A stretch of DNA of 64,000 nt from an uncultured Gammaproteobacteria bacterium (GTDB lineage: Bacteria; Patescibacteriota; Microgenomatia; UBA10105; UBA927). Shown here piece by piece: positions 1 through 64,000 of this stretch. Each line of letters opens with the position of its first letter. Positions within the stretch are counted from its first letter, which is position 1. The DNA lies in contig CAZEVT010000002.1 in assembly GCA_964515005.1 (NCBI GenBank), positions 28,968-92,967 on the forward strand, in the 5' to 3' direction. The position numbers were made by a program, and so were the translations under genes. The notes under the pieces were generated by a model. It worked only from the letters and a program-made list of their open reading frames with translations, was not told the origin of the DNA and did no database searches.

Positions 1-1
1 G

Positions 2-988
2 TTAGTCACAAGTGATGAAAAAGGAGGAGGAGATATTCTTATTGGAACACACGCATTATTACAATATAATCTCAAAAATCTCGGATTAGTTGTGGTGGAC
101 GAGCAACACAGATTTGGAGTCGAACAACGAGCACAGCTTATCGGAAAAGACAAACTCACTCCACATTTTCTTACCATGACGGCGACTCCCATTCCGCGCA
201 CGATCGCAAAAACGATCCTCGGCAGTATCGATATCTCGGTACTTACCGAAATGCCCAAGGGAAGGCGCATCATCAAAACGTGGGTGGTACCTTCCGAAAA
301 GCGGAAAGGCGCCTACGAGTGGATAGACAAACAAATGAAAGAAACCGGCGGACAAATTTTCGTCATCTGCCCGCTTATTGAAACCTCCGAAACGCTTTTG
401 GATGTTCGGGCGGTGAAGGATGAAGTGGTGCGCATAAAAAAACGCTTTCCGAAGATCGAGGTGGGGCTTTTGCACGGACGCCTTAAGCCAAGTGAAAAAA
501 CAAAAGCGCTAGAGGACTTTCGAAAGAAAAAAACCATGATTCTGGCGGCGACACCGGTCGTTGAGGTCGGGATCGATATACCCAATGCCGCCATTATGGT
601 CGTGGAAGGAGCTGATCGCTTCGGCTTGGGGCAACTGCATCAGCTGCGCGGCCGCGTGGGGCGGGGGAGCCTGCAATCGTACTGCCTGCTTTTCACGGGC
701 AGTACAGACGAAAAAACGGTCAAGCGGCTGAAGGCCCTCGAGACGATCCATAGCGGGCCCGCGCTCGCCGAAGTAGATCTAACGCTCCGCGGGCCAGGGG
801 AAGTCTTTGGCACCCGCCAACACGGCGTGCCGCATTTGAAAATTGCATCGTTTACCGATATGGCAACAATAAACCAAACCCAGCAGGCCCTGGCAGGCCT
901 TACCCACAAGGACCCTGACCTGACCTCGTTCCCCCTCTTGAGGGAACTCGTGAAAAAAGGTACAATACAAGAGGTCAGTAAAGACTGA
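2..988 (+). CDS. recG: ATP-dependent DNA helicase RecG, C-terminal part (5' end lies outside the window)
   Basis: Frame is open from nt 2. Has the DEQH box (VVVDEQHRFGV) and helicase motif VI (QLHQLRGRVGRG). Stop TGA at 986-988. Confidence 0.8.
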   Translation, partial: LVTSDEKGGGDILIGTHALLQYNLKNLGLVVVDEQHRFGVEQRAQLIGKDKLTPHFLTMTATPIPRTIAKTILGSIDISVLTEMPKGRRIIKTWVVPSEKRKGAYEWIDKQMKETGGQIFVICPLIETSETLLDVRAVKDEVVRIKKRFPKIEVGLLHGRLKPSEKTKALEDFRKKKTMILAATPVVEVGIDIPNAAIMVVEGADRFGLGQLHQLRGRVGRGSLQSYCLLFTGSTDEKTVKRLKALETIHSGPALAEVDLTLRGPGEVFGTRQHGVPHLKIASFTDMATINQTQQALAGLTHKDPDLTSFPLLRELVKKGTIQEVSKD

Positions 989-1007
989 TGCGTAGCACTC
1001 AATATCT

Positions 1008-1178
1008 ATGGCTCCACTTCCTAAAAGACGACATTCAACCAGGCGCGGCGGCAAGAGGAAGGCCGCAATCAAACTCGGTCTACCGAAATTTGTCGCGTGT
1101 AAAAACTGCGGCAAACCGTGTCTTTCGCACCGAGCCTGTACATACTGTGGGTATTACGGCGGAAAAAAAGTAGTCTGA
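1008..1178 (+). CDS. rpmF: 50S ribosomal protein L32
   Basis: 56-aa ORF absent from the ORF track (under 60 aa), in a different frame from listed ORF 988..1173. Translates to MAPLPKRRHSTRRGGKRKAAIKLGLPKFVACKNCGKPCLSHRACTYCGYYGGKKVV with the L32 CxxC...CxxC zinc-ribbon pattern. Confidence 0.7.
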   Translation: MAPLPKRRHSTRRGGKRKAAIKLGLPKFVACKNCGKPCLSHRACTYCGYYGGKKVV

Positions 1179-1179
1179 C

Positions 1180-1530
1180 ATGAAGACCCCAACTGACCCC
1201 AGACACATCAGGCGTAAAGCCATCATGGACAAGCTTTTTTCGTATAGCTTCGACCCAAACCAGGTTGACGCGTCGATTCAACCAATGATTGCCCATTTAT
1301 CACAGATTGACCTAAAGATTGAAAAAGCCGCGCCAGACTGGCCGGTTTCCAAAATTGCAAAAATAGATCTTGCGGTTTTGCGGCTCGCCCTGTACGAGCT
1401 CATGATAGAAAAAAAGGAGCCTCCCAAAGTCATCATCGATGAGGCAATTGAGCTATCGAAAGCCTACGGCAATGAACATAGTTCACAGTTTATAAACGGA
1501 GTACTCGGGACCGTCTTAAAATCGCTATGA
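1180..1530 (+). CDS. nusB: NusB-family transcription antitermination protein
   Basis: 116 aa. Has a basic N-terminus (RHIRRKAIMDKLF), NusB-like helical repeats, and the position upstream of rnc and ribosomal genes that is typical for nusB. Confidence 0.55.
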   Translation: MKTPTDPRHIRRKAIMDKLFSYSFDPNQVDASIQPMIAHLSQIDLKIEKAAPDWPVSKIAKIDLAVLRLALYELMIEKKEPPKVIIDEAIELSKAYGNEHSSQFINGVLGTVLKSL

Positions 1531-2213
1531 CCTTCGAAGATTTACAAAAAACACTGGGTATTACTTTCAAGGACCAGGAACTCCTGAAGCAGGCGTTTGT
1601 CCACAGGTCGCACCTCAACGAAGCCAAACACGTGACCGTCAGTAACGAGCGCCTGGAGTTTTTGGGAGACGCCGTTTTGTCGTTTCTTACCAGCCGCTAT
1701 TTATACGAAACCTATCCGAATTACCCCGAGGGAATCCTGACCAACATTCGCTCGTCGCTCGTGAAAACCTCGAGCCTGCGGGATATCGCCACAGAACTTG
1801 ACTTAGGGGAACTCCTCTTTTTAAGCCACGGCGAGGAAGCCTCCGGGGGGCGCACGAACCACTCGCTTCTTGCCGACGTGTTTGAAGCGCTTTTGGGGGC
1901 TATATTTCTTGACCAGGGCATTGAGAAAGCCCGGTCATTTCTTGCCGTCTATCTTTTTCCGAAGGCCAAAGACATTATCGAAAACAAGTCGTATGTCGAT
2001 TTCAAAAGCCTGCTTCAGGAACTGATCCAGCAGGAATCACGCCTAAGCCCGACGTATGAGGTAACCCGCAGCGAAGGGCCAGATCACGCACGAATGTTTT
2101 GGGTGGAAGCGCGGGCCGGATCCCAGGTTCTCGGAGCAGGACAGGGAAAATCCAAGCAGGAAGCAGAGCAAGCTGCTGCCTCAAATGCGCTTGCTGCCAT
2201 GGGCAAAATTTGA
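1527..2213 (+). CDS. rnc: Ribonuclease III
   Basis: RNase III signature ERLEFLGDAVL and a C-terminal dsRBD (GPDHARMF...AAASNALAAM). Its start overlaps the nusB stop by 4 nt. Confidence 0.9.
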   Translation: MTFEDLQKTLGITFKDQELLKQAFVHRSHLNEAKHVTVSNERLEFLGDAVLSFLTSRYLYETYPNYPEGILTNIRSSLVKTSSLRDIATELDLGELLFLSHGEEASGGRTNHSLLADVFEALLGAIFLDQGIEKARSFLAVYLFPKAKDIIENKSYVDFKSLLQELIQQESRLSPTYEVTRSEGPDHARMFWVEARAGSQVLGAGQGKSKQEAEQAAASNALAAMGKI

Positions 2214-2227
2214 TATCATACGGACCT

Positions 2228-2449
2228 ATGTTAAAAATTCGCTTAACACAAACGGGAACCACCAATCGCAAAACCTACCGGATTATCGCCATTGAAGAAG
2301 GCAAGCGTCGTGACGGCAAAGCAGTCGAGACGCTTGGCTACTACAATCCGCTCGTGACTCCCGCGCAGATCGTCATCAAAAAAGACCGCGTTGCCTATTG
2401 GGTGAGTCAGGGAGCTCAGCTGACTCCGGCAGTCGAAAAGCTTCTCTAA
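2228..2449 (+). CDS. rpsP: 30S ribosomal protein S16
   Basis: MLKIRLTQTGTTNRKTYRIIAIEEGKRRDGKAVETLGYYNP is the canonical S16 N-terminus. Track ORF 2099..2449 carries a spurious upstream extension; the true ATG is at 2228. Confidence 0.9.
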   Translation: MLKIRLTQTGTTNRKTYRIIAIEEGKRRDGKAVETLGYYNPLVTPAQIVIKKDRVAYWVSQGAQLTPAVEKLL

Positions 2450-2456
2450 AAGACTT

Positions 2457-2699
2457 ATGAAAGACACGCTATTGTATCTTCTGAAGCGCATTGTTGACCA
2501 TCCCGACGATATCGTCGTTGATGAGGAACAATCAGAAGACAAGACTATCCTCACGATCCACGCCAACCAACAGGATCTCGGGAAGGTGATCGGCAAAAGC
2601 GGAAGAATAATCCGCGCAATCCGGGATATCATCAAACTCATGGCCGCCAAACAAAGCGTGTATGTCGATGTGGTCCTTGCAGAAGAAAACCCAGCATGA
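2457..2699 (+). CDS. KH-domain RNA-binding protein (KhpA/YlqC-like)
   Basis: 80 aa with the KH GxxG loop (VIGKSGRIIRAIRDI). Sits between rpsP and trmD, the usual place for ylqC. Confidence 0.65.
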   Translation: MKDTLLYLLKRIVDHPDDIVVDEEQSEDKTILTIHANQQDLGKVIGKSGRIIRAIRDIIKLMAAKQSVYVDVVLAEENPA

Positions 2700-3370
2700 A
2701 AGTCTCCATTCTGACCCTCTTCCCCGATATGTTCCGGGGACCCTTTGACCAATCCATTGTCCACCGGGCAGTAGAAAAAAGGCTCGTCACGATTGAATAC
2801 GTCGACATCCGCACCTTCGCCTCGGACAAATACAAAACTGTTGATGACCATCCGTATGGCGGAGGGGTAGGAATGATTCTGCGGGTTGATGTTGTCGACC
2901 GCGCACTCCAGATGGTCAAAGGCAAAAACGTCAAAGAGAAAAGTCACACGATTCTCCTGGACGCCGGGGGAACACCATACACGCAGAAAAAAGCGAGAGA
3001 ACTTTCAAATGTTGATCATCTCATTCTTGTCTGCGGCCACTATGAAGGAGTGGACGCACGCGTAAGAACGCTGGTTGATGAAGAGATTTCCATCGGCGAC
3101 TATGTCTTAACCGGTGGGGAAATACCCGCGATGGTCGTCGTCGACAGCGTCGTTCGGCTCGTCCCAGGGGTTCTTGCCAAACCCGAGGCAACCGTAAACG
3201 AGTCGTTTAACGAGTCACTCCTCGAGTATCCGCAGTACACACAACCGCGGGAATATAACGGCGTTGCCGTCCCCGAGGAACTTCTTTCCGGTAACCACGC
3301 CGCTATTGCCGCCTTTCGAAAAAAGGCGGCCATCGTTCGCACGCGAGAGCGTGCCGGCCCTACGGGCTAA
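2696..3370 (+). CDS. trmD: tRNA (guanine37-N1)-methyltransferase
   Basis: N-terminus MKVSILTLFPDMF and the DDHPYGGGVGMIL motif are typical TrmD. No rimM or rplS flank it. Confidence 0.9.
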   Translation: MKVSILTLFPDMFRGPFDQSIVHRAVEKRLVTIEYVDIRTFASDKYKTVDDHPYGGGVGMILRVDVVDRALQMVKGKNVKEKSHTILLDAGGTPYTQKKARELSNVDHLILVCGHYEGVDARVRTLVDEEISIGDYVLTGGEIPAMVVVDSVVRLVPGVLAKPEATVNESFNESLLEYPQYTQPREYNGVAVPEELLSGNHAAIAAFRKKAAIVRTRERAGPTG

Positions 3371-4118
3371 AGAGGTCTGCTTTCCCGGCGCCTTCCGATG
3401 GCGCGACGACCTCGGTTGGCCTGGAAGAAACGAGCTGGATTGCACTGGTTTTGGCAATAGTTTCCGACTCTTGTTCGGTAAGGGTGGTGATCGTCGTACC
3501 GACTGATCCGATGGAGGTCGGCAACGGCGAATAAAAGGTGTCCATATTGACATGCGCGATTACCAACGCGACGTCGTTTATTGATAACTCCACGGATCGA
3601 ATCCTAAAAAAACGGCGAATAGAGACGATCGTGGCAAGAAACTGCCGGACTTGATCAAAGGAACCCTCGACCGTAAGACTAAATGGCAGAATACTTGCTC
3701 CCGCCTCCTTTTCATCTGCAGTGATCTTTTTGGCAGACTCAGTCGCAAGCGATCCGGCGCGGGCAAGGGTAAGACTCGTCACCGAAACGCCGGTCGTTGC
3801 CGTGACCGCATCGATGCCGTCAAAAAGAGTTGCGAGGGATTTTTCGGGAGGAACCGCCGCGGCAAGCGTGAGGAGACTGGTGCGAAGCGTTTCTTCATCG
3901 ACGGACGAAAGAATCTCGTTTTTCGCCCGCAGCGTCGCAATCTCACGCGCGGCCGCTACGTTCTCTTTTTGAAGTTCAAGGGCTTTTTTCCCGAGCGGCA
4001 CAACGCCTATGAGAATGCCCGCGGCAGCAAACAGAACGGTGATGGCGGCGACTATGAGTGACTGGTAAGGCTTCAGCAATGTTTGAATATTTTGCATACG
4101 GTTAGAGTATCGCAACAA
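3360..4118 (-). CDS. pilO: Type IV pilus assembly protein PilO-like
   Basis: N-terminal transmembrane helix (LIVAAITVLFAAAGILIGVV) followed by a coiled coil (KALELQKENVAAAREIATLRAKNEIL). Last gene of the pilM-pilN-pilO operon order. Confidence 0.5.
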   Translation of the reverse strand: MLRYSNRMQNIQTLLKPYQSLIVAAITVLFAAAGILIGVVPLGKKALELQKENVAAAREIATLRAKNEILSSVDEETLRTSLLTLAAAVPPEKSLATLFDGIDAVTATTGVSVTSLTLARAGSLATESAKKITADEKEAGASILPFSLTVEGSFDQVRQFLATIVSIRRFFRIRSVELSINDVALVIAHVNMDTFYSPLPTSIGSVGTTITTLTEQESETIAKTSAIQLVSSRPTEVVAPSEGAGKADLFSP

Positions 4119-4644
4119 AAGAAAATGTTACCTCGATTGTCCCGTCGCGCGAAATGGCGAGTGACATAATTTGCGGATCTTTTATCATTTTTTCGATCGA
4201 TTGCCTGACCATCGCATCCGATACGCCAAGTACATCCTCAATCGTCGCGGCGTGGATGGCCATAACCACACGCTCGTCGGTAAGTGACACCGATGACAGT
4301 TGCGTAAGAGGCGCGGAGGCTACAACCGCGTCAAATATCGGCCCCACCGGCTTCCTCGTTGCGGCAATGGAATCCACGGCTCGCGCTCTCGCCTTTATTG
4401 CCGAAAGAAGCCCTTCTTTTATGGTACTTTGGGAAATAGCAAGGGTAAGTGTCTGACGTGTTGCTTCCAAACCATTTGCCGACGTCCGCAGGTACAGGAA
4501 TATCCCCCCGGCAAGAAGTCCTACCGCAATGAAGACCGTCAGGGCGATCGTACTTGCCTTTTTCCCGTAGGCTTCAACCGCCGCAAGTTCAGAGGGCAGA
4601 TTCGTTTTCGCTTTAATGAGATTGATGTTTTTGAGGACTGCCAT
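4102..4644 (-). CDS. pilN: Type IV pilus assembly protein PilN-like
   Basis: Short cytoplasmic N-terminus with an INLLP-like motif (INLIKAKTNLP), then a transmembrane helix. Lies between pilM and pilO. Confidence 0.5.
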   Translation of the reverse strand: MAVLKNINLIKAKTNLPSELAAVEAYGKKASTIALTVFIAVGLLAGGIFLYLRTSANGLEATRQTLTLAISQSTIKEGLLSAIKARARAVDSIAATRKPVGPIFDAVVASAPLTQLSSVSLTDERVVMAIHAATIEDVLGVSDAMVRQSIEKMIKDPQIMSLAISRDGTIEVTFSFVAIL

Positions 4645-4656
4645 AGAACGCTGCGG

Positions 4657-5679
4657 CTATTTCTTCAGCGCCAAGCCCACGGCGACGCAAAAATTGGGTC
4701 CTTCCGCAGTCAAGACGTTAAACCGGGCGTCACGCGCAATGCCCACCCACGGGTTACCGAGTTGCACTTCTATCCCCAAGGTCTGGGCCAGATAGGTGAC
4801 CATCCCCGGAAGCCTCGCCGTTCCTCCGGAAAGGAGGACTGCCTGGACATGGTCATCTTTGTATTTTTCCTGATAAAAGGCAAGGGCCCTTTTGATCTCA
4901 TTGACCACCGTGTCCATAATGGGCTTCACCGCGGTGACGATCTTCCCCTCGAGTTTATCCGCCTGGAGTCCATACGTTTTTTTGTATTCCTCGGCCTGCG
5001 TTTCGTTAAAGTCCAATCCCTGGGCAAGGGCCCGCGTCAGGGCATCGCCTCCTGCCGAAAGCGACCGGGTAAATGCAAGAATGCCGTTTCGCACAATGGC
5101 CAAATCCGTCGTCTGGGCCCCCAAAGATACGATCATCATGCTTTTTATGCTTGGGGCAGACCGTGCAATTGCCCGCGAGGTTGCGATGATTTCTGTTTCC
5201 GCCGCGGCCGCCGTAAGCTCCGAAAGCTCCAAGATCGCAAGATATTTGTCCAAAAGCGCCTTCGGGGCGCCTACCAAGAGCACCTCCATTTTGTTTGTCC
5301 CGGTTTCGGCAGAGGTGCGAAGAATCGTATAGTCAACATTTACCTGATCCAAAGGGAGAGGAATATACTGTTCGGCCTCCCACTTAATGGCGGAGGCTAA
5401 CTCCCGGTCGGAAAGCGCGGGCACTTCGATAACCCGCGTAAACACTTTGGATTCGGGGAGCGCGATTTGAATATTCCTGCTTTTGGCCCCCGTGTCCTTC
5501 AGAAGTTTTTTTATTGCGGCAGCAACCGCCTGATTGTCCGCAGGCAGTGTGCTCGTTAATGCCTTGGGCGGCGTTGGGGTGCTTCCTGCCGCCATAAGAC
5601 CAACGCGCGGGCCATCCCATGCAAGCTCAATGAGCTTTATGGTGTGCGATCCGATATCCAGGCCAAGTGATAGGTTCAT
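4657..5679 (-). CDS. pilM: Type IV pilus assembly protein PilM (actin-like ATPase fold)
   Basis: N-terminus MNLSLGLDIGSHTIKLIEL and overall FtsA/PilM-like architecture, 340 aa. Confidence 0.85.
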   Translation of the reverse strand: MNLSLGLDIGSHTIKLIELAWDGPRVGLMAAGSTPTPPKALTSTLPADNQAVAAAIKKLLKDTGAKSRNIQIALPESKVFTRVIEVPALSDRELASAIKWEAEQYIPLPLDQVNVDYTILRTSAETGTNKMEVLLVGAPKALLDKYLAILELSELTAAAAETEIIATSRAIARSAPSIKSMMIVSLGAQTTDLAIVRNGILAFTRSLSAGGDALTRALAQGLDFNETQAEEYKKTYGLQADKLEGKIVTAVKPIMDTVVNEIKRALAFYQEKYKDDHVQAVLLSGGTARLPGMVTYLAQTLGIEVQLGNPWVGIARDARFNVLTAEGPNFCVAVGLALKK

Positions 5680-5691
5680 GTGGGCAGAATA

Positions 5692-6549
5692 TTACTCATG
5701 GTTAATTGATCCCTCGCTATATATGGCATTGTCAAAAATCGTTGCGGGCGCCGCATGTTGCTGATACACAAAAATCTTCCTGTTGACGCCGCTTTCTGTA
5801 GTTCCTACTGACTCGATGATCCTTCCCTGTACCGGCAGGGTCGAGAGTGGAATGACGGCAAAAAGCGCCGCGTTATAGACCGGTCTAACCCGCAGTGCAA
5901 TAAGCACATCTACCGCAGGATTGATGGTGGGTTCGAGAGTGGAAAACTGCATCGTCTGTCTATAGGCAGTTCCGGTCCCTGCCCCGCACCCGCCCACCGT
6001 CGCCGTCGGCACCCCAAATTTATTTACCCCCTGGCGCGCCGGGTCCGGATCATACGCTGCTTTGGCCACGCGGTAAGAATTGTCGCTCGTCTCGCGGTAG
6101 AGGACGGTCGCAACAATGGCGGCCATTGGCGACTCCTGGCTCCAGCAAACATCAATGGAGGGCGAAGTATAAAAGGGGGTCGCATCGTCAACCGTTCCGT
6201 CGGCATTGTGAGGAGCAAGCCAAATAGTTTCGGTTTCTTCCCTGGGCGTCTTTTGCTGATACACGAGGGGCTGAGACGCCTCACCGCTTATCGATGCTAC
6301 TGAAACCGCATAGGTAAGACCTAATTTCTCGTCCACCAGCAGGGCGCTTGCAACCCCACTTCGCAGCGCTTCCTCGACGCCTGCTTCAGCCGCTGAAAAG
6401 GCCCTCGCCGATTCTTCAATATTCCGCGTGACGGAAATATTGGTCGTGCCGCGGGAAATAAGCGACAAGCCTACCGTTGTTGCAATCGTAAGAACGAGTA
6501 GTGCAATGAGTGCCGCTTGCCCGGATTGAGAGCTACGAACTCTACGCAT
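5692..6549 (-). CDS. PilX-like minor pilin / pilus-associated protein
   Basis: N-terminus SGQAALIALLVLTIATTVGLSLISRG resembles the PilX_N hydrophobic segment. Lies directly upstream of pilM, and the rest is a secreted domain. Confidence 0.4.
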   Translation of the reverse strand: MRRVRSSQSGQAALIALLVLTIATTVGLSLISRGTTNISVTRNIEESARAFSAAEAGVEEALRSGVASALLVDEKLGLTYAVSVASISGEASQPLVYQQKTPREETETIWLAPHNADGTVDDATPFYTSPSIDVCWSQESPMAAIVATVLYRETSDNSYRVAKAAYDPDPARQGVNKFGVPTATVGGCGAGTGTAYRQTMQFSTLEPTINPAVDVLIALRVRPVYNAALFAVIPLSTLPVQGRIIESVGTTESGVNRKIFVYQQHAAPATIFDNAIYSEGSINHE

Positions 6550-6654
6550 ATATAACCATTGTAGTAAGCGGAAAAATATTTAGCAAGCGCTTCTTCTTTG
6601 AGTCACGGCTCACGGCTCTTTCCGCACTACAAAAGACATGGTATTATAAAATAT

Positions 6655-6885
6655 ATGAAACGAATAGCTTTTACACGTCATGCGAATGAAATGATCGTGC
6701 TTCGCCGTCTCAACAAGAAACTGATTGAGCAGTGCATTCGCCACCCTGCCGAAATCATACCCGCAAAAGAAAATAAATACGCATATGTCAAAGACTTAGG
6801 AAAAAATTATCTGAAAGTGATTATCGCGGATGAAAAACAAGCTCTTATAGTCGTCACAGCCTATTGGTTTGCAAAAAAAAGCTAA
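6655..6885 (+). CDS. DUF4258-family toxin (type II toxin-antitoxin)
   Basis: MKRIAFTRHANEMIVLRRL...LKVIIADEKQALIVVTAYW fits the DUF4258 pattern. Its stop overlaps the partner gene, and the region is low GC. Confidence 0.5.
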   Translation: MKRIAFTRHANEMIVLRRLNKKLIEQCIRHPAEIIPAKENKYAYVKDLGKNYLKVIIADEKQALIVVTAYWFAKKS

Positions 6886-6904
6886 ACAATATACCATACG
6901 AGCT

Positions 6905-7129
6905 ATGAAGGTTACCTATGATCCCGTGGCAGATGCCATGTACATCTATTTTTCTGATAAAAAAGCCAGCACGAAGACTGTAGAGGTTCGTGACGACCTT
7001 TTTGTGGACTATGCTGGGAATGAAATGATTGGTATTGAAATTACTGACGTTTCAGGTAAACTCCCCAAAAAAGACATCATGTCGGTGACCCTCTCCATTC
7101 CTCCCGCCGGTAAAATCTCCACGGTATAG
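6905..7129 (+). CDS. DUF2283-family antitoxin partner
   Basis: MKVTYDPVADAMYIYFSD...EMIGIEI is the DUF2283 signature. Sits immediately downstream of, and overlapping, the DUF4258 gene. Confidence 0.5.
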   Translation: MKVTYDPVADAMYIYFSDKKASTKTVEVRDDLFVDYAGNEMIGIEITDVSGKLPKKDIMSVTLSIPPAGKISTV

Positions 7130-7153
7130 CTTATCCACCAATCTAGAAATTTC

Positions 7154-8743
7154 TTACGGCGCCACCTCCCGCCATACGATGCGGGCGTCTTTGAGTTGGT
7201 CCGGCATGGTAATGAGGAATTGAGGTTCGTAGAGGAAGAGTTCAGCGGAGACCGTGTTGTTTTGCCCCAGGGTATCCAGATCCCGCTGCAGGGAAATGGA
7301 CCCGGCAACGAACATACCCCGTCCGACAAACCGCTCGTGACCTGAGCTAGTCGAGAGGCCGGTTGCAAATACCCCGGTGGGGTTCGTAATATAGACGCCC
7401 TCAACGACCGGCGCGCTGCTCGTGTACGGGACGCCGACGGTGGGGTCAACCGTGATATTGCCGTTGACCAGGAATGCCAGGAACCCGGTACCGGAAACGT
7501 TGAGATTGCCGCTAATTTTCAGGTCTCCGTCAACAAAAAAGATGAGCTTCTCCCCCGAGGGCACGAGCCAGTCTCCCGAGGTTTCCATGTCCCCGGTCAC
7601 GTAGTAGGGAATGGGACTGCCGTCTGCCTTGGTTTTGGGACCGGGCTGGTTAACCGGAGTGGTAGGCTGATCATAGTCAACGGCGATTGGCTCTCCACCA
7701 AACCTGCGGTAGAAATAGAGATAGTTGTCCCGGGGGCGTGCGCGGTCCTTTGCAAGCCACTGGGAGGAAGACACAAGGTTTTCCCCCGTGAGGAACTCAT
7801 CGCTGTCCAGGTCCACGGAGTCTCCGTAGGTGACGACCCCACCCGAAGCGGCGGGGCCATTGAGGACCAAGTGTCGGGGAATCGTCCCCACCGGCACCGA
7901 ATTGGTAATCGTACTCCCCCCGTACACGTCCCCGCCCGTAACTTGGGCCCAGGCCTCGCCCAGGGTGTATCCCAAATCAAACGAAAGCGTTTCTGCGTTG
8001 ACAAACGATGCGGTGAGTCCGGTACCGGTGAGTGGCGACGTACTCGTCCTTCGAAAGCAGGACGCTTGCAGGACCAAGCCTGCCGGAGCCGCCGGGAGAA
8101 TCGTATATGTCCGGGCTTGGGCATTGGGCCAGACGGCATAGGTGGTTCCGCTTTGCGGGTTGGCTCCTCCGAGCGACGGGCTGGTGGTGTAGGAGATGGG
8201 TGACACCGGCGACGTTGCCGCGTACACGGCGTTGCAGGTGGTGTCTCCCGTCCCTATATTCCATGCCCGGGCCCGGAGAGTACCCAAGGGAATGGGGGTG
8301 GGGGTAGGAGTGGGAGGGGTGATGGGGCGGCAGGTAGCATAGGTCACTGAAGACTGTTTACAGGGCCGAACGCCTTCTCCGCAGGAACAATTTGCGCTCC
8401 CTCCTCTGACCACGCCGTTGCCGCACACTTTCCCCCAGTGCCCGCAGCCATAACTCACCACGGACCAGTCAGGATATGTACCCGGCGGACAATCGCGGTA
8501 TACCTCGCAGGCGGGATCTTTCTTCGTAGGACCAGTACATCCGCAACATATTGATGGATTCCCATTAGGGGCAGTACACGCATACATATAACAACTCGTT
8601 CCTATCGGACACACAGATTGTTCGCAACCACATGCATAAACCTGTGACTCTGGAATAAAAAAAACCAAAATAAACGACAATACAATACACCCTTGAATAA
8701 CTTTTCTGAATAGATCGTTTTTAATAATGGTTATTTGACTCAT
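7154..8743 (-). CDS. Cys-rich secreted protein with a Pro/Thr linker and a large C-terminal domain (candidate pilus-associated adhesin)
   Basis: Signal/transmembrane segment CIVLSFILVFFIP, then about 30 Cys within ~110 aa (CGCEQSVCPIGTSC...CCGCTG...CSCGEG), a PTPTPTP linker and a ~380-aa Gly/Thr/Ser-rich domain. Lies between the pilins and the PilX-like gene. Confidence 0.5.
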   Translation of the reverse strand: MSQITIIKNDLFRKVIQGCIVLSFILVFFIPESQVYACGCEQSVCPIGTSCYMYACTAPNGNPSICCGCTGPTKKDPACEVYRDCPPGTYPDWSVVSYGCGHWGKVCGNGVVRGGSANCSCGEGVRPCKQSSVTYATCRPITPPTPTPTPIPLGTLRARAWNIGTGDTTCNAVYAATSPVSPISYTTSPSLGGANPQSGTTYAVWPNAQARTYTILPAAPAGLVLQASCFRRTSTSPLTGTGLTASFVNAETLSFDLGYTLGEAWAQVTGGDVYGGSTITNSVPVGTIPRHLVLNGPAASGGVVTYGDSVDLDSDEFLTGENLVSSSQWLAKDRARPRDNYLYFYRRFGGEPIAVDYDQPTTPVNQPGPKTKADGSPIPYYVTGDMETSGDWLVPSGEKLIFFVDGDLKISGNLNVSGTGFLAFLVNGNITVDPTVGVPYTSSAPVVEGVYITNPTGVFATGLSTSSGHERFVGRGMFVAGSISLQRDLDTLGQNNTVSAELFLYEPQFLITMPDQLKDARIVWREVAP

Positions 8744-8861
8744 CTATACCAAGTTTAAGCGTGACGATAACCAACGTCAAGAAGAGAGTATCACATATCG
8801 CGTTATTCTTTGAAATTAAATAGAAACGCTATGTTTTATCTAAAGAAGAATAGTCATCTGC

Positions 8862-9947
8862 TTAGGGGTTGCCTGTCTCGTAATATAGTTGAGTATTGGG
8901 CGGAGCCGGAAGCAAATCTCCAGTTTTACCATCTATCGTCATACCCGGAGGATATGGGACAAAAATCATTGTCCCTTCCGGAGCTGGTATAAAATAATAT
9001 CCCGCCACGTTTCCGCACATGCGGCAGTCTCCATCAGCATACCAATAGCCTGTTTCTCCCCGCGAAACTAATTGTGTAATAATAAATCCAGTCCCTTTAT
9101 CATTAAGGATCCATTGAGTTTTTGCCACCTCTTCAAATAATTTACCACCCTTCACATATGGTCCAACTGCGTGGGGCATTTGTAAATCTTCCTCTACTGA
9201 ATCTTGAGATAATTCGGGTTGCGGTAAAACATACCGCAAAGGAATTTCTCCTAGTCTTTTAGAATCTTCTATGGATCTATATATCTCTTTTGGTTGAGCT
9301 GATTCATTGTTACTCTTAGATAAGATCGCCACATTGGCTGCTTGAATCGGTTCCGACACCGGAATTTCTATAGTTGCAGGAGTAACTTTTAACCCACACG
9401 CAGCTAAGATAATGAGCGGCGATACGCGAACAGCAACTTTTGCCGTTAAACCGCTTATATCAAGTATTTTTGCGCTTGTTGGATCATCAGGATCTAACTC
9501 TTTTTGCAAGTAGGCACCGTATGCTTCAAACACATTTTGTGCAGTATCTGTTGCCTTTTTGGTTAATTCATGCGTTTCCCCATGAATTTTATGCGTCTGA
9601 GGTATGTTTGCAAGAGAGTCCAGAGCAAAATACTGAAGTGATGTTAAAGCGCTTGTTTGATCTGGTGTAAGCGCCTTGGGATTTGCGTATGCCCAACTCA
9701 GTTGATCCGACATCGTCTCAGGTTTTTTGTCTCCAGCGCGCAAAAGATGCATGTCATCTTCTGTGGCAGATAGGGGTCCAAAAAGTGAAAAAAGGGCTTC
9801 TGATGCGCGGGATCCACGCATTCCCTCCTTTTGGAAAATATTAAGGTGTTCTCGTATTGTCCGATCTCCGAGGCCTTTTGCTAAAGTAAATACAACCAAA
9901 TCTCCTGTGCCCTGGTCTGCTGACGGCATAAGTTCTGGCATATTCAT
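8862..9947 (-). CDS. Hypothetical protein (low-GC island)
   Basis: 361-aa ORF with no recognisable motifs. Local GC is clearly below that of the flanking pilus genes. Confidence 0.4.
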   Translation of the reverse strand: MNMPELMPSADQGTGDLVVFTLAKGLGDRTIREHLNIFQKEGMRGSRASEALFSLFGPLSATEDDMHLLRAGDKKPETMSDQLSWAYANPKALTPDQTSALTSLQYFALDSLANIPQTHKIHGETHELTKKATDTAQNVFEAYGAYLQKELDPDDPTSAKILDISGLTAKVAVRVSPLIILAACGLKVTPATIEIPVSEPIQAANVAILSKSNNESAQPKEIYRSIEDSKRLGEIPLRYVLPQPELSQDSVEEDLQMPHAVGPYVKGGKLFEEVAKTQWILNDKGTGFIITQLVSRGETGYWYADGDCRMCGNVAGYYFIPAPEGTMIFVPYPPGMTIDGKTGDLLPAPPNTQLYYETGNP

Positions 9948-10122
9948 ATGTACCCTATAGTATCATATTTGCACATTACTGTCAATCAACTGTACAGTGT
10001 CTACGGGCTCTTTTGCAACTACAAGGCTTCTTTAGGTATAGTATAGTATCTGTTTCTTGTCAAGCACATTGTATGCTTCAAAAATCTTAGCAAACATGCG
10101 GCCTTAAAATCTATATTACTCC

Positions 10123-10647
10123 TTGAAACTTATCAAAAATAAGAGCTACACTGATTATACAATGAATTGGAGAGTCATGACCTTGTTTGTATTCATTTTT
10201 CTCATCATTATGGCTTTGGGGGCATATTATTTCCGAACTTCAATATTCCCTCAAGGTCCGTTTAATACTATATTAGAATATAAACAGGCAATCGGTTTAA
10301 TTCAGTCAAACTGCAATGAAACAATGTTCAGTGACGACCAAAGTAAAATTGATTATTTTTTAGGACTTTATTCCTCATTTGGAAGTGACATACGTATCGA
10401 CGAAGGGTCAGGCTATTTTGTATCTCCCTCAAATAAACACTTTACATTACAGTTTTTCAATGTGGAAGAAGAGACAGTCATTGCCAAACGGCAACTCATC
10501 CTCTTCCCCTCGCCTACTGAGCAAAAATCCTATTGCTGGATAGCAGAAATTGAAGACACTCCTGGCATTGGCCGCGCAGCATATGAAACCCAATCTGGAG
10601 AAATAAAAGTGATTCGGGTAAAAAATCTACCTGCATTTTCTCCATAA
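10123..10647 (+). CDS. Hypothetical membrane-anchored protein
   Basis: N-terminal transmembrane helix (VMTLFVFIFLIIMALGAYYF); AT-rich; opposite strand to the surrounding pilus operon. Confidence 0.4.
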   Translation: MKLIKNKSYTDYTMNWRVMTLFVFIFLIIMALGAYYFRTSIFPQGPFNTILEYKQAIGLIQSNCNETMFSDDQSKIDYFLGLYSSFGSDIRIDEGSGYFVSPSNKHFTLQFFNVEEETVIAKRQLILFPSPTEQKSYCWIAEIEDTPGIGRAAYETQSGEIKVIRVKNLPAFSP

Positions 10648-10693
10648 AACATTTTTGCTTTTTGGTCACCGTATTGGTATATTTTAAATATAT

Positions 10694-11083
10694 ATGTCTA
10701 CATCGCTCAAAGTTTTTTTTACGATATTTACCGTGTTTATCGTTGGGCTAAGCGCCTATCTTGGATACGTTTATTTTTTCCGTTCGCCAAACCTCAATCC
10801 ATCTTTGAGTCAACCAGCCGCGGGTTCTGAGTCTCAGGGGACGGACTATCAAGGTCAGATACTTTGCATCCATGATACCAAAAAAGGTACATCGCTTTCG
10901 GCGTGTGACAGTTTTGGCATGATGATGAGTGATGACACATACTATGAACTGATATTGGGCAACGGGGTACGCGCAACCGGCTACACGCAGATGGAAAAAG
11001 TAAAGGTTTCAGGAGTACTCACGCCGGGGACCTCGCCGCTGGGGCTTGACGGCACCCTGACCGTCTCCAAAATCAGCAAATAA
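10694..11083 (+). CDS. Hypothetical membrane-anchored protein
   Basis: N-terminal transmembrane helix (VFFTIFTVFIVGLSAYLGYVYFF); AT-rich; paired with the preceding gene. Confidence 0.4.
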   Translation: MSTSLKVFFTIFTVFIVGLSAYLGYVYFFRSPNLNPSLSQPAAGSESQGTDYQGQILCIHDTKKGTSLSACDSFGMMMSDDTYYELILGNGVRATGYTQMEKVKVSGVLTPGTSPLGLDGTLTVSKISK

Positions 11084-11090
11084 CCAAACA

Positions 11091-11645
11091 TTAGTTTCTC
11101 GGAGTTACCAAGCTTTGGAACTGCCACCGCGCTGCTTCAAGCGTGCCCTGGCCTTCTCCCAGCTGTCCCAAATAGAAACTGATGGTCGTTGATGATGCCA
11201 CACCCGCGCTTGTGGGACACGAGAACGTAAGGGAATTATCTGCACAGCTAAAATCTCCCGACGCGCTCAGAGTTACCGAGCCATCGGTTAAATAGGAGAT
11301 TGTGCCTGTTGCCGATACCGAGGCGATACGCGCCGCAGTCCCATCCGATACACACGTGACCGTTGTCGTTGCGTTATCCGCATTACGGAATACCGCAGAC
11401 GGCGTCGTTACCTCCGCTGCATCGCAGACGGTCTCGACTGCCACGGCGTCCCGTATGAGCCGCTCAAGCACTCCCAGGGCAAACTCCCCGCTGCTTTTCA
11501 CGTTCTCAAGGGTACCTACTTTTTTGTTGACCCGGGTCGTCGTAAACAGGACCTGCGTGATAAGCGTACTGACTACGGCCAGTATCCCCACGGAAATAAG
11601 CACCTCAATAAGCGTAAATCCCCGGAACTTGAATATTTTTTTCAT
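11091..11645 (-). CDS. Type IV pilin-like (prepilin) protein
   Basis: Class III signal peptide MKKIFKFRG|FTLIEVLISVGILAVV, with Glu at position +5. Confidence 0.65.
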   Translation of the reverse strand: MKKIFKFRGFTLIEVLISVGILAVVSTLITQVLFTTTRVNKKVGTLENVKSSGEFALGVLERLIRDAVAVETVCDAAEVTTPSAVFRNADNATTTVTCVSDGTAARIASVSATGTISYLTDGSVTLSASGDFSCADNSLTFSCPTSAGVASSTTISFYLGQLGEGQGTLEAARWQFQSLVTPRN

Positions 11646-11646
11646 A

Positions 11647-12108
11647 TCATCTCCACTGAGTCAAATAGGTCTCAAGCTCCACAGAATTTCCCGACGTTCC
11701 GGTCTCTCCCCACGATACGTCAACGCGTACGGACATTTTTTCGACTGGATTAGTTGGGCTCTCCGGGATAAGCCGCAAGGTCACCATGCGGATATACAGG
11801 TCGCCGATATTCTGTGCACTGCAGGTCGTACTCGTTGCCACGAATTCGGCGTTTTCTCCAACACAATACCCCGTTTCTACTGCACCCATTTCCGCAAATT
11901 TATTCCACGAATCATCCCGAAGTTGTCGCGCCAGCTCTATCCCTTCGGCCGCGTACTTGGTGGCAGTGCTGCGCACCTGCGTGTCCTGGGCACTCCCCAA
12001 AACTGCCGTCGTCCCCGCAATGATGCCGACGGCCAGAACAACGACAACGCCGATAACCACGACCATCTCCACCAGTGACTGCCCTTGTTGATACAGGTAT
12101 TTTTTCAT
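11647..12108 (-). CDS. Prepilin-like minor pilin
   Basis: QQG|QSLVEMVVVIGVVVVLAVGII is a degenerate prepilin leader with Glu at +5. Tightly packed with the neighbouring pilin genes. Confidence 0.5.
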   Translation of the reverse strand: MKKYLYQQGQSLVEMVVVIGVVVVLAVGIIAGTTAVLGSAQDTQVRSTATKYAAEGIELARQLRDDSWNKFAEMGAVETGYCVGENAEFVATSTTCSAQNIGDLYIRMVTLRLIPESPTNPVEKMSVRVDVSWGETGTSGNSVELETYLTQWR

Positions 12109-12111
12109 GCG

Positions 12112-12606
12112 TTATGGCACCTCGTCCACAATACCGGACGACAGCACGGAAAGCCTCGCCGTGTTTGTGTTTGCCGAAATTTCGATCACCTGCGCCACCG
12201 ACGCACCCCGGTCAAGCGGCAGGAAAAGAAACATCTGGGGCAGGAGAGTAAACATCACCCCCGGAGGAAGCGTATAGGTTTCTTTTATCCCTACCTCTTC
12301 TTGCACTCCTTGCGCCTCGCAGAGGGCAGTTGCGGTATAGGTGTTCGTCGTTGGAAATTCGACTCTGTACCCCACGAGCGTGTCGCACCCTTCCGGCTTG
12401 ATCCCGGACGCGGCACGTGTACGCGCTGCCCCGAGATTACTCTTGAGCGTGAGCGCGGCTTGAGTGACGGTTTGTTTATCGTTAAATCTACTGTACCCCG
12501 CAATCAGAAGTCCTGATAAAACAAGAAGGAGAGTGACGCTTACCAGTATTTCAATAAAGGTAAAACCGGCGCGCTGGCAGGATGGCTTAGGGGTTCTTAA
12601 TTCCAT
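12112..12606 (-). CDS. Type IV pilin-like protein
   Basis: QRAG|FTFIEILVSVTLLLVL prepilin motif. Start placed at the internal Met (MELRTPKP), giving a short leader. Confidence 0.6.
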   Translation of the reverse strand: MELRTPKPSCQRAGFTFIEILVSVTLLLVLSGLLIAGYSRFNDKQTVTQAALTLKSNLGAARTRAASGIKPEGCDTLVGYRVEFPTTNTYTATALCEAQGVQEEVGIKETYTLPPGVMFTLLPQMFLFLPLDRGASVAQVIEISANTNTARLSVLSSGIVDEVP

Positions 12607-13057
12607 AATTGCACTCTGCAGGAAGCTGGGTAACGCCAAGCGGTGCACATTCGTTTTTCCCGGCCTGCGTTTCTATCCAGCCGCAGAGGCAATAGGAGTA
12701 AAAATTCGTACCCGTTCCGCCTACCACGGGATTATAGAAATACGTCTTGATCGCCAAAGGGACACTTTGGGGATCCATAGGAACAGACGGAAGGTACGTG
12801 GGGACCAAAGGCCCAGTCCCATCCCCGGAATCGAGTCCGGTTAATGCCACAAATCCGGTAACGGTCCCCGGATATACGCCGTTGTCAGCCCGGTAGAGCT
12901 CAAGGGCGCTTCGCACCTGTTCAAGGTCGGAAACGCGCTTGGCGTCGCGGGACCGTTTGTTGACCGATGCATACGATACCATGCCGATTGCAGATAAAAC
13001 AGATACGATGGTTGCGGCAACCAGTATTTCGATAAGGGTAAAGCCTTTATTTCTCAT
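12587..13057 (-). CDS. GspG/PulG-like pseudopilin / type IV pilin
   Basis: MRNKG|FTLIEILVA followed by DAKRVSDLEQVRSALELYRADNGVYP, the GspG-type signature. Confidence 0.7.
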   Translation of the reverse strand: MRNKGFTLIEILVAATIVSVLSAIGMVSYASVNKRSRDAKRVSDLEQVRSALELYRADNGVYPGTVTGFVALTGLDSGDGTGPLVPTYLPSVPMDPQSVPLAIKTYFYNPVVGGTGTNFYSYCLCGWIETQAGKNECAPLGVTQLPAECNYGIKNP

Positions 13058-13467
13058 TGCAGATTGTGCACGCAAAAGAACCCTTTGTATGCGCCCGATG
13101 CCGTGCCGCCGCCACAGTCTACATCTGTGTTGGTTTCACCCTCAAGGCCGGCGCACAAACAATAACTTGCGGCCGCGCATTGACTCCTTCCGGGAGCATC
13201 GGTATAGAGCTCACCTGATTTGGGGTCTTTGGGAATCCCACCGGGCAAATACGCCGCGCTTATGGCACAGCTTAATGGGTAATTACTATTGTTGTCTGCG
13301 TAATACTGCTCCCAGGCGTTTTGCATAGCCTTCATGTCACTCCGTCTTCTGGTGTCGCGGGTTTTCAGTTGCGCGGAGGCATACGATACCGCGCTCACCG
13401 ACACCAAAATACCGATAAGGGCGATGACGATAAGGAGTTCAATAAGGGTAAAGCCTTTTCTTTTCAT
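13054..13467 (-). CDS. Type IV pilin (GspG-like)
   Basis: MKRKG|FTLIELLIVIALIGIL followed by DMKAMQNAWEQYYADNNSNYP, with C-terminal Cys pairs. Confidence 0.7.
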   Translation of the reverse strand: MKRKGFTLIELLIVIALIGILVSVSAVSYASAQLKTRDTRRRSDMKAMQNAWEQYYADNNSNYPLSCAISAAYLPGGIPKDPKSGELYTDAPGRSQCAAASYCLCAGLEGETNTDVDCGGGTASGAYKGFFCVHNLQ

Positions 13468-14180
13468 ACGAATCTATTCCACCAGGTCAGTATATCGTGT
13501 CCCCATAGATAAGCGACAGCGGTACCTAAAACAAGAAACGGGCCAAAGGCGATTTTACTTTTCCATCCCTTTTTCCCAACCAACATCAGTATGACACCGA
13601 CAAAAGCCCCGGTCAAGAATGCGATATAAAAGGCAACAACCACCGCAGGGAAGCCTAAGAGAAGCCCCATAAGAAACGCGAGCTTCACATCACCAAACCC
13701 CATACCCCGGCCGCGGGTGGCGGCCCACAGGATATACAAAAAGGCAAAACTACCGAGGGCAGGAAGGATATGTATTCCCATGGCAAGAGTGGCGAATAGG
13801 CCGACGACAATCATGCTGTCCGGAATAATTTGCTCCTTGAGATCGGAAACGAAAATCACGAGGAACGAAGAAAACAACACATAGAGCGGCAGCGGAGAAT
13901 GAGAGGAGTACAAATATAAAAATCCAAGCGACGTTGCCAGTTCCACGAGGGGATATTGGATAGATAATGGCTTGTGACAACGAAGGCACCTGCCGCCCTG
14001 GAGAACAAACGATAGGACGGGGATAAGTTCAAACCAACGGAGAACTTTTTTACAATGGTCACAGTGGGAGCGTCCCCACAAGACGGATTCTCCGCGCGAG
14101 CCGCGATCGGCAAGCACGTTAAGAAAGGAACCAACGCAGAGGCCGAAGAAAGAAACAAGAGTGGCAGCAATCGCCATCAC
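13464..14180 (-). CDS. pilD: Prepilin peptidase (A24 family)
   Basis: CDHC...CLRC zinc-binding tetracysteine plus multi-transmembrane A24 peptidase core, 238 aa. Confidence 0.85.
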   Translation of the reverse strand: MMAIAATLVSFFGLCVGSFLNVLADRGSRGESVLWGRSHCDHCKKVLRWFELIPVLSFVLQGGRCLRCHKPLSIQYPLVELATSLGFLYLYSSHSPLPLYVLFSSFLVIFVSDLKEQIIPDSMIVVGLFATLAMGIHILPALGSFAFLYILWAATRGRGMGFGDVKLAFLMGLLLGFPAVVVAFYIAFLTGAFVGVILMLVGKKGWKSKIAFGPFLVLGTAVAYLWGHDILTWWNRFV

Positions 14181-14689
14181 TTAATGCACCAATAGCAATC
14201 CTTGGCGCCCGCCGGAGTTTCACTTTTACAGCCGTTATCCAGCACGCCTGCTATATCGTATTTTGTATTGGGGTCGGCCTGAAATGATTTGGATGTGGGC
14301 ATGTAGCAGACGGCGGCCGCACTATCAACCGCGCTTCCCGTCACAAAAACCTTATCAAGCTTCCCGGCCTGAATGGTCATAAAATCACTCCGCAGCTCTC
14401 CCGCTGCGATCATAGCAGTTATTGCCGCAGTCACCGTGCCGCCGCTTAAGGCCTCTTTATTGGGGTCATTGCCGGTCCAGGGCATCTCATTTTTCACCGA
14501 GTAGTACCTGATAATCGCCGTCTGGACCTGGTTGACCAGATCCCGGGTTCCGGTGTCGGTACCTTTTTTGAGCTGTTCAAACGGGTCGATGGCGCCGATG
14601 AGACCAACGGCCAAGGCTCCGAGAAGCGCAATCACGATAAGAAGTTCAATGAGCGTAAATCCTTTACTTCGGGAAAAATAATTTCTCAT
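14177..14689 (-). CDS. pilA: Type IV pilin, candidate major pilin
   Basis: SRSKG|FTLIELLIVIALLGALA leader. First pilin gene after pilC, with a C-terminal disulfide pair (CKSETPAGAKDCYWC). Confidence 0.7.
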   Translation of the reverse strand: MRNYFSRSKGFTLIELLIVIALLGALAVGLIGAIDPFEQLKKGTDTGTRDLVNQVQTAIIRYYSVKNEMPWTGNDPNKEALSGGTVTAAITAMIAAGELRSDFMTIQAGKLDKVFVTGSAVDSAAAVCYMPTSKSFQADPNTKYDIAGVLDNGCKSETPAGAKDCYWCIK

Positions 14690-14706
14690 ATACATTAGGT
14701 GTAGCA

Positions 14707-15918
14707 TCATTTGAACTGTGATGTCAAGTTATAAATCGGGGTGATGACGGAAATGACGATAAATCCAACGCCGACTCCCAAGACTACCATGATAATAGGC
14801 TCGATTGCGGTCGTGAGGCCTTTGACGAGTATTTCCGACTCGCTCTGGAAATAGTGCGACAGCTTCATGAGCGTCTCGTCAAGCTTGCCGGTTTCCTCAC
14901 CGACCTTCATCATCTGGGATACAATCGGCGGAAATACGTCGTGCTGGGCAAATGAGTCGCCCAAAGGCAGCCCTTTCTCAACTTTTTTTGCAATATCGGC
15001 AATCGCGGTCCTAAAAAGGACATTGGCGAGCGAATCTTTGAGAATCTGGAGTCCGTCCAGTATATGAATGCCGGACCCGATGAGCATCCCTAAGGTCCTC
15101 GTAAACTCAACAAGAATGATCTTTTTGGTAAGTTCGCCAAACAAAGGAATCTTGAGAACCAAGCGGTCGATTGTCTGCTGTCCCATGGCCGTTGCCCGCC
15201 ATGTTCTGAATCCCCAGGCGCCCGCGCCCGCGCCAATGATCACGAGCCACCAGAACCGGACAAAGAATCCGGAAACGGACATGAGGAGTCGCGTCGTCCA
15301 GGGAAGCGAAATGTTAAAGTCGCGGTACAAATCCGTCAGCTTGGGGACGACAACCACCATCATGACGCCAACGACCCCCACCATACCGATAAGAATGATG
15401 ATCGGGTAGATCATCGCACCCGACACCTTGCTCCTAAACTCACGCTGGGCCTCCAGGGAATCCGCAAGCCGGGTCAACACCTGATCCAGGGTGCCTGACG
15501 CTTCTCCTGCACGGACAAGGGCGAGAAATGTGCCGGAAAAGTACTTCGGATATTTGGCAAGGGCGTCTCCCAGGTTGCCGCCGCCCACGATTTGATGTTC
15601 CACATCAACCAAGAGCTCGGCAAACACTTTGTTGGTCGCCTGCGTCCGAAGTATGGTGAGCGCTTCCGGAAGTGATAGGCCCGCCGTGACCATGGTAGAG
15701 AGCTGGCGGGTAAAATTGGCAATGTCGCTCGCGCTTACCCTTTTGAACATCTGCTCAAAGCTCGCAAGCGAAAGTCCTTCCTTGGACTCCGCGATCGAAA
15801 CGACAAACAACTGCTTGTCATGAAGCAGGCGGACGGCGACTTGCGAATTTGGCGCTTCAACCAACCCCGAAATAATCTGGGATTGCGCATTTTGTGCTTT
15901 GTACTGAAAAACAGCCAT
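14707..15918 (-). CDS. pilC: Type IV pilus platform protein PilC (GspF family)
   Basis: Two GspF repeats and three transmembrane segments, 403 aa. Directly downstream of pilT. Confidence 0.9.
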   Translation of the reverse strand: MAVFQYKAQNAQSQIISGLVEAPNSQVAVRLLHDKQLFVVSIAESKEGLSLASFEQMFKRVSASDIANFTRQLSTMVTAGLSLPEALTILRTQATNKVFAELLVDVEHQIVGGGNLGDALAKYPKYFSGTFLALVRAGEASGTLDQVLTRLADSLEAQREFRSKVSGAMIYPIIILIGMVGVVGVMMVVVVPKLTDLYRDFNISLPWTTRLLMSVSGFFVRFWWLVIIGAGAGAWGFRTWRATAMGQQTIDRLVLKIPLFGELTKKIILVEFTRTLGMLIGSGIHILDGLQILKDSLANVLFRTAIADIAKKVEKGLPLGDSFAQHDVFPPIVSQMMKVGEETGKLDETLMKLSHYFQSESEILVKGLTTAIEPIIMVVLGVGVGFIVISVITPIYNLTSQFK

Positions 15919-15937
15919 GGTTATCCTTGCTTTAGAT

Positions 15938-16993
15938 TTATCCTTGCTTTATGAGGCGCCCGAGCTCTTCCGGACGGAGGGCATAGCTTTGGGCTACCTC
16001 CAGCGTGATTTTTCCCGCCTTTACGGCTTTGGCAAGGGCGGTTTCCAGGGTCTCCATCCCCAGCTCCGCCGACGTTTGGATGACGTTGTCTATAAGATGC
16101 GACTTGCCGTCGCGGATCGTGGTTTTGATAGCAGGCGTGGCCGTCATGATTTCCGTAACCGGAATGCGACCTCCGGATACGGCGGGAATAAGCCGCTGGG
16201 ACAAAACGCCCTCAATAACCGCCGCAAGCTGGAGGCGAATTTGCACCTGTTGATTTTCCGGAAACACGTCGACGATGCGGTCAATCGTTTGGGCCGCTGA
16301 ATTGGTGTGGAGGGTCGCAAACACCAGGTGGCCGGTTTCCGCAATCGTGAGGGCCGCCGAAATAGTCTCGAGATCGCGCATTTCACCAATGAGGACAACG
16401 TCGGGGTCTTCCCGCAGGACACTTCGGAGGGCAACCGTCCAGGAGTGCGTATCCTGATGCATCTCGCGCTGGGAAATAATGGAGAGTCCCGGCGGATAGA
16501 CGTATTCAATCGGGTCTTCAATCGTCACCACATGGACGGCTTTTGTTTGATTGATGGTCTGGATCATCGACGCCAGCGTCGTTGACTTCCCGTGTCCCGT
16601 GGGCCCGGTCACCAGGATAAACCCCTGCCGCAGTTTGACGAATTCATGACAAATTTGGGGCAAACCCAACTCTTCAAGCGAAAGAATTTTTTCGGGAATG
16701 AGCCGGAAGTCCACAGCCACGGATGCTTTTTGGTAATAGACGTTTGCGCGAAACCGATTTTTGCCAAAGGGGACGGAAAAATCTATTTCCTTATTGGTCA
16801 AAAACAAGTCTTTTTCCTCGGGAGTAAACACCGAAAAAACAAGCTCTTGGGTGTCGGTGGGCGTAAGAGGCGCGGCCCCGGCAAGCGGCGAAAGCTTGCC
16901 CGAAACGCGCACGACCGGCGGGTAGCCGGCGATAAGATGAAGATCAGAGGCGGTGAGCCGCAGCGTTTCTGAAAATAATTGTTTTACATCCAT
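15938..16993 (-). CDS. pilT: Twitching-motility retraction ATPase PilT
   Basis: Walker A GPTGHGKST, Asp box and Walker B (VVLIGEMRD) in a 351-aa protein with no N-terminal GSPII domain, which is PilT-like. Confidence 0.9.
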   Translation of the reverse strand: MDVKQLFSETLRLTASDLHLIAGYPPVVRVSGKLSPLAGAAPLTPTDTQELVFSVFTPEEKDLFLTNKEIDFSVPFGKNRFRANVYYQKASVAVDFRLIPEKILSLEELGLPQICHEFVKLRQGFILVTGPTGHGKSTTLASMIQTINQTKAVHVVTIEDPIEYVYPPGLSIISQREMHQDTHSWTVALRSVLREDPDVVLIGEMRDLETISAALTIAETGHLVFATLHTNSAAQTIDRIVDVFPENQQVQIRLQLAAVIEGVLSQRLIPAVSGGRIPVTEIMTATPAIKTTIRDGKSHLIDNVIQTSAELGMETLETALAKAVKAGKITLEVAQSYALRPEELGRLIKQG

Positions 16994-17027
16994 AGATGAA
17001 TTATATCCATAATTTCATATCCATACG

Positions 17028-18749
17028 TTAGTCCTGCGCAACCCGGAGCACTTCCTCAAGTGACGTTGTCCCTTCCATGGCCTTTATGTATCCGTCCTGT
17101 TTCATGGTCATCATGCCTTCGGCAACTGCCGCGTCTTCGATGTCCTTCATTGAGGCTCGCGCGGCAATGCGTTTGCTGATTTCGCCTGATACCGGCAGGA
17201 CTTCAAAAACACCGATCCGTCCCAAATACCCGGATCCGCCGCATGCCGTACACGGCTGACCGTTTATGGTCCCCTTACCCCGGTATAATACAATGTTTTT
17301 GTCTTTGGGAAGCAAAGGGCCCAGTACGTCGGTAATATCTTTTTTCGTTGCCTCGTCGGGCGCAAACTCTTCCTTACACGTCGAGCAAATTTTTCGGGCG
17401 ATCCGCTGCCCCACGACCGCCGAGAGCGAAGAAACGATAAGAAAGGGTTCAGCGCCTAAATCCAAAAGTCGGGGAATTGCGCCTGACGCATTATTCGTGT
17501 GCAGGGTGGAAAATACTAGGTGTCCGGTAAGGGCCGCTTGGATCGCTAGCTCCGTCGTTTCACGGTCACGAACTTCTCCCACGAGGATAATATTGGGGTC
17601 TTGACGTAAAAAGCTTCGCAGACCCGTGGCAAAGGTGAGGCCTGCCGCGGGATTTATCTGCACCTGATTGACGCCGGTTATTTCATACTCAACCGGATCC
17701 TCAAGCGTCATGATATTGACCCTCGCGTTATTGAGGCGCGACAAAACCGCATACAAAGTCGTGGTTTTTCCGGATCCGGTCGGTCCGGTAACGAGGATGA
17801 TGCCGTGCGGACGCGCGATATTGGCCTCCAGATTCTTGAGGGCCAAGCCACGCAGCCCCAGGTCCTGCAAGGTCGGGATGCCGCCGGACTTTTTCAAGAG
17901 CCGCATCACGATTTTTTCTCCGTGCACGGTCGGCAAAGTGGAGACACGAAGGTCAACTTCGGATTCTGCCATTTTAAAATTAAACCGGCCGTCCTGGGGA
18001 ATACGCCGTTCGTCAATTTTCATATTCCCCAAAATTTTAATGCGTGAAACGACCGCATCATGAAGTCGCTTGGGGAGAACCAGCCGTTCCTGCAAAATGC
18101 CGTCGACGCGGTAGCGGACGCGCGTATCGCCCGTTTGCGGCTCGATATGGACGTCGGAAGCGCGCAGACGAATCGCCTGCTCCAGGGTCGCCGAGACAAT
18201 TTGGGCAATGGGCGCTTCCCGGATAACCTCGCCCAGACGGCCCGCCTCATACGTTTTTACTTCGGGTTGGGTAGATTCCTTCAGCGCCGCCGATACATCT
18301 TCTCCCAAATTTTGCGAATACGTCTCGTCAATGGCAGCCGTGATATCAGCCGCCACTGCCATATACGGACGCACGCGCTTGCCGGATTTCTTTTCAATAA
18401 ATTCAATAACCTGAAAATCCAAGGGGTCCATCATGGCAACCGATAGTTCGTTGGTTGCGGCGTCAAACTGGAACGGCAAGAGGGTATACCGGCGGGCAAC
18501 CGGCTCCGACACAAAATTTACAATTGCCGGGGCTATTGCGCGACCGGCAAGCGTGATGAAGGGGATATTAAGAGACGCGGCTTTGGCATGGGCCAGATCT
18601 ACATCAGACACCAGGCGTTTTTCCCGAAGGATATCTTCGACTCCGGTGCCGCGGGCCAAAGACTCGGTCATCACGGCATCTGCCTGTGCCTGAACGAGCT
18701 TACCGGCGGCGGTGAGTGCGGAAAGAATGGCTTGGGCAGTTGCTGGCAT
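17028..18749 (-). CDS. pilB: Type IV pilus assembly ATPase PilB (GspE family)
   Basis: Walker A GPTGSGKTTT and a C-terminal tetracysteine (CSTCKEEF...CTACGGSG). Start placed at the internal Met (MPATAQAIL) so it does not overlap the divergent holB-like gene; the track ORF runs to 18797. Confidence 0.85.
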   Translation of the reverse strand: MPATAQAILSALTAAGKLVQAQADAVMTESLARGTGVEDILREKRLVSDVDLAHAKAASLNIPFITLAGRAIAPAIVNFVSEPVARRYTLLPFQFDAATNELSVAMMDPLDFQVIEFIEKKSGKRVRPYMAVAADITAAIDETYSQNLGEDVSAALKESTQPEVKTYEAGRLGEVIREAPIAQIVSATLEQAIRLRASDVHIEPQTGDTRVRYRVDGILQERLVLPKRLHDAVVSRIKILGNMKIDERRIPQDGRFNFKMAESEVDLRVSTLPTVHGEKIVMRLLKKSGGIPTLQDLGLRGLALKNLEANIARPHGIILVTGPTGSGKTTTLYAVLSRLNNARVNIMTLEDPVEYEITGVNQVQINPAAGLTFATGLRSFLRQDPNIILVGEVRDRETTELAIQAALTGHLVFSTLHTNNASGAIPRLLDLGAEPFLIVSSLSAVVGQRIARKICSTCKEEFAPDEATKKDITDVLGPLLPKDKNIVLYRGKGTINGQPCTACGGSGYLGRIGVFEVLPVSGEISKRIAARASMKDIEDAAVAEGMMTMKQDGYIKAMEGTTSLEEVLRVAQD

Positions 18750-18791
18750 AGTATTTATTATTGATGCTTTTGGCGTATAATGCAAGGGTTC

Positions 18792-19457
18792 ATGCATGCA
18801 TTTCTTATTCTTGGAAAGAACAAAGAAGATCGAGACCGCGAAATCGCCAGTCGAATCGCAGCCTGGAAAATTTCTTCGTGGGACACGATCCGGCTGACAT
18901 CAGAGTCCCCATCAATCGGAATAGAATCGGTTCGTGATTTTGTCCGCGCCCTTACCCAATCGCCCCTCAACTCTCCTTTTAAAGTCGGCGTTATAGAGGA
19001 AATAGAACGCCTCACAACAGAAGCACAAAACGCACTTTTAAAAACCCTCGAGGAGCCGCCGCCGCATACCTATCTTCTTGCCGAAACAAGTGCAGTGGAG
19101 TCTCTTCTTCCCACCATCCTTTCACGATTCCTTCTCGTCAATCTCGGCGCAGGAGTCGCATCAAATGAAGAAAAAAACACAACAAAGCAAATGCTCATTG
19201 CTATTGCGGGATCGGGGATTGCCAACCGTTTGCAGCGTGTCGACGAACTTGCGCGAAGTCGCGAAGATGGCAGGCGACTCGTTGACGCGATGCTGACGAC
19301 CATCAGTACCATGCTCCATGAAAAAGATCCCGTTATACCAACCCACGCGCTTACCCGCTTCACACGAAAACTCCTTGCCGCCCGATCACAACTGGCCGTC
19401 AACGTCAACCCGCGACTAGTTCTGGACAACGTATTTATTTCGATTTCAGAGTCATAA
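18792..19457 (+). CDS. holB: DNA polymerase III delta-prime-like clamp-loader subunit
   Basis: Has the Walker B/sensor-1 region T(x)n NALLKTLEEPP and SRFLLV. No intact Walker A, as expected for delta-prime. Confidence 0.55.
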   Translation: MHAFLILGKNKEDRDREIASRIAAWKISSWDTIRLTSESPSIGIESVRDFVRALTQSPLNSPFKVGVIEEIERLTTEAQNALLKTLEEPPPHTYLLAETSAVESLLPTILSRFLLVNLGAGVASNEEKNTTKQMLIAIAGSGIANRLQRVDELARSREDGRRLVDAMLTTISTMLHEKDPVIPTHALTRFTRKLLAARSQLAVNVNPRLVLDNVFISISES

Positions 19458-19513
19458 CCCCTACAGAAAAAGCCATTCGTGAAAATATTGTTATCTTATA
19501 GTATAATTCTCCC

Positions 19514-20383
19514 ATGAACCAAGAAGTATTTTCGAGATATTATCATTCCGCGCTAAAACATCCAGAACGGACGGTCATCGCCGCAACAAGTGAGATTACT
19601 CGCATCCCGATATCCGTACAATTCCGGATGTCCGAAGATCCGTTGCCAATTTTTGGCGTACTCCCTGAGTCAATCAGCAGGTATATGTACCTTATGGAAG
19701 GAATACGGCCGTATGAGCCCGAAACTTCGCTCGTCATGCAGAAAATTGTGAAGCCGGGAAGTACGACCTTTGTCATAGGCGCTCACATTGGGGTCCATGC
19801 TATTCTTGCCAAACACTTATCAGGGGGTGAAGGAACCGTGATAGGATTCGAACCCACGCCGGAGACCTATGCGCTGCTGGAGAAAAATTGCCATCCCAGA
19901 AACATACAAACAGAACAAGTAGCAATCACGAGAACGGGTATACCATCAGTTGAAATGACGGTGTTTGATGTTCGACATTCCGCGTGGAATAGCGCAAAGG
20001 CCGCAAGAAAAAGTCCTTCTTTTCATTGGAATCCAAATACCATAACGGTGGAGGCTACATCAATTGACGCGTACTGCGCAGCAAAAAAAGTTCAGCCCGA
20101 TGTCCTCATTCTTGATCTTGAGAATGGGGAAATGGACGCACTCATCGGCGGACAAACAACTATTCTCTCAACAAAGCCCAGCATTATCATAGAATGTGGC
20201 GACTTGGGACGAGACGCCTGCAACAGTACGCATGCATGCCTTGCCTTGTTACAAGAGTGGGGCTATGCGTTATTCGATATCGATCCTACAAACGGCGAAA
20301 CTCATCCTCACCAGATACGTGATAGCTATCCCGATTACTATCCAAATGTAGCCGCCATCGACGAATCAAAACCAATGCATTAA
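19514..20383 (+). CDS. FkbM-family SAM-dependent methyltransferase
   Basis: FVIGAHIGVHAI...GTVIGFEPTPETYALLEKN matches the FkbM-domain pattern. Confidence 0.5.
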   Translation: MNQEVFSRYYHSALKHPERTVIAATSEITRIPISVQFRMSEDPLPIFGVLPESISRYMYLMEGIRPYEPETSLVMQKIVKPGSTTFVIGAHIGVHAILAKHLSGGEGTVIGFEPTPETYALLEKNCHPRNIQTEQVAITRTGIPSVEMTVFDVRHSAWNSAKAARKSPSFHWNPNTITVEATSIDAYCAAKKVQPDVLILDLENGEMDALIGGQTTILSTKPSIIIECGDLGRDACNSTHACLALLQEWGYALFDIDPTNGETHPHQIRDSYPDYYPNVAAIDESKPMH

Positions 20384-20421
20384 TGTCGTGGAATATGAGG
20401 CTGTTTTTCGGTATTCTTCCC

Positions 20422-20450
20422 TAGACAACAATGTGCATATGGTGTAGAAT
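20422..20450 (+). promoter_or_regulatory. Candidate sigma70-type promoter for gyrB
   Basis: TAGACA, a 17-bp spacer, then TAGAAT (with GTG upstream), about 48 nt ahead of the gyrB ATG. Confidence 0.3.
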
Positions 20451-20497
20451 GATTTTAGAGCTACATAGGCTCGTTTTTCTTCTTAACGGTAGCAATA

Positions 20498-23400
20498 ATG
20501 GCCAAAATTTCTGACAAATATTCAGGAAGCGACATCGTTGTTTTGGAAGGACTTGAGCCCGTCCGGAAGCGCCCGGCCATGTACATCGGCACAACCGCCC
20601 TTGCCGGCGTCCACCACTGCTTAAACGAAATTATCGACAACTCCATCGACGAAGCTTTAGCCGGATACGCCAAAAACGTCTGGGTGACGATCCACAAAGA
20701 CGACAGCGTAACCGTTATTGACGACGGCCGCGGCATTCCGATTGATAAAAATCCGAAATATAAGGTCTCGGCTCTCGAGCTCGTCATGACCAAGCTCCAC
20801 GCAGGCGGCAAATTTGAGGGCAAAGCATACAAAGTCTCCGGAGGCTTGCACGGGGTTGGTGCATCAGTCGTCAATGCGCTTTCCAGTGCCCTCAAGGTCG
20901 AAGTGCACCGCGAGGGAGGGGCATTCGTTCAGGAATATAAGAGAGGCAAACCGTTGGGACCCATCAAGAGGGTGGGGAAGGCAAAGGACACCGGCACGAC
21001 CGTTGTCTTTTTGCCCGACACCGAGATATTTAAAGAAGGAATTGCACTCAACTTTGAAATGGTCAAAAAACAGGTCCGCGACCGGGCCTATCTTATTGCC
21101 CGCCTCGCGTTTCATCTTACTGACGAGCGAAGCGGCGAGGCGGCCCACTACTATTTTGAAGGCGGCATCACGTCACTGGTGAAAGCATTAAATAGAAATA
21201 AAGTCGTCGTCCACACTCCCATTTCAATAACGAGATCCGCAGAAGATGGCAGCATGAACGTCGAAGTGGCAATCCAGTACAACGACGGATTTTCCGAAAT
21301 CGTCGAATCGTACGTCAACGTGATTGCAACGGCCGAGGGGGGCACACACCTCACGGGCTTTCGTATGGCCTTGACGCGCGCCGTTAACGACTACGGCAAG
21401 AAAATAGGCGCGTTTAAGGCAGACTCCGACGCCATAACAGGCGAGGATACCCGCGAAGGGTTGACTGCCATCGTCTATGTGAAAATGCCTTCCCAATATC
21501 TGCAATTTGAGGGGCAAACTAAGGGCAAACTCGGTAACGCCGAGGTCCAGCCGTTTGTCCAGTCAGCAGTCAAAGAGGGGCTCGATACCTACTTTGAAGA
21601 AAACCCCGCAGAGGGACGAAAGATTTTAGAAAAAGTCTACCTCGCGGCAAGGGCGAGGCTCGCGGCCAAAGCCGCCAAAGACGCCGTCATTCGAAAAGGC
21701 GCGCTTGAAGGCGCAAGCCTTCCCGGCAAGCTCGCCGACTGTCAGGAAAAAGATCCGAGTGTCTCCGAACTTTTCATCGTCGAGGGAGATTCCGCAGGCG
21801 GATGTTTTTCCGCTGATACAAAAGTTGCGCTCACGGATGGACGAAATTTGGCATTCAAGGATCTGATCAAAGAATACGATTCGGGCAGACAGAATTACTG
21901 CTACACCATCCAAAAAAATGGTGCCGTGGGTGTTGCCCCAATACAAAATCCGAGGATCACCAATAAACATACAACCGTCATCAAAATTATTCTGGATAGC
22001 GACGAAGAAATCACGTGTACTCCTGACCATCTTTTCATGCTTCGGGACGGCTCATATAAAGAAGCACACCATCTGACCCCTGCAGATTCTTTGATGCCTT
22101 TGAGGCGCCAATTGTCTCATGTCGGCAAGTGGATTACCATCGAAGGCTATGAATTGGTGTTTGATCCAGCACTCAACCGATGGCTCTTCACTCATGTACT
22201 GGCAGATGAGTACAATCTCCAGCGCGGCGTATATAAACAAGAGGACGGGAACCACCGCCATCATATCGACTTTAACAAACAAAACAACAATCCCGATAAC
22301 ATTACGAGGATTTCAAAGGATGATCATCTTGCCCTCCACAGGAGTATTCTTGAAAAAACTATTCATAGACCCGATGTCAAACAAAAAGTCGCCGCCCTCC
22401 ATAAAACCGCCGCGTTTCGTCAAAAAATAAGACTGGCAATGACCCAACCCCGTATGCGCAAGCTTTTGAGTGCTCGTGCTAAAAAACAATGGCAAGACCC
22501 TACATATAAAACGTATATGACTCAAAAATTTCTCGATTTCTATTCGAACAATAAAGAATATCAGGAAAAAAACAATGCTCTTTTAGATAAAGAACAAAAG
22601 AAATATTGGGGTGATACACAGCACAGACATCTTCAGGCTGATCGCGTGCAGACATTCTTTGTGAACCATCCGGAACGCAAAGAACAACTTCGCGCATTGG
22701 CCAACAATCAGTGGTCAGACGAATCGCTGCGCACATGGCGCCGTCAAAAGACAAAAGAGCAGTGGACGAACGCATTCCGATTACAACGAAAGGACTCATA
22801 TAATAAGATGTATCTTCGAAAAGCGCTTGCAACACTCCATTCCATCTATGAAGCAAAAGGGGAAATAAGTCCAAGTGAGTATCAACACATACGATTAACT
22901 TCACGGGACAAAAGCCTTATTCGATACGAAACAATCCGCCGGAGATTTTTCAACGATGATGAGCATCTATTTGAGCAGGCCATTATGAACTATAATCACA
23001 AAATTAGAAAAATAATTTCTCTTGAGAAACGAATGGACGTGTATGACATAGAGGTCCCCGGAACACATAATTTTGCCCTGGCTTCCGGAGTGTTTGTCCA
23101 CAACAGCGCCAAACAGGGCCGCGACCGCAAATTCCAGGCTATCTTGCCGCTTCGGGGGAAAATCCTCAATACCGAGCGGGCACGGCTTGATAAGATCATC
23201 GAATTTGAAGAACTCAAGGCGCTCGTTATAGCGCTCGGCATGGGCATTGCCGATAGCTTAAATCCCGAGAAGCTTCGCTATCACCGCGTGATCATCATGA
23301 CGGATGCCGACGTCGACGGCGAACACATCATGACGCTACTTTTGACCTTCTTCTATCGTCATTTACCCTATATCGTTGAGAAAGGGCACCTCTACATCGC

Positions 23401-23722
23401 CCAGCCGCCCCTCTATAAAATCACCTGGGCCAAGGAATCCCATTACGCCTACTCCGATGACGAGCGGGACACGATCACCAAAGAACAGGGCAAATCCATG
23501 AAGACCGCCCCCACCATTCAACGGTACAAAGGCCTCGGAGAAATGAACCCCGACCAGCTCTGGGAAACCACCATGAATCCGGTCAACCGCGTCATGCGGC
23601 AGGTAACGATTGTGGACGCGGCCGCGGCAGACAACGTGTTTGCCATGCTCATGGGGGACGAGGTGCCGCCGAGAAAGAGATTTATTCAGACCCATGCAAA
23701 AAATGCGACATTGGATATATAA
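20498..23722 (+). CDS. gyrB: DNA gyrase subunit B, interrupted in frame by a 434-aa intein
   Basis: GHKL ATPase motifs at the N-terminus. TOPRIM EGDSAGG, then CFSADTKVAL...VFVHN, then SAKQGRDRKF. The exteins total 640 aa, a normal GyrB length. Confidence 0.95.
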   Translation: MAKISDKYSGSDIVVLEGLEPVRKRPAMYIGTTALAGVHHCLNEIIDNSIDEALAGYAKNVWVTIHKDDSVTVIDDGRGIPIDKNPKYKVSALELVMTKLHAGGKFEGKAYKVSGGLHGVGASVVNALSSALKVEVHREGGAFVQEYKRGKPLGPIKRVGKAKDTGTTVVFLPDTEIFKEGIALNFEMVKKQVRDRAYLIARLAFHLTDERSGEAAHYYFEGGITSLVKALNRNKVVVHTPISITRSAEDGSMNVEVAIQYNDGFSEIVESYVNVIATAEGGTHLTGFRMALTRAVNDYGKKIGAFKADSDAITGEDTREGLTAIVYVKMPSQYLQFEGQTKGKLGNAEVQPFVQSAVKEGLDTYFEENPAEGRKILEKVYLAARARLAAKAAKDAVIRKGALEGASLPGKLADCQEKDPSVSELFIVEGDSAGGCFSADTKVALTDGRNLAFKDLIKEYDSGRQNYCYTIQKNGAVGVAPIQNPRITNKHTTVIKIILDSDEEITCTPDHLFMLRDGSYKEAHHLTPADSLMPLRRQLSHVGKWITIEGYELVFDPALNRWLFTHVLADEYNLQRGVYKQEDGNHRHHIDFNKQNNNPDNITRISKDDHLALHRSILEKTIHRPDVKQKVAALHKTAAFRQKIRLAMTQPRMRKLLSARAKKQWQDPTYKTYMTQKFLDFYSNNKEYQEKNNALLDKEQKKYWGDTQHRHLQADRVQTFFVNHPERKEQLRALANNQWSDESLRTWRRQKTKEQWTNAFRLQRKDSYNKMYLRKALATLHSIYEAKGEISPSEYQHIRLTSRDKSLIRYETIRRRFFNDDEHLFEQAIMNYNHKIRKIISLEKRMDVYDIEVPGTHNFALASGVFVHNSAKQGRDRKFQAILPLRGKILNTERARLDKIIEFEELKALVIALGMGIADSLNPEKLRYHRVIIMTDADVDGEHIMTLLLTFFYRHLPYIVEKGHLYIAQPPLYKITWAKESHYAYSDDERDTITKEQGKSMKTAPTIQRYKGLGEMNPDQLWETTMNPVNRVMRQVTIVDAAAADNVFAMLMGDEVPPRKRFIQTHAKNATLDI
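21803..23104 (+). mobile_element. Intein (Hint domain plus HNH-type homing endonuclease) in gyrB
   Basis: Cys1 follows GG. Block B is ITCTPDH, and the C-terminus VFVHN|S gives HN plus Ser+1. Internal HNH motif NHRHHIDFNKQNNNPDNITRISKDDHLALH. In-frame length 1302 nt. Confidence 0.8.
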
Positions 23723-23751
23723 TAGTCGGGTAAGGTAAAGGGGGGAAACAT

Positions 23752-25755
23752 ATGAATGCAGTCACACTATCACTCGCGGCCGGAATCCTTTCGGTTCTCT
23801 ACGGGATATTTTTGTCGGTTCGTATCATGCGGCTTCCCACGGGAACGCCGGATATGAACGCCATTGCCGCCGCTATTGCCGAAGGGGCAAAAGCATTCTT
23901 GGCCCGGCAATATAAAACAATCGGACTTCTGGCGCTCGGCATTGCGGCTCTTCTGTATTACACGCTGGGTCCTGACTCCGCCGTTGCCTTCGGGATCGGC
24001 GCGGTGTGCTCGGCCGTTGCCGGATTTATCGGCATGAATATTTCGGTTAGGGCCAATATCCGCACCGCGCAGGCTGCCAAAACCGGACTTGCCGCGGCCC
24101 TGAACGTCGCGTTTTCCGGAGGAGCCGTAACGGGTCTTATGGTTGCGGGGCTCGCGCTTCTTTCGGTTGCCGCCACATATATGACGCTCGGAAATGAAGT
24201 GGGAGGACAGTTGGATCTCAAACCGCTTATTGCCCTTGGATTCGGAGGGTCTTTGATATCGGTATTTGCCCGCCTCGGCGGCGGAATCTACACGAAGGGT
24301 GCCGACGTGGGAACCGATATGGTCGGCAAAATCGAAAAGGGGATTCCGGAGGATGACCCGAGGAACCCCGGGGTCATTGCGGATCTGGTCGGCGACAACG
24401 TCGGGGACGATGCGGGCATGGCTGCAGACCTATTTGAAACATACGTCGTGACCGCAGTTGCTGCCATTTTACTCGGCCAGCTTCTGCTGCCGGGATTTGC
24501 AAATGCGATCTTCTATCCGATGGTCGTGGGGGCAGGTGGCATTGTTGCATCCATCATCGGCATCGGATTTGTAAAACTCGGGCGGGGCAAAAAGATTATG
24601 CAGGCCCTCTATAAAGGACTTCTGGCCGCGTCTCTTTTGTCGGCCGTCCTCTTTTTTGTCATCACACAGTTTATGATGGCCGGAAACGGTGTCTATGGGG
24701 CAGGAAGCTTGTTTTTGGCAAGTCTCATCGGCATCATCGTAACCCTTGGCATGGTTGCCATCACCGAATTCTATACCTCCAAGTCTTACGGCGCGATCAA
24801 AGCGCTGGCAAAGGCAAGTGAAACCGGACACGGCACCAATATCATCGCAGGGCTTGCCCTTTCGATGAAATCAACCCTTGCCCCCGTGATTCTGATTGCC
24901 GCAGCCATGCTTGGAGCGTACGCCTTGGCCGGCCTCTATGGCATCGCGGTTGCCGCCATGAGTATGATATCCCTCACCGGCATTGTGGTTGCCATTGATG
25001 CGTTTGGCCCGATAACAGACAACGCAGGCGGCATTGCGGAGATGACCAACCAACCGGAAGAGGTGAGAAAAATTACCGATGCCCTGGACTCGGTCGGCAA
25101 TACCACCAAAGCCGTGACCAAGGCCTACGCGATTGCGTCGGCGGGACTTGCCGCACTCGTCCTTTTTGCCTCATATACCCAGGAGCTTGGCGGCAGTCTT
25201 ACCTTTAGTCTGTCGGATCCGAATGTGGTCGTCGGGCTTTTGATTGGCGCCGCCATGCCCTATGTATTTGCAGCCCTTGCGATGGAGGCAGTAGGCAAAG
25301 CCGCCGGAGCCATAGTTATCGAAGTACGGCGGCAGTTTAAAACAATAAAAGGAATCATGACGGGCAAAGCCAAACCCGAATATGGCAAGGCCGTCGACAT
25401 TGTCACCAAGGCGGCGCTCCGAGAAATGACCGTGCCCGCACTCTTACCCGTTGCCGCTCCCATTGTGGTGGGATTTCTCTTGGGGCCATCTGCCCTCGGC
25501 GGACTCCTCATGGGAACGATCGTCACGGGACTGTTTGTCGCTATCTCCATGACAACGGGAGGCGCGGCCTGGGACAATGCCAAAAAGTATATTGAGGAAG
25601 GCCACTTGGGCGGCAAAGGAAGTCCTGCCCATCAGGCGGCAGTCACCGGCGATACCGTGGGCGACCCGTATAAAGATACCGCGGGACCGGCCATAAATCC
25701 CATGATCAAGGTCACGAATATCGTGGCGCTTTTGATCGCCGGATTCCTCCGCTGA
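23752..25755 (+). CDS. hppA: Membrane-bound proton/sodium-translocating pyrophosphatase
   Basis: [29 protein letters not shown] and a C-terminal [14 protein letters not shown] signature. About 16 transmembrane segments. Confidence 0.9.
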
Positions 25756-25770
25756 ACTCAAACGTAACCT

Positions 25771-28287
25771 ATGAATATTGGGAAAGTGAACCAGTCGGAA
25801 ATCGTTGCCGAAATGCAGAAGTCGTACCTCGACTATGCGATGTCGGTTATTGTCGCGCGCGCACTTCCTGATGTCCGGGACGGCCTCAAGCCCGTCCACC
25901 GCAGAATACTTTACGCCATGCACCAGGTGGGTCTGCGGCACACGGCTCGCTACACCAAAAGCGCCAAGGTTGTGGGAGAAGTGCTCGGGAAATACCACCC
26001 GCACGGCGACGCGCCGGTGTATGAGGCCATGGTGCGCCTCGCCCAGGATTTCTCCATGCGCTACCGGCTTATTGATGGCCAAGGTAATTATGGGTCAGTA
26101 GACGGAGATCCGCCGGCTGCCATGCGGTACACCGAGTGCCGGCTTGCGGCGATCGCGGACGAAATGCTTTTGGATATTGAAAAGGAAACGGTAGCATTCA
26201 CCCCAAACTTTGACGGGACGATTGACGAACCCCTGTACCTTCCTGCCAAACTCCCGAATCTTCTTCTCATGGGCTCAGAGGGAATTGCCGTCGGCATGGC
26301 CACCAAAATCCCGCCGCACAATTTGCGGGAAGTAGCTGGAGCCATTGCGGCCATGATCGATACGGTAAAGCTCCAAAAGAAAAAACCAGTCGAAGGTGTC
26401 AGCGAAGTAAAAACAGATACGCAATTTACCTTTGATATCACGACCGACCAGCTCATGGAACACATCCAGGGGCCGGATTTCCCCACAGGCGGGGCCATCT
26501 ACGACATAAGCGAAATCAAGGCGGCATACGCCACGGGCCGCGGCAAGATCGTCATGCGCGGGAAAGCGGAAATTGAGGATATCGGACAGGGAAAGTCCGC
26601 AATCGCCATCACTGAGCTCCCGTACCAGGTAAACAAAGCACATCTGGTTGCCAAAATCGCGGATCTGGTTCACGAGAAAAAACTCGAGGGGATAAGCGAC
26701 CTTCGCGATGAGTCGGACCGCCGGGGCATTCGTGTGTACATAGAGCTTAAGCGTGACGCCCGGCCCAAACAGGTACTTAATAATTTGTTCAAGCACACGG
26801 CACTGCAGACCACATTTCCCGTCAACATGGTCGCCTTGGTCGATAACACGCCGCAAACGTGTTCTTTGAAACTCATTCTTGAAGAATATATAAAACACCG
26901 CCATGATGTCGTCCGCCGTCGGAGCGAATTTGAACTCAAAGAAGCCCGCGCCCGCGAACACATTCTCGAGGGACTTAAAATCGCCGTTGACCACATTGAT
27001 GAGGTTATCGCGATCATCAAAAAGAGCAAAGACGCCGACGATGCTAAGGGGAAGCTCATGACGCGTTTCAAGCTTTCGGATCTCCAGGCCACTGCAATTT
27101 TGGACATGCAGCTGCGGCGCCTCGCCGCCCTAGAGCGCCAAAAAATCGAGGATGAACTCGCGATGATCCGCGAAACGATTGCCTATCTTACCGATCTTCT
27201 TGCCCACCCCGAGAAAATTCTCAAAGTCGTCAAGGAAGAGCTCACCCACCTCAAAGAAAAGTACGGCGACGAGCGGAAAACCCGGGTATTTAAAAGTAAA
27301 GTCGGCGAGTTTTCAGAAGAACAGCTTATTGCCAATGAAGAAGTCATCATCACCATGAGCGAATCGGGCTATATCAAAAGGCTCCCGCGCGGGACGTTTA
27401 AGATGCAGGAGCGGGGTGGCAAAGGCGTCATAGGCATGACGACCAAGGAAGAAGATACGATTGATAAAATAGTTTCTGCCCAAACCCACGACAATATGCT
27501 TTTCTTCACCGACCGCGGGCGCGTCTACCAGGTGCGCGTCTGGGATATCCCCGAGACCTCGCGCCAGGCCAAGGGCCAGGCCGTCGTCAATCTCATCAAT
27601 ATCGAATCCACGGAAAAAGTTACCAGCGTCCTCACCTACAGCCTCAAGCGGGACGAGCAGAAGGAATCAGGCGTCAAGTTTATTTTGATGGCAACAAAGC
27701 GTGGAACCGTCAAAAAATCCAAGCTCACGGAATATGAAAATATCCGCAGAAGCGGCTTGGTTGCCATTAAACTCGAAAAAGACGATGAGCTCACTTGGGC
27801 CCGTCTGACGAGCGGATCCGATGATATTCTCCTCGTTTCCCACGAGGGAAAATCCATCCGGTTTACCGAGGCAGAAGTCCGGCCTACGGCACGCGACACG
27901 ATGGGCGTCCGCGGGATACTCCTGAAAGGCACAGACTTTGTCGTATCGGTCGACGTCATCAACGACGAGACCAAAAAAGCGGACTTCCTGACGATCATGG
28001 AGAAGGGGATTGGCAAAAAAACCGCGATCCGCGATTTCCCCAAGCAAAAGCGCGGCGGGCAGGGAGTGAAAGTAGCGGACATCAAAGACAGAACCGGGAA
28101 GGTCATGGTATCCCAAATCGTCCCAACCGACACCGATAGCGTCATCCTCACCTCAATGAAGGGTCAAGTCGTCAAGCTTCCGATTAACTCCGTCCCGCGC
28201 CTTGGACGTGCTACTTCGGGCGTCATCCTCATGCGTTTCACAAACAAATCCGACACCATCGCCGCCGCAACCTGCCTCACAAAATAG
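25771..28287 (+). CDS. gyrA: DNA gyrase subunit A
   Basis: Active-site region around RYTE, and a GyrA-box ([10 protein letters not shown]) in the C-terminal beta-pinwheel, which points to gyrase rather than topoisomerase IV. Confidence 0.95.
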
Positions 28288-28290
28288 TCT

Positions 28291-28563
28291 ATGACGTCAA
28301 CCATTCTTTTTGCTCAAGGGAAACCAAAAACTGTTCATGTATTCGCCGGTGATGCTCTATATGATAATCGATTGAAAAATACATCTGATGTGTTATATGC
28401 ATTAGTTAATCTTATCGATACAGCGATGTTAGCTCCCGCTGAAAATATTCGAAATCGCGTAACCCCGACCAAGGAAACCACACATTATATTCAAAATCAC
28501 GAAGTTGTATTTCATATTGACGGCTTTGATTGCTTCGATGTTATCAGGCACGAAAAAGAATAA
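28291..28563 (+). CDS. Hypothetical small protein
   Basis: 90-aa low-GC ORF immediately after gyrA; no recognisable motifs. Confidence 0.3.
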   Translation: MTSTILFAQGKPKTVHVFAGDALYDNRLKNTSDVLYALVNLIDTAMLAPAENIRNRVTPTKETTHYIQNHEVVFHIDGFDCFDVIRHEKE

Positions 28564-28587
28564 TTTTCCATGCTATACTTCTAGAAT

Positions 28588-29469
28588 ATGGTAGCAAAAC
28601 CTTCGCCTATGCTCAAAGGGGTGGCGAATCTTCTCACCGCCACATTTCTTTATGGACTGTTTGGGGTACTCTCTCGCACGGTCGGCCTCACGATCCCCAT
28701 TTTTTACCAAAATGTCACACGAAACCTCGTTGCAGTCGTTATTTTGACGATCATCGTCGGCGCTCAACGCGCATGGAAGCCCGTGACGAAGCGTGACCTC
28801 CGGATTATGATTGTGCGGTCACTCGCAGGAGGCGTCGCATTTTTATCATTCTTTTATACGATCATTAACGTTCCGTTCGGCGCGTCGTATTTTCTTTTCT
28901 TCGCCGGATCGGTCCTGTTTGGATACGTCTTCGGGCACTATTGGTTTTCCGAACACCTGACGAAAATTAAAATCGTGTCGCTTGTGTGCGCCATCCTCGG
29001 ACTACTGCTAGTCTATCAGGTCAATATCGCCGTCGTCAGTCCGCTCTATTTCGGACTCGCGATTTTGGCCGGTGCCACGACCGCGGTGTGGGATGTTATT
29101 TCGAAGAAAATCTCCGGCTCCTATGCCGCCAGCTATATTTCTTTTTGGGATGAATCCATTGCCATTGTTTTGTACACCGTGTTGAGCGTCGTCACCCGCG
29201 AACCGTGGTCCCTCCCCGCGCTGACTGCCCCGTGGATGGCGAGCCTCGGCATCGGGGTTCTGTTTGTCGCGACCGGCATTCTCGTTGTCAACGGATTCAA
29301 ATATGTCGAGGCGCAGATAGGCAGCATCATTCTCCTTGCTGAAATTCTTTTTGCCATCTTTTTCGGCTGGCTCATCTACGGCGAAACCATCTCGCTTCTG
29401 ACGCTTGTCGGTGGCGCATTTATCATCACGGCCATAGTGCTTCCAGAACTCTATTCCAAATCCCGCTGA
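28588..29469 (+). CDS. EamA/DMT-family transporter
   Basis: Ten predicted transmembrane segments with an internal duplicated EamA-like organisation. Confidence 0.6.
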   Translation: MVAKPSPMLKGVANLLTATFLYGLFGVLSRTVGLTIPIFYQNVTRNLVAVVILTIIVGAQRAWKPVTKRDLRIMIVRSLAGGVAFLSFFYTIINVPFGASYFLFFAGSVLFGYVFGHYWFSEHLTKIKIVSLVCAILGLLLVYQVNIAVVSPLYFGLAILAGATTAVWDVISKKISGSYAASYISFWDESIAIVLYTVLSVVTREPWSLPALTAPWMASLGIGVLFVATGILVVNGFKYVEAQIGSIILLAEILFAIFFGWLIYGETISLLTLVGGAFIITAIVLPELYSKSR

Positions 29470-29493
29470 CGCTTCCCATGGTATAATGAAGGC

Positions 29494-30288
29494 ATGAAAA
29501 TCGATGGAAAAGGCATTGCGGACGCGATACTTAGCAATCTCACCCAAAAAGTGCTACAGCTCAAAGAATCGGGGATTGTTCCGACGCTTGCCGTAATTTT
29601 AGTGGGAGATGACCCGGAGTCGCTCGCGTACATCCGGCAGAAGCAAAAAGTCACCGAGCGGATTGGCGGCCGCTTTATCTTTGAACACCTTCCAAAAACA
29701 ACGACACAAAAAGAACTCACCGCGCGTGTTGCGATGTATAACCGAGATCCCGAAGCCCACGGACTTATTGTGCAACGCCCTTTACCGACTGGTTTGACTG
29801 CTTCGGTAGATTCCAAAAAAGATGTTGATGGATTTGTACCCAATTCGCCATTCCCGGTACCGATTGTTCAGGCAATATTTGAAATTTTGAAATATTGCGG
29901 GTGCGAGATACTACAAAAAAACGTGGTGATCATTGGCAGGGGAGAAACCGCAGGTAAACCGATAGCCGAGGCTTTCGCAAAACTAAAATGTACGGCGTCT
30001 ATCGTTCATTCCCAAACGCCAAATCCCAAAGAAATAATGAAAAAAGCGGATATCATTATTTCCTGTGTCGGCAAAGAAACAGTAGTGGCTGCCGATGCAA
30101 TCAAGCCCGGAGCTATCCTTATTTCCGTGGGACTTTGGCGGGGGACAGACAACAAACTGCACGGGGACTACAACGAAGAGGAAATACAAGATATCGCGTC
30201 CTACTACACACCGACTCCCGGCGGCGTCGGGCCTTTAAACATCGCTTGCCTCATGCAAAATCTTGTCAAAGCATGTACAATAAAATAA
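29494..30288 (+). CDS. folD: Methylenetetrahydrofolate dehydrogenase/cyclohydrolase
   Basis: YIRQKQKV, the Rossmann motif VVIIGRGETAGKP, and the PGGVGP loop. Confidence 0.85.
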   Translation: MKIDGKGIADAILSNLTQKVLQLKESGIVPTLAVILVGDDPESLAYIRQKQKVTERIGGRFIFEHLPKTTTQKELTARVAMYNRDPEAHGLIVQRPLPTGLTASVDSKKDVDGFVPNSPFPVPIVQAIFEILKYCGCEILQKNVVIIGRGETAGKPIAEAFAKLKCTASIVHSQTPNPKEIMKKADIIISCVGKETVVAADAIKPGAILISVGLWRGTDNKLHGDYNEEEIQDIASYYTPTPGGVGPLNIACLMQNLVKACTIK

Positions 30289-30300
30289 ACAGGAGGCAAT

Positions 30301-31032
30301 ATGGATAAAATCGGCGGCGCAGTTGTACTTTTCTTCATTGCACTTTTTGCCTATACCAAGCTCGTGGGCCCTATCCCTTTTTCTGTAACTAGCACAACGA
30401 CCACCACCGCAGACGTGTTTACCGTCACGGGAGAAGGAAAGGTATCAGCCGCCCCGGATATTGCGATCGTCAATGCCGGCGTGCAGGCACAGGGAGCAAC
30501 AGTCAAACTCGCCCAGGATCAACTCAATAAAGCAATCAACGCCGTTTCCGCAGCAGTCAAATCCGCTGGCGTTGATGCCAAAGACATCCAAACCAGCGGA
30601 TATAACGTCAACCCCAATTATGATTTTCAATCCGGAGGACAGCGAATCACCGGCTACCAAGCCTCCAGTAGTCTGACTATCAAAGTCCGGGATATCGAGA
30701 AGGCAAATGCGGTCATTGATGCCGCAACTGCCGCAGGGGCAAACCAGGTCGGAGGCATTTCCTTTGACATTGATGACAAAACCAAGGTCGAAAATGAGGC
30801 GCGCGAAAAAGCAGTAGCCGAGGCCAAAAAGAAGGCGGAAAATGCCGCCAAGATTGCAGGATTCAAGCTTGGGCGGATCATAAACTACAGCGAAAACTTC
30901 GGTGGCTCTCCGCGGCCGCTCCTGATGATGGAGGCCAAAGCGGTAGGCGCGCTGGACCAGGCGCCAACCCAGGTTGAGCCCGGAACCAATGAAATCGTGG
31001 TCAACGTTACCCTCGCCTTCGAAATCCGGTAA
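30301..31032 (+). CDS. SIMPL/DUF541-domain secreted protein
   Basis: Signal anchor, then TGYQASSSLTIKVRDIEKANAVIDAATAAGANQVGGISFDIDD, which is DUF541-like. Confidence 0.7.
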   Translation: MDKIGGAVVLFFIALFAYTKLVGPIPFSVTSTTTTTADVFTVTGEGKVSAAPDIAIVNAGVQAQGATVKLAQDQLNKAINAVSAAVKSAGVDAKDIQTSGYNVNPNYDFQSGGQRITGYQASSSLTIKVRDIEKANAVIDAATAAGANQVGGISFDIDDKTKVENEAREKAVAEAKKKAENAAKIAGFKLGRIINYSENFGGSPRPLLMMEAKAVGALDQAPTQVEPGTNEIVVNVTLAFEIR

Positions 31033-31100
31033 ACGGGTTTCTTGACCCGGAACGGGTTTCTTGACCCGGAACGGGTTTCTTGACCCGGAACGGGTTTCTT
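31032..31100. repeat. Tandem 19-bp direct repeat (3.6 copies); each unit is a 6-bp-stem hairpin containing TTGACC
   Basis: aacgggtttcttgacccgg occurs three times plus a partial copy. CCGGGT and ACCCGG are self-complementary around a TTCTTG loop. Confidence 0.8.
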
Positions 31101-31147
31101 ATAGGTCTTGATGCTCCCCCCGGAGGCGAGTAGAATAGCCCATACTC

Positions 31148-31756
31148 ATGGGCAGAAGTCACATTAAACCACTCCAGCAGCCAAACGGAACCACTTGCGG
31201 CCCGACGGCGTTAAAGCATGCGCTCAAAGTATTCGGGAAGCGTAAGTCTTTGGATGCGCTCATGGCCCTTTGTGGCACCAACAGAAACGGCACATCCACC
31301 AAAAACATGATCCGCGCAGCAACCAAGCTTGGGCTTTCGGTTTTGGTCGTTGAATACGCGACTCTCCATCATCTCCAGAGCGCACTCAAATACAACCCCA
31401 ATCAGGTACGAGCTGCCCTCGTTTCCTATCTTTACGATTTGGACAAACAGGATCGCCCGCATCCTGAAAGCGGCCACTGGGCAATGGTGTCTTCCTATAG
31501 ACCAAGTAAAAGCAGAATCGTTCTTTTGGACAGCGCCAGCGCCAAGAAAAAATCCTACGACTGGTCGGATTTCCGCGCGCGCTGGATGGATTATGACCTT
31601 AAAAGAAGGAAAATTTCCGGCCGCGGTAACCGCTTTAAACTCGTTCGCCGCTGGCAGCAGCAGCTCATGTGTGTGATTGCCGAGGACCCGTCTCATTTGC
31701 CGAAATTCAGGACAACGACGAGCCACCTCTTTACGCCTTCGCGGCTCTCCGCATAG
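31148..31756 (+). CDS. C39-like (papain-fold) cysteine peptidase domain protein
   Basis: QQPNGTTCGPTALKHALKVFG (Gln plus nucleophilic Cys) and a downstream ESGHWAMV His motif. The 3' end overlaps the convergent ddl. Confidence 0.4.
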   Translation: MGRSHIKPLQQPNGTTCGPTALKHALKVFGKRKSLDALMALCGTNRNGTSTKNMIRAATKLGLSVLVVEYATLHHLQSALKYNPNQVRAALVSYLYDLDKQDRPHPESGHWAMVSSYRPSKSRIVLLDSASAKKKSYDWSDFRARWMDYDLKRRKISGRGNRFKLVRRWQQQLMCVIAEDPSHLPKFRTTTSHLFTPSRLSA

Positions 31757-32726
31757 CGGAATCAACAATCAGAGAAACAAAATCGGCAAACGTCAGTCCG
31801 ACGGCGCGGTACGAAAGCGTCATGCCATACTCCACATCATCAGAGAGTCCCGGATTGCTATTTGCTTCAAGAATATACACTGTCCCACCCCGCATTCGTA
31901 CGTCCAGACGCATATAGTCTTGAAATGAAAGCTCGACAAATGCGCGAGTTGCGATATCAACAAGAGCCTCCGCAAGCTCCGGCGAAAGGACGGCCAAGGC
32001 CATATCGGACGACTGGTAATCCGCGGCAGATGCGTCCCAGCGGCTTTCGTAGGTCAGAAGTGCATCTGTCCCTTTCGTCTTGTAGACGACTTCGGCCGCA
32101 GGCAGCACCCATGGAGAGCCGTTTTTTTCAATGACCGTCACCTGAAACTCACGCCCGTCCAAAAATTCCTCAGCAATCATGGGCTCGCGAAGCGTCTCAA
32201 TCCGCTCTTTGATCCGGGCTGTCAGTTCCTCTTTGTTTTTTACCACTGCATCATGGGTTAAGCCCACGCTGCTGTGCTCAAGCGGGGGCTTGACGATGAC
32301 TGGATATACAAAATCATCGCGAATATCCTCATCTCCTGTCGTAAATTCCTGCCAAAGGGCAATCGGCAACCCCCGAAGGTCAAGCGCTTTTTTCATGCTG
32401 CGCTTGTCTGAAGTTTCCATAAAATTTTCCCGCGTGGCACCGGTCACCGGAATGCCGATTTTTCCCATGGCCGTAAGGGCGCGGTCCGAAAGGGGTAAAT
32501 CCGGACCGGTCCATTCGATAATGTTGAAGATGCAATCGGCCTGAATATTTTCAATCGTCGGCGCGATTTTGTCCTCGGCAACAGGAACGAGAGTCACCGT
32601 GTGACCATGAGACTCTAGGGCGTTTTGCACTTCGCGGGCTGATTCGGCGGTATCATCCTCCGACTCCATATATTTGGTGCCTGAAGCTCTCTTGGTTGGC
32701 AGATTATAGACGACAGCGACGTTCAT
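31731..32726 (-). CDS. ddl: D-alanine--D-alanine ligase (ATP-grasp)
   Basis: ATP-grasp motifs and a C-terminal MRLDVRM...VYILEANSNPGLS, which is Ddl-like. Confidence 0.7.
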   Translation of the reverse strand: MNVAVVYNLPTKRASGTKYMESEDDTAESAREVQNALESHGHTVTLVPVAEDKIAPTIENIQADCIFNIIEWTGPDLPLSDRALTAMGKIGIPVTGATRENFMETSDKRSMKKALDLRGLPIALWQEFTTGDEDIRDDFVYPVIVKPPLEHSSVGLTHDAVVKNKEELTARIKERIETLREPMIAEEFLDGREFQVTVIEKNGSPWVLPAAEVVYKTKGTDALLTYESRWDASAADYQSSDMALAVLSPELAEALVDIATRAFVELSFQDYMRLDVRMRGGTVYILEANSNPGLSDDVEYGMTLSYRAVGLTFADFVSLIVDSAMRRAAKA

Positions 32727-33670
32727 TTTTTGTGGTGGTATTTGGCGTGAATTTCCTTCAGCTGGGGATTGGTAATATGGGTATAAATCTGCGTGGTTGA
32801 GACGTTTTTGTACCCCAGCATCTCCTGGATTGCCCGAAGGTCCGCGCCACCTGAAAGGAGGTCGGTGGCGAAGCTATGCCGCAGGCCATGGGGCGTAATT
32901 TTTATAGGCAAACGCGCTTTCTTGGCATATTTCTCAACCAATCGCTGGACGCTTCTGGGGGTGAGGCGAAACGATTCACCGTTTTTGTCATCCGCGTCTG
33001 GCTTGCGGCCGGCATAGCGGATAAACATGGCAACCGAGGTATCATCGCGATTTTTGAGATACCGCTCAATCCAGGTAACGGCGCTGTCTGATAAAAAGAC
33101 CACCCGGGCGCGCCTGCCTTTCCCTATAACGCCAAATTCTTTCCGCTCAAAATTAATCTGATCGCGGTTTAATTTCGTCAACTCCGACACGCGAAGGCCG
33201 GTTGAGAAAAGCATCTCCAATATCGCTTTATCCCGAAGTCCCTCGGGGCGGCTTATCTCCGGCATGTTGAGGAGCCGGTCTATCTGTTCGCGCTCCAGAA
33301 ATTTAATCGACCGGCTTTCTGCCTTCGGCAGATCAATTTTTTCCGGTGCAATCACTGCTATGTCCCGCTTGAGAAGATATTTAAGAAAGCTTCGGAGCGC
33401 AATAAGATGGTAATTCTGGGTCACGCGCTTCAGGCTGATTCCTTGCGGGTCAACGTACCGCGAAAGAAAGAGCCGGTATTCGCGTATAGATTCTGCTGTA
33501 ATATCTTTTGGAGATTTCACACCTTTCACGGCAGGGGAGGGGGGGGAGCCCGACAGGAAGCCCAAAAATCGATGCAAATAGTGTTCGTAGTTCCTGATGG
33601 TCAGTTGCGAAACATTTCGTTCAATTTCAAGGTATTCTAAGAACTCTTTTAAAAGTGTATTCAGGTCCAT
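32723..33670 (-). CDS. xerC: Tyrosine recombinase XerC/XerD-like
   Basis: Catalytic region HGLRHSFATDLL...LGYKNVSTTQIYTHI with the catalytic Tyr. N-terminal core-binding domain present. Confidence 0.8.
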   Translation of the reverse strand: MDLNTLLKEFLEYLEIERNVSQLTIRNYEHYLHRFLGFLSGSPPSPAVKGVKSPKDITAESIREYRLFLSRYVDPQGISLKRVTQNYHLIALRSFLKYLLKRDIAVIAPEKIDLPKAESRSIKFLEREQIDRLLNMPEISRPEGLRDKAILEMLFSTGLRVSELTKLNRDQINFERKEFGVIGKGRRARVVFLSDSAVTWIERYLKNRDDTSVAMFIRYAGRKPDADDKNGESFRLTPRSVQRLVEKYAKKARLPIKITPHGLRHSFATDLLSGGADLRAIQEMLGYKNVSTTQIYTHITNPQLKEIHAKYHHKK

Positions 33671-33681
33671 AATCTAAGAAT

Positions 33682-34650
33682 GTGCGACATCCCATGAAAA
33701 GTCAAGTATCTGCTATACTTAACTCCATGAAGCTCGGCATCAAGGTGGCCCCAGGGAACGCGTGGAAACGCGATATTGAATCCACCCACCCGTCCATGGT
33801 CGAAATTTGGTATAACGCAAGTAAACCAGCCCTCTATGACGAGCTATTTGCGCATCTTGCCGGAAAACCCATCGACGTCAGTTTGCACTATTGGGGCGCC
33901 CTTCCAAGCAATTTGTTAACGAACATCTCATTCCCGGACCCACAGATTTCAAAGCCGTCTCTTGCGCTTATGCACGGGACAATCGATGTAGCCTCCCAGC
34001 ACGGCTGCGCATACGTCAATGTCCACCCGGATTTATATTCCTTGCTCCACGTCAACTTTGATACCCTGGACATCCGCGTCGCATCAGAACCTTCTGATTT
34101 CGCATTGGCGCGTAAGACCTACATAAGTGAAATACAAAAGCTTGACGCGTACGCCAAATCAAAAAGCGTTCTTTTGACGGTTGAGACGGTCCCAATGCGA
34201 GATTCGCTGACCTGGAGTCCCGACCGCGACCGAACCCGGGTCATAGACATCCACCAGATGCCGATTGACGTTCAGATTGATCTGGCGGCCCAAGGGATAT
34301 CCATTGCCAACGACTTCTGTCACACCGCCTGCAACCTAATCTCCGAAGACCGTGCGAAGATTTGGGAATTCCTTAAACGAACAACGGAGACTCTGGCGCC
34401 TCAAACCCGCCTTATCCATCTTGGATATCTCGTCCCGCCGTATAACGGCATGGATTTCCATGACTCCTTGGATAATCCGGTTTTGGATACCGATCGCGCA
34501 ATTCCAAACACCAATGAAATGATTGAACTATTAAAACTATTTGGCAATCGCGATGATGTCTGGGTACTGGTTGAACCAAAAGAAGACCACATGAAAAATT
34601 ATGTTTTGGCAAGGGGAATCCTTCAAAAAGCCCGCGTTTTGACCAAATAA
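33682..34650 (+). CDS. Hypothetical protein (possibly TIM-barrel sugar-phosphate isomerase/epimerase-like)
   Basis: 322 aa with alternating beta-strand and helix hydrophobic pattern (VEIWYNA, VSLHYWG, VNVHP, LLTVETVP, IHLGYL). Weak resemblance only. Confidence 0.3.
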   Translation: MRHPMKSQVSAILNSMKLGIKVAPGNAWKRDIESTHPSMVEIWYNASKPALYDELFAHLAGKPIDVSLHYWGALPSNLLTNISFPDPQISKPSLALMHGTIDVASQHGCAYVNVHPDLYSLLHVNFDTLDIRVASEPSDFALARKTYISEIQKLDAYAKSKSVLLTVETVPMRDSLTWSPDRDRTRVIDIHQMPIDVQIDLAAQGISIANDFCHTACNLISEDRAKIWEFLKRTTETLAPQTRLIHLGYLVPPYNGMDFHDSLDNPVLDTDRAIPNTNEMIELLKLFGNRDDVWVLVEPKEDHMKNYVLARGILQKARVLTK

Positions 34651-34741
34651 CATTACCCACAACTTAGCCTCGGATGGGAGCCCCTGTATTGACCTAGGAC
34701 GGCTTACATATTTTTAGATGATACTTTGGTCGTCTGGAAAA

Positions 34742-35278
34742 CTACTTACGATGAAATCTTTGGAAAGTATCCCGCGAAAATCGAAGTTTTTCCTCCTGCC
34801 ATGAGTTGTATCCGGTGCCGCGCAAAAACATGTGAAGCATTAAATTTTTCTCCTCGTAAAATGGATATGGAACATTGCCAATCCAAATAACACGGTCGTC
34901 ATTGAGAAAAATTCTTACACACGAAGGATCCGTTGTGCCGCATTCTATGATGAAACGCCCATCCCGTGTGCGGATATCAGGATGTAATCCATCAAACTCA
35001 GATTCAAAAAGAACGTAGGATTGTCCTTGGTGTATCAACCACCGTTTTCCAAGCTTTTTGAGCGCCATATGGCCTTTTTCCTGCGGTCCTAAGCCTTCGG
35101 TGACAGCGATCGTATCCTGAATCTCGTGATAGGCTTCGACCGAAGCGATTACGGATTTTTCATAACGTACTGCGCCGTTGTCTATGGCAATCGCAAGCTC
35201 ATCAAGCACATCCCACGACGTGGCCGCCGGAAATCCGGAATAAAAAATATTTTTGAGTTCTTCGGAAGTCGGATTCAT
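34742..35278 (-). CDS. Hypothetical protein
   Basis: 178 aa, no recognisable motifs. Overlaps the stop of the downstream integrase by 4 nt. Confidence 0.35.
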   Translation of the reverse strand: MNPTSEELKNIFYSGFPAATSWDVLDELAIAIDNGAVRYEKSVIASVEAYHEIQDTIAVTEGLGPQEKGHMALKKLGKRWLIHQGQSYVLFESEFDGLHPDIRTRDGRFIIECGTTDPSCVRIFLNDDRVIWIGNVPYPFYEEKNLMLHMFLRGTGYNSWQEEKLRFSRDTFQRFHRK

Positions 35279-36291
35279 CGCACATCCTTTAGCGGGTGGA
35301 ACTTATGATGCGTTTCCTCTGCATATTGGTCTGATGTATGGACATATCGCGTCGTCGTATCCAGCGATTCATGACCCAAAAGAATCTGAATCGCCGCGGG
35401 ATTGGCGCCTCCTTCCGCCAAATACGTCGCAAATCCATGGCGCAATGTATGGGCGCTTATAGGTATATTGATATGGAGGTCCTGCCGGTATTTTTTGATG
35501 CGCTCCTGTAAATAGTTTGTTGATATGTGCTGTTTTATTGACGATAACCCGCGACCCCTGTACGGGATAAACAATGCAGGAATATGATCATGTCGAATGC
35601 GTATATATGCGCTCAGATGGTATTTGGCGCGTTCAGTTAGATACACAAAGCGTTCTTTTTTTCCTTTGCCCAAAATAAAAATTCTTCCCGTATCATCGAT
35701 CTGATCGCGTTTCAGATTGACAAGCTCGGAAATACGCATACCCGTCGCGATTAACAGTTCAAGCATGGCACGATTTCGCAGTCCCGCCCGCGAATCCTTT
35801 TCTAACCGACTCGGCGCTTCGATAATTCGTACTAATTCTTTGAGTTCTGCAATTTTCGGATGCGTGCGAATCGTTTTAACCAATTTGACCGCCTCAGGCG
35901 CCACCGGTACCTGAAAATCCATATCTATAAGGTACTTCAAATACGTTCGGACCACCGAAAGCATACGGTTCACGCTTGTAGATGCTAGCTCTTCGGAGTG
36001 CTTAAGCCGTTCTAGGGGCGTTACACGGTCTTGCGATACAAGATATGCTTTGTAATATGCAAGTTTTTTTTTGTCTAGCTGATCGAAAGGAAATCGGGAT
36101 TCAGATAAAAATTGCGCGAAGGTTAGCAGGTCGCGTTCATAGTTATAAACCGTTTCCTGTGAATACCGATTGGTTTGAAGAAAGAGGAGAAAGTCATCGA
36201 ATAATGGTAAGGAGGCTGAAACATCGATGGAACGAGATGAACCCGTCAGGGGAGTTGGAGAAATTGGTTCAGGCTTGTTAGTCGTGTTCAT
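35275..36291 (-). CDS. Tyrosine recombinase / phage-type integrase (second copy)
   Basis: HTLRHGFATYLAEGG...LLGHESLDTTTRYVHT with the R..HxxR..Y catalytic residues. About 25% of positions appear to match the first recombinase. Confidence 0.8.
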   Translation of the reverse strand: MNTTNKPEPISPTPLTGSSRSIDVSASLPLFDDFLLFLQTNRYSQETVYNYERDLLTFAQFLSESRFPFDQLDKKKLAYYKAYLVSQDRVTPLERLKHSEELASTSVNRMLSVVRTYLKYLIDMDFQVPVAPEAVKLVKTIRTHPKIAELKELVRIIEAPSRLEKDSRAGLRNRAMLELLIATGMRISELVNLKRDQIDDTGRIFILGKGKKERFVYLTERAKYHLSAYIRIRHDHIPALFIPYRGRGLSSIKQHISTNYLQERIKKYRQDLHINIPISAHTLRHGFATYLAEGGANPAAIQILLGHESLDTTTRYVHTSDQYAEETHHKFHPLKDVR

Positions 36292-36589
36292 ATCGAGTAT
36301 AAGGGATATTATACTCGATATTATATGAGACTATACCTGCTTGTCAATGCTCAACTACACCTCTACACAGCGATTAAAAATTAAGAGTGGCCCAAAAGAG
36401 AGGAAAACAGCCTCGGATAGCCACTCCCCGAGAATAGCGTGTTTTTCCGTTATATGTTATGTAGACGGTAAAGCGGGGCAAAACGAGGACAACGCTTACC
36501 CCCAAGACTCTTATCCTCTGCCGTCCTGGAAGACGTCGCATTTAGAGCATATCAATGCTCCAAACCATGAAAACTAGCCTCATCAGCAC

Positions 36590-36900
36590 TCTGCTTCATG
36601 GAGTAATAAAACGGCCTTTCGGGTTTCTTTAGCGCCTTGTTATGGTCCAAACCTCTATTTTCGACCTGCCCGCAACGCTTCGCGTAGCGAGGCGGGCGGG
36701 GGCTTTAGCGCGTACAAACAATCCAAACCACTAAAAATACGCACACATTGTGTACTCAAGCGAGTGGACCAGTGGCCCACGAGCGCAGGGGTGCACCGAG
36801 CTCCGCTCTGGTGCGCCCCAAGGGTGTGAAATGAGCCTAAGCGATTCCGTGAAAGAAATTATCCACACTGTTATAGGCTTATAAGACTTAAATGCATCAA
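36590..36900. other. GC-rich, highly structured non-coding region (candidate ncRNA or gene remnant)
   Basis: 670-bp gap without a convincing ORF. Contains long dyads such as cctgcccgc...gcgggcggg and ggtgcaccgagctccgctctggtgcgcc. Not matched to tmRNA, RNase P or SRP RNA by eye. Confidence 0.2.
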
Positions 36901-36958
36901 ACTATATCACCCTCTCCTACCTATTCACCCTACCCCACTCCTCTTCCCCGCCTCTACC

Positions 36959-37846
36959 TCACATATTTCCGCGCCAGTGCGTTGCGAGCATGGTAATTGC
37001 AAATACAATTGCAGACACCGAAACAAATTCAATGACTGTTTTTTTATAGAGCTTTTCCACCAGGTACTGCTGGCCCATGCCGACGGCGCTATAGAAAGAC
37101 GTCGTAAAAAGAAGCGCCTGCAGGGTCGTTTTGGTCGGCAAAAAGGAAAACACCCACGCAAGCTCAACTAAAAGAAGCGTAATTGCGATACTAATGCGGC
37201 GCGTGCGGACGGTCACGATAGGAGTAAGCTCCACCGCCCAGAGGGACTGGAATGCCAGGAAAAAACTCATCGCGCCAATGGCGAGAGTCGAAACGAGTGG
37301 ATTAAAGCGAAACGCAAGAATCGTCTGCGCGAGTAAAAAATACGTAACGAGCGTCAACAAAAACCCGACGGAATGGGCCGCGCGAAGAAGTGCAATCGTC
37401 CGGTCCGCCGCCACGTTATATATGTTTTCGGTAAGAATGAGGGCATACATGCCCACGCCGTAGAGGGCCGCGACCGGCAGTCTCGTGAGCCACCGGACCG
37501 GCAGAAGAAAATAAAAAAGCGCGACGGCTGCGGTAAACAGGGTCGGCAACGTCAGAAGGGTCACCCACTCTGCGCCGTGCAAATCCTCCCGAAGGACAAC
37601 CGCCGAGAGTCCGTAGGCAACCAGAGACAAGAAAAAGACCAGTGGATACCGAAGTTCCTGCGACACCAGCTGGGTCAAAAGAAGCCCAATGGTCAGGATA
37701 ATCGTCACGGCGACAAATTGTTGACGCTTCGTGAAGGTCACTCGCCTATCCCAGCGGATAAGCCTTTTTTTGATATTCCCGAACATACCGCTTATTGTAC
37801 GCCGTACTTCCTCCCTTGACAATTCTTGCCAATCCACTACACTCAT
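36959..37846 (-). CDS. Polytopic membrane protein of unknown function
   Basis: At least 8 hydrophobic helices in 295 aa. Confidence 0.45.
   Translation of the reverse strand: MSVVDWQELSREEVRRTISGMFGNIKKRLIRWDRRVTFTKRQQFVAVTIILTIGLLLTQLVSQELRYPLVFFLSLVAYGLSAVVLREDLHGAEWVTLLTLPTLFTAAVALFYFLLPVRWLTRLPVAALYGVGMYALILTENIYNVAADRTIALLRAAHSVGFLLTLVTYFLLAQTILAFRFNPLVSTLAIGAMSFFLAFQSLWAVELTPIVTVRTRRISIAITLLLVELAWVFSFLPTKTTLQALLFTTSFYSAVGMGQQYLVEKLYKKTVIEFVSVSAIVFAITMLATHWRGNM
37816..37843 (+). promoter_or_regulatory. Candidate sigma70 promoter giving a near-leaderless transcript
   Basis: TTGACA, a 16-nt spacer, then TACACT. The -10 element ends about 8 nt before the ATG at 37852. Confidence 0.3.
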
Positions 37847-37851
37847 GCCTT

Positions 37852-38583
37852 ATGACGTCCACAGTTTTTGCGGCCGATGATGCCATCGCCGCCGCACTTG
37901 TCCAGGACTGGAAGAAGGCAATCAGCATCAATTCCGCGATCCTGAAATCCAACAAAACCGACATTGACGCCATGTGCAGGCTTGGATTTGCTTACCTCAA
38001 AAACGGTCAATTTACCTCCGCCCGCCGCATGTATCAAACCGTTTTGACCTTTGACCAGTACAATCAGATTGCCACCAAAAATCTCAAGAAACTAAGCTCA
38101 ATCAAGAAAAAAGACGTCATAGAAAACCCCGGGTCGATCATGTCCCCGATGATTTTTCTGGAAGAACCGGGAAAAACGAAAATCATCGAGTGTGTACACA
38201 TCGGACCGTCTCATGTGTTGTCCACTCTCTCTGCCGGTCAGGAAGTCGCACTGAAGGTTAAAAATCACACCGTGGAAGTGCGGAGCCCCAATCAGATATA
38301 TCTGGCAGCGCTTCCCGATGATATGTCATATAAACTCAACAAAATGATTGCCGGCGGCAACACCTACCAGGTCATTGTCAAAAGCGTCGACAAGAAGTCC
38401 CTTCGCGTCCTTGTCCGGGAACTGACGCGGGGCAAACGGTTTGCCAAACAGCCGTCATTTACTTCAACAACCAGCTACGTCTCGTTTGCCAAGGGCGGCG
38501 GTCGTGAGTCGCTCGACATGACCCCAACGGGCGAAGACGAAGGCGATGAAGCCGCGCCTAGTGAAGAGGCTGAAACCGTTTAA
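37852..38583 (+). CDS. Hypothetical protein with a TPR-like N-terminus and an acidic C-terminus
   Basis: Start reassigned to MTSTVFAADD; the track ORF 37795 start precedes the promoter. Helical repeat region ahead of a beta-rich domain. Confidence 0.45.
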   Translation: MTSTVFAADDAIAAALVQDWKKAISINSAILKSNKTDIDAMCRLGFAYLKNGQFTSARRMYQTVLTFDQYNQIATKNLKKLSSIKKKDVIENPGSIMSPMIFLEEPGKTKIIECVHIGPSHVLSTLSAGQEVALKVKNHTVEVRSPNQIYLAALPDDMSYKLNKMIAGGNTYQVIVKSVDKKSLRVLVRELTRGKRFAKQPSFTSTTSYVSFAKGGGRESLDMTPTGEDEGDEAAPSEEAETV

Positions 38584-39475
38584 CCGCACTATCCCCCATC
38601 CGGACGATGAGATCTGCACGTCCCGACTCGGTTGCTACTAATTCTTTGCACCCGAGTATAGCGGTCGTCACCTTCGCGCTCACGCTTTTGAGCGTTTCTT
38701 CAGATCCCGCAATTTCACACGCATCTATATCCGCGTTTTCATTTCCCACTGCCACGACGGAAACGCCTACATGCGAAAGCAGGCGTGCGGTGCGCTCACC
38801 CAAAGAGGGCATATCCGTCGTATTGTACAGCGCTACCGTCACCCCCTCACGGCGAACCCGCGCGTCTTCAAAGATTCCTTTGAGTTGTAAGTCTATGGCA
38901 GGCATATCAATCACCCACTGCTTGGTCCCGTCCGGAAGGATAGTGTCACGCGCGACCGATTGTGGCTGACGGGAGAAATCATAGGTATTGACCCGGTCGG
39001 GTTTCGTTACTTGCAGGAGCCAGGTAAATCCAAGAAATGTACGAAGAGATATATTCGTCCGGTACTGTCTTCCAATGTAAGAAAAGATATTTCGCAGTGA
39101 AAAAATCTCTTTTGCCAACGACGGTGCATCGGACGAGCCCGTAAATACTCCGGAGACCGGTCCTATATACCACTCAACCGGTATCCCTATGGCCTCGGTG
39201 AGACTTTCCGAGAGTACTGTACCGTCTTTTTTATCAATCTCGCCCAGGCGCCAAAATGCATCGAGCGAATACTCCCCGTACCCGTGCGTCCCCTCGGCAA
39301 CGACGTCAGAAGGCAAACTCACGAGCGTAAGCGTCCGGTCCGTGGGATCCCAGGAAAAAATGATCATGGGAGAACCTGCCAAAACTACCGATTGTCTGGC
39401 ATATGGACCCTGCCGTGGAAAAAAGATCCATGTGGCCAGGATTGCCAAAAGAAGGATGAGCGCGAACTTTCCCAT
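38558..39475 (-). CDS. LCP-family (LytR-CpsA-Psr) protein with a LytR_C domain
   Basis: Transmembrane anchor, an LCP core (RTLTLVSLPSDVVAEGTHGYGEYSLDAFWRLG), and a C-terminal TVALYNTTDMPSLGERTARLL...VAVGN that is LytR_C-like. Confidence 0.5.
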   Translation of the reverse strand: MGKFALILLLAILATWIFFPRQGPYARQSVVLAGSPMIIFSWDPTDRTLTLVSLPSDVVAEGTHGYGEYSLDAFWRLGEIDKKDGTVLSESLTEAIGIPVEWYIGPVSGVFTGSSDAPSLAKEIFSLRNIFSYIGRQYRTNISLRTFLGFTWLLQVTKPDRVNTYDFSRQPQSVARDTILPDGTKQWVIDMPAIDLQLKGIFEDARVRREGVTVALYNTTDMPSLGERTARLLSHVGVSVVAVGNENADIDACEIAGSEETLKSVSAKVTTAILGCKELVATESGRADLIVRMGDSAVKRFQPLH

Positions 39476-39477
39476 TT

Positions 39478-39627
39478 ACCAATCTTTTTTGCCCTTTTTG
39501 ATAATCGTAACCTGCGGCAGCTGCCAGCCCATACCGCTGCCCATTTGTTTCTGCGCTTTTTTTTCAAGCTCGGTCTTTTTGAATTTTTTCTTTTCGCCTT
39601 TGTAAAACCCGCTGTTTGATGCCATAA
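39478..39627 (-). CDS. Small basic protein (49 aa), absent from the ORF track
   Basis: MASNSGFYKGEKKKFKKTELEKKAQKQMGSGMGWQLPQVTIIKKGKKDW. A perfect Shine-Dalgarno AAGGAGGTG sits 6 nt upstream, and the stop abuts the LCP gene start. Confidence 0.4.
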
Positions 39628-39646
39628 TTCCACCTCCTTTTCTATT

Positions 39647-40728
39647 CTATAGCCACGAGCGCTTAAGTTCAAGGAACCGGTTTTTCTTAATGGACGTACG
39701 AATATCTTCCATGAGGCGCTCCATAACATGGAGATTGTGGATCGTGGCTAAGCGGTACGAAAGGAGCTCTTTCACGCGAAACAGATGGTGGACGTAGGCC
39801 CGGGTGAAATGCACGCATGTGTAACAAGCGCATCCCCTTTCTATTGGCCCGAAATCCTTTGCAAACTTCGATTTAGTAATATCTATCTGCTTGTTTTTCA
39901 CATACAGCATCCCAACGCGTGCGAGTCTCGTAGGCTGTACGCAGTCAAACGTATCCATGCCGGCTTCAACGAGCGTGAAAATATCATCAATCTCCCCACT
40001 CCCAAAAGATGACGGGGTTTGTTTTGAGGAAGAAACGGTACGACCCACTCCAAAACTTTTGCCATTTCTTTTTTGCTTTCTCCCACTGACACGCCGCCAA
40101 TTGCCAATCCATCAAAATCCATGGAACCAATAAACTTGGCCGACTCCTGCCGTAAATCTTTGTACACACTCCCTTGAATTGAACCATACAGCGCCCCCTT
40201 TTTATGAGCTGCCAAACTGCGTTTTGCCCATCTATGGGTTCTGTCTAAAGATTGTCGTGCTTTTTCGTGCGTCACCGGATACGGTGTGCAATCGTCAAAT
40301 GCAATGTGGATATCCGCGCCTAACTCTTCCTGCCATTGCATACTTTTTTCCGGGGTAAACACATGCTTACTGCCATCCCAGTGGGATTTAAATTCCACTC
40401 CCTCATCCGTAATTTTTGCGCCCAAAGAAAATATCTGGAATCCTCCACTGTCGGTCATGAGCGGCCCGTTCCAGTTCATAAATTTGTGGAGTCCTCCTGC
40501 TTTCTTCACCACCGCGATCCCCGGCCGCAAATACATGTGATACGTGTTGACGAAATACAATTGAACACCAATGATGTTCAACTCTTCAGGTATGAGGCTT
40601 TTGACCGTCGCCTGCGTGCCGCACGGCACAAACGCCGGGGTCCCAATTGTGCCATGCGCCGTCCTTATCTTCCCTACTCGAGCGCGGGTATTTTTATCTT
40701 GATGAAGAACTTTAAATGCAAATGGCAT
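39647..40728 (-). pseudogene. tgt: Queuine tRNA-ribosyltransferase (tgt) split by a +/-1 frameshift
   Basis: ORF 39898..40728 carries the TGT N-terminus and core up to LPQNKPRHLLGVG. ORF 39647..40048, in another frame, carries DIFTLVEAGMDTFDCVQPTRLARVG and the CxCxxC zinc site. The frames switch near homopolymers at about 39990. Confidence 0.75.
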
Positions 40729-40730
40729 TG

Positions 40731-42284
40731 CTATATTTTATACGGTTGGGCAGAATATAGCCACGTGCGTAAATTTGCCAAAGGCCCATCTATTTCCTTT
40801 TTTTGGTTTTTCCTATACGCTCCCAGCAAACGCAAAAGCTGTTGGCTTCCTAACTGTTCTGGTTTTTGTATGCTATAAAAGTCATGCGAATTCCTCGCAT
40901 GCCATGATGGAAATTGTAAACAAAACATCGTTATTGCGGTATCTACTTGATCCGGTTTAGAAAATGAAAAGGCCGGTCCGTATACCATATATCCGTATCC
41001 ATAGATGAGTCGTCGTAATCCCGGTTCAAGCGCATCCATAATTCCCATCGGAATTGCCATACGAAGAAATAGCTCTGAATCGTAATCATTCAATCTCATA
41101 AAAAGCCGTATTATTTCGGAATTTAAAAAATTATTTTTCCGTCCAAATACTGCTACTTCTGTTTTTTTATCACGCAAAAGAACAAGCAATTCTTTCCGAT
41201 AGCGCACCCACCAATCGCCATATAATAGATTGTCACTATATCTCCCGAGATGTTGCGTTTTTTCCGCAATCGCACGGAGTCCGGCATGAAGCGCTTCTTC
41301 AATAGTGCGATAATTTGGCTCCTCAATTACTTCCGGATGTTCAAAAGCAGCACGCATATCGATATATTTTTTGCTTGGCAACACCATCCATTGTTGGGAA
41401 CGGATTGATGTACCATCAAAAAGCCTACTATACCCTTCCTCAGCTTCTGAGTAGATATATAGTGGTACAAGCGTATTCATTGATCTAGGCATCTGTGGAC
41501 CAATGCGCAAATCCCGTTCATAGTTAGTTACGTGAATCGTAATATCCGGCAATTTAGGATCCGCTTTCTCACGTACATCGCTTAATCGCACTTCCAAAGC
41601 GGTAAGGTGCGCATAGCGCACAAATCGTACCGTCACCACGCTGACGGGTTTACCCCATTTCGTTTTTTGTTCCATCACCCCTTTAAACACCACATCTTTT
41701 TCATCCGGTTTAATACGCATTCGCCTAAACGTATCTCCTTTTAATAAGTGCAGAAAGTTTGGCAGTAATCGATCTTCAACAAATTTATCGAATGGTTCAC
41801 CGAGTGGAAATTTTCTGTCAATATCCATCATATCGGGTAAATCTCCGTACATGCGCTTATGAAGCGCCGCAACTGCTGCATAATTATCCGGTCGAGAAAT
41901 GGCACTTCGAAAACTACCACCAAATCCAAACCCTAAAAAACTTAAGTGTTTCGCATCAAGTAGCGGCGTCTCAAAACGCTTAAGAAGGTCGGCGTCCCAT
42001 ATAGGATTAGATTGCAGTAGTGCAATATCAAGAAGCGTATTCAGAAACAACGCATCGTCGACCATGTGATGGAACTCTTGAGTGCCATATCGCCAATCAA
42101 CGGCACTTGCTGTATCTATCAGAAACCCTTTTAGTCCATTCTCAAGTGGAGCATAAACATAGCCGTCGTCGATTTCAGAAAATGGGAGTTTGTCACCGGA
42201 CAAAATTGACTGAGCAGCTACCTCGCTACCCAACCATTGAGCGACGGGCTCATTTGCACTGATGCCAATTTCAGGAGTTGTCAT
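40731..42284 (-). CDS. Large hypothetical protein (517 aa from the internal start)
   Basis: No recognisable motifs; AT-rich. Start moved to MTTPEIGIS (42284) to avoid a 166-nt overlap with the upstream regulator. Confidence 0.45.
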   Translation of the reverse strand: MTTPEIGISANEPVAQWLGSEVAAQSILSGDKLPFSEIDDGYVYAPLENGLKGFLIDTASAVDWRYGTQEFHHMVDDALFLNTLLDIALLQSNPIWDADLLKRFETPLLDAKHLSFLGFGFGGSFRSAISRPDNYAAVAALHKRMYGDLPDMMDIDRKFPLGEPFDKFVEDRLLPNFLHLLKGDTFRRMRIKPDEKDVVFKGVMEQKTKWGKPVSVVTVRFVRYAHLTALEVRLSDVREKADPKLPDITIHVTNYERDLRIGPQMPRSMNTLVPLYIYSEAEEGYSRLFDGTSIRSQQWMVLPSKKYIDMRAAFEHPEVIEEPNYRTIEEALHAGLRAIAEKTQHLGRYSDNLLYGDWWVRYRKELLVLLRDKKTEVAVFGRKNNFLNSEIIRLFMRLNDYDSELFLRMAIPMGIMDALEPGLRRLIYGYGYMVYGPAFSFSKPDQVDTAITMFCLQFPSWHARNSHDFYSIQKPEQLGSQQLLRLLGAYRKNQKKEIDGPLANLRTWLYSAQPYKI

Positions 42285-43452
42285 ACCGAAATCCCTTTCC
42301 CTTGACGGCTTGAATAATCGATTTATTGAAATTGAGCTCGACACATTTTTTGCGAACGCGGGAAATAAGCTGATCGATCGCCCAATCTGAATAGGAATTC
42401 TCCCAATTATCTTTCCAAACGGCTTTTGCAATTTCATCGCGGGTCACAATGTGGCCCGCCCGCTGGACAAAAAGCCGCAAAACGTACTGTTCCTGCGAAG
42501 ACAGAATTGTATCTATTGGGACATCTCCGAGGACCAACCTATCCCCTGATATTTCTATACGTTTATTTGGTTTTCGAAGCGATTCTACATATTCTGCAAG
42601 AAGAGGTATCGTGAGGTATAATCGATGACCTCGAGCTTCCAGCCATCTAGTCTGTTTCAAAAACTCGATACTGATTGCTTCGTCCGGCGTAAAATCGTTC
42701 GCGCCCACGACAACTTTCAGTATCGCTGTTTGTTCCGACCGCAACAATCCATCATATATGCTTTTTAGCTTTATCTGCATCATCGGGTGATGTAATATAT
42801 CTTGAACATTCGTAGATCCGGTATCCCGAACAAAACGCACCGCTTGCTTAAGGGGCGTAAAATGGCATGTTGCCGTTCGCACGACTTCTCTCAGAATTTT
42901 TTCGCTCATGGATACCTTCCACGCGCGGGTCCAATGGTACAAAAAATACGCGCTCGAGGCTTTGTCGTGAAGGGGCATTATAACGGTATTTTGAATAAAA
43001 GTAGAGGTATAGGTAAGTATGGAACTTACCGTCGGGTGAAGAAAATTTATATTGAAAAATAAAACGTATGAAATGGTCGGATTTTTCGCCTGACGTTTCC
43101 GTAAGTAATGGAAAAACGATTCAGACTTGCCCACAAGCAAACGGTCTATGCCACAAATCCAGTAAATAGGCGCGTTTGTGTTCTCTTCATGTTTTTGAAA
43201 TTCTTTTTCAAGAACATCGGGGTCTTCCAGGTTTCCTGTATCGATATCGATAATAATGGGGACATTTCCGCGAAAATGCGTCGTAATAAGATCGGGTCGT
43301 TTACAAAGCGCTTCATGACGCCGAAGCACTTCTCCTTTATGGTAGATATACACACTTCCCGATTCCTGAAACTTGGAAATATGACTCCATGAAAAAAGCA
43401 AATCCCGAAACTCTTCTTCTGAATACGCGTCTGCATATAACGCTTGTTTCAT
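42271..43452 (-). CDS. Transcriptional regulator with a C-terminal OmpR/PhoB-type winged helix and an unknown ~290-aa N-terminal domain
   Basis: C-terminus SQEQYVLRLFVQRAGHIVTRDEIAKAVWKDNWENSYSDWAIDQLISRVRKK...GKGFRY fits the trans_reg_C pattern. No receiver-domain motifs (no Asp pocket) upstream. Confidence 0.55.
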   Translation of the reverse strand: MKQALYADAYSEEEFRDLLFSWSHISKFQESGSVYIYHKGEVLRRHEALCKRPDLITTHFRGNVPIIIDIDTGNLEDPDVLEKEFQKHEENTNAPIYWICGIDRLLVGKSESFFHYLRKRQAKNPTISYVLFFNINFLHPTVSSILTYTSTFIQNTVIMPLHDKASSAYFLYHWTRAWKVSMSEKILREVVRTATCHFTPLKQAVRFVRDTGSTNVQDILHHPMMQIKLKSIYDGLLRSEQTAILKVVVGANDFTPDEAISIEFLKQTRWLEARGHRLYLTIPLLAEYVESLRKPNKRIEISGDRLVLGDVPIDTILSSQEQYVLRLFVQRAGHIVTRDEIAKAVWKDNWENSYSDWAIDQLISRVRKKCVELNFNKSIIQAVKGKGFRYDNS

Positions 43453-43488
43453 ACGGATATTGGGCAGGAACGGAAGTATATCATATTG

Positions 43489-43503
43489 TTGTCAAATTGA
43501 CAA
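43489..43503. promoter_or_regulatory. Perfect 7-1-7 palindrome TTGTCAAATTGACAA in the divergent intergenic region (candidate operator)
   Basis: Lies between the regulator start (43452) and the plus-strand gene at 43584. Confidence 0.4.
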
Positions 43504-43583
43504 TATTTCATCAGAATCCCCCATCAAGCATCGAAAGGATACAAAGTATATAAAACAACAACAAATTATCGAAGGAGGCAATT

Positions 43584-43967
43584 ATGACAAGAGATACCGA
43601 GCCAAAGTCAATAAGTCCGGAAAAAGCAATTATAGAAGTTGTCGTACAAGGGGCTATGCGATATGGAATTGGGCCAACTCAGGCAGGCGAATACCTGCAG
43701 GAACTAGCAGGAATTCTGACACCAATTTCAGAAAATCAAAGAATCGACGAGTTAACAAAACTGATAGACCCTAACATTCCGAACAGAAGTTTAATCAAAA
43801 AAATTGCTGAGAGTGGATGGCGGCTTCATATTGACCCTATCAAGCTATTTCAATTTAATATGGATTTCGTCACTGTTGTTCTTGCGTTACCCGAAGAAAT
43901 GCGATCGCAAGCCATTGATCCGGATTTTCTAAACGGCATTGCCGGACATCTCAAAGGCAAGATGTAA
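43584..43967 (+). CDS. Hypothetical protein
   Basis: 127 aa, no recognisable motifs. Its stop abuts the following sigma region-4 gene. Confidence 0.35.
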   Translation: MTRDTEPKSISPEKAIIEVVVQGAMRYGIGPTQAGEYLQELAGILTPISENQRIDELTKLIDPNIPNRSLIKKIAESGWRLHIDPIKLFQFNMDFVTVVLALPEEMRSQAIDPDFLNGIAGHLKGKM

Positions 43968-43968
43968 T

Positions 43969-44241
43969 ATGGCAAAAGTTTCCCCGGAAGACACGGAGGC
44001 AATGGCATTACGAAATGTGATGACGCCGAAGTTGCGCGAAGACTTGGACCGGGCATTAAGCACATTATCCGAAAGGCGAAGAGAAATATTTCTGGCGCAT
44101 TTTTTGGATGGTGCTACCTATGCTGATTTGAGCCTGCACTATGGAGTAACAGAAAAAAGAATTGGTGCAATTATCAACAATACTCGCAATAATTTACGAG
44201 GCGTCACTAGTCTCAGGCAATATTTGGATATGATTCCGTGA
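43969..44241 (+). CDS. Sigma-70 region-4-like helix-turn-helix protein (stand-alone)
   Basis: LSERRREIFLAHFLDGATYADLSLHYGVTEKRIGAIINNTRNNLR is the sigma70_r4_2 pattern. Start placed at MAKVSPED. Confidence 0.45.
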   Translation: MAKVSPEDTEAMALRNVMTPKLREDLDRALSTLSERRREIFLAHFLDGATYADLSLHYGVTEKRIGAIINNTRNNLRGVTSLRQYLDMIP

Positions 44242-44279
44242 CTCTCTTAAGGTGCCTTCAAGGACTCTCCTCGTAGGCC

Positions 44280-44711
44280 TTACCCGGCCCCGTGTTCGAT
44301 CCGCTCAATCAGTTCCTTTGGCGAAACAATGCGAAACATGCGGATTTTGCCCCGAAGAGCTAACAGGTGTTTCTTATCCAGGGTCACGAGGAAATCTGCG
44401 CGATATTCTTTCGCCGATGCGAGTACATGCGCATCGCCGACATCAACGACCACTGCTTCAAATCCTCGTACAATACTGACCGGCGGTGCGGGAACAACGG
44501 TAAACAATTTTGTGAGTGTGCGGATAGATGTAGCGGGAATACTCAACTTCGCGCGGTGGCGCATAATTTCATCCAGAATGATTTCACTCACGAATCCCTG
44601 TACATTCCCTTTCCGGATCCATCCCAGCAGTTTCCCTGAACCTCCGGACGGTGATGCAAAACCCGAAAGAACAACGGAAGCATTAAACAGTATTCGTGGT
44701 TTTGCGCGCAT
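44280..44711 (-). CDS. PIN-domain toxin (VapC-like)
   Basis: MRAKPRILFNASVVLSG at the N-terminus (an Asn takes the place of the usual first acidic residue; LDEIMRH and VVDVGDAHV follow), the conserved acidic positions, and C-terminal ADFLVTLDKKHLL. C-terminal tail IERIEHGAG. Confidence 0.55.
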   Translation of the reverse strand: MRAKPRILFNASVVLSGFASPSGGSGKLLGWIRKGNVQGFVSEIILDEIMRHRAKLSIPATSIRTLTKLFTVVPAPPVSIVRGFEAVVVDVGDAHVLASAKEYRADFLVTLDKKHLLALRGKIRMFRIVSPKELIERIEHGAG

Positions 44712-44916
44712 GCAACTCCTTGCTTTCTTTTTTATCCAGCTCAATGAACTCACGGAGCTCCGCATCTGTATACGATCGGACGGGATATGCCAGAGTCCGC
44801 ACCGGCTCGATCGTCAGTCTCCCACGATCAGTACGCACGCGCACCAGATCATTTTCCGAAATACCGACACGCTCGCGGAGTTTTTTTGGAATAGTAACCA
44901 GCCCCTTCGGCTGCAT
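44683..44916 (-). CDS. AbrB/MazE/SpoVT-type antitoxin
   Basis: KGLVTIPKKLRERVGISENDLVRVRTDRGRLTIEPV is the swapped-hairpin barrel motif. Overlaps the PIN gene start. Confidence 0.5.
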   Translation of the reverse strand: MQPKGLVTIPKKLRERVGISENDLVRVRTDRGRLTIEPVRTLAYPVRSYTDAELREFIELDKKESKELHARKTTNTV

Positions 44917-45008
44917 TTTTACAATATCTTCAAGTGGAAGTAGTTGCATAAGTTGGAATTTCTACCTTTCTATATTTCCATATTATACTATTTTTAACAA
45001 CGTGTCAA

Positions 45009-45056
45009 CTATCCCGCGCCGTGTTCGATTTTGAGCCGTGAGATTTTGCCGGCAAT
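45009..45056 (-). repeat. Orphan copy of the C-terminal tail cassette (IAGKISRLKIEHGAG*), in frame after the TAA stop of the upstream gene
   Basis: The sequence cccgcgccgtgttcgattttgagccgtgagattttgccggc is about 93% identical to 45794..45835, which is the coding 3' end of the kefB-like gene. Confidence 0.6.
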
Positions 45057-45674
45057 TTAATATTCTTTTGTTGCAATAACCTGCGAGAGAAGGTTTGCTA
45101 CATCAAGCTTCTTTGCCTGACCCAAAAGATATTTCTCATCCAGTTTACCTTTTTGCACCAGCCACATTCCCACACAGTCACGCATATGACGTTCGCTGGG
45201 CACTTCTTTACACCATGACAGTTTCGTAAGAATCAAGTCTTCCGGGGATAACAGAGGAATTGTTGTGTCTATGATGCGAATAGCACGGCGGCGTTGCCAT
45301 TTCCTGTCAAACTCCGTACTTGTCACTAACCATAAATCTATTTTTACCCCGACATATGTGTGATACAGACTATAGAAGCTGATATTTGGATCGTGAAGCT
45401 GAATTGTATCCTGCAGATATATACGAGGAAGTGCAGTAAGCGCTCGCATAAGCCTTTCTTTTGCATTCCTCGAAATTTCCAACACAAAATCAATGTCATG
45501 CGTAGCCCGGGGATATCCGTAAAACGCAACGGCAAGACTCCCAGTGAGAAGATAAGGAATGGTAAATGTCTGGAAAAGACGCGCAAAGGTAACAAGAATG
45601 TCTTGCTGGCCGTGTTCAATTTTGTTTTGGAGATTTTTTTTGCCCATGATATGTTTCCCTATCCTGCTTCCCAA
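45057..45674 (-). CDS. AbiEii/DUF1814-like nucleotidyltransferase-fold protein
   Basis: LLTGSLAVAFYGYPRATHDIDFVLE matches the NTase G[ST]x9-13[DE]h[DE]h motif. About 200 aa; the start may be the internal Met at 45647. Confidence 0.4.
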   Translation of the reverse strand: MGSRIGKHIMGKKNLQNKIEHGQQDILVTFARLFQTFTIPYLLTGSLAVAFYGYPRATHDIDFVLEISRNAKERLMRALTALPRIYLQDTIQLHDPNISFYSLYHTYVGVKIDLWLVTSTEFDRKWQRRRAIRIIDTTIPLLSPEDLILTKLSWCKEVPSERHMRDCVGMWLVQKGKLDEKYLLGQAKKLDVANLLSQVIATKEY

Positions 45675-45768
45675 GTCGGGCTAGTTCTCGTACAAAATCA
45701 GACAGTTTGAGAGCCTGTATCAGCCGTTTTTCGCCGGAAAGTTTACGAAGCACCGTCGTTTGATCCAT
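45616..45768 (-). CDS. Small ORF (50 aa) overlapping the start of the nucleotidyltransferase-like gene; possible truncated antitoxin partner
   Basis: MDQTTVLRKLSGEKRLIQALKLSDFVRELARLGKQ... A TATAAT box sits 7 nt upstream of the ATG, suggesting a leaderless transcript. Confidence 0.3.
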   Translation of the reverse strand: MDQTTVLRKLSGEKRLIQALKLSDFVRELARLGKQDRETYHGQKKSPKQN

Positions 45769-45790
45769 GAAAAGTATTATACCACGACAA

Positions 45791-47521
45791 CTACCCCGCC
45801 CCGTGTTCGATTTTGAGCCGTGAGATTTTGCCTGCGATTTCTTCTTCATTGACTCCAAATGATGGAAGCAAGCGTTCGACGATTGAGATTGCCGCTTCAA
45901 ACTCCGGCTGAACGACCGCATCAACGCCTAAAGATTTAAGGTGCTTCTGATCTTCTTCATGATGCGTCCGGCAGATGATTTTAATCTTGCGGTTTAAGGT
46001 TTGGGCGTGTCCAATGACCATCTCCTGCGTATGCCGGTCCGGTATAGCAATAATCAGCGCCTTCGCATGGTCTACCTGCGCAAAATCCAAGACGTCCTTG
46101 TCCGCGGGGTCGCCGTAGATGACCGGTATCCCTTTTTCCTTCAGCGATGCCACGGCGGCACTATTGTAATCAACAACGACAAACGGGAGCCCAGACAACT
46201 CAAGCGCCCTTCCTATATACTTCCCCACCCTGCCGTAGCCGCAGAGAACCACGTGATCCCGGTACGGCAACTCTTCTTTCATATCCGCAAGTTCTTTTTT
46301 AGTGTGAAAAATCGTCGGCGTATACTTCCCAAGCCATTCGTGGAACGCGTAATACAGTCCGTGGCCCCGGGCCATAAGCGGAGTAGAGACTAAGATCGTG
46401 AGAAACGTAAGGGCGACAATAAAAATTGCATGCTCCCCGCCTATGGCGCCAAGGGCAAGACTTTGGGACGCGATGATAAATCCAAACTCGCTCATCTGGG
46501 TCAGGCCAACGGCGACCAAAAATGACGTTTTTCGGTGATAGCCTAAAAACCGCATGAGCCCCATGACGACAAACCATTTAAGCGCAAGAATGACGGCGGT
46601 CATGATCGCAAGCGTGCCTGCCATCTGCCACAAATACGCAACTGGAATTCCCATCCCGATCGATACAAAAAACACCACGGCAAACAGATCCCGAAGCGGC
46701 CGGATTTCAGCAAATATCGCATGATTTTGACTGGTCTCGGCAATAAGAAGGCCGGCGATGAACGCACCCAAGCCCGCGGAAAGTCCTAGAACATACGTGG
46801 TAATTGCGGAAAGAAACACCAAGGCAACGGTCGCCAAGACAAAGATTTCGCGGCTCCCCATGGAGGCGATTTTCCCCAACACCCGCGGCACCACGCGTTT
46901 GCCTATAAGGACAATAAGCCCCAAGGCAAGAGCCGCCTTCAGAACGCTGATGCCAAGCGTCGTCACGAGACCCGTAATACTCGCGTCACCCGAGGCGGAA
47001 CTGGATACCACGGACGGCAAAAGAATCATGATGGGGATGACCGCAATATCCTGAACAACGAGCCACCCGGTCATCACCTCGCCCGGCAAGGTATCCAGCT
47101 CTCCCCGTTCCGAAAGCACCTTGACGACAACCGCGGTTGAGGAAAGGGCGGCGGCAACGGCAATCACAAGGGCAGGCAAGAACCCAAACCCCAGATACAT
47201 GGCACCAAGAAGAAACAGGAATATGCAAATGAGTATCTGAAACGATGCCGCCCAGGTGACCGCGCCAAGAACACGTTTCAACCTGTGAAATGAAAACTCC
47301 ACCCCAAGGGTAAAAAGGAGAAGGGTGACGCCGGTATCGGCGATAATTTTCAAAAATACGTGATCCGTAATTCTCGGAAACAGATTGCCAAAAAGTACAC
47401 CTGCCGCGATATACCCGAGAAGAAGCGGTTGCTTGAGCAGTTTCGCTATCGCCCCGCCAAACATGGCGGCCCCAAAAACAAGAAGCAGCGTTGTGATGAG
47501 GGATAAGCTATGCGTGTCCAT
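45791..47521 (-). CDS. kefB: CPA2-family monovalent cation/H+ antiporter with a C-terminal TrkA-N (RCK) domain
   Basis: About 12 transmembrane segments, then VVLCGYGRVGKYIGRALE...VVVDYN, a Rossmann-type RCK domain. The C-terminal tail AGKISRLKIEHGAG is encoded by the repeat cassette. Confidence 0.75.
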   Translation of the reverse strand: MDTHSLSLITTLLLVFGAAMFGGAIAKLLKQPLLLGYIAAGVLFGNLFPRITDHVFLKIIADTGVTLLLFTLGVEFSFHRLKRVLGAVTWAASFQILICIFLFLLGAMYLGFGFLPALVIAVAAALSSTAVVVKVLSERGELDTLPGEVMTGWLVVQDIAVIPIMILLPSVVSSSASGDASITGLVTTLGISVLKAALALGLIVLIGKRVVPRVLGKIASMGSREIFVLATVALVFLSAITTYVLGLSAGLGAFIAGLLIAETSQNHAIFAEIRPLRDLFAVVFFVSIGMGIPVAYLWQMAGTLAIMTAVILALKWFVVMGLMRFLGYHRKTSFLVAVGLTQMSEFGFIIASQSLALGAIGGEHAIFIVALTFLTILVSTPLMARGHGLYYAFHEWLGKYTPTIFHTKKELADMKEELPYRDHVVLCGYGRVGKYIGRALELSGLPFVVVDYNSAAVASLKEKGIPVIYGDPADKDVLDFAQVDHAKALIIAIPDRHTQEMVIGHAQTLNRKIKIICRTHHEEDQKHLKSLGVDAVVQPEFEAAISIVERLLPSFGVNEEEIAGKISRLKIEHGAG

Positions 47522-48200
47522 GGATAATTCTATCCATATCATCTGGTATCGGGGCGTCGAATGCAAGTTCTTTTGCGCTCACCGGGTGGAGACATCCGAG
47601 CTTCCATGCGTGCAACATAACTCGAGGTGCCCATGTACGGTCGTCCCTGGCGGTTTTCCTACCCGCATACAAATAATCACCGAGGATCGGATGATTGATA
47701 TATTTAAGATGGACTCTAATTTGATGAGTACGGCCAGTCTCTGGATACAGTTCTACTACGCTAAATTCTTTCAAGTGTTGTAGTACCTTATATTTCGTTA
47801 TTGCTTCTTTTCCCCCTGGAACAATTCCAAATCGCTCTCTATTCCATGGTAAACGACCAACCGGCGCGCGTATTTCGCCTTCGTCGGGCACGAGCTTCCC
47901 GTGCACGATTGCAAGGTACGTTTTTTTAATGAGGCGCTCCTTAAACTGCCGCTGAAGTTCAACAAATGCATCGGGTGTTTTGGCAATAAGAAGTATGCCC
48001 GAGGTTTCCTTATCTATCCGATGTATGATGCCTCCTCTATCCTCAATAAATATGTGATGCGTCTTTTCGACCCAATCTTGGAGCGTTTCCACCTTCACCG
48101 AATTCGCACGATTGACAACAAGTCCCGACGGCTTATTGACCACAAGCATGACCTCATCTTCAAAAAGTACGGGAATGTTCATTTGCTGTGCGTCAGACAT
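47508..48200 (-). CDS. rluA: RluA-family 23S rRNA/tRNA pseudouridine synthase
   Basis: HRIDKETSGILLIAKT catalytic-Asp motif and LAIVHG. Confidence 0.8.
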   Translation of the reverse strand: MSDAQQMNIPVLFEDEVMLVVNKPSGLVVNRANSVKVETLQDWVEKTHHIFIEDRGGIIHRIDKETSGILLIAKTPDAFVELQRQFKERLIKKTYLAIVHGKLVPDEGEIRAPVGRLPWNRERFGIVPGGKEAITKYKVLQHLKEFSVVELYPETGRTHQIRVHLKYINHPILGDYLYAGRKTARDDRTWAPRVMLHAWKLGCLHPVSAKELAFDAPIPDDMDRIIHGHA

Positions 48201-48529
48201 ACCGTTGCCGCGGGAAGTATTGCAAGCCGATCCGTATCAATCATGTCGCCACAAACCGAACAATATCCGTAGGTGCCATCGCCAATACGCATGAGTGCCC
48301 CGTCAATATCCGCACGTTTCGCTTTCAGCTCGTCCAAAATTGCGGCAAACCGGTCGTGGCTGGATTCCTCGCTCGCTTCTGAGTCGGAGGCTGCATTGTT
48401 ATGGGCGCGCTCGGGATCCGAAAAAGGATCCTGAAGAGAAACTTCTGCCATGCGGCTGGCGAGTTGTTTTTTCTCTTCTTCAAGATGGAGTCGAATCTGT
48501 TCAAGGACTTCGCTTGGAAAACTTACCAT
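48179..48529 (-). CDS. DksA/TraR-family C4 zinc-finger protein
   Basis: C-terminus CSVCGDMIDTDRLAILPAATVCLTHSK. Acidic coiled-coil N-terminus. Confidence 0.55.
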   Translation of the reverse strand: MVSFPSEVLEQIRLHLEEEKKQLASRMAEVSLQDPFSDPERAHNNAASDSEASEESSHDRFAAILDELKAKRADIDGALMRIGDGTYGYCSVCGDMIDTDRLAILPAATVCLTHSK

Positions 48530-49316
48530 GGATGCCTCCTAATAATTTGTTGACCATCGGCCGGACCCATTCCCGGCCTCCCCCGCGAACATAAAACGCG
48601 CCTATCGTTTCTGCAAATATTGCGATCAATATCCACTGATTGGCGCGAAGTACTCCCCAGTATACACGAGAGTCCTTCAAAAATTCAAGGATAAACATGA
48701 AGACGGCAAAAAGAGAAAAAAACCAAAGCCCCAGAAGTCCATACGGCCACTTGTTTTTCCGGCCGCGACGGGTAAGAAAAACAAGGAGGATGAGAATAAT
48801 AACGATCGCGATGGCCTCATATAACTGTACCGGGTGACGCGTTCCCACGTGCCCGACGTACCGGACCGCCCACGGAAGATTAGAAAGAGCCCCCACGTAT
48901 GACCCGTCCAAAAATGCCCCAAGGACCCCGACAAAAAAAGACGCGCCAAATGCGTACCCGACCGCATCCAACACGTACCCCAGGCGAACCTTATACTGTC
49001 GCGAAAGATAGATAAGGGTCATGAGGCCACCCAAGAGAGCCCCGTAGAGGGACAATCCCGGGGCGACCCACATAGCCACAATCTTTAGATAACTCTCGGC
49101 AAACGTATTCCAGTCAAACAACACGAACCCTGCACGCGAAAAGACAAATGCGGCAATGGTCGCGTAAAACGTGAGGTCAAAAATGCGGTCTTCCGGGACG
49201 CCTTCGTTTCGGAGTCCCCGCCAAAACACAAATGAAAATATAAGCCACGCCAAAAGAAGCACAATGCTTATGCTATAGACATGCATCCCACCGATCGTAA
49301 AAAGTACAGGAAACAT
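48501..49316 (-). CDS. lgt: Prolipoprotein diacylglyceryl transferase
   Basis: Lgt signature HPVQLYE and a polytopic membrane topology, 271 aa. Confidence 0.8.
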   Translation of the reverse strand: MFPVLFTIGGMHVYSISIVLLLAWLIFSFVFWRGLRNEGVPEDRIFDLTFYATIAAFVFSRAGFVLFDWNTFAESYLKIVAMWVAPGLSLYGALLGGLMTLIYLSRQYKVRLGYVLDAVGYAFGASFFVGVLGAFLDGSYVGALSNLPWAVRYVGHVGTRHPVQLYEAIAIVIILILLVFLTRRGRKNKWPYGLLGLWFFSLFAVFMFILEFLKDSRVYWGVLRANQWILIAIFAETIGAFYVRGGGREWVRPMVNKLLGGIHGKFSKRSP

Positions 49317-49400
49317 ATTATCGATTATACACCCATCTTACTCAGATTTGCAGCCCGAAGGGCGAAAAAACTGATTAGATGGGTGGATACCCGGACTTAC

Positions 49401-50696
49401 CTACTTATAAAGGGTATACTTCATTCGCCAGAGTCCGTACGCAGTAATCAAAAGTCCCAATGCAAAGATAACTTTGCCGACTCCGACCGCATCGGCAAGG
49501 ATCCCGCCTACAACCACGGGGAGTACGCCGACGCCGCCGACGGCGGCCGTCAGCATACCGTACACTCTCCCCCGCATGGATCCTTTTGCTTCGTCCTGAA
49601 GGACGCTATTGGCCGGCACATCCAAGAAACTATTGGCAACACCCAAAAGAAAAAAGAGGATAAACACGAGTGGCAGCCGCACGCTGTCGCCAAACAGCCA
49701 GGAAACCTGCGGGACGCGGTGCAGGCGCACAATCAGCGATATACAAATGAGGATGGTTCCCGCGCCCAAAACACCGGTCCGAATCAACCTCTCTTTGGGT
49801 ATCCGGAACCCGACTGCCCCCACCCAGACCGCCCCGGCAATCACCCCCAACACCGTAGGGCCGACTATAAGAAGCGACGCATCGCGGAAGTCCACCTGAA
49901 GCACCCGGTCGGCAAACCCCGGCCCCAGGGTCCCCAGCATGACGAGAATTATCTGGGTGCCGGTAAGAAGGAGGAGACTATCGGAAAGCACCCGGGACTT
50001 CCGTACATAGTTAATCCCTTTGACGAGTTCTCCCCAAACCCTTCGGGTAATATCGGATACGGAATGGCGAAATATCGCGTGGAATGCCCAGGTACCGGCC
50101 GACTGCGGCGGGAGCTGAGACTCGTTCCATGCGGCAAGGGCAAAGACGAAGCTGATGAGGACAAAAATCCCGTGTGCCCCAAATACGCGCAGAAGCGGTC
50201 CGGCAAGCACCGACCCCAGAGCAAGGCTCGAGTAAAAGGTGAATGAAAACAGACTATTTGCCGAGACAATTCGATCTTCAGGCGCAAGCTTAGGTATCAA
50301 GGGAGCCTCAGCCGGCACAAATAACTGGGTAATGATGGCATTTAGGAATGTGACGGCATATATCAAAAAAACATTTCCCGATAGAAAAAGAAGAACAAGC
50401 GTGAGGACCGCCCGCGCAATGTCGCAGTAAATGAGCACCCGCCGTTTGTCAAGATGATCAACGACCGCCCCAGCTACCATGCCAAAGACAACTGCAGGCA
50501 GACCATAAGAGAGAAAGAGCGCGGACACGGCGGTGTTGCTACCTGTTGCTTGATACACGTGGAGAGCAAGGACGAAAAGAAGCGTATTGCCGGCAAGCTG
50601 TGAACAAATCTGTCCGAACCAAAGGGAGCGAAAAGATGGGACGGCAAGTACTTTGGCGAATGATGATTGTTCCCCGTTATTTGCACCGTTTGTCAT
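49401..50696 (-). CDS. MFS transporter
   Basis: Twelve transmembrane segments with 6+6 MFS organisation. Confidence 0.6.
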   Translation of the reverse strand: MTNGANNGEQSSFAKVLAVPSFRSLWFGQICSQLAGNTLLFVLALHVYQATGSNTAVSALFLSYGLPAVVFGMVAGAVVDHLDKRRVLIYCDIARAVLTLVLLFLSGNVFLIYAVTFLNAIITQLFVPAEAPLIPKLAPEDRIVSANSLFSFTFYSSLALGSVLAGPLLRVFGAHGIFVLISFVFALAAWNESQLPPQSAGTWAFHAIFRHSVSDITRRVWGELVKGINYVRKSRVLSDSLLLLTGTQIILVMLGTLGPGFADRVLQVDFRDASLLIVGPTVLGVIAGAVWVGAVGFRIPKERLIRTGVLGAGTILICISLIVRLHRVPQVSWLFGDSVRLPLVFILFFLLGVANSFLDVPANSVLQDEAKGSMRGRVYGMLTAAVGGVGVLPVVVGGILADAVGVGKVIFALGLLITAYGLWRMKYTLYK

Positions 50697-50716
50697 AGAT
50701 TTGCTACAATAGATAC

Positions 50717-51190
50717 ATGACTGCTACCGCGCATGCATTGATTGCCGGCGCCATCGCCACAAGCATCCCCAATCCGTATATTTCGGTACCTCTTGCGATA
50801 GGCTCTCATTTTCTCATAGACAGTGTCCCCCACTGGGATTTCGGCACCAACTGGCGCGGCCGCACCAAACAAAGAACCGGGCTTTTCGCAATCTTGGAAA
50901 CCGCCCTTGGTATAACGCTAGCATATTTTGTATTTGCGGGAAAGGTGGAGACCCCGGTACTCATGCTGACGATCATCGCCTCGGAACTTCCGGATTGGCT
51001 GGAAGCCCCGTGGTATATATTTTTTTCCGGGCATACCAAACACGCGCCCGACAGCCGCGCCGGTTTTTGGGAAAAGCTCACCTACGGCATATACCGCACG
51101 GAAAATGTATTTCACGCCAAAGCGCACTTTCCACTCGGGGTCCTGACGCAAATTCTGACGGTAGCATTTTTCCTACTGCTCTTGCGTTAA
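50717..51190 (+). CDS. Membrane-bound metal-dependent hydrolase-like protein (DUF457/YdjM-like)
   Basis: HFLIDSVPHW His/Asp motif within transmembrane segments. Confidence 0.4.
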   Translation: MTATAHALIAGAIATSIPNPYISVPLAIGSHFLIDSVPHWDFGTNWRGRTKQRTGLFAILETALGITLAYFVFAGKVETPVLMLTIIASELPDWLEAPWYIFFSGHTKHAPDSRAGFWEKLTYGIYRTENVFHAKAHFPLGVLTQILTVAFFLLLLR

Positions 51191-52137
51191 CGGCGGATGC
51201 GGATAAGTCCGGAACACGGGGTAATCTTTACACCTTTCTTCTCAAATTCATCCAGAAGTAGATTCATACCCAAACTATCCGAGCTCATATGCCCCGCAAC
51301 AACAAGATTTATGTGGTGCTTGAGGCATTCTTTACGATGCTCTTCTCCCGCGTGCATGCCAACAATGGTCCCAACTCCAGCATTGGCAAGTTTTTCATAC
51401 ACAAGATGAGAAGGCTCTGTCCCGCCGGTCATATCAACAACAATTTTCCCGATACGGTTTCCCTGGTTTCCCGCAAAAATCATAGGTCCAGCTTTGACCT
51501 TCGTCGCTTCTTTATACTCTGGAATGTCCCGAAGAATATCCACTACATCCCCTACTGTCTCAGGCGATTTTTTTTCGATCAATCGATCTAAAAAGGTTGA
51601 TACAAGATTGTCGGTAATTGTATGCGTACACATAAGGGCCAACCCTAAAAGTCGTGCGGCATCGACAGGCTGATTATGATTGCGAGGAGCAAATCTCCTT
51701 TGAATTTCACTTAAACGGTCATTAGTGAGGGCTTCGGCAATATTAATTGGTACGCCATATTTTGCCATCCAGTCTGCCTGAACTCCCATCACCTCATGCA
51801 TAGCAGCAAGAGGCGCGCCAATGGGATGATGCCCAACAAGAAGATCAATGCTTTTGCCTTTCTCATTCAAGCGATCCGCAAGCAGTACCTCGGCGGCTGT
51901 AATATCTATGCCAGCCAGAATTGAATTAACTTCGAGATTGGGATTCCCAATGAGAACGCGAGAATCTGTGTAGGGATTCTTGAAATCCTCCATGTCAAAC
52001 TCTTCTTTTTTTGATTTAGGAAGATCTTCGTATTCAGCTTTCCGACGGGCAAGAAATTTTCTCACTCCTTCTACCCCGCGTGGATCGGCTGCGATTCCCA
52101 TTTTGACTGCCAGCGTATATATATCTCCAAGTTTCAT
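51187..52137 (-). CDS. Nif3-family (YqfO/YbgI-like) dinuclear metal-centre protein
   Basis: DLLVGHHP and C-terminal VVAGHMSSDSLG motifs. Start taken at ATG 52137; the track ORF begins with TTG at 52164 inside the upstream repeat. Confidence 0.6.
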   Translation of the reverse strand: MKLGDIYTLAVKMGIAADPRGVEGVRKFLARRKAEYEDLPKSKKEEFDMEDFKNPYTDSRVLIGNPNLEVNSILAGIDITAAEVLLADRLNEKGKSIDLLVGHHPIGAPLAAMHEVMGVQADWMAKYGVPINIAEALTNDRLSEIQRRFAPRNHNQPVDAARLLGLALMCTHTITDNLVSTFLDRLIEKKSPETVGDVVDILRDIPEYKEATKVKAGPMIFAGNQGNRIGKIVVDMTGGTEPSHLVYEKLANAGVGTIVGMHAGEEHRKECLKHHINLVVAGHMSSDSLGMNLLLDEFEKKGVKITPCSGLIRIRR

Positions 52138-52150
52138 ATGGGTTGTATTT

Positions 52151-52184
52151 CTCCGAAGGAGCAATACGTCTTCGTATTATATCA
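52151..52184. repeat. 34-nt module, copy A (minus-strand sense: TGATATAAT plus a small hairpin), upstream of the Nif3-family gene
   Basis: ctccgaaggagcaatacgtcttcgtattatatca; AATACG and CGTATT form a dyad. Copies B and C flank the other side of the tRNA. Confidence 0.6.
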
Positions 52185-52189
52185 AACTC

Positions 52190-52278
52190 TGGTGCCTAGG
52201 GAGAGACTCGAACTCTCATGGAGTGTTAGCCCCACAGGTTTTTGAGACCTGCGCGTCTACCGGTTCCGCCACCCAGGC
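52190..52278 (-). tRNA. tRNA-Leu (anticodon CAA), type II with a long variable arm and encoded CCA
   Basis: GCCTGGGTGGCGGAACCGGTAGACGCGCAGGTCTCAAAAACCTGTGGGGCTAACACTCCATGAGAGTTCGAGTCTCTCCCTAGGCACCA. Has a 7-bp acceptor stem (one G-U), T-loop TTCGAGT, and anticodon loop CUCAAAA. Confidence 0.85.
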
Positions 52279-52284
52279 GCGATT

Positions 52285-52348
52285 ACTGCGAAGCAGCAAT
52301 ACGTCTTCGTAATTACTCCGAAGGAGCAATGCTTCTTAGCATTATATC
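52285..52348. repeat. 34-nt module, copies B and C in tandem, between the dnaB stop and the tRNA
   Basis: ctgcgaagcagcaatacgtcttcgtaatta followed by ctccgaaggagcaatgcttcttagcattatatca. Copy C overlaps the dnaB stop codon. Confidence 0.6.
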
Positions 52349-53690
52349 ATTTAGCCGCGGCCTCTTCGCGTTTCCGCTCTACGCCGTAAAAACGGATCCT
52401 ATCGCCCCGGAAGATAAGGTCGACCTCCCCCAAGGGTCCGTTTCTGTGTTTGGCCACGCGGAGCTTCGTCGGGATCTGAGTCCCCCACTGCGTCTGGTCG
52501 CCTTGTTCCCGGTACAAAAACATAACGACATCGGCGTCCTGCTCGATCGATCCTGACTCGCGAAGATCAGATAGCTCCGGAACCCGGGTGCCGCGCGATT
52601 CAACGGCACGCGACAGCTGTGAACAGGCAAGTACCGGAAGCCGGAGTTCGCGCGCGAGATTCTTGAGGCTCTGGGAAATGACGGACACCTCCTGGACGCG
52701 GTTGTCGAATTTCCGACCCGAATCGGCAAGTTGAAGGTAGTCGACGATGATAAGTTTCACGTCATGCTCCACCTGAAGGCGGCGTGCCTTCGTGCGCATT
52801 TCCAGTATGTTTAACCCAGGTGTGTCATCAATGTATAGGGGGGCCTCCGCAAGCTCGCCCATCGCCTCGGAAAGCTTAGTAAAATCATCGTCCGTCAGCT
52901 TGCCGGTCTTGAGCTTCCACGCGTCGATATCCGCCTGGGAAACGAGGAGCCTATCCACGACCTCTTCTTTACTCATTTCCAAAGAAAATATGCCAACCGG
53001 AATTTTTTCCTTCACCGCCACATACTGGGCGATATTGAGAATCATCGCGGTTTTCCCGGTTCCCGGACGGGCTGCAAGAATAAGAAGGTTAGCGTCCTGC
53101 ATGCCTGCGAGCCGGAAGTCTATATCGGGAAACCCCGTTGGCACACCCCGGAGTCCCCCGGCTCTCTTATGAAGCTCGTCTAAACGGTCAAACGAGGAGG
53201 CAAGCGCATCTTTAATCGGGATAAAGTCGCGCTTGGTTGCCGCCTGGGAGATGGCAAATATTTCCTGTTCTGCCTGGTCCAGTATTTCCTTGGCATCCCC
53301 TTCTTCCTTAAACGCCAGTTCGGTAACCCGCGCCCCAAGTTCAACCAAGCGGCGCTTGGTATAATTTTCCTGGATGATACGGGCATACTTGGCCGCGTGG
53401 GCTGAGGTCGGCACCACATTCAAAAGATCGGAAACTGCAGACGCTCCGCCTGCCACTTTCAGTGACCCGTCTTTTTTCAGCTGGGCGGTCACCGACACCA
53501 CGTCTAAGGGCTCATGCGCCTCGTAAAGCGCTATCATTGCCGTAAATATGGCGGCGTGGGCGTCGCGGTAAAAGTGGGCGGGACGCAAAAATTCCGCAAC
53601 CTCAATCATCGCGTCTTTGTCGATTAAAATCGCACCCAGTACCGATTGTTCGGCCACCGAGTCATGCGGGGGGACCTTGGGATCGGCCAT
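52347..53690 (-). CDS. dnaB: Replicative DNA helicase DnaB
   Basis: N-terminal domain (EQSVLGAILID), Walker A ARPGTGKTA and the RecA-like core. Start at the internal Met MADPKVPP (53690) is assumed; the track ORF runs to 53747. Confidence 0.9.
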   Translation of the reverse strand: MADPKVPPHDSVAEQSVLGAILIDKDAMIEVAEFLRPAHFYRDAHAAIFTAMIALYEAHEPLDVVSVTAQLKKDGSLKVAGGASAVSDLLNVVPTSAHAAKYARIIQENYTKRRLVELGARVTELAFKEEGDAKEILDQAEQEIFAISQAATKRDFIPIKDALASSFDRLDELHKRAGGLRGVPTGFPDIDFRLAGMQDANLLILAARPGTGKTAMILNIAQYVAVKEKIPVGIFSLEMSKEEVVDRLLVSQADIDAWKLKTGKLTDDDFTKLSEAMGELAEAPLYIDDTPGLNILEMRTKARRLQVEHDVKLIIVDYLQLADSGRKFDNRVQEVSVISQSLKNLARELRLPVLACSQLSRAVESRGTRVPELSDLRESGSIEQDADVVMFLYREQGDQTQWGTQIPTKLRVAKHRNGPLGEVDLIFRGDRIRFYGVERKREEAAAK

Positions 53691-53691
53691 A

Positions 53692-54249
53692 TTATTCAAG
53701 GACGACAACCTGCATTTGTTCGGGTAGTTTGCCGGCGGACGCGACAAGTTTTGCCTGCGGCGCCGTGTCTTCTTTTCCTATTTCCTTCAAAAATGCTGCT
53801 AGCTCGTCTTTTTCATAGCGCATAGGTATGACGATTGACGGTTCTATCTCATGGATCACGGGTATGGCAGTTGCGACGGGAACTAAAAGAATATCCACAC
53901 CATCCAACGCTTCCACCTCGGTAGTCGACAATGGATCCGTAAGATCTCCAAGATGCACAATAGATATGCCGTCTACTTCAATTCGATACACCGTGTTGAT
54001 ACCGATGGAACGACCGATAATGCCCACTCCTTTTATTTCATATTCCCCGGGACCACGCACAATATACGGATCGCCTTCGATCTGCCCTTCTGCCGAATGA
54101 TCGCCGTGCCCATGGGAGATCGTGACGATATCTGCCGCCACGTGTTTGGGAAATTTGAGGCCAGAATCCCCCCCATAGGGATCCGTGACAATTGTTGCGG
54201 TTTTTCCTTTGATGCGAAACGATGAATGACCCAAGTAGGTGATGTCCAT
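53692..54249 (-). CDS. MBL-fold metallo-hydrolase
   Basis: HGHGDHS metal-binding motif, 185 aa. Confidence 0.6.
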   Translation of the reverse strand: MDITYLGHSSFRIKGKTATIVTDPYGGDSGLKFPKHVAADIVTISHGHGDHSAEGQIEGDPYIVRGPGEYEIKGVGIIGRSIGINTVYRIEVDGISIVHLGDLTDPLSTTEVEALDGVDILLVPVATAIPVIHEIEPSIVIPMRYEKDELAAFLKEIGKEDTAPQAKLVASAGKLPEQMQVVVLE

Positions 54250-54303
54250 AGCGGCACTTGCAATTTATAACAGATTTGGCTATCCTTAGCAACACCTTTC
54301 TTT

Positions 54304-54741
54304 ATGAACAAAGACGCACTACTGGCGACATTAATCGGTTTTGGCATAGGACTGCTCATCACGGGACTCCTCCTTTTGGGACCAAACCTCCTGAAGTCTT
54401 TCCCCAAAATTCGGCTTCCAAATTTTTCATTCGCTCAAAAAAAGACAGACGTTACGCCGACACCGACGCCTACCAGTCTCACGCCAACGATCGATAGTCC
54501 CCTGGCTGATGCCATAGAAGAAAATGATGAAGTGTTGGTATCGGGATCAACCAGCCCGGGGGCAATCGTGGTGATTGCCGGATCCATAGATGAAATCGTT
54601 GTTGTTGCAAGTGGTGATGGTAAATTCGCCGGGAAAGTGGCGCTTGCGGAGGGAAAAAATGATTTGACGATTACCGCCTACGCAGACACCGAGCAGGCGG
54701 CATCCGCCGTCACCGTATTTTATACACCAGAAAAACTATGA
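54304..54741 (+). CDS. Hypothetical membrane-anchored secreted protein
   Basis: Transmembrane anchor, a TPTPTPT linker and a beta-rich domain. Confidence 0.4.
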   Translation: MNKDALLATLIGFGIGLLITGLLLLGPNLLKSFPKIRLPNFSFAQKKTDVTPTPTPTSLTPTIDSPLADAIEENDEVLVSGSTSPGAIVVIAGSIDEIVVVASGDGKFAGKVALAEGKNDLTITAYADTEQAASAVTVFYTPEKL

Positions 54742-55508
54742 AAAAACTACTCCTTATTCTACTAGCCTTATTCCTAACCACTGGCGTTGCTGCCCAAACT
54801 GCAAGCCCATCGGCGACTCCCTCGGAATCCAAACAAAAACTGGATGATCTGAAGGACCGGCTCGCGACCAAAGTCGCGCAGCTTCGCCAAACCCAGAAAC
54901 GGGCAATCTTTGGTACGGTGAAGGCAACCTCTGTTTCCACCATCACCGTGGAAACCAAAACGAGCGATGTCAAAATAGAACTCACGGACGAGATCAAAGT
55001 CGGACAGATCCTTAAAGGAAAGCGCACCGAGCTGACGACCGAAGATCTTGCCAAGGGTGACACCGTCGTTGTTTTTGGTGACTACGACGAGAATCTGGAT
55101 CTTCTGAAGGCGCAGGTCATCTTTATTCAAGCTACCCTCCCCATGCGTATATCCGGCACCATAACGAAGACATCAAAAGATGACTTTACCCTGACGGTCG
55201 CCACACCGGAAGGCCCCACCTATACCGTGGATTTCGAAACTTCGACCAAAACATCTCTCTGGACGCAAGAAAAGGGCTCTGCCAAAGGCAGTTTCTCCAA
55301 ACTCCTCGTCGGGGACACGGTCCATATATTGGGAAATCCCGTCGCCAAAAAAGAAAACCGCGTGAGTGCGCTGCGGATTCTGGATATCGGAAACCTTACG
55401 GGCGCTCCCACGACCCCTACCACGACAGAAGCGTCGCCATCGGCGACTGCCAAAACAACGCCAAAACCAACTGCAACCCCGAAGGCTACGCCTACTCCCA
55501 CCCCATAG
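54738..55508 (+). CDS. Secreted hypothetical protein with repeated beta modules and a Pro/Thr-rich tail
   Basis: Signal peptide MKKLLLILLALFLTTGVAA. Internal repeats (GTVKATSVSTITVETKT..., ISGTITKTSKDDFTLTVATPEG...) that are DUF5666-like. Ends in a ...TPKPTATPKATPTPTP tail. Confidence 0.45.
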   Translation: MKKLLLILLALFLTTGVAAQTASPSATPSESKQKLDDLKDRLATKVAQLRQTQKRAIFGTVKATSVSTITVETKTSDVKIELTDEIKVGQILKGKRTELTTEDLAKGDTVVVFGDYDENLDLLKAQVIFIQATLPMRISGTITKTSKDDFTLTVATPEGPTYTVDFETSTKTSLWTQEKGSAKGSFSKLLVGDTVHILGNPVAKKENRVSALRILDIGNLTGAPTTPTTTEASPSATAKTTPKPTATPKATPTPTP

Positions 55509-55527
55509 GACGTGTTACCATGGAACT

Positions 55528-55854
55528 ATGAAAAAATTCCGGACTGACCCGTTCCCTACTGCCACGCCAAGTAACTACCCGACTCCGGAAGTGAAAGAAC
55601 TGTTTCAAGCAATCCTTGCGCTCAAGAACGAAACAGAGGCAAAAAGCTTTTTCCGCGACTTACTCACGATGGCGGAAATAAAAGAGTTTTCCAACCGCTG
55701 GCAGATGGTAAAGTTGATCTCCCAAGGAGCCTCCTACGCCACCATTGCAAAAAAACTAAACGTGTCAACCGCCACCGTCACTCGGGTCGCTCATTGGTTC
55801 AAAAAAGGTTTCGGCGGATATAAGGCAATTGCCGACCGCCAATTCTCCCCTTGA
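55528..55854 (+). CDS. TrpR/YerC-YecD-like helix-turn-helix protein
   Basis: ELFQAILALKNETEAKSFFRDLLTMAEIKEFSNRWQMVKLISQGASYATIAKKLNVSTATVTRV is the Trp-repressor-like fold pattern. Confidence 0.5.
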   Translation: MKKFRTDPFPTATPSNYPTPEVKELFQAILALKNETEAKSFFRDLLTMAEIKEFSNRWQMVKLISQGASYATIAKKLNVSTATVTRVAHWFKKGFGGYKAIADRQFSP

Positions 55855-55892
55855 CAATGACATATTAGCGTGTTAATATATTAACGCGTTAA
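55851..55892 (+). promoter_or_regulatory. Candidate promoter (TTGACA, 17-bp spacer, TAATAT) overlapped by two palindromes
   Basis: Dyad GTTAATATATTAAC (55872-55885) and perfect 12-bp TTAACGCGTTAA (55881-55892). Lies immediately after the TrpR-like gene and about 200 bp upstream of the ammonia-lyase gene. Confidence 0.35.
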
Positions 55893-56097
55893 TACGCATG
55901 ATCTGTCTATGAATCTTTTTCGATCACTCATTATCACTTCGTATCAAGCCGATTCTGTCGGCTTTTCCTCGTTGCATCATCGCCTTATCTAAACCTACGC
56001 ATGGTCGAGGCGAGACCAATTCCTCAAACTAGCTTTCTTCATTTTCTCTCTCCTCTCCCATTCGCAGGTTTTATTATTCTGCGAAGAAGGAGGTTCT

Positions 56098-57627
56098 ATG
56101 AAAAATGTTGTTACCCTGACGGGTGATTCGCTCACCATTGAAAACGTAGTTGCTGTGGCACGAAACAATGCCAAAGTTGTCGTACCCAAAAAGGTTATTA
56201 AACAGATACAGGATAATTGGGAGGCAATCGCAGAAATGCTTGAGCGCGGCGACACGATGTATGGCCTCAACACCGGCATCGGTGGATTCGGTAATGTCAA
56301 AATATCCAAAGACAAAGCCGGTGAGCTATCAACACGCATGCTCCGGGCCCATTCTTCAGGGTATGGCAATCCTGTTGATGTGGAAACGGCGAGGGCCACG
56401 CTCCTTTTGCGGCTCAACGTATTTGCCAAGGGGTATAGCGGACTCCGGCCAAAATTGTTTTTGACCTTCGTTGAGATGCTCAACCGTGGTGTGACTCCTC
56501 TCTTCTATGAAAAGGGCTCTGTCGGAACAAGCGGCGACTTGGCCCCGCTATCCCAAATGGGGTTGGTCATCATCGGTGAAGGCAAAGCGTATTACAAAGG
56601 ACAGGTATATCCGGGCGATGTTGCTATGAAACGCGCAGACATACCTATCGTTCCCCTTGCCTATCGCGAGGGACTCGCAATTATGAACGGCAGTCAATTT
56701 ATGACAGCGATTGCCGCGCTAAATATTTATGACGCAGAGCGACTCATCAAACAAACAGAAATTGTTTGCAGTATGACGATTGACGTCCTCAATTGTGTCG
56801 AGAGTGCGTATAGCAAAGAATATAACGGCGTGCGGCCGTTTAAGGGGCAAAACATCACCGCGGCAAACATTCGAACCATCACGCGCGGCAGCGAGCTGAT
56901 GAAACAGCCAAAGAAAAACGTCCAGAATGCATATTCGCTCCGCAGCGTCCCGCAGGTGGTTGGCGCGATCCGGGATGCGCTCGATTATATACGACCTATT
57001 ACAGAAATAGAGATGAACGCAGTTGCCGATAATCCTATTTTCTTTACGAAAGAAAAGGTATGTCGGACAGGAGCTAATTTTCACGGTGCACCGATTGGAT
57101 ATACGCAGGATTTACTCGGCATTGTCATCACCGATATGGGAAACATATCAGAGAGGCAAACCAACAATCTCATGGACCCTGCCTGTTCCAAAGACTTACC
57201 AGCGTTCTTGGTTGAGAGCGCCGGGCTTGATTCTGGCCTCATGATCTCGCAGTACACGCAGGCCGCTCTTGTGTCTGAGAATAAAATCCTTGCAAGTCCA
57301 GCAAGCGTTGATTCGATCCCTGTTTCGGGCAACCAAGAGGATCACGTTTCGTTCGGAACGATTGCTGCACGCAAAGCAAGGGAGATTATCAGAAATACAG
57401 AAGCGGTCGTTGCCATACAACTTTTGGCAACGTGCCAAGCTTATGAATTTCGTAAGCCGCTGGCGCCATCGCCGACTTTTCAGGCGGTGTACAAACTCGT
57501 GCGAAGAGTAAGTTCGGCCATTACCGAGGACCGGGCCTTTTACAGGGATATTGAAGTAATGGTTCCGCTTATTCGCGAATATAAAGTATTGTCTGCAGCT
57601 GAAAAAACCATAGGCAAGCTTTTATGA
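56098..57627 (+). CDS. Aromatic amino acid / histidine ammonia-lyase family protein with an MIO cofactor
   Basis: GSVGTSGDLAPLSQM holds a TSG triad at the MIO-forming position, where ASG is usual. Shine-Dalgarno AAGGAGGT precedes the ATG. 509 aa. Confidence 0.85.
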   Translation: MKNVVTLTGDSLTIENVVAVARNNAKVVVPKKVIKQIQDNWEAIAEMLERGDTMYGLNTGIGGFGNVKISKDKAGELSTRMLRAHSSGYGNPVDVETARATLLLRLNVFAKGYSGLRPKLFLTFVEMLNRGVTPLFYEKGSVGTSGDLAPLSQMGLVIIGEGKAYYKGQVYPGDVAMKRADIPIVPLAYREGLAIMNGSQFMTAIAALNIYDAERLIKQTEIVCSMTIDVLNCVESAYSKEYNGVRPFKGQNITAANIRTITRGSELMKQPKKNVQNAYSLRSVPQVVGAIRDALDYIRPITEIEMNAVADNPIFFTKEKVCRTGANFHGAPIGYTQDLLGIVITDMGNISERQTNNLMDPACSKDLPAFLVESAGLDSGLMISQYTQAALVSENKILASPASVDSIPVSGNQEDHVSFGTIAARKAREIIRNTEAVVAIQLLATCQAYEFRKPLAPSPTFQAVYKLVRRVSSAITEDRAFYRDIEVMVPLIREYKVLSAAEKTIGKLL

Positions 57628-57642
57628 AAGAGGCGATGCATT

Positions 57643-57858
57643 ATGTCAAAAATAGAAATATTAGAAGGACTAATCGAAAAAATATACAGGAACAACCCGA
57701 TATATCTTCCCAAGAAATCTTGGCTTAGAACCGTAAACGGTCCTATCGTTGAGGGTGTGGGCGCTCCTGAACCTGGGGAGTATGAAGCATGGATTAGCAC
57801 ATGTCGGAGTTGGTTGGAAAACGATATCGAGGTAGCAAACGATTCCCCCATTCCATAA
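57643..57858 (+). CDS. Hypothetical small protein
   Basis: 71 aa immediately downstream of the ammonia-lyase gene; no recognisable motifs. Confidence 0.3.
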   Translation: MSKIEILEGLIEKIYRNNPIYLPKKSWLRTVNGPIVEGVGAPEPGEYEAWISTCRSWLENDIEVANDSPIP

Positions 57859-57885
57859 TACCCATGATATATAATGCAATGAACT

Positions 57886-58902
57886 ATGTTTTCACCGTTA
57901 AAAAATATTGACGCATTACTCATAACGGACCCGACAAATATTCGGTATCTGACGGGGTTTGTCAGCGTCGAAGATAGAGACGCATATGTGCTACTGACAA
58001 AAGACAACACCTACTTTTTTACTTCTTCCCTGTATATGGAACAAGCCAAAAAATTATCACCCATCCAAATCTCCAGAGACGATCCGATTGCAAAAGAAGT
58101 AGAAAAACTCTGCGAAAAGTTACACATTAAAAAACTTGGGTTTGAGGAGTCGGATCTGACGGTTTCCGAATATAACAAGTTAAAAAGTCTACCCCTTGTT
58201 CCGACAGCCAATAGAATTGAAGAGCTGCGTATGATCAAACGCGCTGATGAAATTGCGAATATACGCTTGGCGACCAGTCTTACGGATCAATGTTTCAAAT
58301 TCATCGCCCGCCGCATACGACCCGGCGTCACAGAATCCCGCCTTGCACAGGAAATCGAGGGGTTCCTGCGGTACCATGGGGCTGAAAACGCATTCCCCCC
58401 GATCGTTGCTTTTAACGAACACAGTTCCCAACCTCATTATCAGACGCGGAGTCATGATCCGCTGCGGCGCGGCTCACTCGTGCTTCTCGATTTTGGCGCA
58501 AAAATAAACGGGTACTGTGCCGATATGACGCGTGTTGTGTTTTTGGGCACGCCGAACCCTGAATGGAAACGGGCCTACGATACCGTTTTGCAGGCACAAA
58601 GCAAGGCGCTTGAGCTCTTGGCTAGCGGCACAAGAAGCGGGAGGACACTGGACGCCGCTGCAAAAGAAGTGATTGCCAAAGCACATCTGCCGCCCTACTC
58701 TCATAGCTTGGGGCACAACGTGGGCCTGGATGTTCACGAAGGACCGCGCCTGACGGTCAAAAAAGACAAAACACTTCTGCCCGGTATGGTGTTTTCCGTC
58801 GAGCCGGGAATGTACATCGAGGGCCGGTATGGCATACGCATCGAAGACTTGGTACTATTGAAAGAGGACGGTATCGACATACTATCCAAATCAAACAAAT
58901 AA
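57886..58902 (+). CDS. pepP: M24-family Xaa-Pro aminopeptidase
   Basis: Metal ligands HSLGHNVGLDVHE and SVEPGMY...RIED. Confidence 0.8.
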   Translation: MFSPLKNIDALLITDPTNIRYLTGFVSVEDRDAYVLLTKDNTYFFTSSLYMEQAKKLSPIQISRDDPIAKEVEKLCEKLHIKKLGFEESDLTVSEYNKLKSLPLVPTANRIEELRMIKRADEIANIRLATSLTDQCFKFIARRIRPGVTESRLAQEIEGFLRYHGAENAFPPIVAFNEHSSQPHYQTRSHDPLRRGSLVLLDFGAKINGYCADMTRVVFLGTPNPEWKRAYDTVLQAQSKALELLASGTRSGRTLDAAAKEVIAKAHLPPYSHSLGHNVGLDVHEGPRLTVKKDKTLLPGMVFSVEPGMYIEGRYGIRIEDLVLLKEDGIDILSKSNK

Positions 58903-58903
58903 T

Positions 58904-60118
58904 ATGATCAAAGCACAAACGCTCAAAGGATTTCGAGATTTTTTACCGGAAGAGGCAGCGAAGCGTAAATGGCTACGAGATAAACTCGCGGCAATTTGCG
59001 AGTCGTGGGGTTTTGCGCCTCTTGAAACACCTACTCTGGAACCGCTTGAGATATTTACCGGAGCCATAGGAGAAGACGAAAAACTCTTCTTTAAATTCAA
59101 GGACCAGGGCGATCGCGAAGTGGCACTTCGGTACGACCAAACCGTCCCCACGTGCAGACTTATTGCGCAGTACCAAAACACGCTCACGTTTCCATTCAAA
59201 CGGTACCAAATCCAACCCGCGTTCCGCTCAGAAAAACCGCAGAAAGGCCGCTACCGTGAATTTACCCAAGTGGACGCAGATATTTTTGGTGTCAAAACTC
59301 CAGATGCAGATGCGGAGGTTATCGCATTATCACTTGATATTTACCGCCAACTTGGCTTCAAACGCGCGCTAGTTCGTATTAATTCGCGTGCTTTATTTAA
59401 AGATATGCCATATGAGGCAATTGTCTCGATAGATAAGATAAAAAAGATCGGCGATGAAGGCGTCATCCGCGAAATGGGAAAGAAGGGAATTTCTCTGGCA
59501 AAAGCGAAAGAGTATCTTGCATATGTCAAAGGTCTCCAACCAAACGAGGAGATTCGTTTTATCTTGCAATATCTCAAAAACTACGGATTTCCGGATGATT
59601 GGTACCAATTTGATCCGACCATAGCCCGATCGTTTTCTTACTCTATGGGACCGATTTGGGAAATCGAGATTCCTGATGCAGGGTATGATATGTCGGTTCT
59701 TGGTGGCGAACGCTTTGACGGACTAGTCGAGAAGTTATCGGGGAAAGATATCGGGGGAACGGGATTTGGACTCGGGTTTGACCGAACGCTGGAGGCGGCC
59801 GACTTGCTCGGTCTGACGCCCACGCTGACGACCGCAGGCCAGATACTGGTTACCGTTTTTTCGGGTGACCTTCTTCCGGAGTCGCAACGAGTGACAAGAC
59901 AACTGCGAGACCGCGGCCTATCGGTCGACCTCTACCCGACAACCGATAAGCTTGAAAAACAGCTCAAATACGCCGACCGCAAAGGCATCCCGTATGTCCT
60001 CATCCAGGGGCCGGAAGAAGTGAAAAAGGGATTGGTGAAACTCAAAAATATGGCAACGAAAGAACAGGAAGATCTGACGATTGACGCGGTCATAAACAAA
60101 TTAACCTCGGCATCATAA
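58904..60118 (+). CDS. hisS: Histidine--tRNA ligase
   Basis: Class II motifs (QTLKGFRDFLPEEA; RYQIQPAFRSEKPQKGRYREFTQ) and a C-terminal anticodon-binding domain. Confidence 0.9.
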   Translation: MIKAQTLKGFRDFLPEEAAKRKWLRDKLAAICESWGFAPLETPTLEPLEIFTGAIGEDEKLFFKFKDQGDREVALRYDQTVPTCRLIAQYQNTLTFPFKRYQIQPAFRSEKPQKGRYREFTQVDADIFGVKTPDADAEVIALSLDIYRQLGFKRALVRINSRALFKDMPYEAIVSIDKIKKIGDEGVIREMGKKGISLAKAKEYLAYVKGLQPNEEIRFILQYLKNYGFPDDWYQFDPTIARSFSYSMGPIWEIEIPDAGYDMSVLGGERFDGLVEKLSGKDIGGTGFGLGFDRTLEAADLLGLTPTLTTAGQILVTVFSGDLLPESQRVTRQLRDRGLSVDLYPTTDKLEKQLKYADRKGIPYVLIQGPEEVKKGLVKLKNMATKEQEDLTIDAVINKLTSAS

Positions 60119-60119
60119 C

Positions 60120-61028
60120 ATGAAACGCCATACTGCCTACCTGTACCTCCTTCTGGTTTCAATCATCTGGGGAGCCGCATCTCCGGTCGTCAAAAATACC
60201 CTCACCTGGTTTGATCCGTGGATATTCCTCACCTATCGGTTTGGGATAAGCGCCGCAATCGCCATTCCGTACCTTTGGCTCACGCGGGCCAAGATTCCCA
60301 AAAAGTCTTCGAGTCTGGGGCTCGTACTTCTTACCGGACTCATATCTACTCCCCTTTCGCTCTGGCTGTTTTTTGAGGCGCTAAGTAAAACCACCGCGCT
60401 TTCCGGAAGTTTGTTGACTGCTGTGGGGCCGCTTCTTATGATCCTTGGGGGAGCCATATTTTTCCATGACCGGGTCACGCACCACGAACGGATCGGCATT
60501 GCCGTCACCATCGTGGGTGCGCTCGTCGCCGCAGTTGGCCCGCTCATTCTCAACGGCCAACCCGATACGCTCGGAAAATTTGAAGGAAACATGATTATGC
60601 TCGCTGCAGTAGTCACGGATCTTATAGGCGCACTGCTGACCAAGCAGGCCATGGAAAGAAAAATAAATGCGGCGTTCCTGGCCCAATCACAGTTTATCCT
60701 CGGGTTTGCTATTTTTCTTCCGATTGTCCTTCTTCAGAGGTCAGCCGGTGACATCGTGAGCGTCATAACCCGCGCGCCGCTTGAGGCGCATCTGGGAGTC
60801 CTTTTTATGGCCGTGTTTTCCGGAACCATCGCCTATACGTTGCGGAATATCGCCATCAAAACTGTTGAGATATCCGAGTCTGCACTTTTCATCTATCTCC
60901 AACCTTTGTGGGCGGCGATTCTTGCTGTTCTCTGGCTTGGGGAGCCGATAACCAAATCATACATTCTCGGAGGCGTCATTATTGCAGTCGGAGTACTCGT
61001 TGCGCAGCAGCGTCGACACCGAAGCTAA
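60120..61028 (+). CDS. EamA/DMT-family transporter
   Basis: Ten transmembrane segments with EamA duplication. Confidence 0.6.
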   Translation: MKRHTAYLYLLLVSIIWGAASPVVKNTLTWFDPWIFLTYRFGISAAIAIPYLWLTRAKIPKKSSSLGLVLLTGLISTPLSLWLFFEALSKTTALSGSLLTAVGPLLMILGGAIFFHDRVTHHERIGIAVTIVGALVAAVGPLILNGQPDTLGKFEGNMIMLAAVVTDLIGALLTKQAMERKINAAFLAQSQFILGFAIFLPIVLLQRSAGDIVSVITRAPLEAHLGVLFMAVFSGTIAYTLRNIAIKTVEISESALFIYLQPLWAAILAVLWLGEPITKSYILGGVIIAVGVLVAQQRRHRS

Positions 61029-61047
61029 ACCGTGATATAATTCTTCT

Positions 61048-61356
61048 ATGAAATCCGATATTCACCCGAAATGGTACCCGGCTGCAGTTGTTTCCTGCGC
61101 GTGCGGCAACAAGTTTGTCGTGGGCGCAACCAAGCCCGAGCTTCGTGCGGAAATCTGCTACAAATGCCACCCGTTTTTCACGGGCGAAATGAAGTTTGTC
61201 GATACCATGGGGCGCGTTGACCGCTTCCAGCAAAAACAGAAAGCAGCCGAAGCCCAGGCGACCGTCCTTGCTGCAAAAAAGAAAAAGAAAACAGAACGCG
61301 AACAGCAGCTTCGCAATCCCAAGTCGCTGAAGGACATGTTGATGGGACTGACGTAA
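61048..61356 (+). CDS. rpmE: 50S ribosomal protein L31 (zinc-ribbon type, with a C-terminal extension)
   Basis: [10 protein letters not shown]...CACGNKF...[10 protein letters not shown]. Its TAA stop overlaps the next ATG by 1 nt. Confidence 0.9.
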
Positions 61357-62060
61357 TGAACTCCGATATAGCAATCCTCGAATTTCGACCCGGTCCGGGG
61401 GGCGAAGAAGCAAAAAATTGGGCCGCGGACCTCATGCGCATGTACACTCGCTACGCAAACCTTTCGGGCTGGAAAGTAGAGCAAATAGCCGATATGGCGA
61501 TTCGCATCCGAGGCGCGCAGGCATTCACGAAGCTCCAGTATGAGGCAGGCACCCACCGCGTCCAGCGCGTGCCCTCGACGGAACGCTCGGGGCGCATTCA
61601 CACCTCTACCGCCACGGTGGCGGTGCTTCCGGAGATTCCTGAAACCGAAGTGACGATCCGCCCCGAAGATATTGAATGGGATTTTTTCCGCAGCGGCGGC
61701 GCAGGTGGACAAAATGTAAATAAGGTCTCATCTGCCGCGCGCATTCGCCATAAACCGTCGGGCATAGTTGTATCTGCGCAAACAGAACGCGACCAGTACC
61801 AAAACCGACAAGTTGCCCTCTCCATGCTGCGGGCAAAGCTCTGGGAACTGGAAGAAATAAAAGCAGCGGCAACGATGGGGGCGGCCAGAAGTGTGATCGG
61901 CCGCGGCATGCGGGCGGAAAAAATCCGTACGTACAACTTTCCCCAAAACCGCGTCACCGACCACCGCATCGGCAAAAGCTGGCACAATCTGGACGACATT
62001 ATCGAAGGAAAACTTACGAAGATTACCGAAGCGATGACTGCAACAGGCGCTACAATCTAA
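61356..62060 (+). CDS. prfA: Class-I peptide chain release factor (RF1-like PxT) lacking the N-terminal domain 1
   Basis: 234 aa. Aligns from RF1 domain 2 (DIAILEFRPGPGGEEA) onward. Codon-recognition motif PST (RVQRVPSTERSGRIHTS) and GGQ motif (SGGAGGQNVNK). Confidence 0.7.
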   Translation: MNSDIAILEFRPGPGGEEAKNWAADLMRMYTRYANLSGWKVEQIADMAIRIRGAQAFTKLQYEAGTHRVQRVPSTERSGRIHTSTATVAVLPEIPETEVTIRPEDIEWDFFRSGGAGGQNVNKVSSAARIRHKPSGIVVSAQTERDQYQNRQVALSMLRAKLWELEEIKAAATMGAARSVIGRGMRAEKIRTYNFPQNRVTDHRIGKSWHNLDDIIEGKLTKITEAMTATGATI

Positions 62061-62464
62061 TATCTATTCCTACCGAAGAACTCTTGATAGGGGCCATTCT
62101 TCTTTCGAAGTTCTTCTTCTTGCTCTCTTTTTTCAAGTGCAAGCACTTCTCTGGCGGCATCTTGATACACGCTTTGCTCTTTAGGATTCCATAAATCTGG
62201 AACCTCCTCTTTTGGGAACTTCTTTTTGTATCGTGTAATAACTTCTCTCGCTTCAGGCTCAACCCATTTGCGAGTCTTCTCTGGTAAGGCTTGGAAAAAA
62301 TTTACCGGCCTCTCTGACGTTGTATGATTGTGAGCGTTGAGTAATCGATTTCCCAATTCGTCTCTTTCTTCTTTGTTCGGAGCACGAAGCATCAAAAATT
62401 TGGCTAGCATTGCAAATACCGGAAAATGTTTGTGTTGTCTGCCACTCATAGGATGCACTACCAA
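62057..62464 (-). CDS. Hypothetical protein
   Basis: 135 aa, charged and helical. Convergent with prfA, overlapping by 4 nt. Confidence 0.35.
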   Translation of the reverse strand: MVVHPMSGRQHKHFPVFAMLAKFLMLRAPNKEERDELGNRLLNAHNHTTSERPVNFFQALPEKTRKWVEPEAREVITRYKKKFPKEEVPDLWNPKEQSVYQDAAREVLALEKREQEEELRKKNGPYQEFFGRNRY

Positions 62465-62470
62465 ACAAAA

Positions 62471-63727
62471 TTATTTTAGTAACAATTCAATCGCCTTGGC
62501 AAGCTGGGCGTCGCGGGTCGCGTCGAATTCTTCCATGGGGACCAACACATCCGGAGTGATGCCTTTTTGACTGATCGAATCGCCTTTTGGAAGAAGCCAT
62601 CTTCCGGTCGTGATATGAATGCTTGACCCGTCCGGCAAGTCCTCCGGCGTCTGCACCGTGCCTTTGCCAAACGACGTCTCGCCGACCAAGGTCGCCCGCT
62701 GGTAGTCCCTGAGGGCTCCGGCGACGATCTCCGAGGCAGAGGCGCTTCCTTTATTGATAAGGACAATCAAAGGAATATCAAGAAGTTTCCCTTTTCGCAA
62801 AACTGGATAATCCTGCTTTGTGCCGTCGCTATTGACTTGTGATACCACAATGCCGTTTTTCAAAAATTCACTCGCGATAAATACCGAGCCGTCCAGATAC
62901 CCGCCCGGGTTATTCCGAAGATCAACGATAAGTCCTTTGGCTCCAGACGCCGCCACCTGCGACACTGCTTTCCCCCAGTCTTCATTGCTATGGTCGCCGA
63001 AGCGGGAGAGACGAATATAGGCGACGCGTTCGGGCATAACCCGCAGGTCCAGTCCGGAAACTTCCGTAATCTCCCCGGGTACTTTAATCCAGGATTCCAC
63101 CGACGGCACGGTGATCGTGTTCCTCACAATGGATACGTCAACGGGCTTACTGTCTCCGTCATGAAGAATCGAAAGCTTGACCGTGGTGCCCCGGGGACCT
63201 CGAATTTTGTTTACCGCCTCGTTTACTGACCAGCCGGTGGTATCGACTTCGTCGACTTTCAGAATATAGTCACCGGCGCGAATGCCGGCTTTTTCTGCAG
63301 GATTTCCCTTCAGGGGCGCAATCACCATCACACGGTTGTCGCGGGTACCGAGCTGCGCGCCGATGCCTTCAAATTGACCTCCCAAATCGTCTTTGAAATC
63401 TTTGTTGTCTTTGGGAGGCAAGTAGGTCGTATACGGATCCCCCAGGGCGTTAACCATTCCTGAGATTGCGCCCCAGACCATCTTTTGCGGATCGATAGTT
63501 GCGCGGTCGATGAATGATCTTGTGAGCCGCTGCCAGACATCCCAAAAAAGAGAAAAGTCTATATCCACCTCGGGCGGAGCCGTCTGATTAACGACAATCC
63601 GCTTGTCAGGCGAAAAGGTGACGGTTGCGCGGCGCTCTCCCAATCGGTAGCCGATCCCGGAGGAAAAAATTACAAGGGCGAGAATGAGAATGAAGGAACG
63701 GATTTTAGAAAACGGCAGTATTTTCAT
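62471..63727 (-). CDS. ctpA: Carboxyl-terminal processing protease (S41) with a PDZ domain
   Basis: PDZ segment (GNPAEKAGIRAGDYILKVDEV), catalytic Ser region (LVGETSFGKGTVQT) and the Lys region. Confidence 0.85.
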   Translation of the reverse strand: MKILPFSKIRSFILILALVIFSSGIGYRLGERRATVTFSPDKRIVVNQTAPPEVDIDFSLFWDVWQRLTRSFIDRATIDPQKMVWGAISGMVNALGDPYTTYLPPKDNKDFKDDLGGQFEGIGAQLGTRDNRVMVIAPLKGNPAEKAGIRAGDYILKVDEVDTTGWSVNEAVNKIRGPRGTTVKLSILHDGDSKPVDVSIVRNTITVPSVESWIKVPGEITEVSGLDLRVMPERVAYIRLSRFGDHSNEDWGKAVSQVAASGAKGLIVDLRNNPGGYLDGSVFIASEFLKNGIVVSQVNSDGTKQDYPVLRKGKLLDIPLIVLINKGSASASEIVAGALRDYQRATLVGETSFGKGTVQTPEDLPDGSSIHITTGRWLLPKGDSISQKGITPDVLVPMEEFDATRDAQLAKAIELLLK

Positions 63728-63729
63728 TG

Positions 63730-63972
63730 TTATGCGCGGACGACAAATGGCAACAGTGCCACATGGCGAGCTCTTTTTATGGCGACCGTTATCCCCCTTT
63801 GGTGCGTGGCACAGACTCCGGTCCGGGCGCGGCCCAAAATCTTCCCGCGTTCGGTCATGTATTTGCCGATCGTTCCGACGTCTTTGTAGTCAGGCTCTGT
63901 TTTGCCGGCACAAAACGGACAGTTTTTGGCAACCGGCCGCTCACGCCTCTTATCAAATCTTCGCTTCATCAT
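63730..63972 (-). CDS. rpsR: 30S ribosomal protein S18
   Basis: [52 protein letters not shown] is the canonical S18 sequence. Confidence 0.9.
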
Positions 63973-64000
63973 ATTTAAAATGGTATATCATCCGGGTTCA

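What the first reader, a model, noticed from the sequence alone, without database searches (positions are those of the whole stretch)
40731..43583. Uncharacterised 517-aa protein with an OmpR-type winged-helix regulator that lacks a receiver domain, plus a palindromic operator
The regulator's last ~100 aa match the OmpR/PhoB DNA-binding domain (…LFVQRAGHIVTRDEIAKAVWKDNWENSYSDWAIDQLISRVRKK…GKGFRY). The preceding ~290 aa show no receiver motifs, so this is a one-component regulator with an unknown sensory domain. Its stop overlaps the start of a large AT-rich protein with no detectable family, followed by frameshifted tgt. The divergent promoter region holds a perfect TTGTCAAATTGACAA palindrome. 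Together with the flanking toxin-antitoxin modules this looks like a regulated accessory cassette of unknown function, possibly defence-related.
Basis: partly seen in the sequence, partly recalled or inferred. Interest (0 to 1): 0.55.

Follow-up and report, generated by a model that had tools for sequence, protein, structure and literature searches.

The report
Orphan nucleotidyltransferase with STAND-like OmpR regulator
A small group of uncultivated Gottesmanbacteria carries, at a fixed chromosomal position, a translationally coupled gene pair: a DNA-binding regulator built on a degenerate STAND/AAA+ ATPase-like module, and a sequence-orphan enzyme whose predicted fold resembles tRNA CCA-adding enzymes; it is lineage-specific core equipment of untested function, not a mobile defence cassette.

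Summary
These are a 393-aa OmpR-type winged-helix protein with no receiver domain, a 517-aa protein whose ATG lies 14 nt before the regulator's stop, a tgt gene broken by a 1-nt deletion, and the perfect palindrome at 43489-43503.

Tools add three points.
3. The pair sits in the same syntenic block in five Gottesmanbacteria genomes and diverges about as fast as its core neighbours. The toxin-antitoxin genes lie in an adjacent variable slot.

The palindrome covers the -35 hexamer and the spacer of the best promoter match. It is conserved across orthologues, with a compensatory change.

Best reading: an autoregulated, vertically inherited operon encoding a new nucleotidyltransferase family, probably acting on RNA. 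The defence-cassette reading is not supported.

The parts
43475..43503 (-). Sigma-70-type promoter of the regulator operon: -35 TTGTCA (43503-43498), 17-nt spacer, TG-extended -10 TATACT (43480-43475)
   Evidence: Best promoter match in 39400-44400, 10 of 12 positions with TG before the -10. TTGTCA-N17-TAnnnT is kept in all orthologous upstream regions.
43489..43503 (.). Perfect 7+1+7 palindrome TTGTCAAATTGACAA. It overlaps the -35 hexamer and the first 9 nt of the spacer. Candidate operator.
   Evidence: Identical in L001 and L004. L007 has TTGTCAGCCTGACAA, with both arms changed so that symmetry is kept. L012 keeps 6 of 7 arm positions. The right arm is degenerate in L006.
43509..43529 (-). 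Conserved upstream block GCTTGAT-N5-ATTCTGATG (consensus CTTGAY-N6-7-ATCCTGAY), containing TGAY repeats. Possible additional regulator or UP-type sites.
   Evidence: Phylogenetic footprint across window, L001, L004, L006, L007 and L012. Function is inferred only.
42568..43452 (-). Regulator aa 1-295: STAND/AAA+-like module (nucleotide-binding-like alpha/beta domain, helical domain, winged helix). Walker A is absent (3-residue loop Y37-H38-K39). D69 is invariant at the Walker B position.
42271..42567 (-). Regulator aa 296-393 plus stop codon: OmpR/PhoB-type winged-helix DNA-binding domain (invariant YSDWAID recognition helix)
40731..42284 (-). 517-aa orphan protein with a predicted Pol-beta-fold nucleotidyltransferase structure (class II CCA-adding enzyme / poly(A) polymerase-like). 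Its ATG lies 14 nt before the regulator's stop. The regulator's KGKGF codons form a Shine-Dalgarno-like AAAGGGAAAGGA upstream of the ATG.
41907..41921 (-). G122-G123-S124-F125-R126: the G[GS]xxR nucleotidyltransferase motif, at the end of predicted strand 114-121
   Evidence: G122 and R126 are invariant in 12 sequences. Secondary structure. It is the only segment hhalign aligned to E. coli Cca/PcnB (GGAVRD), and that alignment is statistically insignificant.
41817..41825 (-). D154-I155-D156: candidate metal-binding DxD on predicted strand 154-159
   Evidence: D154 is invariant. D156 is kept in 11 of 12 sequences. Strand assignment.
39647..40728 (-). tgt (queuine tRNA-ribosyltransferase), starting 2 nt after the NTase stop. 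It is disrupted by a 1-nt deletion at 39997/39998.
   Evidence: PF01702 E 1e-96 and 5e-44 for the two pieces. tblastn and DNA alignment against intact orthologues.

Best explanation
This is a vertically inherited, lineage-specific operon of a Candidatus Gottesmanbacteria (CPR/Patescibacteria) subclade. It is not a mobile cassette.

Gene 1 encodes a one-component transcription factor. It has an N-terminal STAND/AAA+-like module that has lost its P-loop. I infer that this module now serves oligomerisation or ligand/partner sensing rather than ATP hydrolysis. The C-terminal domain is an OmpR/PhoB winged helix.

Gene 2 is translationally coupled to gene 1 through an 11-14-nt overlap. It encodes a new, sequence-orphan family of Pol-beta-superfamily nucleotidyltransferase. 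Its predicted architecture is closest to class II tRNA CCA-adding enzymes and bacterial poly(A) polymerases, and the G[GS]xxR and DxD catalytic motifs are intact.

I infer that gene 2 is an active, template-independent ribonucleotidyl transferase acting on RNA 3' ends. tRNA is the best guess, because the pair lies directly upstream of tgt in every locus where the NTase family could be recognised.

Transcription starts from a TTGTCA-17-TGnTATACT promoter. The conserved palindrome covers the -35 hexamer and the spacer. I infer that a dimer or oligomer of the operon's own regulator binds there and represses the operon (negative autoregulation).

Shown: gene structures, predicted folds, motifs, synteny, rarity and promoter conservation.
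Inferred: catalytic activity, RNA substrate, and which protein binds the palindrome.
For: Synteny and inheritance:
- The same gene order is found in L001, L004, L006 and L007, and in the window's own population.
- Identity to the window is 54-76% for the regulator and 34-75% for the NTase. Flanking core genes range from 41% to 79%.
- The organism name comes from the L008 record title.

NTase fold:
- Predicted beta1-G[GS]xxR-helix-beta2(DxD) topology.
- G122, R126 and D154 are invariant, and D156 is near-invariant, across 12 sequences down to 23% identity.

Regulator:

Coupling:
- The overlap and the Shine-Dalgarno-like sequence are conserved in 6 loci.

Operator:
- The promoter scan places the palindrome over the -35 hexamer and spacer.
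- The palindrome is conserved, with both arms changed together in L007.
- It is kept in L001 and L007, whose divergent neighbour genes are unrelated to the window's. The site therefore goes with the regulator operon.
- No second copy of the site exists in the window.

tgt linkage:
- The distant homologue P0030 (23% identity) is also arranged regulator-NTase-TGT-47aa.
Against: - Foldseek against the PDB found nothing (best E 0.19, TM ~0.1).
- Pfam PolyA_pol, NTP_transf_2 and all other Pfam families give no hit in any member, even at E<=10.
- hhalign against E. coli Cca+PcnB is insignificant (probability 0.2%).
- The GGS-to-DxD spacing of ~30 residues is longer than in canonical members.
- The protein is acidic overall (pI 5-6.5), which is unusual for a tRNA-binding enzyme.
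- Adjacency to tgt is weak evidence in a compact CPR genome, where unrelated genes also overlap (Lgt-DksA-RluA-Na/H exchanger).
- tgt has its own conserved -10-like element just upstream of its ATG.
- tgt is separated from the NTase gene in L006 and L007.
- tgt is broken in the window while the NTase is intact.
- OmpR-family domains usually bind direct repeats, not inverted repeats (my own knowledge).
- The left palindrome arm may be conserved simply because it is the -35 hexamer, and the right arm is degenerate in L006.
Confidence: 0.5

Rival explanations
1. An AbiE/MenAT-like toxin-antitoxin or abortive-infection module that has become fixed in the chromosome. The nucleotidyltransferase would be a toxin that blocks translation by modifying tRNA 3' ends. 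The upstream DNA-binding protein would be its antitoxin and autorepressor, binding the inverted repeat.
For: - The layout matches AbiE as described in PMC3985639 and PMC7319586 (abstracts seen): a bicistronic operon with the winged-helix protein first and the NTase second, and autoregulation through inverted repeats in the promoter.
- The two genes overlap.
- The palindrome lies over the -35 hexamer.
- Distant regulator homologues sit next to different orphan proteins among transposase and toxin-antitoxin genes in L009.
Against: - No AbiEii/DUF1814 or AbiEi hit in Pfam or PADLOC for either protein.
- Both proteins are about twice the size of AbiEi and AbiEii.
- Strict synteny and neighbour-like divergence across genomes down to 34% identity.
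- No relatives in viral, phage or plasmid collections.
Confidence: 0.15
2. A self-contained signalling pair. The NTase-like enzyme would make a nucleotide-derived small molecule, such as an oligonucleotide, a cyclic nucleotide or a nucleotidylated metabolite, or it would nucleotidylate a protein. The regulator's degenerate nucleotide-binding pocket would sense that product or its precursor and tune transcription.
For: - The regulator keeps the STAND fold and an invariant Walker-B-position Asp, plus R45, K202, R206 and R209, while lacking a P-loop. This fits ligand binding without hydrolysis.
- Translational coupling is tight.
- The overall pI is acidic, which is atypical for RNA binders.
Against: - Class II CCA/PAP and FAM46B (RNA 3'-end polymerases) score about twice as high as the cGAS, OAS and CD-NTase hits.
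- No effector-type gene is conserved next to the pair.
- No PADLOC or CBASS hit.
- Nothing tested here bears directly on product identity.
Confidence: 0.15
3. The fold assignment is an artefact of a shallow-alignment AlphaFold model. On this view the 517-aa protein is a lineage-specific protein of another kind, or a catalytically dead scaffold, and the GGS/DxD matches are coincidental.
For: - Only 9 sequences went into the model, and pLDDT is 75 with disordered termini.
- Foldseek found no PDB match.
- No sequence-profile support.
- One distant member, P0029, has Gly in place of D156.
Against: - The two catalytic motifs are the most conserved N-terminal residues of the family, and they fall exactly on the predicted beta1/helix and beta2 elements.
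- The core region has pLDDT 80-95.
Confidence: 0.2

Closest known systems
Class II tRNA nucleotidyltransferases: CCA-adding enzymes and bacterial poly(A) polymerase I (Pfam PF01743 PolyA_pol)
   Same: - G-G-x-x-R followed by DxD on the next strand.
- A beta-sheet head followed by an all-helical body.
- The genomic neighbour is another tRNA enzyme, tgt.
   Different: - No sequence-level membership: no Pfam hit at E<=10, and hhalign probability 0.2%.
- About 110 extra N-terminal residues.
- A longer insert between the GGS and DxD motifs.
- Motifs B-E are not recognisable.
- The protein is acidic.
- It is coupled to a dedicated transcription factor.
AbiE / MenAT nucleotidyltransferase toxin-antitoxin systems (AbiEi winged-helix antitoxin plus AbiEii DUF1814 NTase)
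   Same: - Two-gene operon with the DNA-binding protein first and the Pol-beta NTase second.
- Inverted repeat in the promoter (abstracts).
   Different: - No homology to either component.
- Both proteins are about twice the size.
- Fixed syntenic position and vertical inheritance, not a patchy or mobile distribution.
STAND/AAA+ transcription regulators: MalT-type (NOD plus C-terminal HTH) and AfsR/SARP-type (OmpR winged helix plus BTAD plus NB-ARC)
   Different: - Walker A is lost.
- There is no sensor repeat (TPR-type) arm.
- The OmpR domain is C-terminal and there is no BTAD, which is the reverse of the SARP order.
- At 393 aa it is far smaller than MalT or AfsR.
OmpR/PhoB response regulators
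   Same: The C-terminal winged-helix domain (PF00486, E 1e-13; rmsd 1.9 A to AdeR).
   Different: - No receiver domain and no kinase nearby.
- The candidate site is an inverted repeat, not a direct repeat.

Membership tests
OmpR/PhoB two-component response regulator | N-terminal CheY-like receiver domain with a phospho-acceptor Asp | tested here: not met
   No Response_reg hit in any of 16 members at E<=10. The N-terminal 295 aa superpose on STAND/AAA+ proteins, not on receivers.
OmpR/PhoB two-component response regulator | C-terminal winged-helix Trans_reg_C domain | tested here: met
   [not shown]
OmpR/PhoB two-component response regulator | Cognate histidine kinase encoded nearby | tested here: not met
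   No HisKA or HATPase_c family is listed among the called genes within +/-8 kb in L001, L002, L004, L006 or L007.
STAND / AAA+ NTPases | NBD-helical domain-winged helix architecture | tested here: met
   [not shown]
STAND / AAA+ NTPases | Walker A GxxxxGK[ST] P-loop | tested here: not met
   Only a 3-residue loop (Y37-H38-K39) lies between strand 32-35 and helix 39-50. No glycine-rich loop is present in any of 16 members.
STAND / AAA+ NTPases | Walker B acidic residue at the end of a hydrophobic strand | tested here: inconclusive
   D69 (in IIIDID) is invariant at the end of strand 66-69. The following residue is hydrophobic, not D/E. Nucleotide binding was not testable.
Class II CCA-adding enzyme / poly(A) polymerase (PF01743) | Sequence match to the family profile | tested here: not met
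   No Pfam or NCBIfam hit for 12 members at E<=10. A PDB profile search found no NTase. hhalign against Cca+PcnB gave probability 0.2%.
Class II CCA-adding enzyme / poly(A) polymerase (PF01743) | Pol-beta head with motif A (GGxVRD...DxD) followed by a helical neck and body | tested here: inconclusive
   [not shown]
Class II CCA-adding enzyme / poly(A) polymerase (PF01743) | Motifs B-E (RRD ribose sensor, EDxxR base template) and CCA/poly(A) activity | not testable with these tools
   No residue-level structural alignment was available. EEALHAGLRAIAE at the first post-sheet helix only loosely recalls EDxLRxLRAxRF. That comparison is my own inference from the A6 consensus.
AbiE / MenAT NTase toxin-antitoxin | DUF1814 (AbiEii/MenT) toxin and AbiEi-type antitoxin | tested here: not met
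   Neither protein hits PF08843 or the PADLOC AbiE models. The unrelated 205-aa gene at 45057-45674 does hit them.
AbiE / MenAT NTase toxin-antitoxin | Growth inhibition by the NTase, neutralised by the partner | not testable with these tools
   Requires expression experiments.
CBASS / CD-NTase signalling | CD-NTase plus an adjacent effector | tested here: not met
   [not shown]

The most novel reading that the evidence does not exclude
The 517-aa protein founds a previously unrecognised family of RNA 3'-end nucleotidyltransferases confined to a CPR lineage. It would tail or repair tRNA (or another small RNA) in a reaction distinct from canonical CCA addition. Its synthesis would be gated by a pseudo-ATPase STAND-OmpR transcription factor that senses the enzyme's substrate or product. 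That combination would be a new type of one-component control over tRNA metabolism.
Probability: 0.2. Interest if true: 0.7.

Novelty: new variant of a known kind. Interest (0 to 1): 0.42.

Why it matters
CPR/Patescibacteria genomes are small and full of unannotated genes. Here, two such 'dark' proteins can each be assigned to a superfamily, but only through structure prediction.

The enzyme would extend the Pol-beta nucleotidyltransferase superfamily with a very rare clade of about a dozen sequences among billions. This clade is vertically maintained next to tgt.

The regulator shows a domain combination that I could not find described: a P-loop-less STAND module fused to a C-terminal OmpR winged helix.

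If the enzyme acts on tRNA, it would point to lineage-specific tRNA end-processing in organisms with minimal translation-support machinery. If it does not, the finding is still a clean case of an apparent 'defence cassette' that synteny shows to be core genome.

Tried and rejected
- Sequence family searches on both proteins (Pfam, NCBIfam, PADLOC, PHROGs) returned only Trans_reg_C. Lenient Pfam scans of all family members added nothing.
- An exhaustive profile search of 1.84e9 representatives found only 9 hits. An iterated word-index search with distant members found nothing new.
- A profile search of PDB sequences gave only a chance P450 hit.
- Foldseek against the PDB gave no significant hit. 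The AFDB libraries were not available.
- hhalign of the family against E. coli Cca+PcnB was insignificant, although the single aligned stretch was motif A.
- I tested whether the 583-aa (L009) and 730-aa (L013) partners of distant regulator homologues belong to the same family. hhalign and hmmsearch were negative. Only p730 shows motif-level resemblance (ELVGS...DIDIKI), so homology is left open.
- Metagenome, viral, phage and plasmid scans yielded one extra close relative and no mobile-element copies.
- I looked for a canonical CCA-adding enzyme motif in the window and loci and found none. This covers only a small part of the genome and is not informative.
- I searched for further copies of the palindrome in the window, which would indicate a regulon. 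None exceeded chance.
- Rfam found nothing in the region.
- Literature searches for CPR CCA-adding enzymes or STAND-OmpR-NTase pairs found nothing specific.
- I rejected the divergent sigma-70 region-4-like protein as the palindrome binder. It is present only in the window and L004, while the palindrome is also in L001 and L007.
Full report
**What is in the sequence**

On the minus strand the region holds three consecutive genes.
- A 393-aa protein at 42271-43452.
- A large ORF at 40731-42437.
- A tgt gene split into 39898-40728 and 39647-40048.

The large ORF's real start is the ATG at 42284, which gives 517 aa. That methionine is invariant in nine homologues. Independent gene calls on two other assemblies of the same organism, L002 and L003, use the same start. 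This ATG lies 14 nt before the regulator's stop.

The regulator's conserved KGKGF codons (AAAGGGAAAGGATTT) form a Shine-Dalgarno-like sequence upstream of that ATG. This holds in all six loci examined. The two genes are therefore almost certainly translationally coupled.

The palindrome TTGTCAAATTGACAA is at 43489-43503.

**The regulator**

Pfam finds only Trans_reg_C, at aa 317-389 with E 1e-13. This is true of all 16 family members, even at E<=10.

The canonical Walker A loop is missing. Between strand 32-35 and helix 39-50 there are only three residues (Y-H-K), and no member has a glycine-rich loop. An Asp at the Walker B position (D69) is invariant.

So the 'unknown sensory domain' is a degenerate STAND-like module. 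It is not a divergent receiver. No kinase is called within 8 kb in any of the five genomes.

**The 517-aa protein**

It has no hit in Pfam, NCBIfam, PADLOC or PHROGs. Its homologues have none either, even at E<=10.

The family is tiny.
- 8 proteins in a 5.8-billion-sequence word-index search.
- 9 cluster representatives in an exhaustive HMM search of 1.84 billion representatives.
- One further fragment in JGI metagenomes.

An AlphaFold model from the 9-sequence alignment has pLDDT 75 and pTM 0.70. The core, residues 40-460, is mostly at 75-95.

The two hallmark motifs of that superfamily are present and correctly placed.
- G122-G123-S124-F125-R126 directly follows predicted strand 114-121.
- D154-I-D156 lies on predicted strand 154-159.

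In a 12-sequence alignment reaching 23% identity, G122, R126 and D154 are invariant. D156 is kept in 11 of 12 sequences.

The caveats are real.
- Foldseek against the PDB found nothing (best E 0.19).
- hhalign against E. coli Cca+PcnB is insignificant. However, its single aligned stretch is LGFGFGGSFRSA against KIYLVGGAVRDA, which is motif A.

I therefore treat 'Pol-beta-fold nucleotidyltransferase, class II-like' as probable, at about 75-80%. It is not proven. The protein fails the sequence membership test for PF01743.

**Context: core genome, not a cassette**

The best-characterised relative lies on a 1.22-Mb contig titled Candidatus Gottesmanbacteria.

Five genomes share the same gene order: the window's population (L002, L003), L001, L004, L006 and L007. 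The order is MFS transporter, Lgt, DksA/TraR, RluA, Na/H exchanger, a variable slot, regulator, NTase, tgt, a 47-49-aa gene where called (none is called in L007), a LytR_C-type protein (a Pfam LytR_C hit in L001, L004 and L006 only), and a TPR protein.

Protein identity to the window is 54-76% for the regulator and 34-75% for the NTase. The flanking housekeeping genes run from 41% to 79%. That is the pattern of vertical inheritance, with the NTase evolving somewhat faster.

These are MazE-PIN at 44280-44949 and an AbiEii-like gene at 45057-45674. They have no counterparts at the orthologous loci. Only the 127-aa plus sigma-70-region-4 pair is shared, and only with L004.

No relative of the NTase was found in viral contigs, phage records or plasmids.

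The lower GC of the two genes (40-45%) is seen in every genome. It is a property of the genes, not a sign of recent acquisition.

The 'accessory, possibly defence-related cassette' reading is therefore not supported.

**Link to tgt**

The NTase gene is followed by tgt in every locus where the NTase family is recognisable. This includes the distant P0030 locus, which is arranged regulator, 494-aa protein, TGT, 47-aa protein. The gap is 6 nt or less, or a 4-nt overlap, in four of six loci.

This is suggestive for an enzyme that looks like a tRNA 3'-end enzyme. I weight it lightly, for five reasons.
- Unrelated neighbouring genes also overlap in these compact genomes.
- tgt carries its own conserved -10-like element (GTATAAAATA or TGnTACAAT) a few nucleotides before its ATG in all six loci.
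- An opposite-strand gene separates the NTase gene from tgt in L006, and a 200-nt gap does so in L007.
- In the window tgt is inactivated by a 1-nt deletion while the NTase is intact.
- More distant regulator homologues (25-29% identity) sit upstream of different orphan proteins of 583 and 730 aa, with no tgt. I could not show homology of those partners to the NTase. The 730-aa protein does have ELVGS...DIDIKI motifs.

**Promoter and palindrome**

The best sigma-70-type match in 5 kb is TTGTCA-17 nt-TATACT, with a TG extension, at 43503-43475 on the coding strand. The palindrome's left arm is the -35 hexamer plus one base. Its right arm lies in the spacer.

Conservation in orthologous upstream regions is as follows.
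- L001 and L004: the palindrome is identical.
- L007: TTGTCAGCCTGACAA, where the seventh arm position changed on both sides so that symmetry is kept.
- L012: 6 of 7 arm positions match.
- L006: the right arm has decayed.
- L009 and L013 (distant loci): other TGTCA/TGACA inverted repeats surround the -35 hexamer.

The site persists where the divergent neighbour genes differ. It therefore belongs to the regulator operon.

A perfect palindrome of this size is not rare by itself: 23 in the window against about 14 expected. There is no second copy of this one.

I infer a repressor-type operator used for autoregulation by the operon's own winged-helix protein. Two points count against this.
- OmpR-family domains usually bind direct repeats (my own knowledge).
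- Part of the conservation is explained by the -35 hexamer alone.

A further conserved block, CTTGAY-N6-7-ATCCTGAY at 43509-43529, lies just upstream. It contains TGAY repeats that could be additional sites.

**Mechanism and rivals**

Most likely, at about 0.5: an autoregulated, vertically inherited operon. Its product is an active template-independent ribonucleotidyl transferase of a new family, probably acting on tRNA or another RNA 3' end. It would be controlled by a STAND-like, P-loop-less OmpR-type one-component regulator.

The rivals are these.
- An AbiE/MenAT-like toxin-antitoxin pair fixed in the chromosome (0.15). The operon grammar is the same, as described in PMC3985639 and PMC7319586 (seen). 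But there is no homology, the proteins are twice the size, and the synteny is strict.
- A nucleotide-signal synthase plus sensor pair (0.15).
- A modelling artefact or pseudoenzyme (0.2).

**Verdict**

Noticed in passing
window 39647-40728 (-), deletion between 39998 and 39997: tgt is inactivated by loss of one base in GT(N)GGGG, inside the conserved LLGVGEIDD motif. Both halves are otherwise 68-69% identical to the intact L004 orthologue. The same deletion is present in two other assemblies of this organism (L002, L003), which may derive from related samples.
   Followed up: partly
window 40735-40781 (-) and the equivalent positions in L001, L004, L006, L007, L011: A -10-like element (GTATAAAATA or TGnTACAAT) lies 5-12 nt upstream of the tgt ATG in all six loci. 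In the window there is also a full promoter-like match, TTGGCA-16-TATATT, at 40781-40754. tgt may be transcribed on its own as a leaderless or near-leaderless mRNA.
   Followed up: partly
window 43584-45924: A variable slot lies between the Na/H exchanger and the regulator. It holds a 127-aa orphan plus a 100-aa sigma-70 region-4-like protein (43584-44241, +), a MazE-PIN pair (44280-44949, -), and an AbiEii-like nucleotidyltransferase (45057-45674, -) with a possible partner ORF (45616-45924, -). The contents differ in every orthologous genome. Only the 127-aa plus sigma-r4 pair is shared, and only with L004.
   Followed up: partly
window 34742-36291 (-): A phage-integrase-family gene (338 aa, Pfam hits recorded for L002) and a 178-aa gene lie downstream of the DUF5656 gene, a stretch where no gene is called in L001 or L004. 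Separately, the YebC/TACO1 gene that precedes DUF5656 in L001 and L004 is missing from the window's organism. This may be an integration and replacement event.
   Followed up: no
L009 7253-9004 and L013 2165-4357: Distant homologues of the regulator (25-29% identity) are each followed at once by a different large orphan protein (583 aa and 730 aa) with no Pfam hit. In L009 the pair lies among transposase and toxin-antitoxin genes. The 730-aa protein has ELVGS...DIDIKI motifs reminiscent of a nucleotidyltransferase. Homology to the 517-aa family could not be shown.
   Followed up: partly
window 52190-52278 (-): The only tRNA gene in the window, tRNA-Leu(CAA), carries a genomically encoded 3' CCA (…CCTAGGC-A-CCA).
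   Followed up: no
window 9001-11000: A low-GC patch (0.39-0.43 against about 0.50 for the window). Not examined.
   Followed up: no

What the first reader, a model, noticed from the sequence alone, without database searches (positions are those of the whole stretch)
44281..45838. A ~42-nt cassette encoding the C-terminal tail KISRLKIEHGAG* recurs at the 3' ends of three adjacent, unrelated genes
Minus-strand sense AAAATCTCACGGCTCAAAATCGAACACGG(C/G)GCGGG(A/G)TAG is found three times. It forms the in-frame C-terminus of the CPA2 antiporter (...EEEIAGKISRLKIEHGAG*, 45791-45835). It follows the TAA stop of the AbiEii-like gene in the same frame (...ATKEY* IAGKISRLKIEHGAG*, 45009-45056). In shortened form it ends the PIN toxin (...IERIEHGAG*, 44281-44310). 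The two long copies are about 93% identical at the DNA level. This looks like a mobile 3' gene-terminus module. Candidate explanations are a recombination site for the nearby Xer-like recombinases (attC-like), a MITE-like element, or a degron or sorting tail. One copy may be rescued by stop-codon readthrough.
Basis: seen in the sequence. Interest (0 to 1): 0.65.

Follow-up and report, generated by a model that had tools for sequence, protein, structure and literature searches.

The report
Gene-end scars flanking inserted toxin–antitoxin cassettes
The repeated "tail" is the normal end of an ion-antiporter gene; the two extra copies are leftover duplicates marking where two toxin–antitoxin gene cassettes were inserted one after another at that gene's stop codon, a spot used repeatedly in related uncultured bacteria.

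Summary
The three copies are real and non-random. The reading "mobile tail that terminates three unrelated genes" is wrong. KISRLKIEHG(x)G* is the native, near-invariant C-terminus of this 576-aa CPA2 antiporter in more than 100 Microgenomates/Gottesmanbacteria homologues. Copy 2 is untranslated DNA after the NTase stop. Copy 3 adds 6 to 7 residues to a PIN toxin whose relatives normally end ...KELIxRL(S)*. The extra copies bound two self-promoted toxin–antitoxin (TA) cassettes: a small antitoxin with an AbiEii-like NTase, and AbrB with PIN. Both sit directly after the antiporter stop codon.

The pattern recurs in at least 15 related loci with several cassette types and orders. It is always downstream, always on the same strand, and homology always ends at the stop codon. 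None of about 880 other gene ends shows it. Differences between proximal and distal copies are mostly synonymous, so the copies behave like different alleles of a working gene end.

Best reading: serial recombinational insertion at the gene terminus, each time regenerating the gene end and displacing the old one, much like an att site or cassette array. The enzyme is unknown: no recombinase lies in the cassettes, and two Xer-like genes lie 9 to 13 kb away. The main rival is homology-facilitated illegitimate recombination. This is a new variant of a known kind, of moderate interest.

The parts
45791..47521 (-). CPA2 (Na_H_Exchanger + TrkA_N) antiporter gene, 576 aa. It is the target gene whose terminus is repeated.
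   Evidence: ORF. Pfam: PF00999 at 172 bits and PF02254 at 101 bits. 120 homologues, mostly 576 aa.
45791..45850 (-). Copy 1: the native 3' terminus (...EEEIAGKISRLKIEHGAG*), including the TAG stop at 45791-45793.
   Evidence: The tail GKISRLKIEHGxG* is conserved in all listed homologues. Synonymous sites vary freely among 74 distinct gene ends.
45776..45784 (-). Extended -10-like TGGTATAAT directly after the antiporter stop. It is the presumed promoter of cassette A.
   Evidence: Read from the sequence. The same motif sits at the same place in L009. Function is inferred.
45616..45768 (-). Cassette A, small putative antitoxin (50 aa, MDQTTVLRKLSG...).
   Evidence: ORF. No Pfam or NCBIfam hit. 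It always pairs with the NTase in relatives. The antitoxin role is inferred from this pairing.
45057..45647 (-). Cassette A, AbiEii-like nucleotidyltransferase toxin (196 aa), ending ...ATKEY*.
   Evidence: Pfam PF08843 AbiEii, 24.5 bits against a cut-off of 22.5. Homologues listed.
45009..45068 (-). Copy 2: a displaced, untranslated duplicate of the antiporter terminus. It has 48 nt in frame (IAGKISRLKIEHGAG*) plus about 12 nt of weaker homology.
   Evidence: All four differences from copy 1 within the 48 nt are synonymous.
44980..45008 (-). Promoter-like TTGACA-17-TAATAT immediately after copy 2. It is the presumed promoter of cassette B.
   Evidence: 10 of 12 matches. It is conserved at the start of the PIN cassette in L021, L100, L101 and L102.
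44683..44949 (-). Cassette B, AbrB/MazE-type antitoxin (88 aa).
   Evidence: Pfam PF04014 at 35 bits. NCBIfam TIGR01439, AbrB family, at 37.9 bits.
44280..44711 (-). Cassette B, PIN_3 toxin (143 aa). Its last 6-7 codons and its stop are supplied by copy 3.
   Evidence: Pfam PF13470 at 50.7 bits. NCBIfam TIGR00305. 116 of 120 homologues lack the tail.
44280..44300 (-). Copy 3: the short 21-nt duplicate ATCGAACACGGGGCCGGGTAA.
   Evidence: It is 17/18 identical to copy 1, and the one difference is synonymous.
44255..44277 (-). 23-nt near-palindrome CCTACGAGGAGAGTCCTTGAAGG (called HP1 in this report), 2 nt after copy 3. It recurs at cassette boundaries in relatives and lies directly after the antiporter stop in L088.
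   Evidence: 10 of the 11 distinct copies in related loci lie within 1.6 kb downstream of the antiporter stop. Its role is unknown: it could be original downstream flank or a terminator-like element.
32723..33670 (-). Xer-like tyrosine recombinase (315 aa). It is only a candidate trans-acting enzyme, and no link to the repeats has been shown.
   Evidence: Pfam Phage_integrase at 145 bits. Best NCBIfam matches are XerC/XerD at 242 bits, below the cut-off. The integron-integrase model scores 121 bits against a cut-off of 265.
35275..36291 (-). Second Xer-like tyrosine recombinase (338 aa). It is only a candidate, and no link has been shown.
   Evidence: Orthologues are also present in the cassette-free loci L012 and L013.

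Best explanation
Copy 1 is the antiporter's own terminus. Copies 2 and 3 are displaced duplicates of that terminus. They mark the far ends of two toxin–antitoxin (TA) cassettes that were inserted one after the other exactly at the antiporter stop codon.

Proposed mechanism: incoming DNA carrying a cassette plus a copy of the last 21 nt or more of the gene recombines with the chromosomal terminus in a Campbell-type, att-like event. This rebuilds a complete antiporter ORF with a stop codon. It places the cassette's own promoter immediately downstream. It pushes the previous terminus, and any older cassette, further away. In this window the AbrB-PIN cassette arrived first and the antitoxin-NTase cassette arrived second. 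The PIN ORF now reads into the 21-nt scar, which gives it the IEHGAG* ending.

What is shown:
- the tail is native to the antiporter;
- the site is used recurrently across the lineage;
- the site is specific to this gene;
- the cassettes are TA modules;
- the differences between copies look like differences between alleles.

What is inferred:
- a circular or otherwise terminus-bearing intermediate;
- a site-specific recombinase acting in trans, with the two Xer-like genes 9 to 13 kb away as the only local candidates.

I put about 0.85 on "insertion scars at a hotspot". I put about 0.35-0.4 on the step that requires a dedicated recombinase. The overall confidence given (0.6) is for the Campbell-type, terminus-regenerating insertion account as a whole.
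For: 1. The tail is native. All 120 listed antiporter homologues end in (G)K[IV]SRLKIEHGxG.

2. The pattern recurs. The in-frame motif EHGxx* occurs 16 times downstream on the same strand in 404 kb. It occurs 2 times upstream in 532 kb (one independent event) and 0 times on the opposite strand in 937 kb. A 20-nt self-match search found copies only downstream, 400-1200 nt away, in L009, L016, L021, L025, L031, L040, L054, L058, L083 and the window. Further cases are L010, L023, L055, L069, L101 and L102.

3. The pattern is specific to this gene. Of 887 long-ORF ends in all loci, only the antiporter end has a downstream copy.

4. The intervals hold compact cassettes that start right after the stop codon. 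They include antitoxin plus AbiEii NTase, AbrB plus PIN, a second VapBC type, and a second AbiEii type. Every tblastn hit to these proteins in 1.34 Mb lies 20-1100 nt after the antiporter stop.

5. Cassette order varies between genomes: A-B in the window and L100, B-A' in L021, B-A'-C in L101, and B-C-A' in L102.

6. Homology always ends at the stop codon, and the stop codon itself differs between copies in 12 of 16 pairs.

7. Mismatches between proximal and distal copies fall at third codon positions in 48 of 73 cases (p=1.5e-8). There are 42 synonymous against 17 nonsynonymous codon differences. In L010, L023 and L069 the distal copy matches other genomes' gene ends better than its own.

8. 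At least seven independent short copies share the same left boundary, just before AT(C/T)GA(A/G)CACGG. A hairpin of variable sequence often abuts that boundary.

9. In L101 one gene is flanked by two identical degenerate copies.

10. Related loci L011, L012 and L013 have a single copy and no TA cassette.

11. Between the window and L009, codon identity among identical residues is higher in cassette A (66-72%) than in the antiporter (50-56%). This hints at more recent exchange of the cassette.

12. GC content drops to 0.43-0.46 in the cassettes, against about 0.52 in the antiporter.
Against: - No recombinase gene lies in any cassette or in the variable region.
- The Xer-like genes are conserved synteny and are also present where there are no cassettes.
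- The 21-nt core shows no dyad symmetry or dif/attC-like architecture, and its folds are not significant (z from -1.7 to +0.9).
- Block length varies from 18 to 63 nt (21 to 68 by the scans). It also varies among orthologous PIN cassettes: 21, 27 and about 36-43 nt.
- Some arrays have cassettes with no scar at all (L100, L107, L039).
- NTase cassettes at unrelated loci (L104-L106) have no flanking repeats.
- No excised circle and no strain-level empty/occupied polymorphism was observed.
- The antiporter genes show no clear mosaic signal, so that test was inconclusive.
Confidence: 0.6

Rival explanations
1. 3'-end displacement by homology-facilitated illegitimate recombination (HFIR), with no dedicated recombinase. 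Under this view, DNA taken up from a relative carries the antiporter 3' region plus a cassette. It pairs with the resident antiporter gene as a homologous anchor. Its non-homologous far end is joined illegitimately inside the last 20-70 nt of the resident gene. The donor's gene end becomes the working one, and the resident's end is left downstream. This is the process proposed for Rhs tips and for T6SS effector-immunity arrays.
For: - Remnant length is variable.
- Four orthologous PIN cassettes have four different junction points. Some lie at chance similarity between the PIN end (ELIxRL) and the antiporter ISRL motif.
- Differences between copies are allele-like and synonymous, and the stop codons differ.
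- No recombinase and no site symmetry were found.
- Some junctions have no remnant (L100, L107).
- The literature offers a model for arrays built this way (PMC5361080; PMC3240628).
Against: - At least seven independent junctions share the same boundary at -21. Random illegitimate joints do not predict this.
- In L101 an internal gene is flanked by two identical, already degenerate copies that could not have been working gene ends.
- HFIR is reported to be rare (PMC5361080), yet about two thirds of cassette junctions here carry a scar.
- No mosaic 3' segment was detected in the antiporter genes, although the test is weak at 70-80% identity.
Confidence: 0.3
2. A purely local duplication, by slippage or unequal crossing-over, in this genome only, with no mobility and no general significance.
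For: Only three copies exist in the 64-kb window. The homology of copy 2 extends beyond 42 nt, and all of that extension is antiporter sequence.
Against: - The same architecture occurs in at least 15 loci whose antiporters are only 49-83% identical, with different cassettes.
- The copies differ as alleles do.
- Unrelated cassettes lie between the copies.
Confidence: 0.04
3. The tail is a functional peptide module, such as a degron or a sorting or interaction tag, that unrelated proteins have acquired, with stop-codon readthrough on the NTase.
For: The tail is extremely conserved on the antiporter. Copy 2 is in frame with the NTase.
Against: - Only 4 of 120 PIN homologues carry it, and they carry different lengths of it.
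- NTase orthologues end at KEY*, with unrelated or no tail DNA after the stop.
- Short copies in other loci are not joined to any ORF (L009, L010, L016, L023, L069).
Confidence: 0.02
4. The repeat is a cis-acting RNA or DNA element of its own, such as a terminator, a riboregulator, a MITE or a REP-like element.
For: It lies at gene 3' ends. A palindrome (HP1) is nearby.
Against: - No Rfam match at E<=1.
- Folds are not better than shuffled controls.
- There are no inverted termini and no other copies in the window.
- Synonymous sites of the native copy vary freely, so there is no DNA- or RNA-level constraint.
Confidence: 0.02

Closest known systems
Genomic islands that integrate into the 3' end of a conserved protein-coding gene and lie between direct repeats of that terminus. 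Examples are SGI1 and relatives in the last 18 bp of trmE (papers listed, e.g. PMC5397566, PMC3004903) and SCCmec/SCC elements at the 3' end of orfX/rlmH, including tandem and recombinase-less elements (papers listed, e.g. PMC3780952). Details of these systems are from my own knowledge.
   Same: - The target is the extreme 3' end of a conserved housekeeping-type gene, and the gene stays intact.
- The insert is bounded by direct repeats of the gene terminus.
- Several elements accumulate in tandem, each separated by a repeat.
- Some members carry no recombinase of their own.
   Different: - The inserts here are only 0.4-1.2 kb, and most are just a self-promoted TA pair.
- No cognate integrase or Ccr-type recombinase is present anywhere nearby.
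- The repeat length is variable (about 20 to 68 nt).
- The hosts are Microgenomates, in the Candidate Phyla Radiation (CPR).
- Excision has not been shown.
Integron gene-cassette arrays (attI / attC / IntI).
   Same: - Arrays of small single-function cassettes sit at one fixed site.
- The newest cassette lies next to the fixed site and older ones are displaced.
- Cassette order is shuffled between relatives.
- TA cassettes are common.
- A hairpin of variable sequence often precedes the conserved boundary sequence.
   Different: - There is no adjacent IntI. The nearest tyrosine recombinases score far below the integron-integrase cut-off.
- There is no attC architecture with R''/R' boxes.
- The cassettes carry their own promoters.
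- The boundary repeat is 21 nt or more of coding sequence from a neighbouring gene.
C-terminal displacement arrays, such as Rhs and CDI orphan tips and T6SS effector-immunity arrays, which are proposed to arise by homology-facilitated illegitimate recombination (PMC5361080, read).
   Same: - A conserved gene acts as the anchor.
- Each displaced unit is preceded by a variable-length remnant of the conserved gene's 3' region.
- Arrays grow from the gene outwards.
- No recombinase is needed.
   Different: - In those systems the gene's own C-terminus is the variable toxic part that gets swapped. Here the antiporter terminus is invariant at the protein level and the inserts are independent TA operons.
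- A recurrent fixed boundary at -21 is seen here.
Acinetobacter dif modules and other Xer-dependent elements (PMC6449649 and PMC13141974, abstracts seen).
   Same: - Small modules without their own recombinase, often TA pairs, are bounded by short recombination sites.
- They are shuffled between replicons by host Xer proteins acting in trans.
   Different: - Those sites are 28-bp XerC/XerD sites in alternating orientation on plasmids.
- Here the repeats are direct, chromosomal, derived from a gene terminus and without 11-6-11 symmetry.

Membership tests
Integron | An integron integrase (IntI) gene adjacent to the insertion site. | tested here: not met
   There is no recombinase next to the site. 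The nearest tyrosine recombinases are 9.5-13 kb away. They score 121 and 69 bits on TIGR02249 (cut-off 265), and their best matches are XerC/XerD.
Integron | attC sites: imperfect palindromes with RYYYAAC ... GTTRRRY boxes at the 3' end of each cassette. | tested here: not met
   The boundary sequences were read directly. No such boxes are present. Folds of the three copies are not better than shuffled controls.
Integron | Mostly promoterless cassettes expressed from a common Pc promoter. | tested here: not met
   Each cassette starts with its own promoter-like site: TGGTATAAT, and TTGACA-17-TAATAT.
Site-specific integrative element at the 3' end of a gene (SGI1/trmE type, SCC/rlmH type) | The insert is flanked by direct repeats identical or similar to the 3' terminus of the target gene, and the target ORF is kept intact. 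| tested here: met
   The antiporter ORF is full length, 576 aa as in its homologues.
Site-specific integrative element at the 3' end of a gene (SGI1/trmE type, SCC/rlmH type) | Tandem accretion of elements separated by repeat copies. | tested here: met
   The window has 2 cassettes and 3 copies. L083, L101, L102 and L054 also have arrays.
Site-specific integrative element at the 3' end of a gene (SGI1/trmE type, SCC/rlmH type) | A cognate integrase or recombinase, either on the element or demonstrably acting in trans. | tested here: not met
   No Pfam recombinase domain is present in any gene of the variable region of the window, L009-L011 or L100-L102. Action in trans cannot be tested with these tools.
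Site-specific integrative element at the 3' end of a gene (SGI1/trmE type, SCC/rlmH type) | Precise excision to a circular form and regeneration of an empty site. | not testable with these tools
   This needs read-level metagenome data or experiments. Cassette-free relatives exist (L011-L013), but they are different species.
Xer-dependent modules (dif modules / IMEX) | 28-bp dif-like sites with two 11-bp arms around a 6-bp spacer. For dif modules, the flanking sites are in alternating orientation. | tested here: not met
   The repeats are direct. No dyad symmetry is visible in the 21-nt core or its flanks. There is no GC-skew turn at the locus.
C-terminal displacement array (Rhs / CDI / T6SS effector-immunity) | Variable-length remnants of the conserved gene's 3' region precede the displaced units. 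| tested here: met
   Remnants of about 20 to 68 nt.
C-terminal displacement array (Rhs / CDI / T6SS effector-immunity) | The displaced units are alternative C-terminal toxin domains of the anchor gene, together with their immunity genes. | tested here: not met
   The antiporter terminus is invariant. The inserts are independent TA operons.
MITE / REP-type repeat | Terminal inverted repeats, a short target duplication, and many dispersed copies. | tested here: not met
   Only three copies exist in 64 kb, all at this locus, with no inverted termini. A scan of 185,579 species genomes with the 20-nt core found 8 single matches in unrelated phyla, consistent with chance.
Type II / type IV toxin-antitoxin modules (cassette content) | Adjacent small antitoxin and toxin genes with recognised toxin domains. 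| tested here: met
   AbiEii at 24.5 bits (cut-off 22.5), PIN_3 at 50.7 bits, and MazE/AbrB at 35 bits. NCBIfam finds a PIN toxin and an AbrB-family protein. Activity has not been tested.

The most novel reading that the evidence does not exclude
Microgenomates may possess an integron-like cassette platform that has not been described. In this reading, the last 21 nt of a conserved antiporter gene act as the fixed acceptor site. Mobile mini-cassettes, mostly TA modules, carry a "hairpin + 21-nt core" recombination site. A host recombinase acting in trans, possibly one of the Xer-like enzymes, inserts, excises and reshuffles them.
Probability: 0.25. Interest if true: 0.75.

Novelty: new variant of a known kind. 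Interest (0 to 1): 0.5.

Why it matters
Bacteria of the Candidate Phyla Radiation (CPR) have tiny genomes and few recognised mobile elements. How they gain defence and addiction modules is poorly understood. This locus shows a lineage-wide landing pad. The stop codon of one conserved antiporter gene repeatedly receives toxin–antitoxin (TA) cassettes, and each insertion leaves a datable scar.

If a dedicated or host recombinase drives the process, it would be a new cassette-capture system with a very short, protein-constrained target. That could be useful as a marker of horizontal gene flow in uncultured bacteria. If it is homology-facilitated illegitimate recombination, it is a clean natural record of that process in bacteria presumed to be naturally competent.

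For annotation there is a practical lesson. C-terminal extensions such as PIN-IEHGAG, and in-frame peptides after stop codons, can be recombination scars and not functional tails.

Tried and rejected
- A genome-contig scan with the 20-nt core gave only 8 isolated matches in unrelated phyla, which I treat as chance.
- A viral-contig scan with the core gave 0 hits.
- A viral-contig scan with the HP1 palindrome gave 6 hits in phage contigs. They lack the full palindrome context, and their number is about what I estimate chance would give. L094 is an ordinary phage terminase region.
- Rfam at E<=1 on the locus and on three related loci found nothing.
- RNA folding of the three copies was not significant.
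- I looked by eye for dyad symmetry, dif-like organisation or attC boxes in the core and its flanks and found none.
- Four of the nine short distal copies (L010, L016, L023, L069) carry a non-native 'GG' just before the core. In window copy 3 the same 'GG' is simply the PIN Arg codon, so I did not rely on this as evidence for a shared element-borne arm.
- A sliding-window test for a donor-derived mosaic 3' segment in the antiporter genes was inconclusive, because all pairs are only 66-79% identical and the 3' third is generally more conserved.
- NTase cassettes at non-antiporter loci (L104-L106) showed no meaningful flanking repeats.
- The 100-aa coiled-coil gene ('C') first looked like a cassette. 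It lies directly between the antiporter and tgt, without scars, in L026, L080 and L082, so it may be an old resident gene.
- A literature search for CPR combined with TA cassettes found no prior description.

Full report
**Observation**

On the minus strand, the 39-nt string AAAATCTCACGGCTCAAAATCGAACACGG(S)GCGGG(R)TAG occurs at 45791-45829 and 45009-45047. No match appeared in 100 shuffles. The 17-nt core occurs a third time at 44284-44300, where 0.04 matches are expected.

- Copy 1 ends the CPA2 antiporter ORF (45791-47521).
- Copy 2 follows the TAA of an NTase gene, in frame.
- Copy 3 (44280-44300) supplies the last codons and the stop of a PIN gene.
- Homology between copies 1 and 2 runs for about 60 nt at 87% identity. 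Copy 3 shares 21 nt.

**Whose tail is it?**

A protein search with the antiporter returned more than 2000 relatives. Those that carry a name are labelled Gottesmanbacteria, Microgenomates or Patescibacteria. The best 120 are nearly all 576 aa, and every one ends in (G)K[IV]SRLKIEHGxG. Across 74 distinct gene ends the amino acids R-L-K-I-E-H-G are invariant or nearly so. Their synonymous positions vary freely: AAA/AAG 40:34, GAG/GAA 41:33, ATC/ATT/ATA 33:29:10. The tail is therefore the antiporter's native terminus, constrained at the protein level, and not a mobile module.

Of 120 homologues of the PIN toxin, only 4 end in EHGxG, and each carries a different length of tail. The other 116 end ...SPKELIxRL(S)*. 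Orthologous NTases in L009, L010, L100 and L107 all stop at ...KEY*, and different DNA follows the stop. Copy 2 is therefore untranslated DNA. The IEHGAG on PIN is a junction by-product.

**What lies between the copies**

Each interval is a compact cassette that begins immediately after a stop codon with a promoter-like site.

- Cassette A begins with TGGTATAAT (45776-45784). It holds a 50-aa putative antitoxin and a 196-aa AbiEii-like nucleotidyltransferase (Pfam 24.5 bits, cut-off 22.5).
- Cassette B begins with TTGACA-17-TAATAT (44980-45008). It holds an AbrB/MazE antitoxin and a PIN_3 toxin.
- GC content is 0.43-0.46 in the cassettes, against about 0.52 in the antiporter.

**Related loci**

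Relatives keep the synteny MFS - lgt - dksA-like - rluA - antiporter - [variable] - tgt - lytR. I fetched 80 antiporter loci from metagenomes, plus loci found through protein look-ups.

The terminal 20 nt of each antiporter gene was searched against its own locus. Extra copies occur only downstream, on the same strand, 400-1200 nt away. They are present in L009, L016, L021, L025, L031, L040, L054, L058, L083 and the window. A frame-aware scan for EHGxx* gave 16 downstream hits in 404 kb. It gave 2 upstream hits in 532 kb (one independent) and none on the other strand in 937 kb. This scan added L010, L023, L069 and a third copy in L083. L055, L101 and L102 add further cases.

As a control, I tested 887 long-ORF ends in all loci. 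Only the antiporter end has a downstream copy.

The intervening DNA encodes the same NTase pair, the same AbrB-PIN pair, a second VapBC type, a second AbiEii type, or other small genes. All tblastn hits to these proteins in 1.34 Mb lie 20-1100 nt after the antiporter stop. Cassette order differs between genomes:

- A-B in the window and L100;
- B-A' in L021;
- B-A'-C in L101;
- B-C-A' in L102.

Decayed and chimeric cassettes occur in L087, L088, L058 and L054. L011, L012 and L013 have one copy and no TA cassette. The antiporter stop codon is therefore a lineage-wide insertion hotspot, and the repeats are its boundary marks.

**Anatomy of the repeats**

- On the right, homology always ends at the stop codon. 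The stop codon itself differs between the proximal and distal copy in 12 of 16 pairs.
- On the left, the block is about 20 to 68 nt long.
- At least seven independent short copies begin at the same position, just before AT(C/T)GA(A/G)CACGG. They are often abutted by a hairpin whose sequence differs from locus to locus.
- Of 73 mismatches between proximal and distal copies, 48 are at third codon positions (p=1.5e-8). There are 42 synonymous against 17 nonsynonymous codon differences.
- In L010, L023 and L069 the distal copy matches other genomes' gene ends better than its own.

The two copies therefore differ in the way alleles of a working gene differ. One of each pair was imported from another lineage.

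In L101 a gene is flanked by two identical copies that share the same disabling changes (ITYGAG*). This shows that duplication or recombination also happens at non-coding copies.

A 23-nt near-palindrome, which I call HP1 (44255-44277), follows copy 3. In relatives it lies directly after the antiporter stop (L088), after distal copies (L021), or after cassette genes (L009, L010, L016). Ten of its 11 distinct copies are within 1.6 kb of the antiporter end. It is most simply read as original downstream flank or a cassette 3' structure. Its role is open.

**Mechanism**

The simplest account is serial recombinational insertion at the gene terminus. Incoming DNA that carries a cassette plus a copy of the terminal 21 nt or more recombines with the chromosomal terminus. 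This regenerates an intact antiporter, places a self-promoted cassette right behind it, and displaces the former terminus. Later trimming and microhomology deletions explain fusions such as PIN-IEHGAG and the missing scars in L100 and L107.

The history of the window then follows. The AbrB-PIN cassette inserted first, as in L021, leaving copy 3 next to HP1. The NTase cassette inserted second, leaving copy 2.

Codon identity among conserved residues between the window and L009 is higher in cassette A (66-72%) than in the antiporter (50-56%). This hints at more recent exchange of the cassette.

The enzyme is not established.

- For a site-specific recombinase acting in trans: the fixed -21 boundary, the L101 case, and the shuffled cassette orders.
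- Against it: no recombinase in any cassette or variable region, no dyad symmetry, and variable block lengths even among orthologous PIN cassettes.

The two tyrosine recombinases in the window (32723-33670 and 35275-36291) are Xer-like. They score 242 and 189 bits on the XerC/XerD models and far below the integron-integrase cut-off. They belong to the conserved synteny and are also present in cassette-free loci. They are candidates only.

The main rival is homology-facilitated illegitimate recombination, with the antiporter as anchor. This has been proposed for Rhs and T6SS arrays (PMC5361080). It explains the variable remnants and the allele-like differences. It does not explain the recurrent boundary or the L101 repeats.

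**Rejected readings**

- Degron, sorting tail or readthrough: rejected.
- RNA element: no Rfam match and no significant fold.
- MITE: no inverted termini and no other copies.
- Purely local duplication: contradicted by the recurrence in at least 15 loci.

**Comparison with known systems**

In function, the locus resembles three kinds of known system.

- Islands that target the 3' end of conserved genes and lie between repeats of that terminus, such as SGI1 at trmE and SCC at rlmH (papers listed).
- Integron arrays.
- Acinetobacter dif modules, which are TA-carrying modules without a recombinase, moved by host Xer proteins.

It fails the defining tests for integrons (no IntI, no attC, cassettes with their own promoters) and for dif modules (no 28-bp Xer sites, and direct instead of alternating orientation). 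It lacks the cognate recombinase of SGI1/SCC-type elements. It shares the remnant architecture of C-terminal displacement arrays but not their logic, because the anchor gene's terminus is invariant. A literature search found no description of such arrays in CPR bacteria.

**Verdict**

This is a real, recurrent and gene-specific feature. It is a new variant of a known kind: insertion hotspot or cassette array at a gene terminus. Interest is moderate (0.5). The most novel reading not excluded is a trans-acting, integron-like cassette platform in Microgenomates. I give it about 0.25 probability.

Noticed in passing
window 39647-40728 (-): The tgt (queuine tRNA-ribosyltransferase) gene is split into two overlapping ORFs, 39898-40728 and 39647-40048. 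tgt also appears split or frameshifted in relatives L009, L100 and L073. This could be recurrent pseudogenisation, a programmed frameshift or an assembly error.
   Followed up: no
window 44255-44277; L009, L010, L016, L021, L088, L102: The 23-nt near-palindrome CCTACGAGGAGAGTCCTTGAAGG varies in its loop and at one stem position. 10 of its 11 distinct copies in about 1.3 Mb of related loci lie within 1.6 kb downstream of the antiporter stop. It sits sometimes before a cassette promoter and sometimes after a cassette gene. Its role (terminator, operator or recombination element) is unknown.
   Followed up: partly
window 45610-45623 (-): The N-terminus of the NTase encodes NKIEHGQ. Its DNA, AAAATTGAACACGG, matches the repeat core at 13 of 14 positions. 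The L009 orthologue has KTEQG instead. This may be chance or a trace of gene conversion or recombination with the core.
   Followed up: no
window 52147-52349: A 38-nt sequence (ATTTCTCCGAAGGAGCAATACGTCTTCGTATTATATCA) occurs three times at 79-100% identity, flanking the tRNA-Leu(CAA) gene at 52190-52278.
   Followed up: no
window 31032-31100: A perfect 19-nt tandem repeat (AACGGGTTTCTTGACCCGG) is present in about 3.6 copies in an intergenic stretch.
   Followed up: no
window 34742-36291 (-): A second Xer-like tyrosine recombinase (338 aa) overlaps the start of a 178-aa ORF that has no Pfam or NCBIfam match. The same gene pair is present in L012 and L013 but not within 10 kb in L009 or L010.
   Followed up: partly
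L087 1052-1165: This is a chimeric small ORF. The N-terminus of the 'MDQTT' antitoxin of the NTase cassette is fused to the C-terminal part of the AbrB antitoxin of the PIN cassette. It appears to be a deletion product spanning two adjacent cassettes.
   Followed up: partly
L101 4430-4461 and 4818-4849: Two identical degenerate copies of the antiporter terminus (…CTCAAGATTACGTACGGGGCGGGGTGA, reading ITYGAG*) flank a 100-aa coiled-coil gene. Both carry the same disabling substitutions, so one was copied from the other after it had decayed.
   Followed up: partly
window 40731-44241: The rest of the interval between the antiporter and tgt is also variable and low in GC (0.38-0.45). It holds a 568-aa protein with no known domain, a 393-aa protein with an OmpR-type Trans_reg_C domain, a 127-aa ORF, and a 100-aa protein containing only sigma-70 region 4. 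Similar genes occur in L011 and L101 but not in L009, L010 or L012.
   Followed up: partly

Follow-up and report, generated by a model that had tools for sequence, protein, structure and literature searches.

We identified a short prfA gene in the 64-kb stretch of DNA analysed here (the window) and propose that it is probably the housekeeping gene for release factor (RF) 1 of Candidatus Gottesmanbacteria (Microgenomates, CPR/Patescibacteria), which has lost domain 1 and a hairpin of domain 2. The evidence comes from profile and structure comparisons of the 234-amino-acid product, from the conservation of the short form across the lineage and from the position of the gene next to rpmE, which is shared with relatives that retain remnants of domain 1.

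The rpmE-prfA locus

The short gene begins with ATG, ends with TAA and directly follows rpmE, the gene for ribosomal protein L31. Its start codon overlaps the L31 stop codon as TAATG, as an earlier note on this DNA had read in the sequence. The features of the locus are the following.

61013 to 61041, plus strand: promoter-like site (TCGACA, 17-nt spacer, TATAAT with a TG extension), found by scan with 11 of 12 matches
61048 to 61356, plus strand: rpmE, ribosomal protein L31, 102 aa (Pfam Ribosomal_L31 at residues 1-63, E = 3e-26; NCBIfam L31, 89.7 bits)
61354 to 61358, plus strand: TAATG overlap in the sequence, the rpmE TAA (61354-61356) and the RF1 ATG (61356-61358) having one base in common
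61356 to 62060, plus strand: short form of prfA, a 234-aa RF1 made up of domains 2, 3 and 4 without domain 1 (ORF listing, domain and family scans, structure alignment, AlphaFold2 and fold search)
61392 to 61412, plus strand: GPGGEEA, residues 13-19, N-terminal tip of a helix, aligned to G116/E119 of Thermus thermophilus RF1
61479 to 61487, plus strand: site of a 10-residue deletion in the domain-2 beta-hairpin, from alignment (in RF1 and RF2 proteins elsewhere this loop has the conserved motif GG-x-KE)
61572 to 61580, plus strand: PST at residues 73-75, a codon-recognition tripeptide of the RF1 type (PxT), read in the sequence
61704 to 61712, plus strand: GGQ, the catalytic motif for peptidyl-tRNA hydrolysis, residues 117-119, read in the sequence
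62057 to 62464, minus strand: convergent ORF of 135 aa from the ORF listing, with no Pfam or other family match

The promoter-like site stops 6 nt before the rpmE ATG, and about 33 of 38 related loci have TGnTATAAT 6-11 nt 5' of this codon. From the sequence pattern we infer that it is the promoter of rpmE-prfA; its closeness to the start codon suggests that the transcript would be leaderless or nearly so. L31 carries a Lys-rich C-terminal extension of about 35 aa that is conserved in related loci. At the other end of the unit, the convergent ORF and the RF1 stop codon overlap by 4 nt. This ORF is not conserved at that place in relatives (locus L001 has an Exo_endo_phos gene instead); it does not belong to the rpmE-prfA system, and the unit ends, on its 3' side, where this ORF is met. 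Two minus-strand ORFs inside the release factor gene (61158..61712 and 61598..61999) were judged to be spurious, as conservation is seen in the plus-strand frame.

Identity as an RF1

Among the family profiles, those for prfA gave the highest scores: 313.8 bits for NF001859 (cutoff 400) and 306.5 bits for TIGR00019 (cutoff 423.25), compared with 215.2 bits for prfB, 68 for prfH (TIGR03072, cutoff 166.65) and 55.5 for ArfB (cutoff 100). The protein thus lies below both curated NCBIfam prfA cutoffs and formally fails the equivalog call. The shortfall reflects the missing domain 1, as expected when a third of the model has no counterpart: only model positions 106-341 are aligned, the match to the NCBIfam prfA models beginning at position 106/114. 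The match to Pfam PCRF is similarly restricted to positions 101-194 of 194, and the RF-1 domain is complete (residues 96-204, E = 5.5e-37). Searches against the sequences of solved structures returned RF1 chains as the best matches (E = 1e-75 to 1e-59), followed by RF2 (1e-45). An AlphaFold2 model, which is of moderate confidence only (mean pLDDT 70.7, pTM 0.50), had ribosome-bound RF1 as its best matches in Foldseek (TM about 0.8, E = 1e-22).

In the alignment to the T. thermophilus RF1 chain, residue 5 of the query corresponds to residue 106 of the chain. In the crystal structure of T. thermophilus RF1 on the ribosome, the helix with G116/E119 at its tip reads the first base of the stop codon. 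Across 34 homologues, G13, G15, G16 and E18 of this tip are invariant, as are P73 and T75 of the tripeptide, Q70, I81, H82 and T83, and the GGQ motif. The middle residue of the tripeptide differs among homologues (PST in 59, PTT in 42, PAT in 8, PET in 5, and other forms), which is the variation to be expected of PxT. The protein is not an RF2, given that its tripeptide is PST and not SPF and that it scores 215 bits for prfB against 314 for prfA. By these profiles and motifs we classify it as a class-I release factor of the RF1 type, not PrfH-like, and in the alignments domains 2/4 and 3 retain every residue that RF1 uses for reading UAA and UAG, together with GGQ. This agrees with the earlier description of the protein as a class-I release factor that lacks domain 1 and keeps PxT and GGQ.

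Loss of domain 1 and of the domain-2 hairpin

In RF1 and RF2, contact with the L11 stalk and RF3 is made through domain 1, which laboratory deletions have shown not to be needed for catalysis. Canonical RF1s (those of T. thermophilus, Escherichia coli and Thermotoga maritima) have in common with the short protein domains 2-4, the PxT tripeptide, the GxGGxE tip, the Q/I-H-T residues, GGQ and the switch-loop region, with 44-50% identity in structural alignments and prfA as the best profile. However, they are about 355 aa long, as opposed to 234 aa here, and the difference consists of the roughly 105-aa domain 1 and 10 residues of the domain-2 hairpin. In the alignment to T. maritima RF1 (1rq0) the hairpin deletion appears as gaps after residues 42 and 43 of the short protein. 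The distance from GxGGxEA to HRVQR is 54 in 117 of 117 Gottesmanbacteria RF1s, but 64 in 119 of 119 RF1s from other CPR.

We looked for the alternative upstream start that the earlier note had raised. About 45 codons upstream of the RF1 ATG the reading frame is closed by a stop, and the interval contains no ATG, GTG or TTG. An upstream extension or frameshift was ruled out, as this interval lies over rpmE in another frame and shows no similarity to release factors. The short length is neither chance nor a gene-calling error.

Conservation in Gottesmanbacteria

All of the roughly 37 Gottesmanbacteria species genomes recovered encode a short RF1, closed chromosomes of about 1 Mb included (OY969569.1 and OY970230.1), and 120 of the 120 database proteins closest to the window protein are 225-253 aa long. 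The gene context of the window protein (P0001) was read from an identical JGI copy (P0002). The start MN(T/P/S)D(I/V)AI(L/M)EFR is shared by the approximately 37 species-representative genomes. Compared with 32 species, the short prfA has a pN of 0.10-0.19 and a saturated pS of 0.65-0.90, which indicates strong purifying selection. We conclude that the domain-1-less RF1 is fixed in the Gottesmanbacteria lineage, an entire candidate phylum.

In the Gottesmanbacteria genomes recovered, the short prfA is always downstream of rpmE. The two genes overlap (by -1 or -4 nt) in 4 of 37 loci, and in the others they are separated by spacers of 4-465 nt; what is conserved is therefore the adjacency only, not the overlap. 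Relatives with such spacers use the same start, which supports the earlier view that the short ATG start is genuine. The translational coupling to rpmE that was also put forward fits the overlap in this window and the few relatives just counted, and again in Portnoybacteria, where locus L053 has the same TAATG, but it does not hold as a conserved feature.

Reduced forms in related CPR lineages

Relatives carry domain-1 stubs of about 70 aa or 21 aa at the same locus, from which it follows that the short gene is the positional orthologue of prfA. The gene order hisS-EamA-rpmE-prfA is common to the short-form locus and to that of a 303-aa protein with a reduced domain 1 (P0122). Around a 256-aa form from Amesbacteria (P0123) the rpmE-prfA pair is kept and the same neighbouring genes occur in a rearranged order. 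A neighbour-joining tree groups the Gottesmanbacteria short RF1s, P0122 and P0123 in one clade. The earlier note had considered that a factor of this kind would be unusual as a primary release factor; given a locus arranged as in relatives with a partial domain 1, we find that the gene most likely encodes the primary RF1.

Beyond Gottesmanbacteria, short RF1s are common among ultra-small CPR bacteria; they are present in Amesbacteria and in Portnoybacteria (Parcubacteria; P0350, 242 aa). The short and intermediate CPR forms (P0123, P0350 and P0122) resemble that of Gottesmanbacteria in the reduction or loss of domain 1 and in having rpmE directly upstream, but those outside the Gottesmanbacteria/Amesbacteria clade have a normal domain-2 hairpin. 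Short forms fall at scattered places in the neighbour-joining tree (drawn without support values), and domain 1 may have gone more than once. For RF2, a scan of GTDB gave seven CPR loci (WWE3 and others), and a profile made from these retrieved 120 full-length RF2s; all 120 keep domain 1 and 117 of them have the SPF motif.

Alternative explanations

We consider it unlikely that the gene encodes an accessory, PrfH-like or rescue paralogue for special or damaged ribosome complexes, with normal termination left to a full-length RF1 encoded elsewhere. PrfH resembles the short RF1 in that it belongs to the class-I release factor homologues, has no domain 1 and begins at a codon that overlaps or abuts the gene upstream (PMC1586002). 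The sequence read covers the window or, in relatives, 10 kb on each side of the gene, and a full-length RF1 may lie farther away. However, PrfH has altered codon-recognition residues and invariably an RtcB-like gene upstream (PMC1586002), whereas the decoding motifs here are those of canonical RF1 and invariant, rpmE stands upstream, and the Pfam listings for 10 kb on either side of the short prfA contain no RtcB family. The prfH match, far below its cutoff, is limited to residues 96-193, that is, to domain 3. In addition, the gene holds the place of prfA beside rpmE, as it does in the relatives with a partial domain 1, and no second release factor was found within 10 kb of it in about 37 genomes. 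Searches with phmmer and tblastn of the window and 54 loci also recovered no second release factor gene in the window or in the Gottesmanbacteria loci fetched. The likeness to RF-H/PrfH suggested in the earlier note is not borne out by this evidence. The rescue factors ArfB (YaeJ), ICT1 and C12orf65 share the GGQ domain 3 with the short RF1 (as seen in the ArfB score and in structure matches to C12orf65), but they have a basic C-terminal tail and no codon-reading domains 2/4, whereas the short RF1 has full domains 2/4 and no such tail.

It is still less probable that the gene is split, such that domain 1 is supplied in trans by a small protein or its role is taken by the C-terminal extension of L31. 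The tight linkage of rpmE and short prfA across CPR and the conserved additional 35 aa of L31 would be consistent with this. Against it, an HMM of domain 1 made from 55 full-length RF1s, which detected a full-length control and the 70-aa stub in L003, failed to match any ORF of the 64-kb window or of about 37 related loci of 20 kb (10 kb on each side). The L31 tail was rejected as a remnant of domain 1, as it matched neither Pfam, NCBIfam nor the domain-1 HMM, and in Portnoybacteria the L31 adjoining the short RF1 has a short tail only. L31 is located at the bridge between the head and the central protuberance, far from the L11 stalk, which also counts against a substitution by L31.

A similarly small chance is given to the possibility that the genome has no other class-I release factor and that the protein is omnipotent, reading UGA in addition to UAA and UAG. 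The 64 long ORFs of the window end in TAA (31), TGA (20) and TAG (13). TGA is therefore a stop codon here, in line with the earlier statement that UGA is not recoded, and the 13 TAG codons require RF1 activity. We take the use of all three stops to mean that RF2 must exist in the genome, yet the window and the Gottesmanbacteria loci fetched yielded no RF2, although TGA ends 31% of the ORFs. An invariant Arg at position 77, after PxTE (TER), where canonical RF1s such as that of T. maritima have Ser (TES), could also speak for an extended specificity. However, these loci represent about 2-8% of each genome, so that prfB would be expected to escape notice; apart from the Arg, the recognition loop is that of a standard RF1, and other CPR lineages have the ordinary full-length RF2s with SPF described above. 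The genes flanking the seven CPR RF2 loci have no counterparts in the 64-kb window, and one contig with a CPR RF2 that was inspected has no RF1 on it.

Finally, interrupted copies in two related MAGs (L040 and L042) might point to an artefact (a pseudogene truncated at its 5' end, faulty assembly or a wrongly called start), but this is extremely improbable given the same architecture and a conserved start in about 37 independent species genomes and thousands of metagenome proteins, and the low non-synonymous against saturated synonymous divergence.

Proposed mechanism

The closest functional precedent for a housekeeping RF1 of this form is engineered. In the account given in PMC1586002, an RF1 from which domain 1 had been deleted releases peptides in vitro and supports growth in vivo, but cannot stimulate RF3, domain 1 being needed for the interplay with RF3 (Mora et al. 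2003). This construct and the short RF1 both consist of domains 2-4 only; the short RF1 differs in that it is natural, is fixed in a lineage, has the further hairpin deletion and is known from sequence alone. A reviewer's comment in PMC1586002 states that E. coli RF1 is inactive on ribosomes lacking L11, and the loss of the domain that contacts L11 is thus not obviously neutral.

We suggest that prfA is transcribed together with rpmE from the promoter abutting the rpmE start codon and that, in this genome, it may be translated by termination-reinitiation at UAAUG. The short RF1 would bind the ribosomal A site at UAA or UAG and hydrolyse peptidyl-tRNA as canonical RF1 does, acting without the contacts of domain 1 to the L11 stalk and RF3. 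It would then leave the ribosome spontaneously or via another route, and UGA would be read by a separate RF2. These considerations suggest that lineages with the short RF1 end translation at UAA and UAG without the usual L11-stalk and RF3 contacts.

Implications

In full-text literature searches we found neither truncated release factors of CPR nor a natural housekeeping RF1 without domain 1 described, and nothing usable on the distribution of RF3 in CPR; release factors go unmentioned in the main text of a Patescibacteria Tn-seq paper. In databases these genes are inconsistently named, as "hypothetical protein", "PCRF domain-containing protein" or "release factor-like". With such names and with prfA scores below the cutoffs, automated surveys could wrongly conclude that RF1 is absent.

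We speculate, with considerable doubt, that the loss of domain 1 from RF1, and not from RF2, is a recurrent and adaptive feature of CPR, in which case a large share of these bacteria would terminate at UAA and UAG without contact to the L11 stalk or RF3. If so, the recruitment of RF1 and its route of recycling would differ from those in model bacteria, and this route might be tied to the gene for L31, which would be co-transcribed with that for RF1 and, in some lineages, translationally coupled to it. The 232-234-aa proteins offer a minimal RF1 scaffold for structural studies and synthetic biology, and the lineage provides a natural experiment on the purpose of domain 1. They also hint that termination and factor recycling may be simplified in ultra-small bacteria, beside other reductions of the ribosome.

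Results

Gene arrangement and start site

We identified a short release factor gene directly downstream of rpmE, the gene for ribosomal protein L31. The features of the region are as follows (window positions):

61013..61041, + strand, putative near-consensus promoter with a TG extension (extended -10): TCGACA, 17 nt, TATAAT
61048..61356, + strand, rpmE, L31, 102 aa (Pfam Ribosomal_L31, E 3e-26; NCBIfam L31, 89.7 bits)
61356..62060, + strand, short form of prfA (release factor 1, RF1), 234 aa, ATG start, TAA stop

The short ORF overlaps rpmE as an earlier note on this sequence had described, with one base shared by the rpmE stop TAA (61354-61356) and the prfA ATG (61356-61358) to give TAATG. 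An alternative upstream start, also raised there, was not found: the prfA frame contains no ATG, GTG or TTG back to a stop about 45 codons 5' of the ATG, and this stretch overlaps rpmE out of frame. In related genomes rpmE lies 5' of the release factor gene in 37 of 38 loci, at distances of -4 to +465 nt from stop to start and with overlap in only four. As the same start is used across these spacers, its conservation is independent of the overlap. Most of the spacers are shorter than the coding length of domain 1 (about 105 aa), the N-terminal domain of RF1.

The genes hisS, EamA, rpmE and prfA are tightly spaced (gaps of 1, 19 and -1 nt). The putative promoter ends 6 nt 5' of the rpmE ATG, and about 33 of the 38 related loci have TGnTATAAT 6-11 nt upstream of this codon. 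We infer that the rpmE-prfA mRNA would be leaderless or near-leaderless, and RF1 may be translated in this genome by reinitiation at UAAUG.

Identity and orthology of the short release factor

Pfam analysis of the protein revealed only the C-terminal half of the PCRF domain (profile positions 101-194 of 194), followed by a complete RF-1 domain. Among NCBIfam models, those for prfA scored highest (313.8 and 306.5 bits, aligned from model position 106 or 114 to the end), followed by prfB (215.2 bits), prfH (68 bits, domain 3 only, against a cutoff of 166.65) and ArfB (55.5 bits). A search of solved structures likewise ranked RF1 chains highest (E 9e-75 to 1e-59), ahead of RF2 (about 1e-45) and PrfH (7e-13). 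The alignment with Thermotoga maritima RF1 begins at T. maritima residue 85 and includes a 10-residue deletion in a domain-2 beta-hairpin. The AlphaFold2 model (mean pLDDT 70.7, pTM 0.50) has the secondary-structure order of release factor domains 2, 3 and 4, and its closest structural match is ribosome-bound RF1 (TM about 0.8, E 1e-22). Residues that read the stop codon were located through alignment offsets to Thermus thermophilus RF1. An alignment of 34 homologues shows no variation at the mapped decoding and GGQ residues, except at the middle residue of PxT; we take the functional roles of these residues to be those in the T. thermophilus RF1-ribosome crystal structure.

Table. Residues of T. 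thermophilus RF1 and their equivalents in the window protein
G116/E119: G15/E18
Q181: Q70
P184-x-T186: P73-S74-T75
I192-H193-T194: I81-H82-T83
GGQ: G117-G118-Q119

Taken together, the profile ranks, structure matches, decoding residues and fold identify the protein as RF1 minus domain 1, with the PxT-type tripeptide and GGQ retained as the earlier note had read them. Two formal features of RF1 membership are absent, namely a score above the curated cutoff and the four-domain architecture.

In a search of 50%-identity representatives, similarity drops sharply past the Gottesmanbacteria cluster. Beyond it lie, among others, P0122 (303 aa, 63% identity), in which a helical stub of about 70 aa remains at the N-terminus, the Candidatus Amesbacteria protein P0123 (256 aa), whose stub measures 21 aa, P0124 (331 aa) and P0126 (232 aa). 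The order hisS-EamA-rpmE-prfA is common to the window and the P0122 locus. The Amesbacteria RF1 gene lies 3 nt 3' of rpmE, with the same neighbours (S6, SSB, CtpB protease, EamA and hisS). The window protein, P0122, P0123, P0124 and a further database protein, P0019, form one clade in a neighbour-joining tree of domains 2-4, a rough distance tree that carries no support values. From this synteny and clade we conclude that the window gene corresponds to prfA as its positional orthologue, and that domain 1 shrank in this lineage before it was lost. P0122, P0123 and P0126 also carry the hairpin deletion, as do all 117 Gottesmanbacteria proteins in which the motif is present; it occurs in 0 of 119 other CPR RF1s.

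The resemblance to PrfH suggested in the earlier note does not hold, as the prfH score of 68 bits compares with 313.8 for prfA. An accessory PrfH-like paralogue beside a normal RF1 encoded elsewhere is improbable given these scores, the canonical recognition residues, the lack of an RtcB-like gene within 10 kb and the positional orthology to prfA. The absence of domain 1 is the only likeness to PrfH.

The C-terminal part of rpmE (61237..61353) encodes a Lys-rich extension of about 35 aa ending in PKSLK(D/E)MLMGLK, which is kept across Gottesmanbacteria (L31 of 99-103 aa; loci L001-L042). We detected no similarity between this extension and domain 1. A domain-1 profile built from 55 full-length RF1s found no match in the window or in related Gottesmanbacteria loci; the same profile recovered a full-length RF1 (locus L043, E 7.5e-22) and a 70-aa stub (locus L003, E 9e-5). 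Given this lack of profile signal, we consider it very unlikely that a separate protein provides domain 1 in trans or that the L31 tail takes its place.

Stop codons and the second release factor

The stops of 64 long non-overlapping window ORFs are TAA (31), TGA (20) and TAG (13), and several orthologous RF1 genes end in TGA where others have TAA. UGA is thus a stop, in agreement with the earlier view that it is not recoded, and RF2 activity must exist; the use of UAG requires RF1 activity. A search of the window, and of the 10 kb on each side of prfA in the related genomes examined, revealed no second release factor gene.

In Gottesmanbacteria RF1, residue 77 (61584..61586), which follows PxTE, is always Arg (TER). 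Its place is taken by Lys in several short RF1s from elsewhere in the CPR, and by Ser (TES) in canonical RF1s such as that of T. maritima. The Arg would be compatible with a single omnipotent release factor, but the rest of the recognition loop is that of a standard RF1 and the genome fraction seen is too small for prfB to be expected, making this reading highly improbable.

Elsewhere in the window, GyrB is 1074 aa long owing to an intein (Pfam Intein_splicing, residues 451-869), and a membrane H+-pyrophosphatase gene lies between gyrB and gyrA (three ORFs, 20498..23722, 23752..25755 and 25771..28287, all + strand). Two - strand ORFs (14707..15918 and 17028..18797) belong to a type IV pilus or a type II secretion system; their products are a T2SSF protein resembling PilC and a T2SSE ATPase that resembles PilB and has an MshEN domain.

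Conservation in Gottesmanbacteria

The best 120 proteins from a 5.8-billion-protein collection are 81-100% identical to the window protein and 225-253 aa long (232 aa in 80 of the 120). Those with names belong to Candidatus Gottesmanbacteria, a phylum within the Microgenomates group of the Patescibacteria/CPR. A scan of GTDB, with one genome per species, found about 37 Gottesmanbacteria-type genomes with one short RF1 gene each, sharing the N-terminus MN(T/P/S)D(I/V)AI(L/M)EFRPGPGGEEA. Among these genomes are two closed chromosomes (OY969569.1, 995 kb; OY970230.1, 1.09 Mb). Between the window gene and those of 32 species, non-synonymous divergence is low (0.10-0.19) and synonymous divergence saturated (0.65-0.90), which indicates strong purifying selection. 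An artefact or pseudogene is refuted by these conservation data and is hardly credible.

Two GTDB MAGs have a disrupted gene (L040, 10001..11299, a 432-aa read-through ORF; L042, 8808..9496, split into 172 and 78 aa), which could reflect a frameshift, assembly error or real decay. Many species-representative MAGs with this locus are titled 'uncultured Gammaproteobacteria bacterium' (L007, L009-L015, L018, L019, L021 and others), and L041 is titled Saccharibacteria despite Microgenomates-like hisS-rpmE-prfA-CtpB synteny; these titles look like taxonomic labelling errors.

Distribution across the CPR

An RF1 profile was made from short and intermediate forms outside Gottesmanbacteria. Among its best 120 matches, 78 proteins (234-251 aa) have at most 25 residues before GxGGxEA, 20 (287-309 aa) have 51-95, and 22 (337-383 aa) have a full domain 1. 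Among the short RF1s, P0350 (242 aa) belongs to Candidatus Portnoybacteria, a phylum of the other large branch of the CPR, the Parcubacteria group. On the Portnoybacteria contig L053, an apparent 306-nt gap before the release factor gene contains a GTG-start rpmE (9780..10001) uncalled by the source annotation, whose stop overlaps the start of the 242-aa RF1, again as TAATG. The rpmE-prfA pair, sometimes overlapping, and short RF1s thus occur in both major CPR branches sampled, Microgenomates and Parcubacteria.

Domain 1 is complete in each of the best 120 CPR RF2s (333-352 aa), and 117 of them have SPF. These proteins were drawn with a profile of seven RF2 loci from WWE3 and other Patescibacteria, so that the sample is biased to those lineages; it includes no demonstrable Gottesmanbacteria RF2. 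The domain 3 signature of the window protein (61668..61790), EDIEWDFFRSGGxGGQNVNKVS(S/T)A.R..HKP(S/T)GI, is also present in full-length RF2s from WWE3 and further Patescibacteria (L044-L050), which explains why RF2 loci turned up in the scan with the RF1 peptide. The shared signature could reflect lineage-specific co-evolution of the two factors or RF1/RF2 gene conversion.

Discussion

Public databases name these proteins inconsistently ("peptide chain release factor 1", "PCRF domain-containing protein", "release factor-like", "hypothetical protein"), and a full-text literature search of incomplete coverage found no published description of a naturally domain-1-less RF1 in the CPR. Laboratory RF1 with domain 1 deleted has the same architecture. 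As summarised in one published study, domain 1 is the least conserved release factor domain, codon specificity and in vitro peptide release do not need it, truncated RF1 is functional in vivo, and RF3 stimulation requires it; a reviewer comment there states that E. coli RF1 has no activity when ribosomes lack L11 (PMC1586002).

The window protein retains intact the parts of RF1 that read the codon and carry out catalysis. We predict that the short RF1 terminates normally at UAA and UAG, that it does so without contacts to the L11 stalk or RF3, and that it may leave the ribosome spontaneously or by another route. Judged by its sequence, the protein is an RF1 orthologue that would work like RF1.
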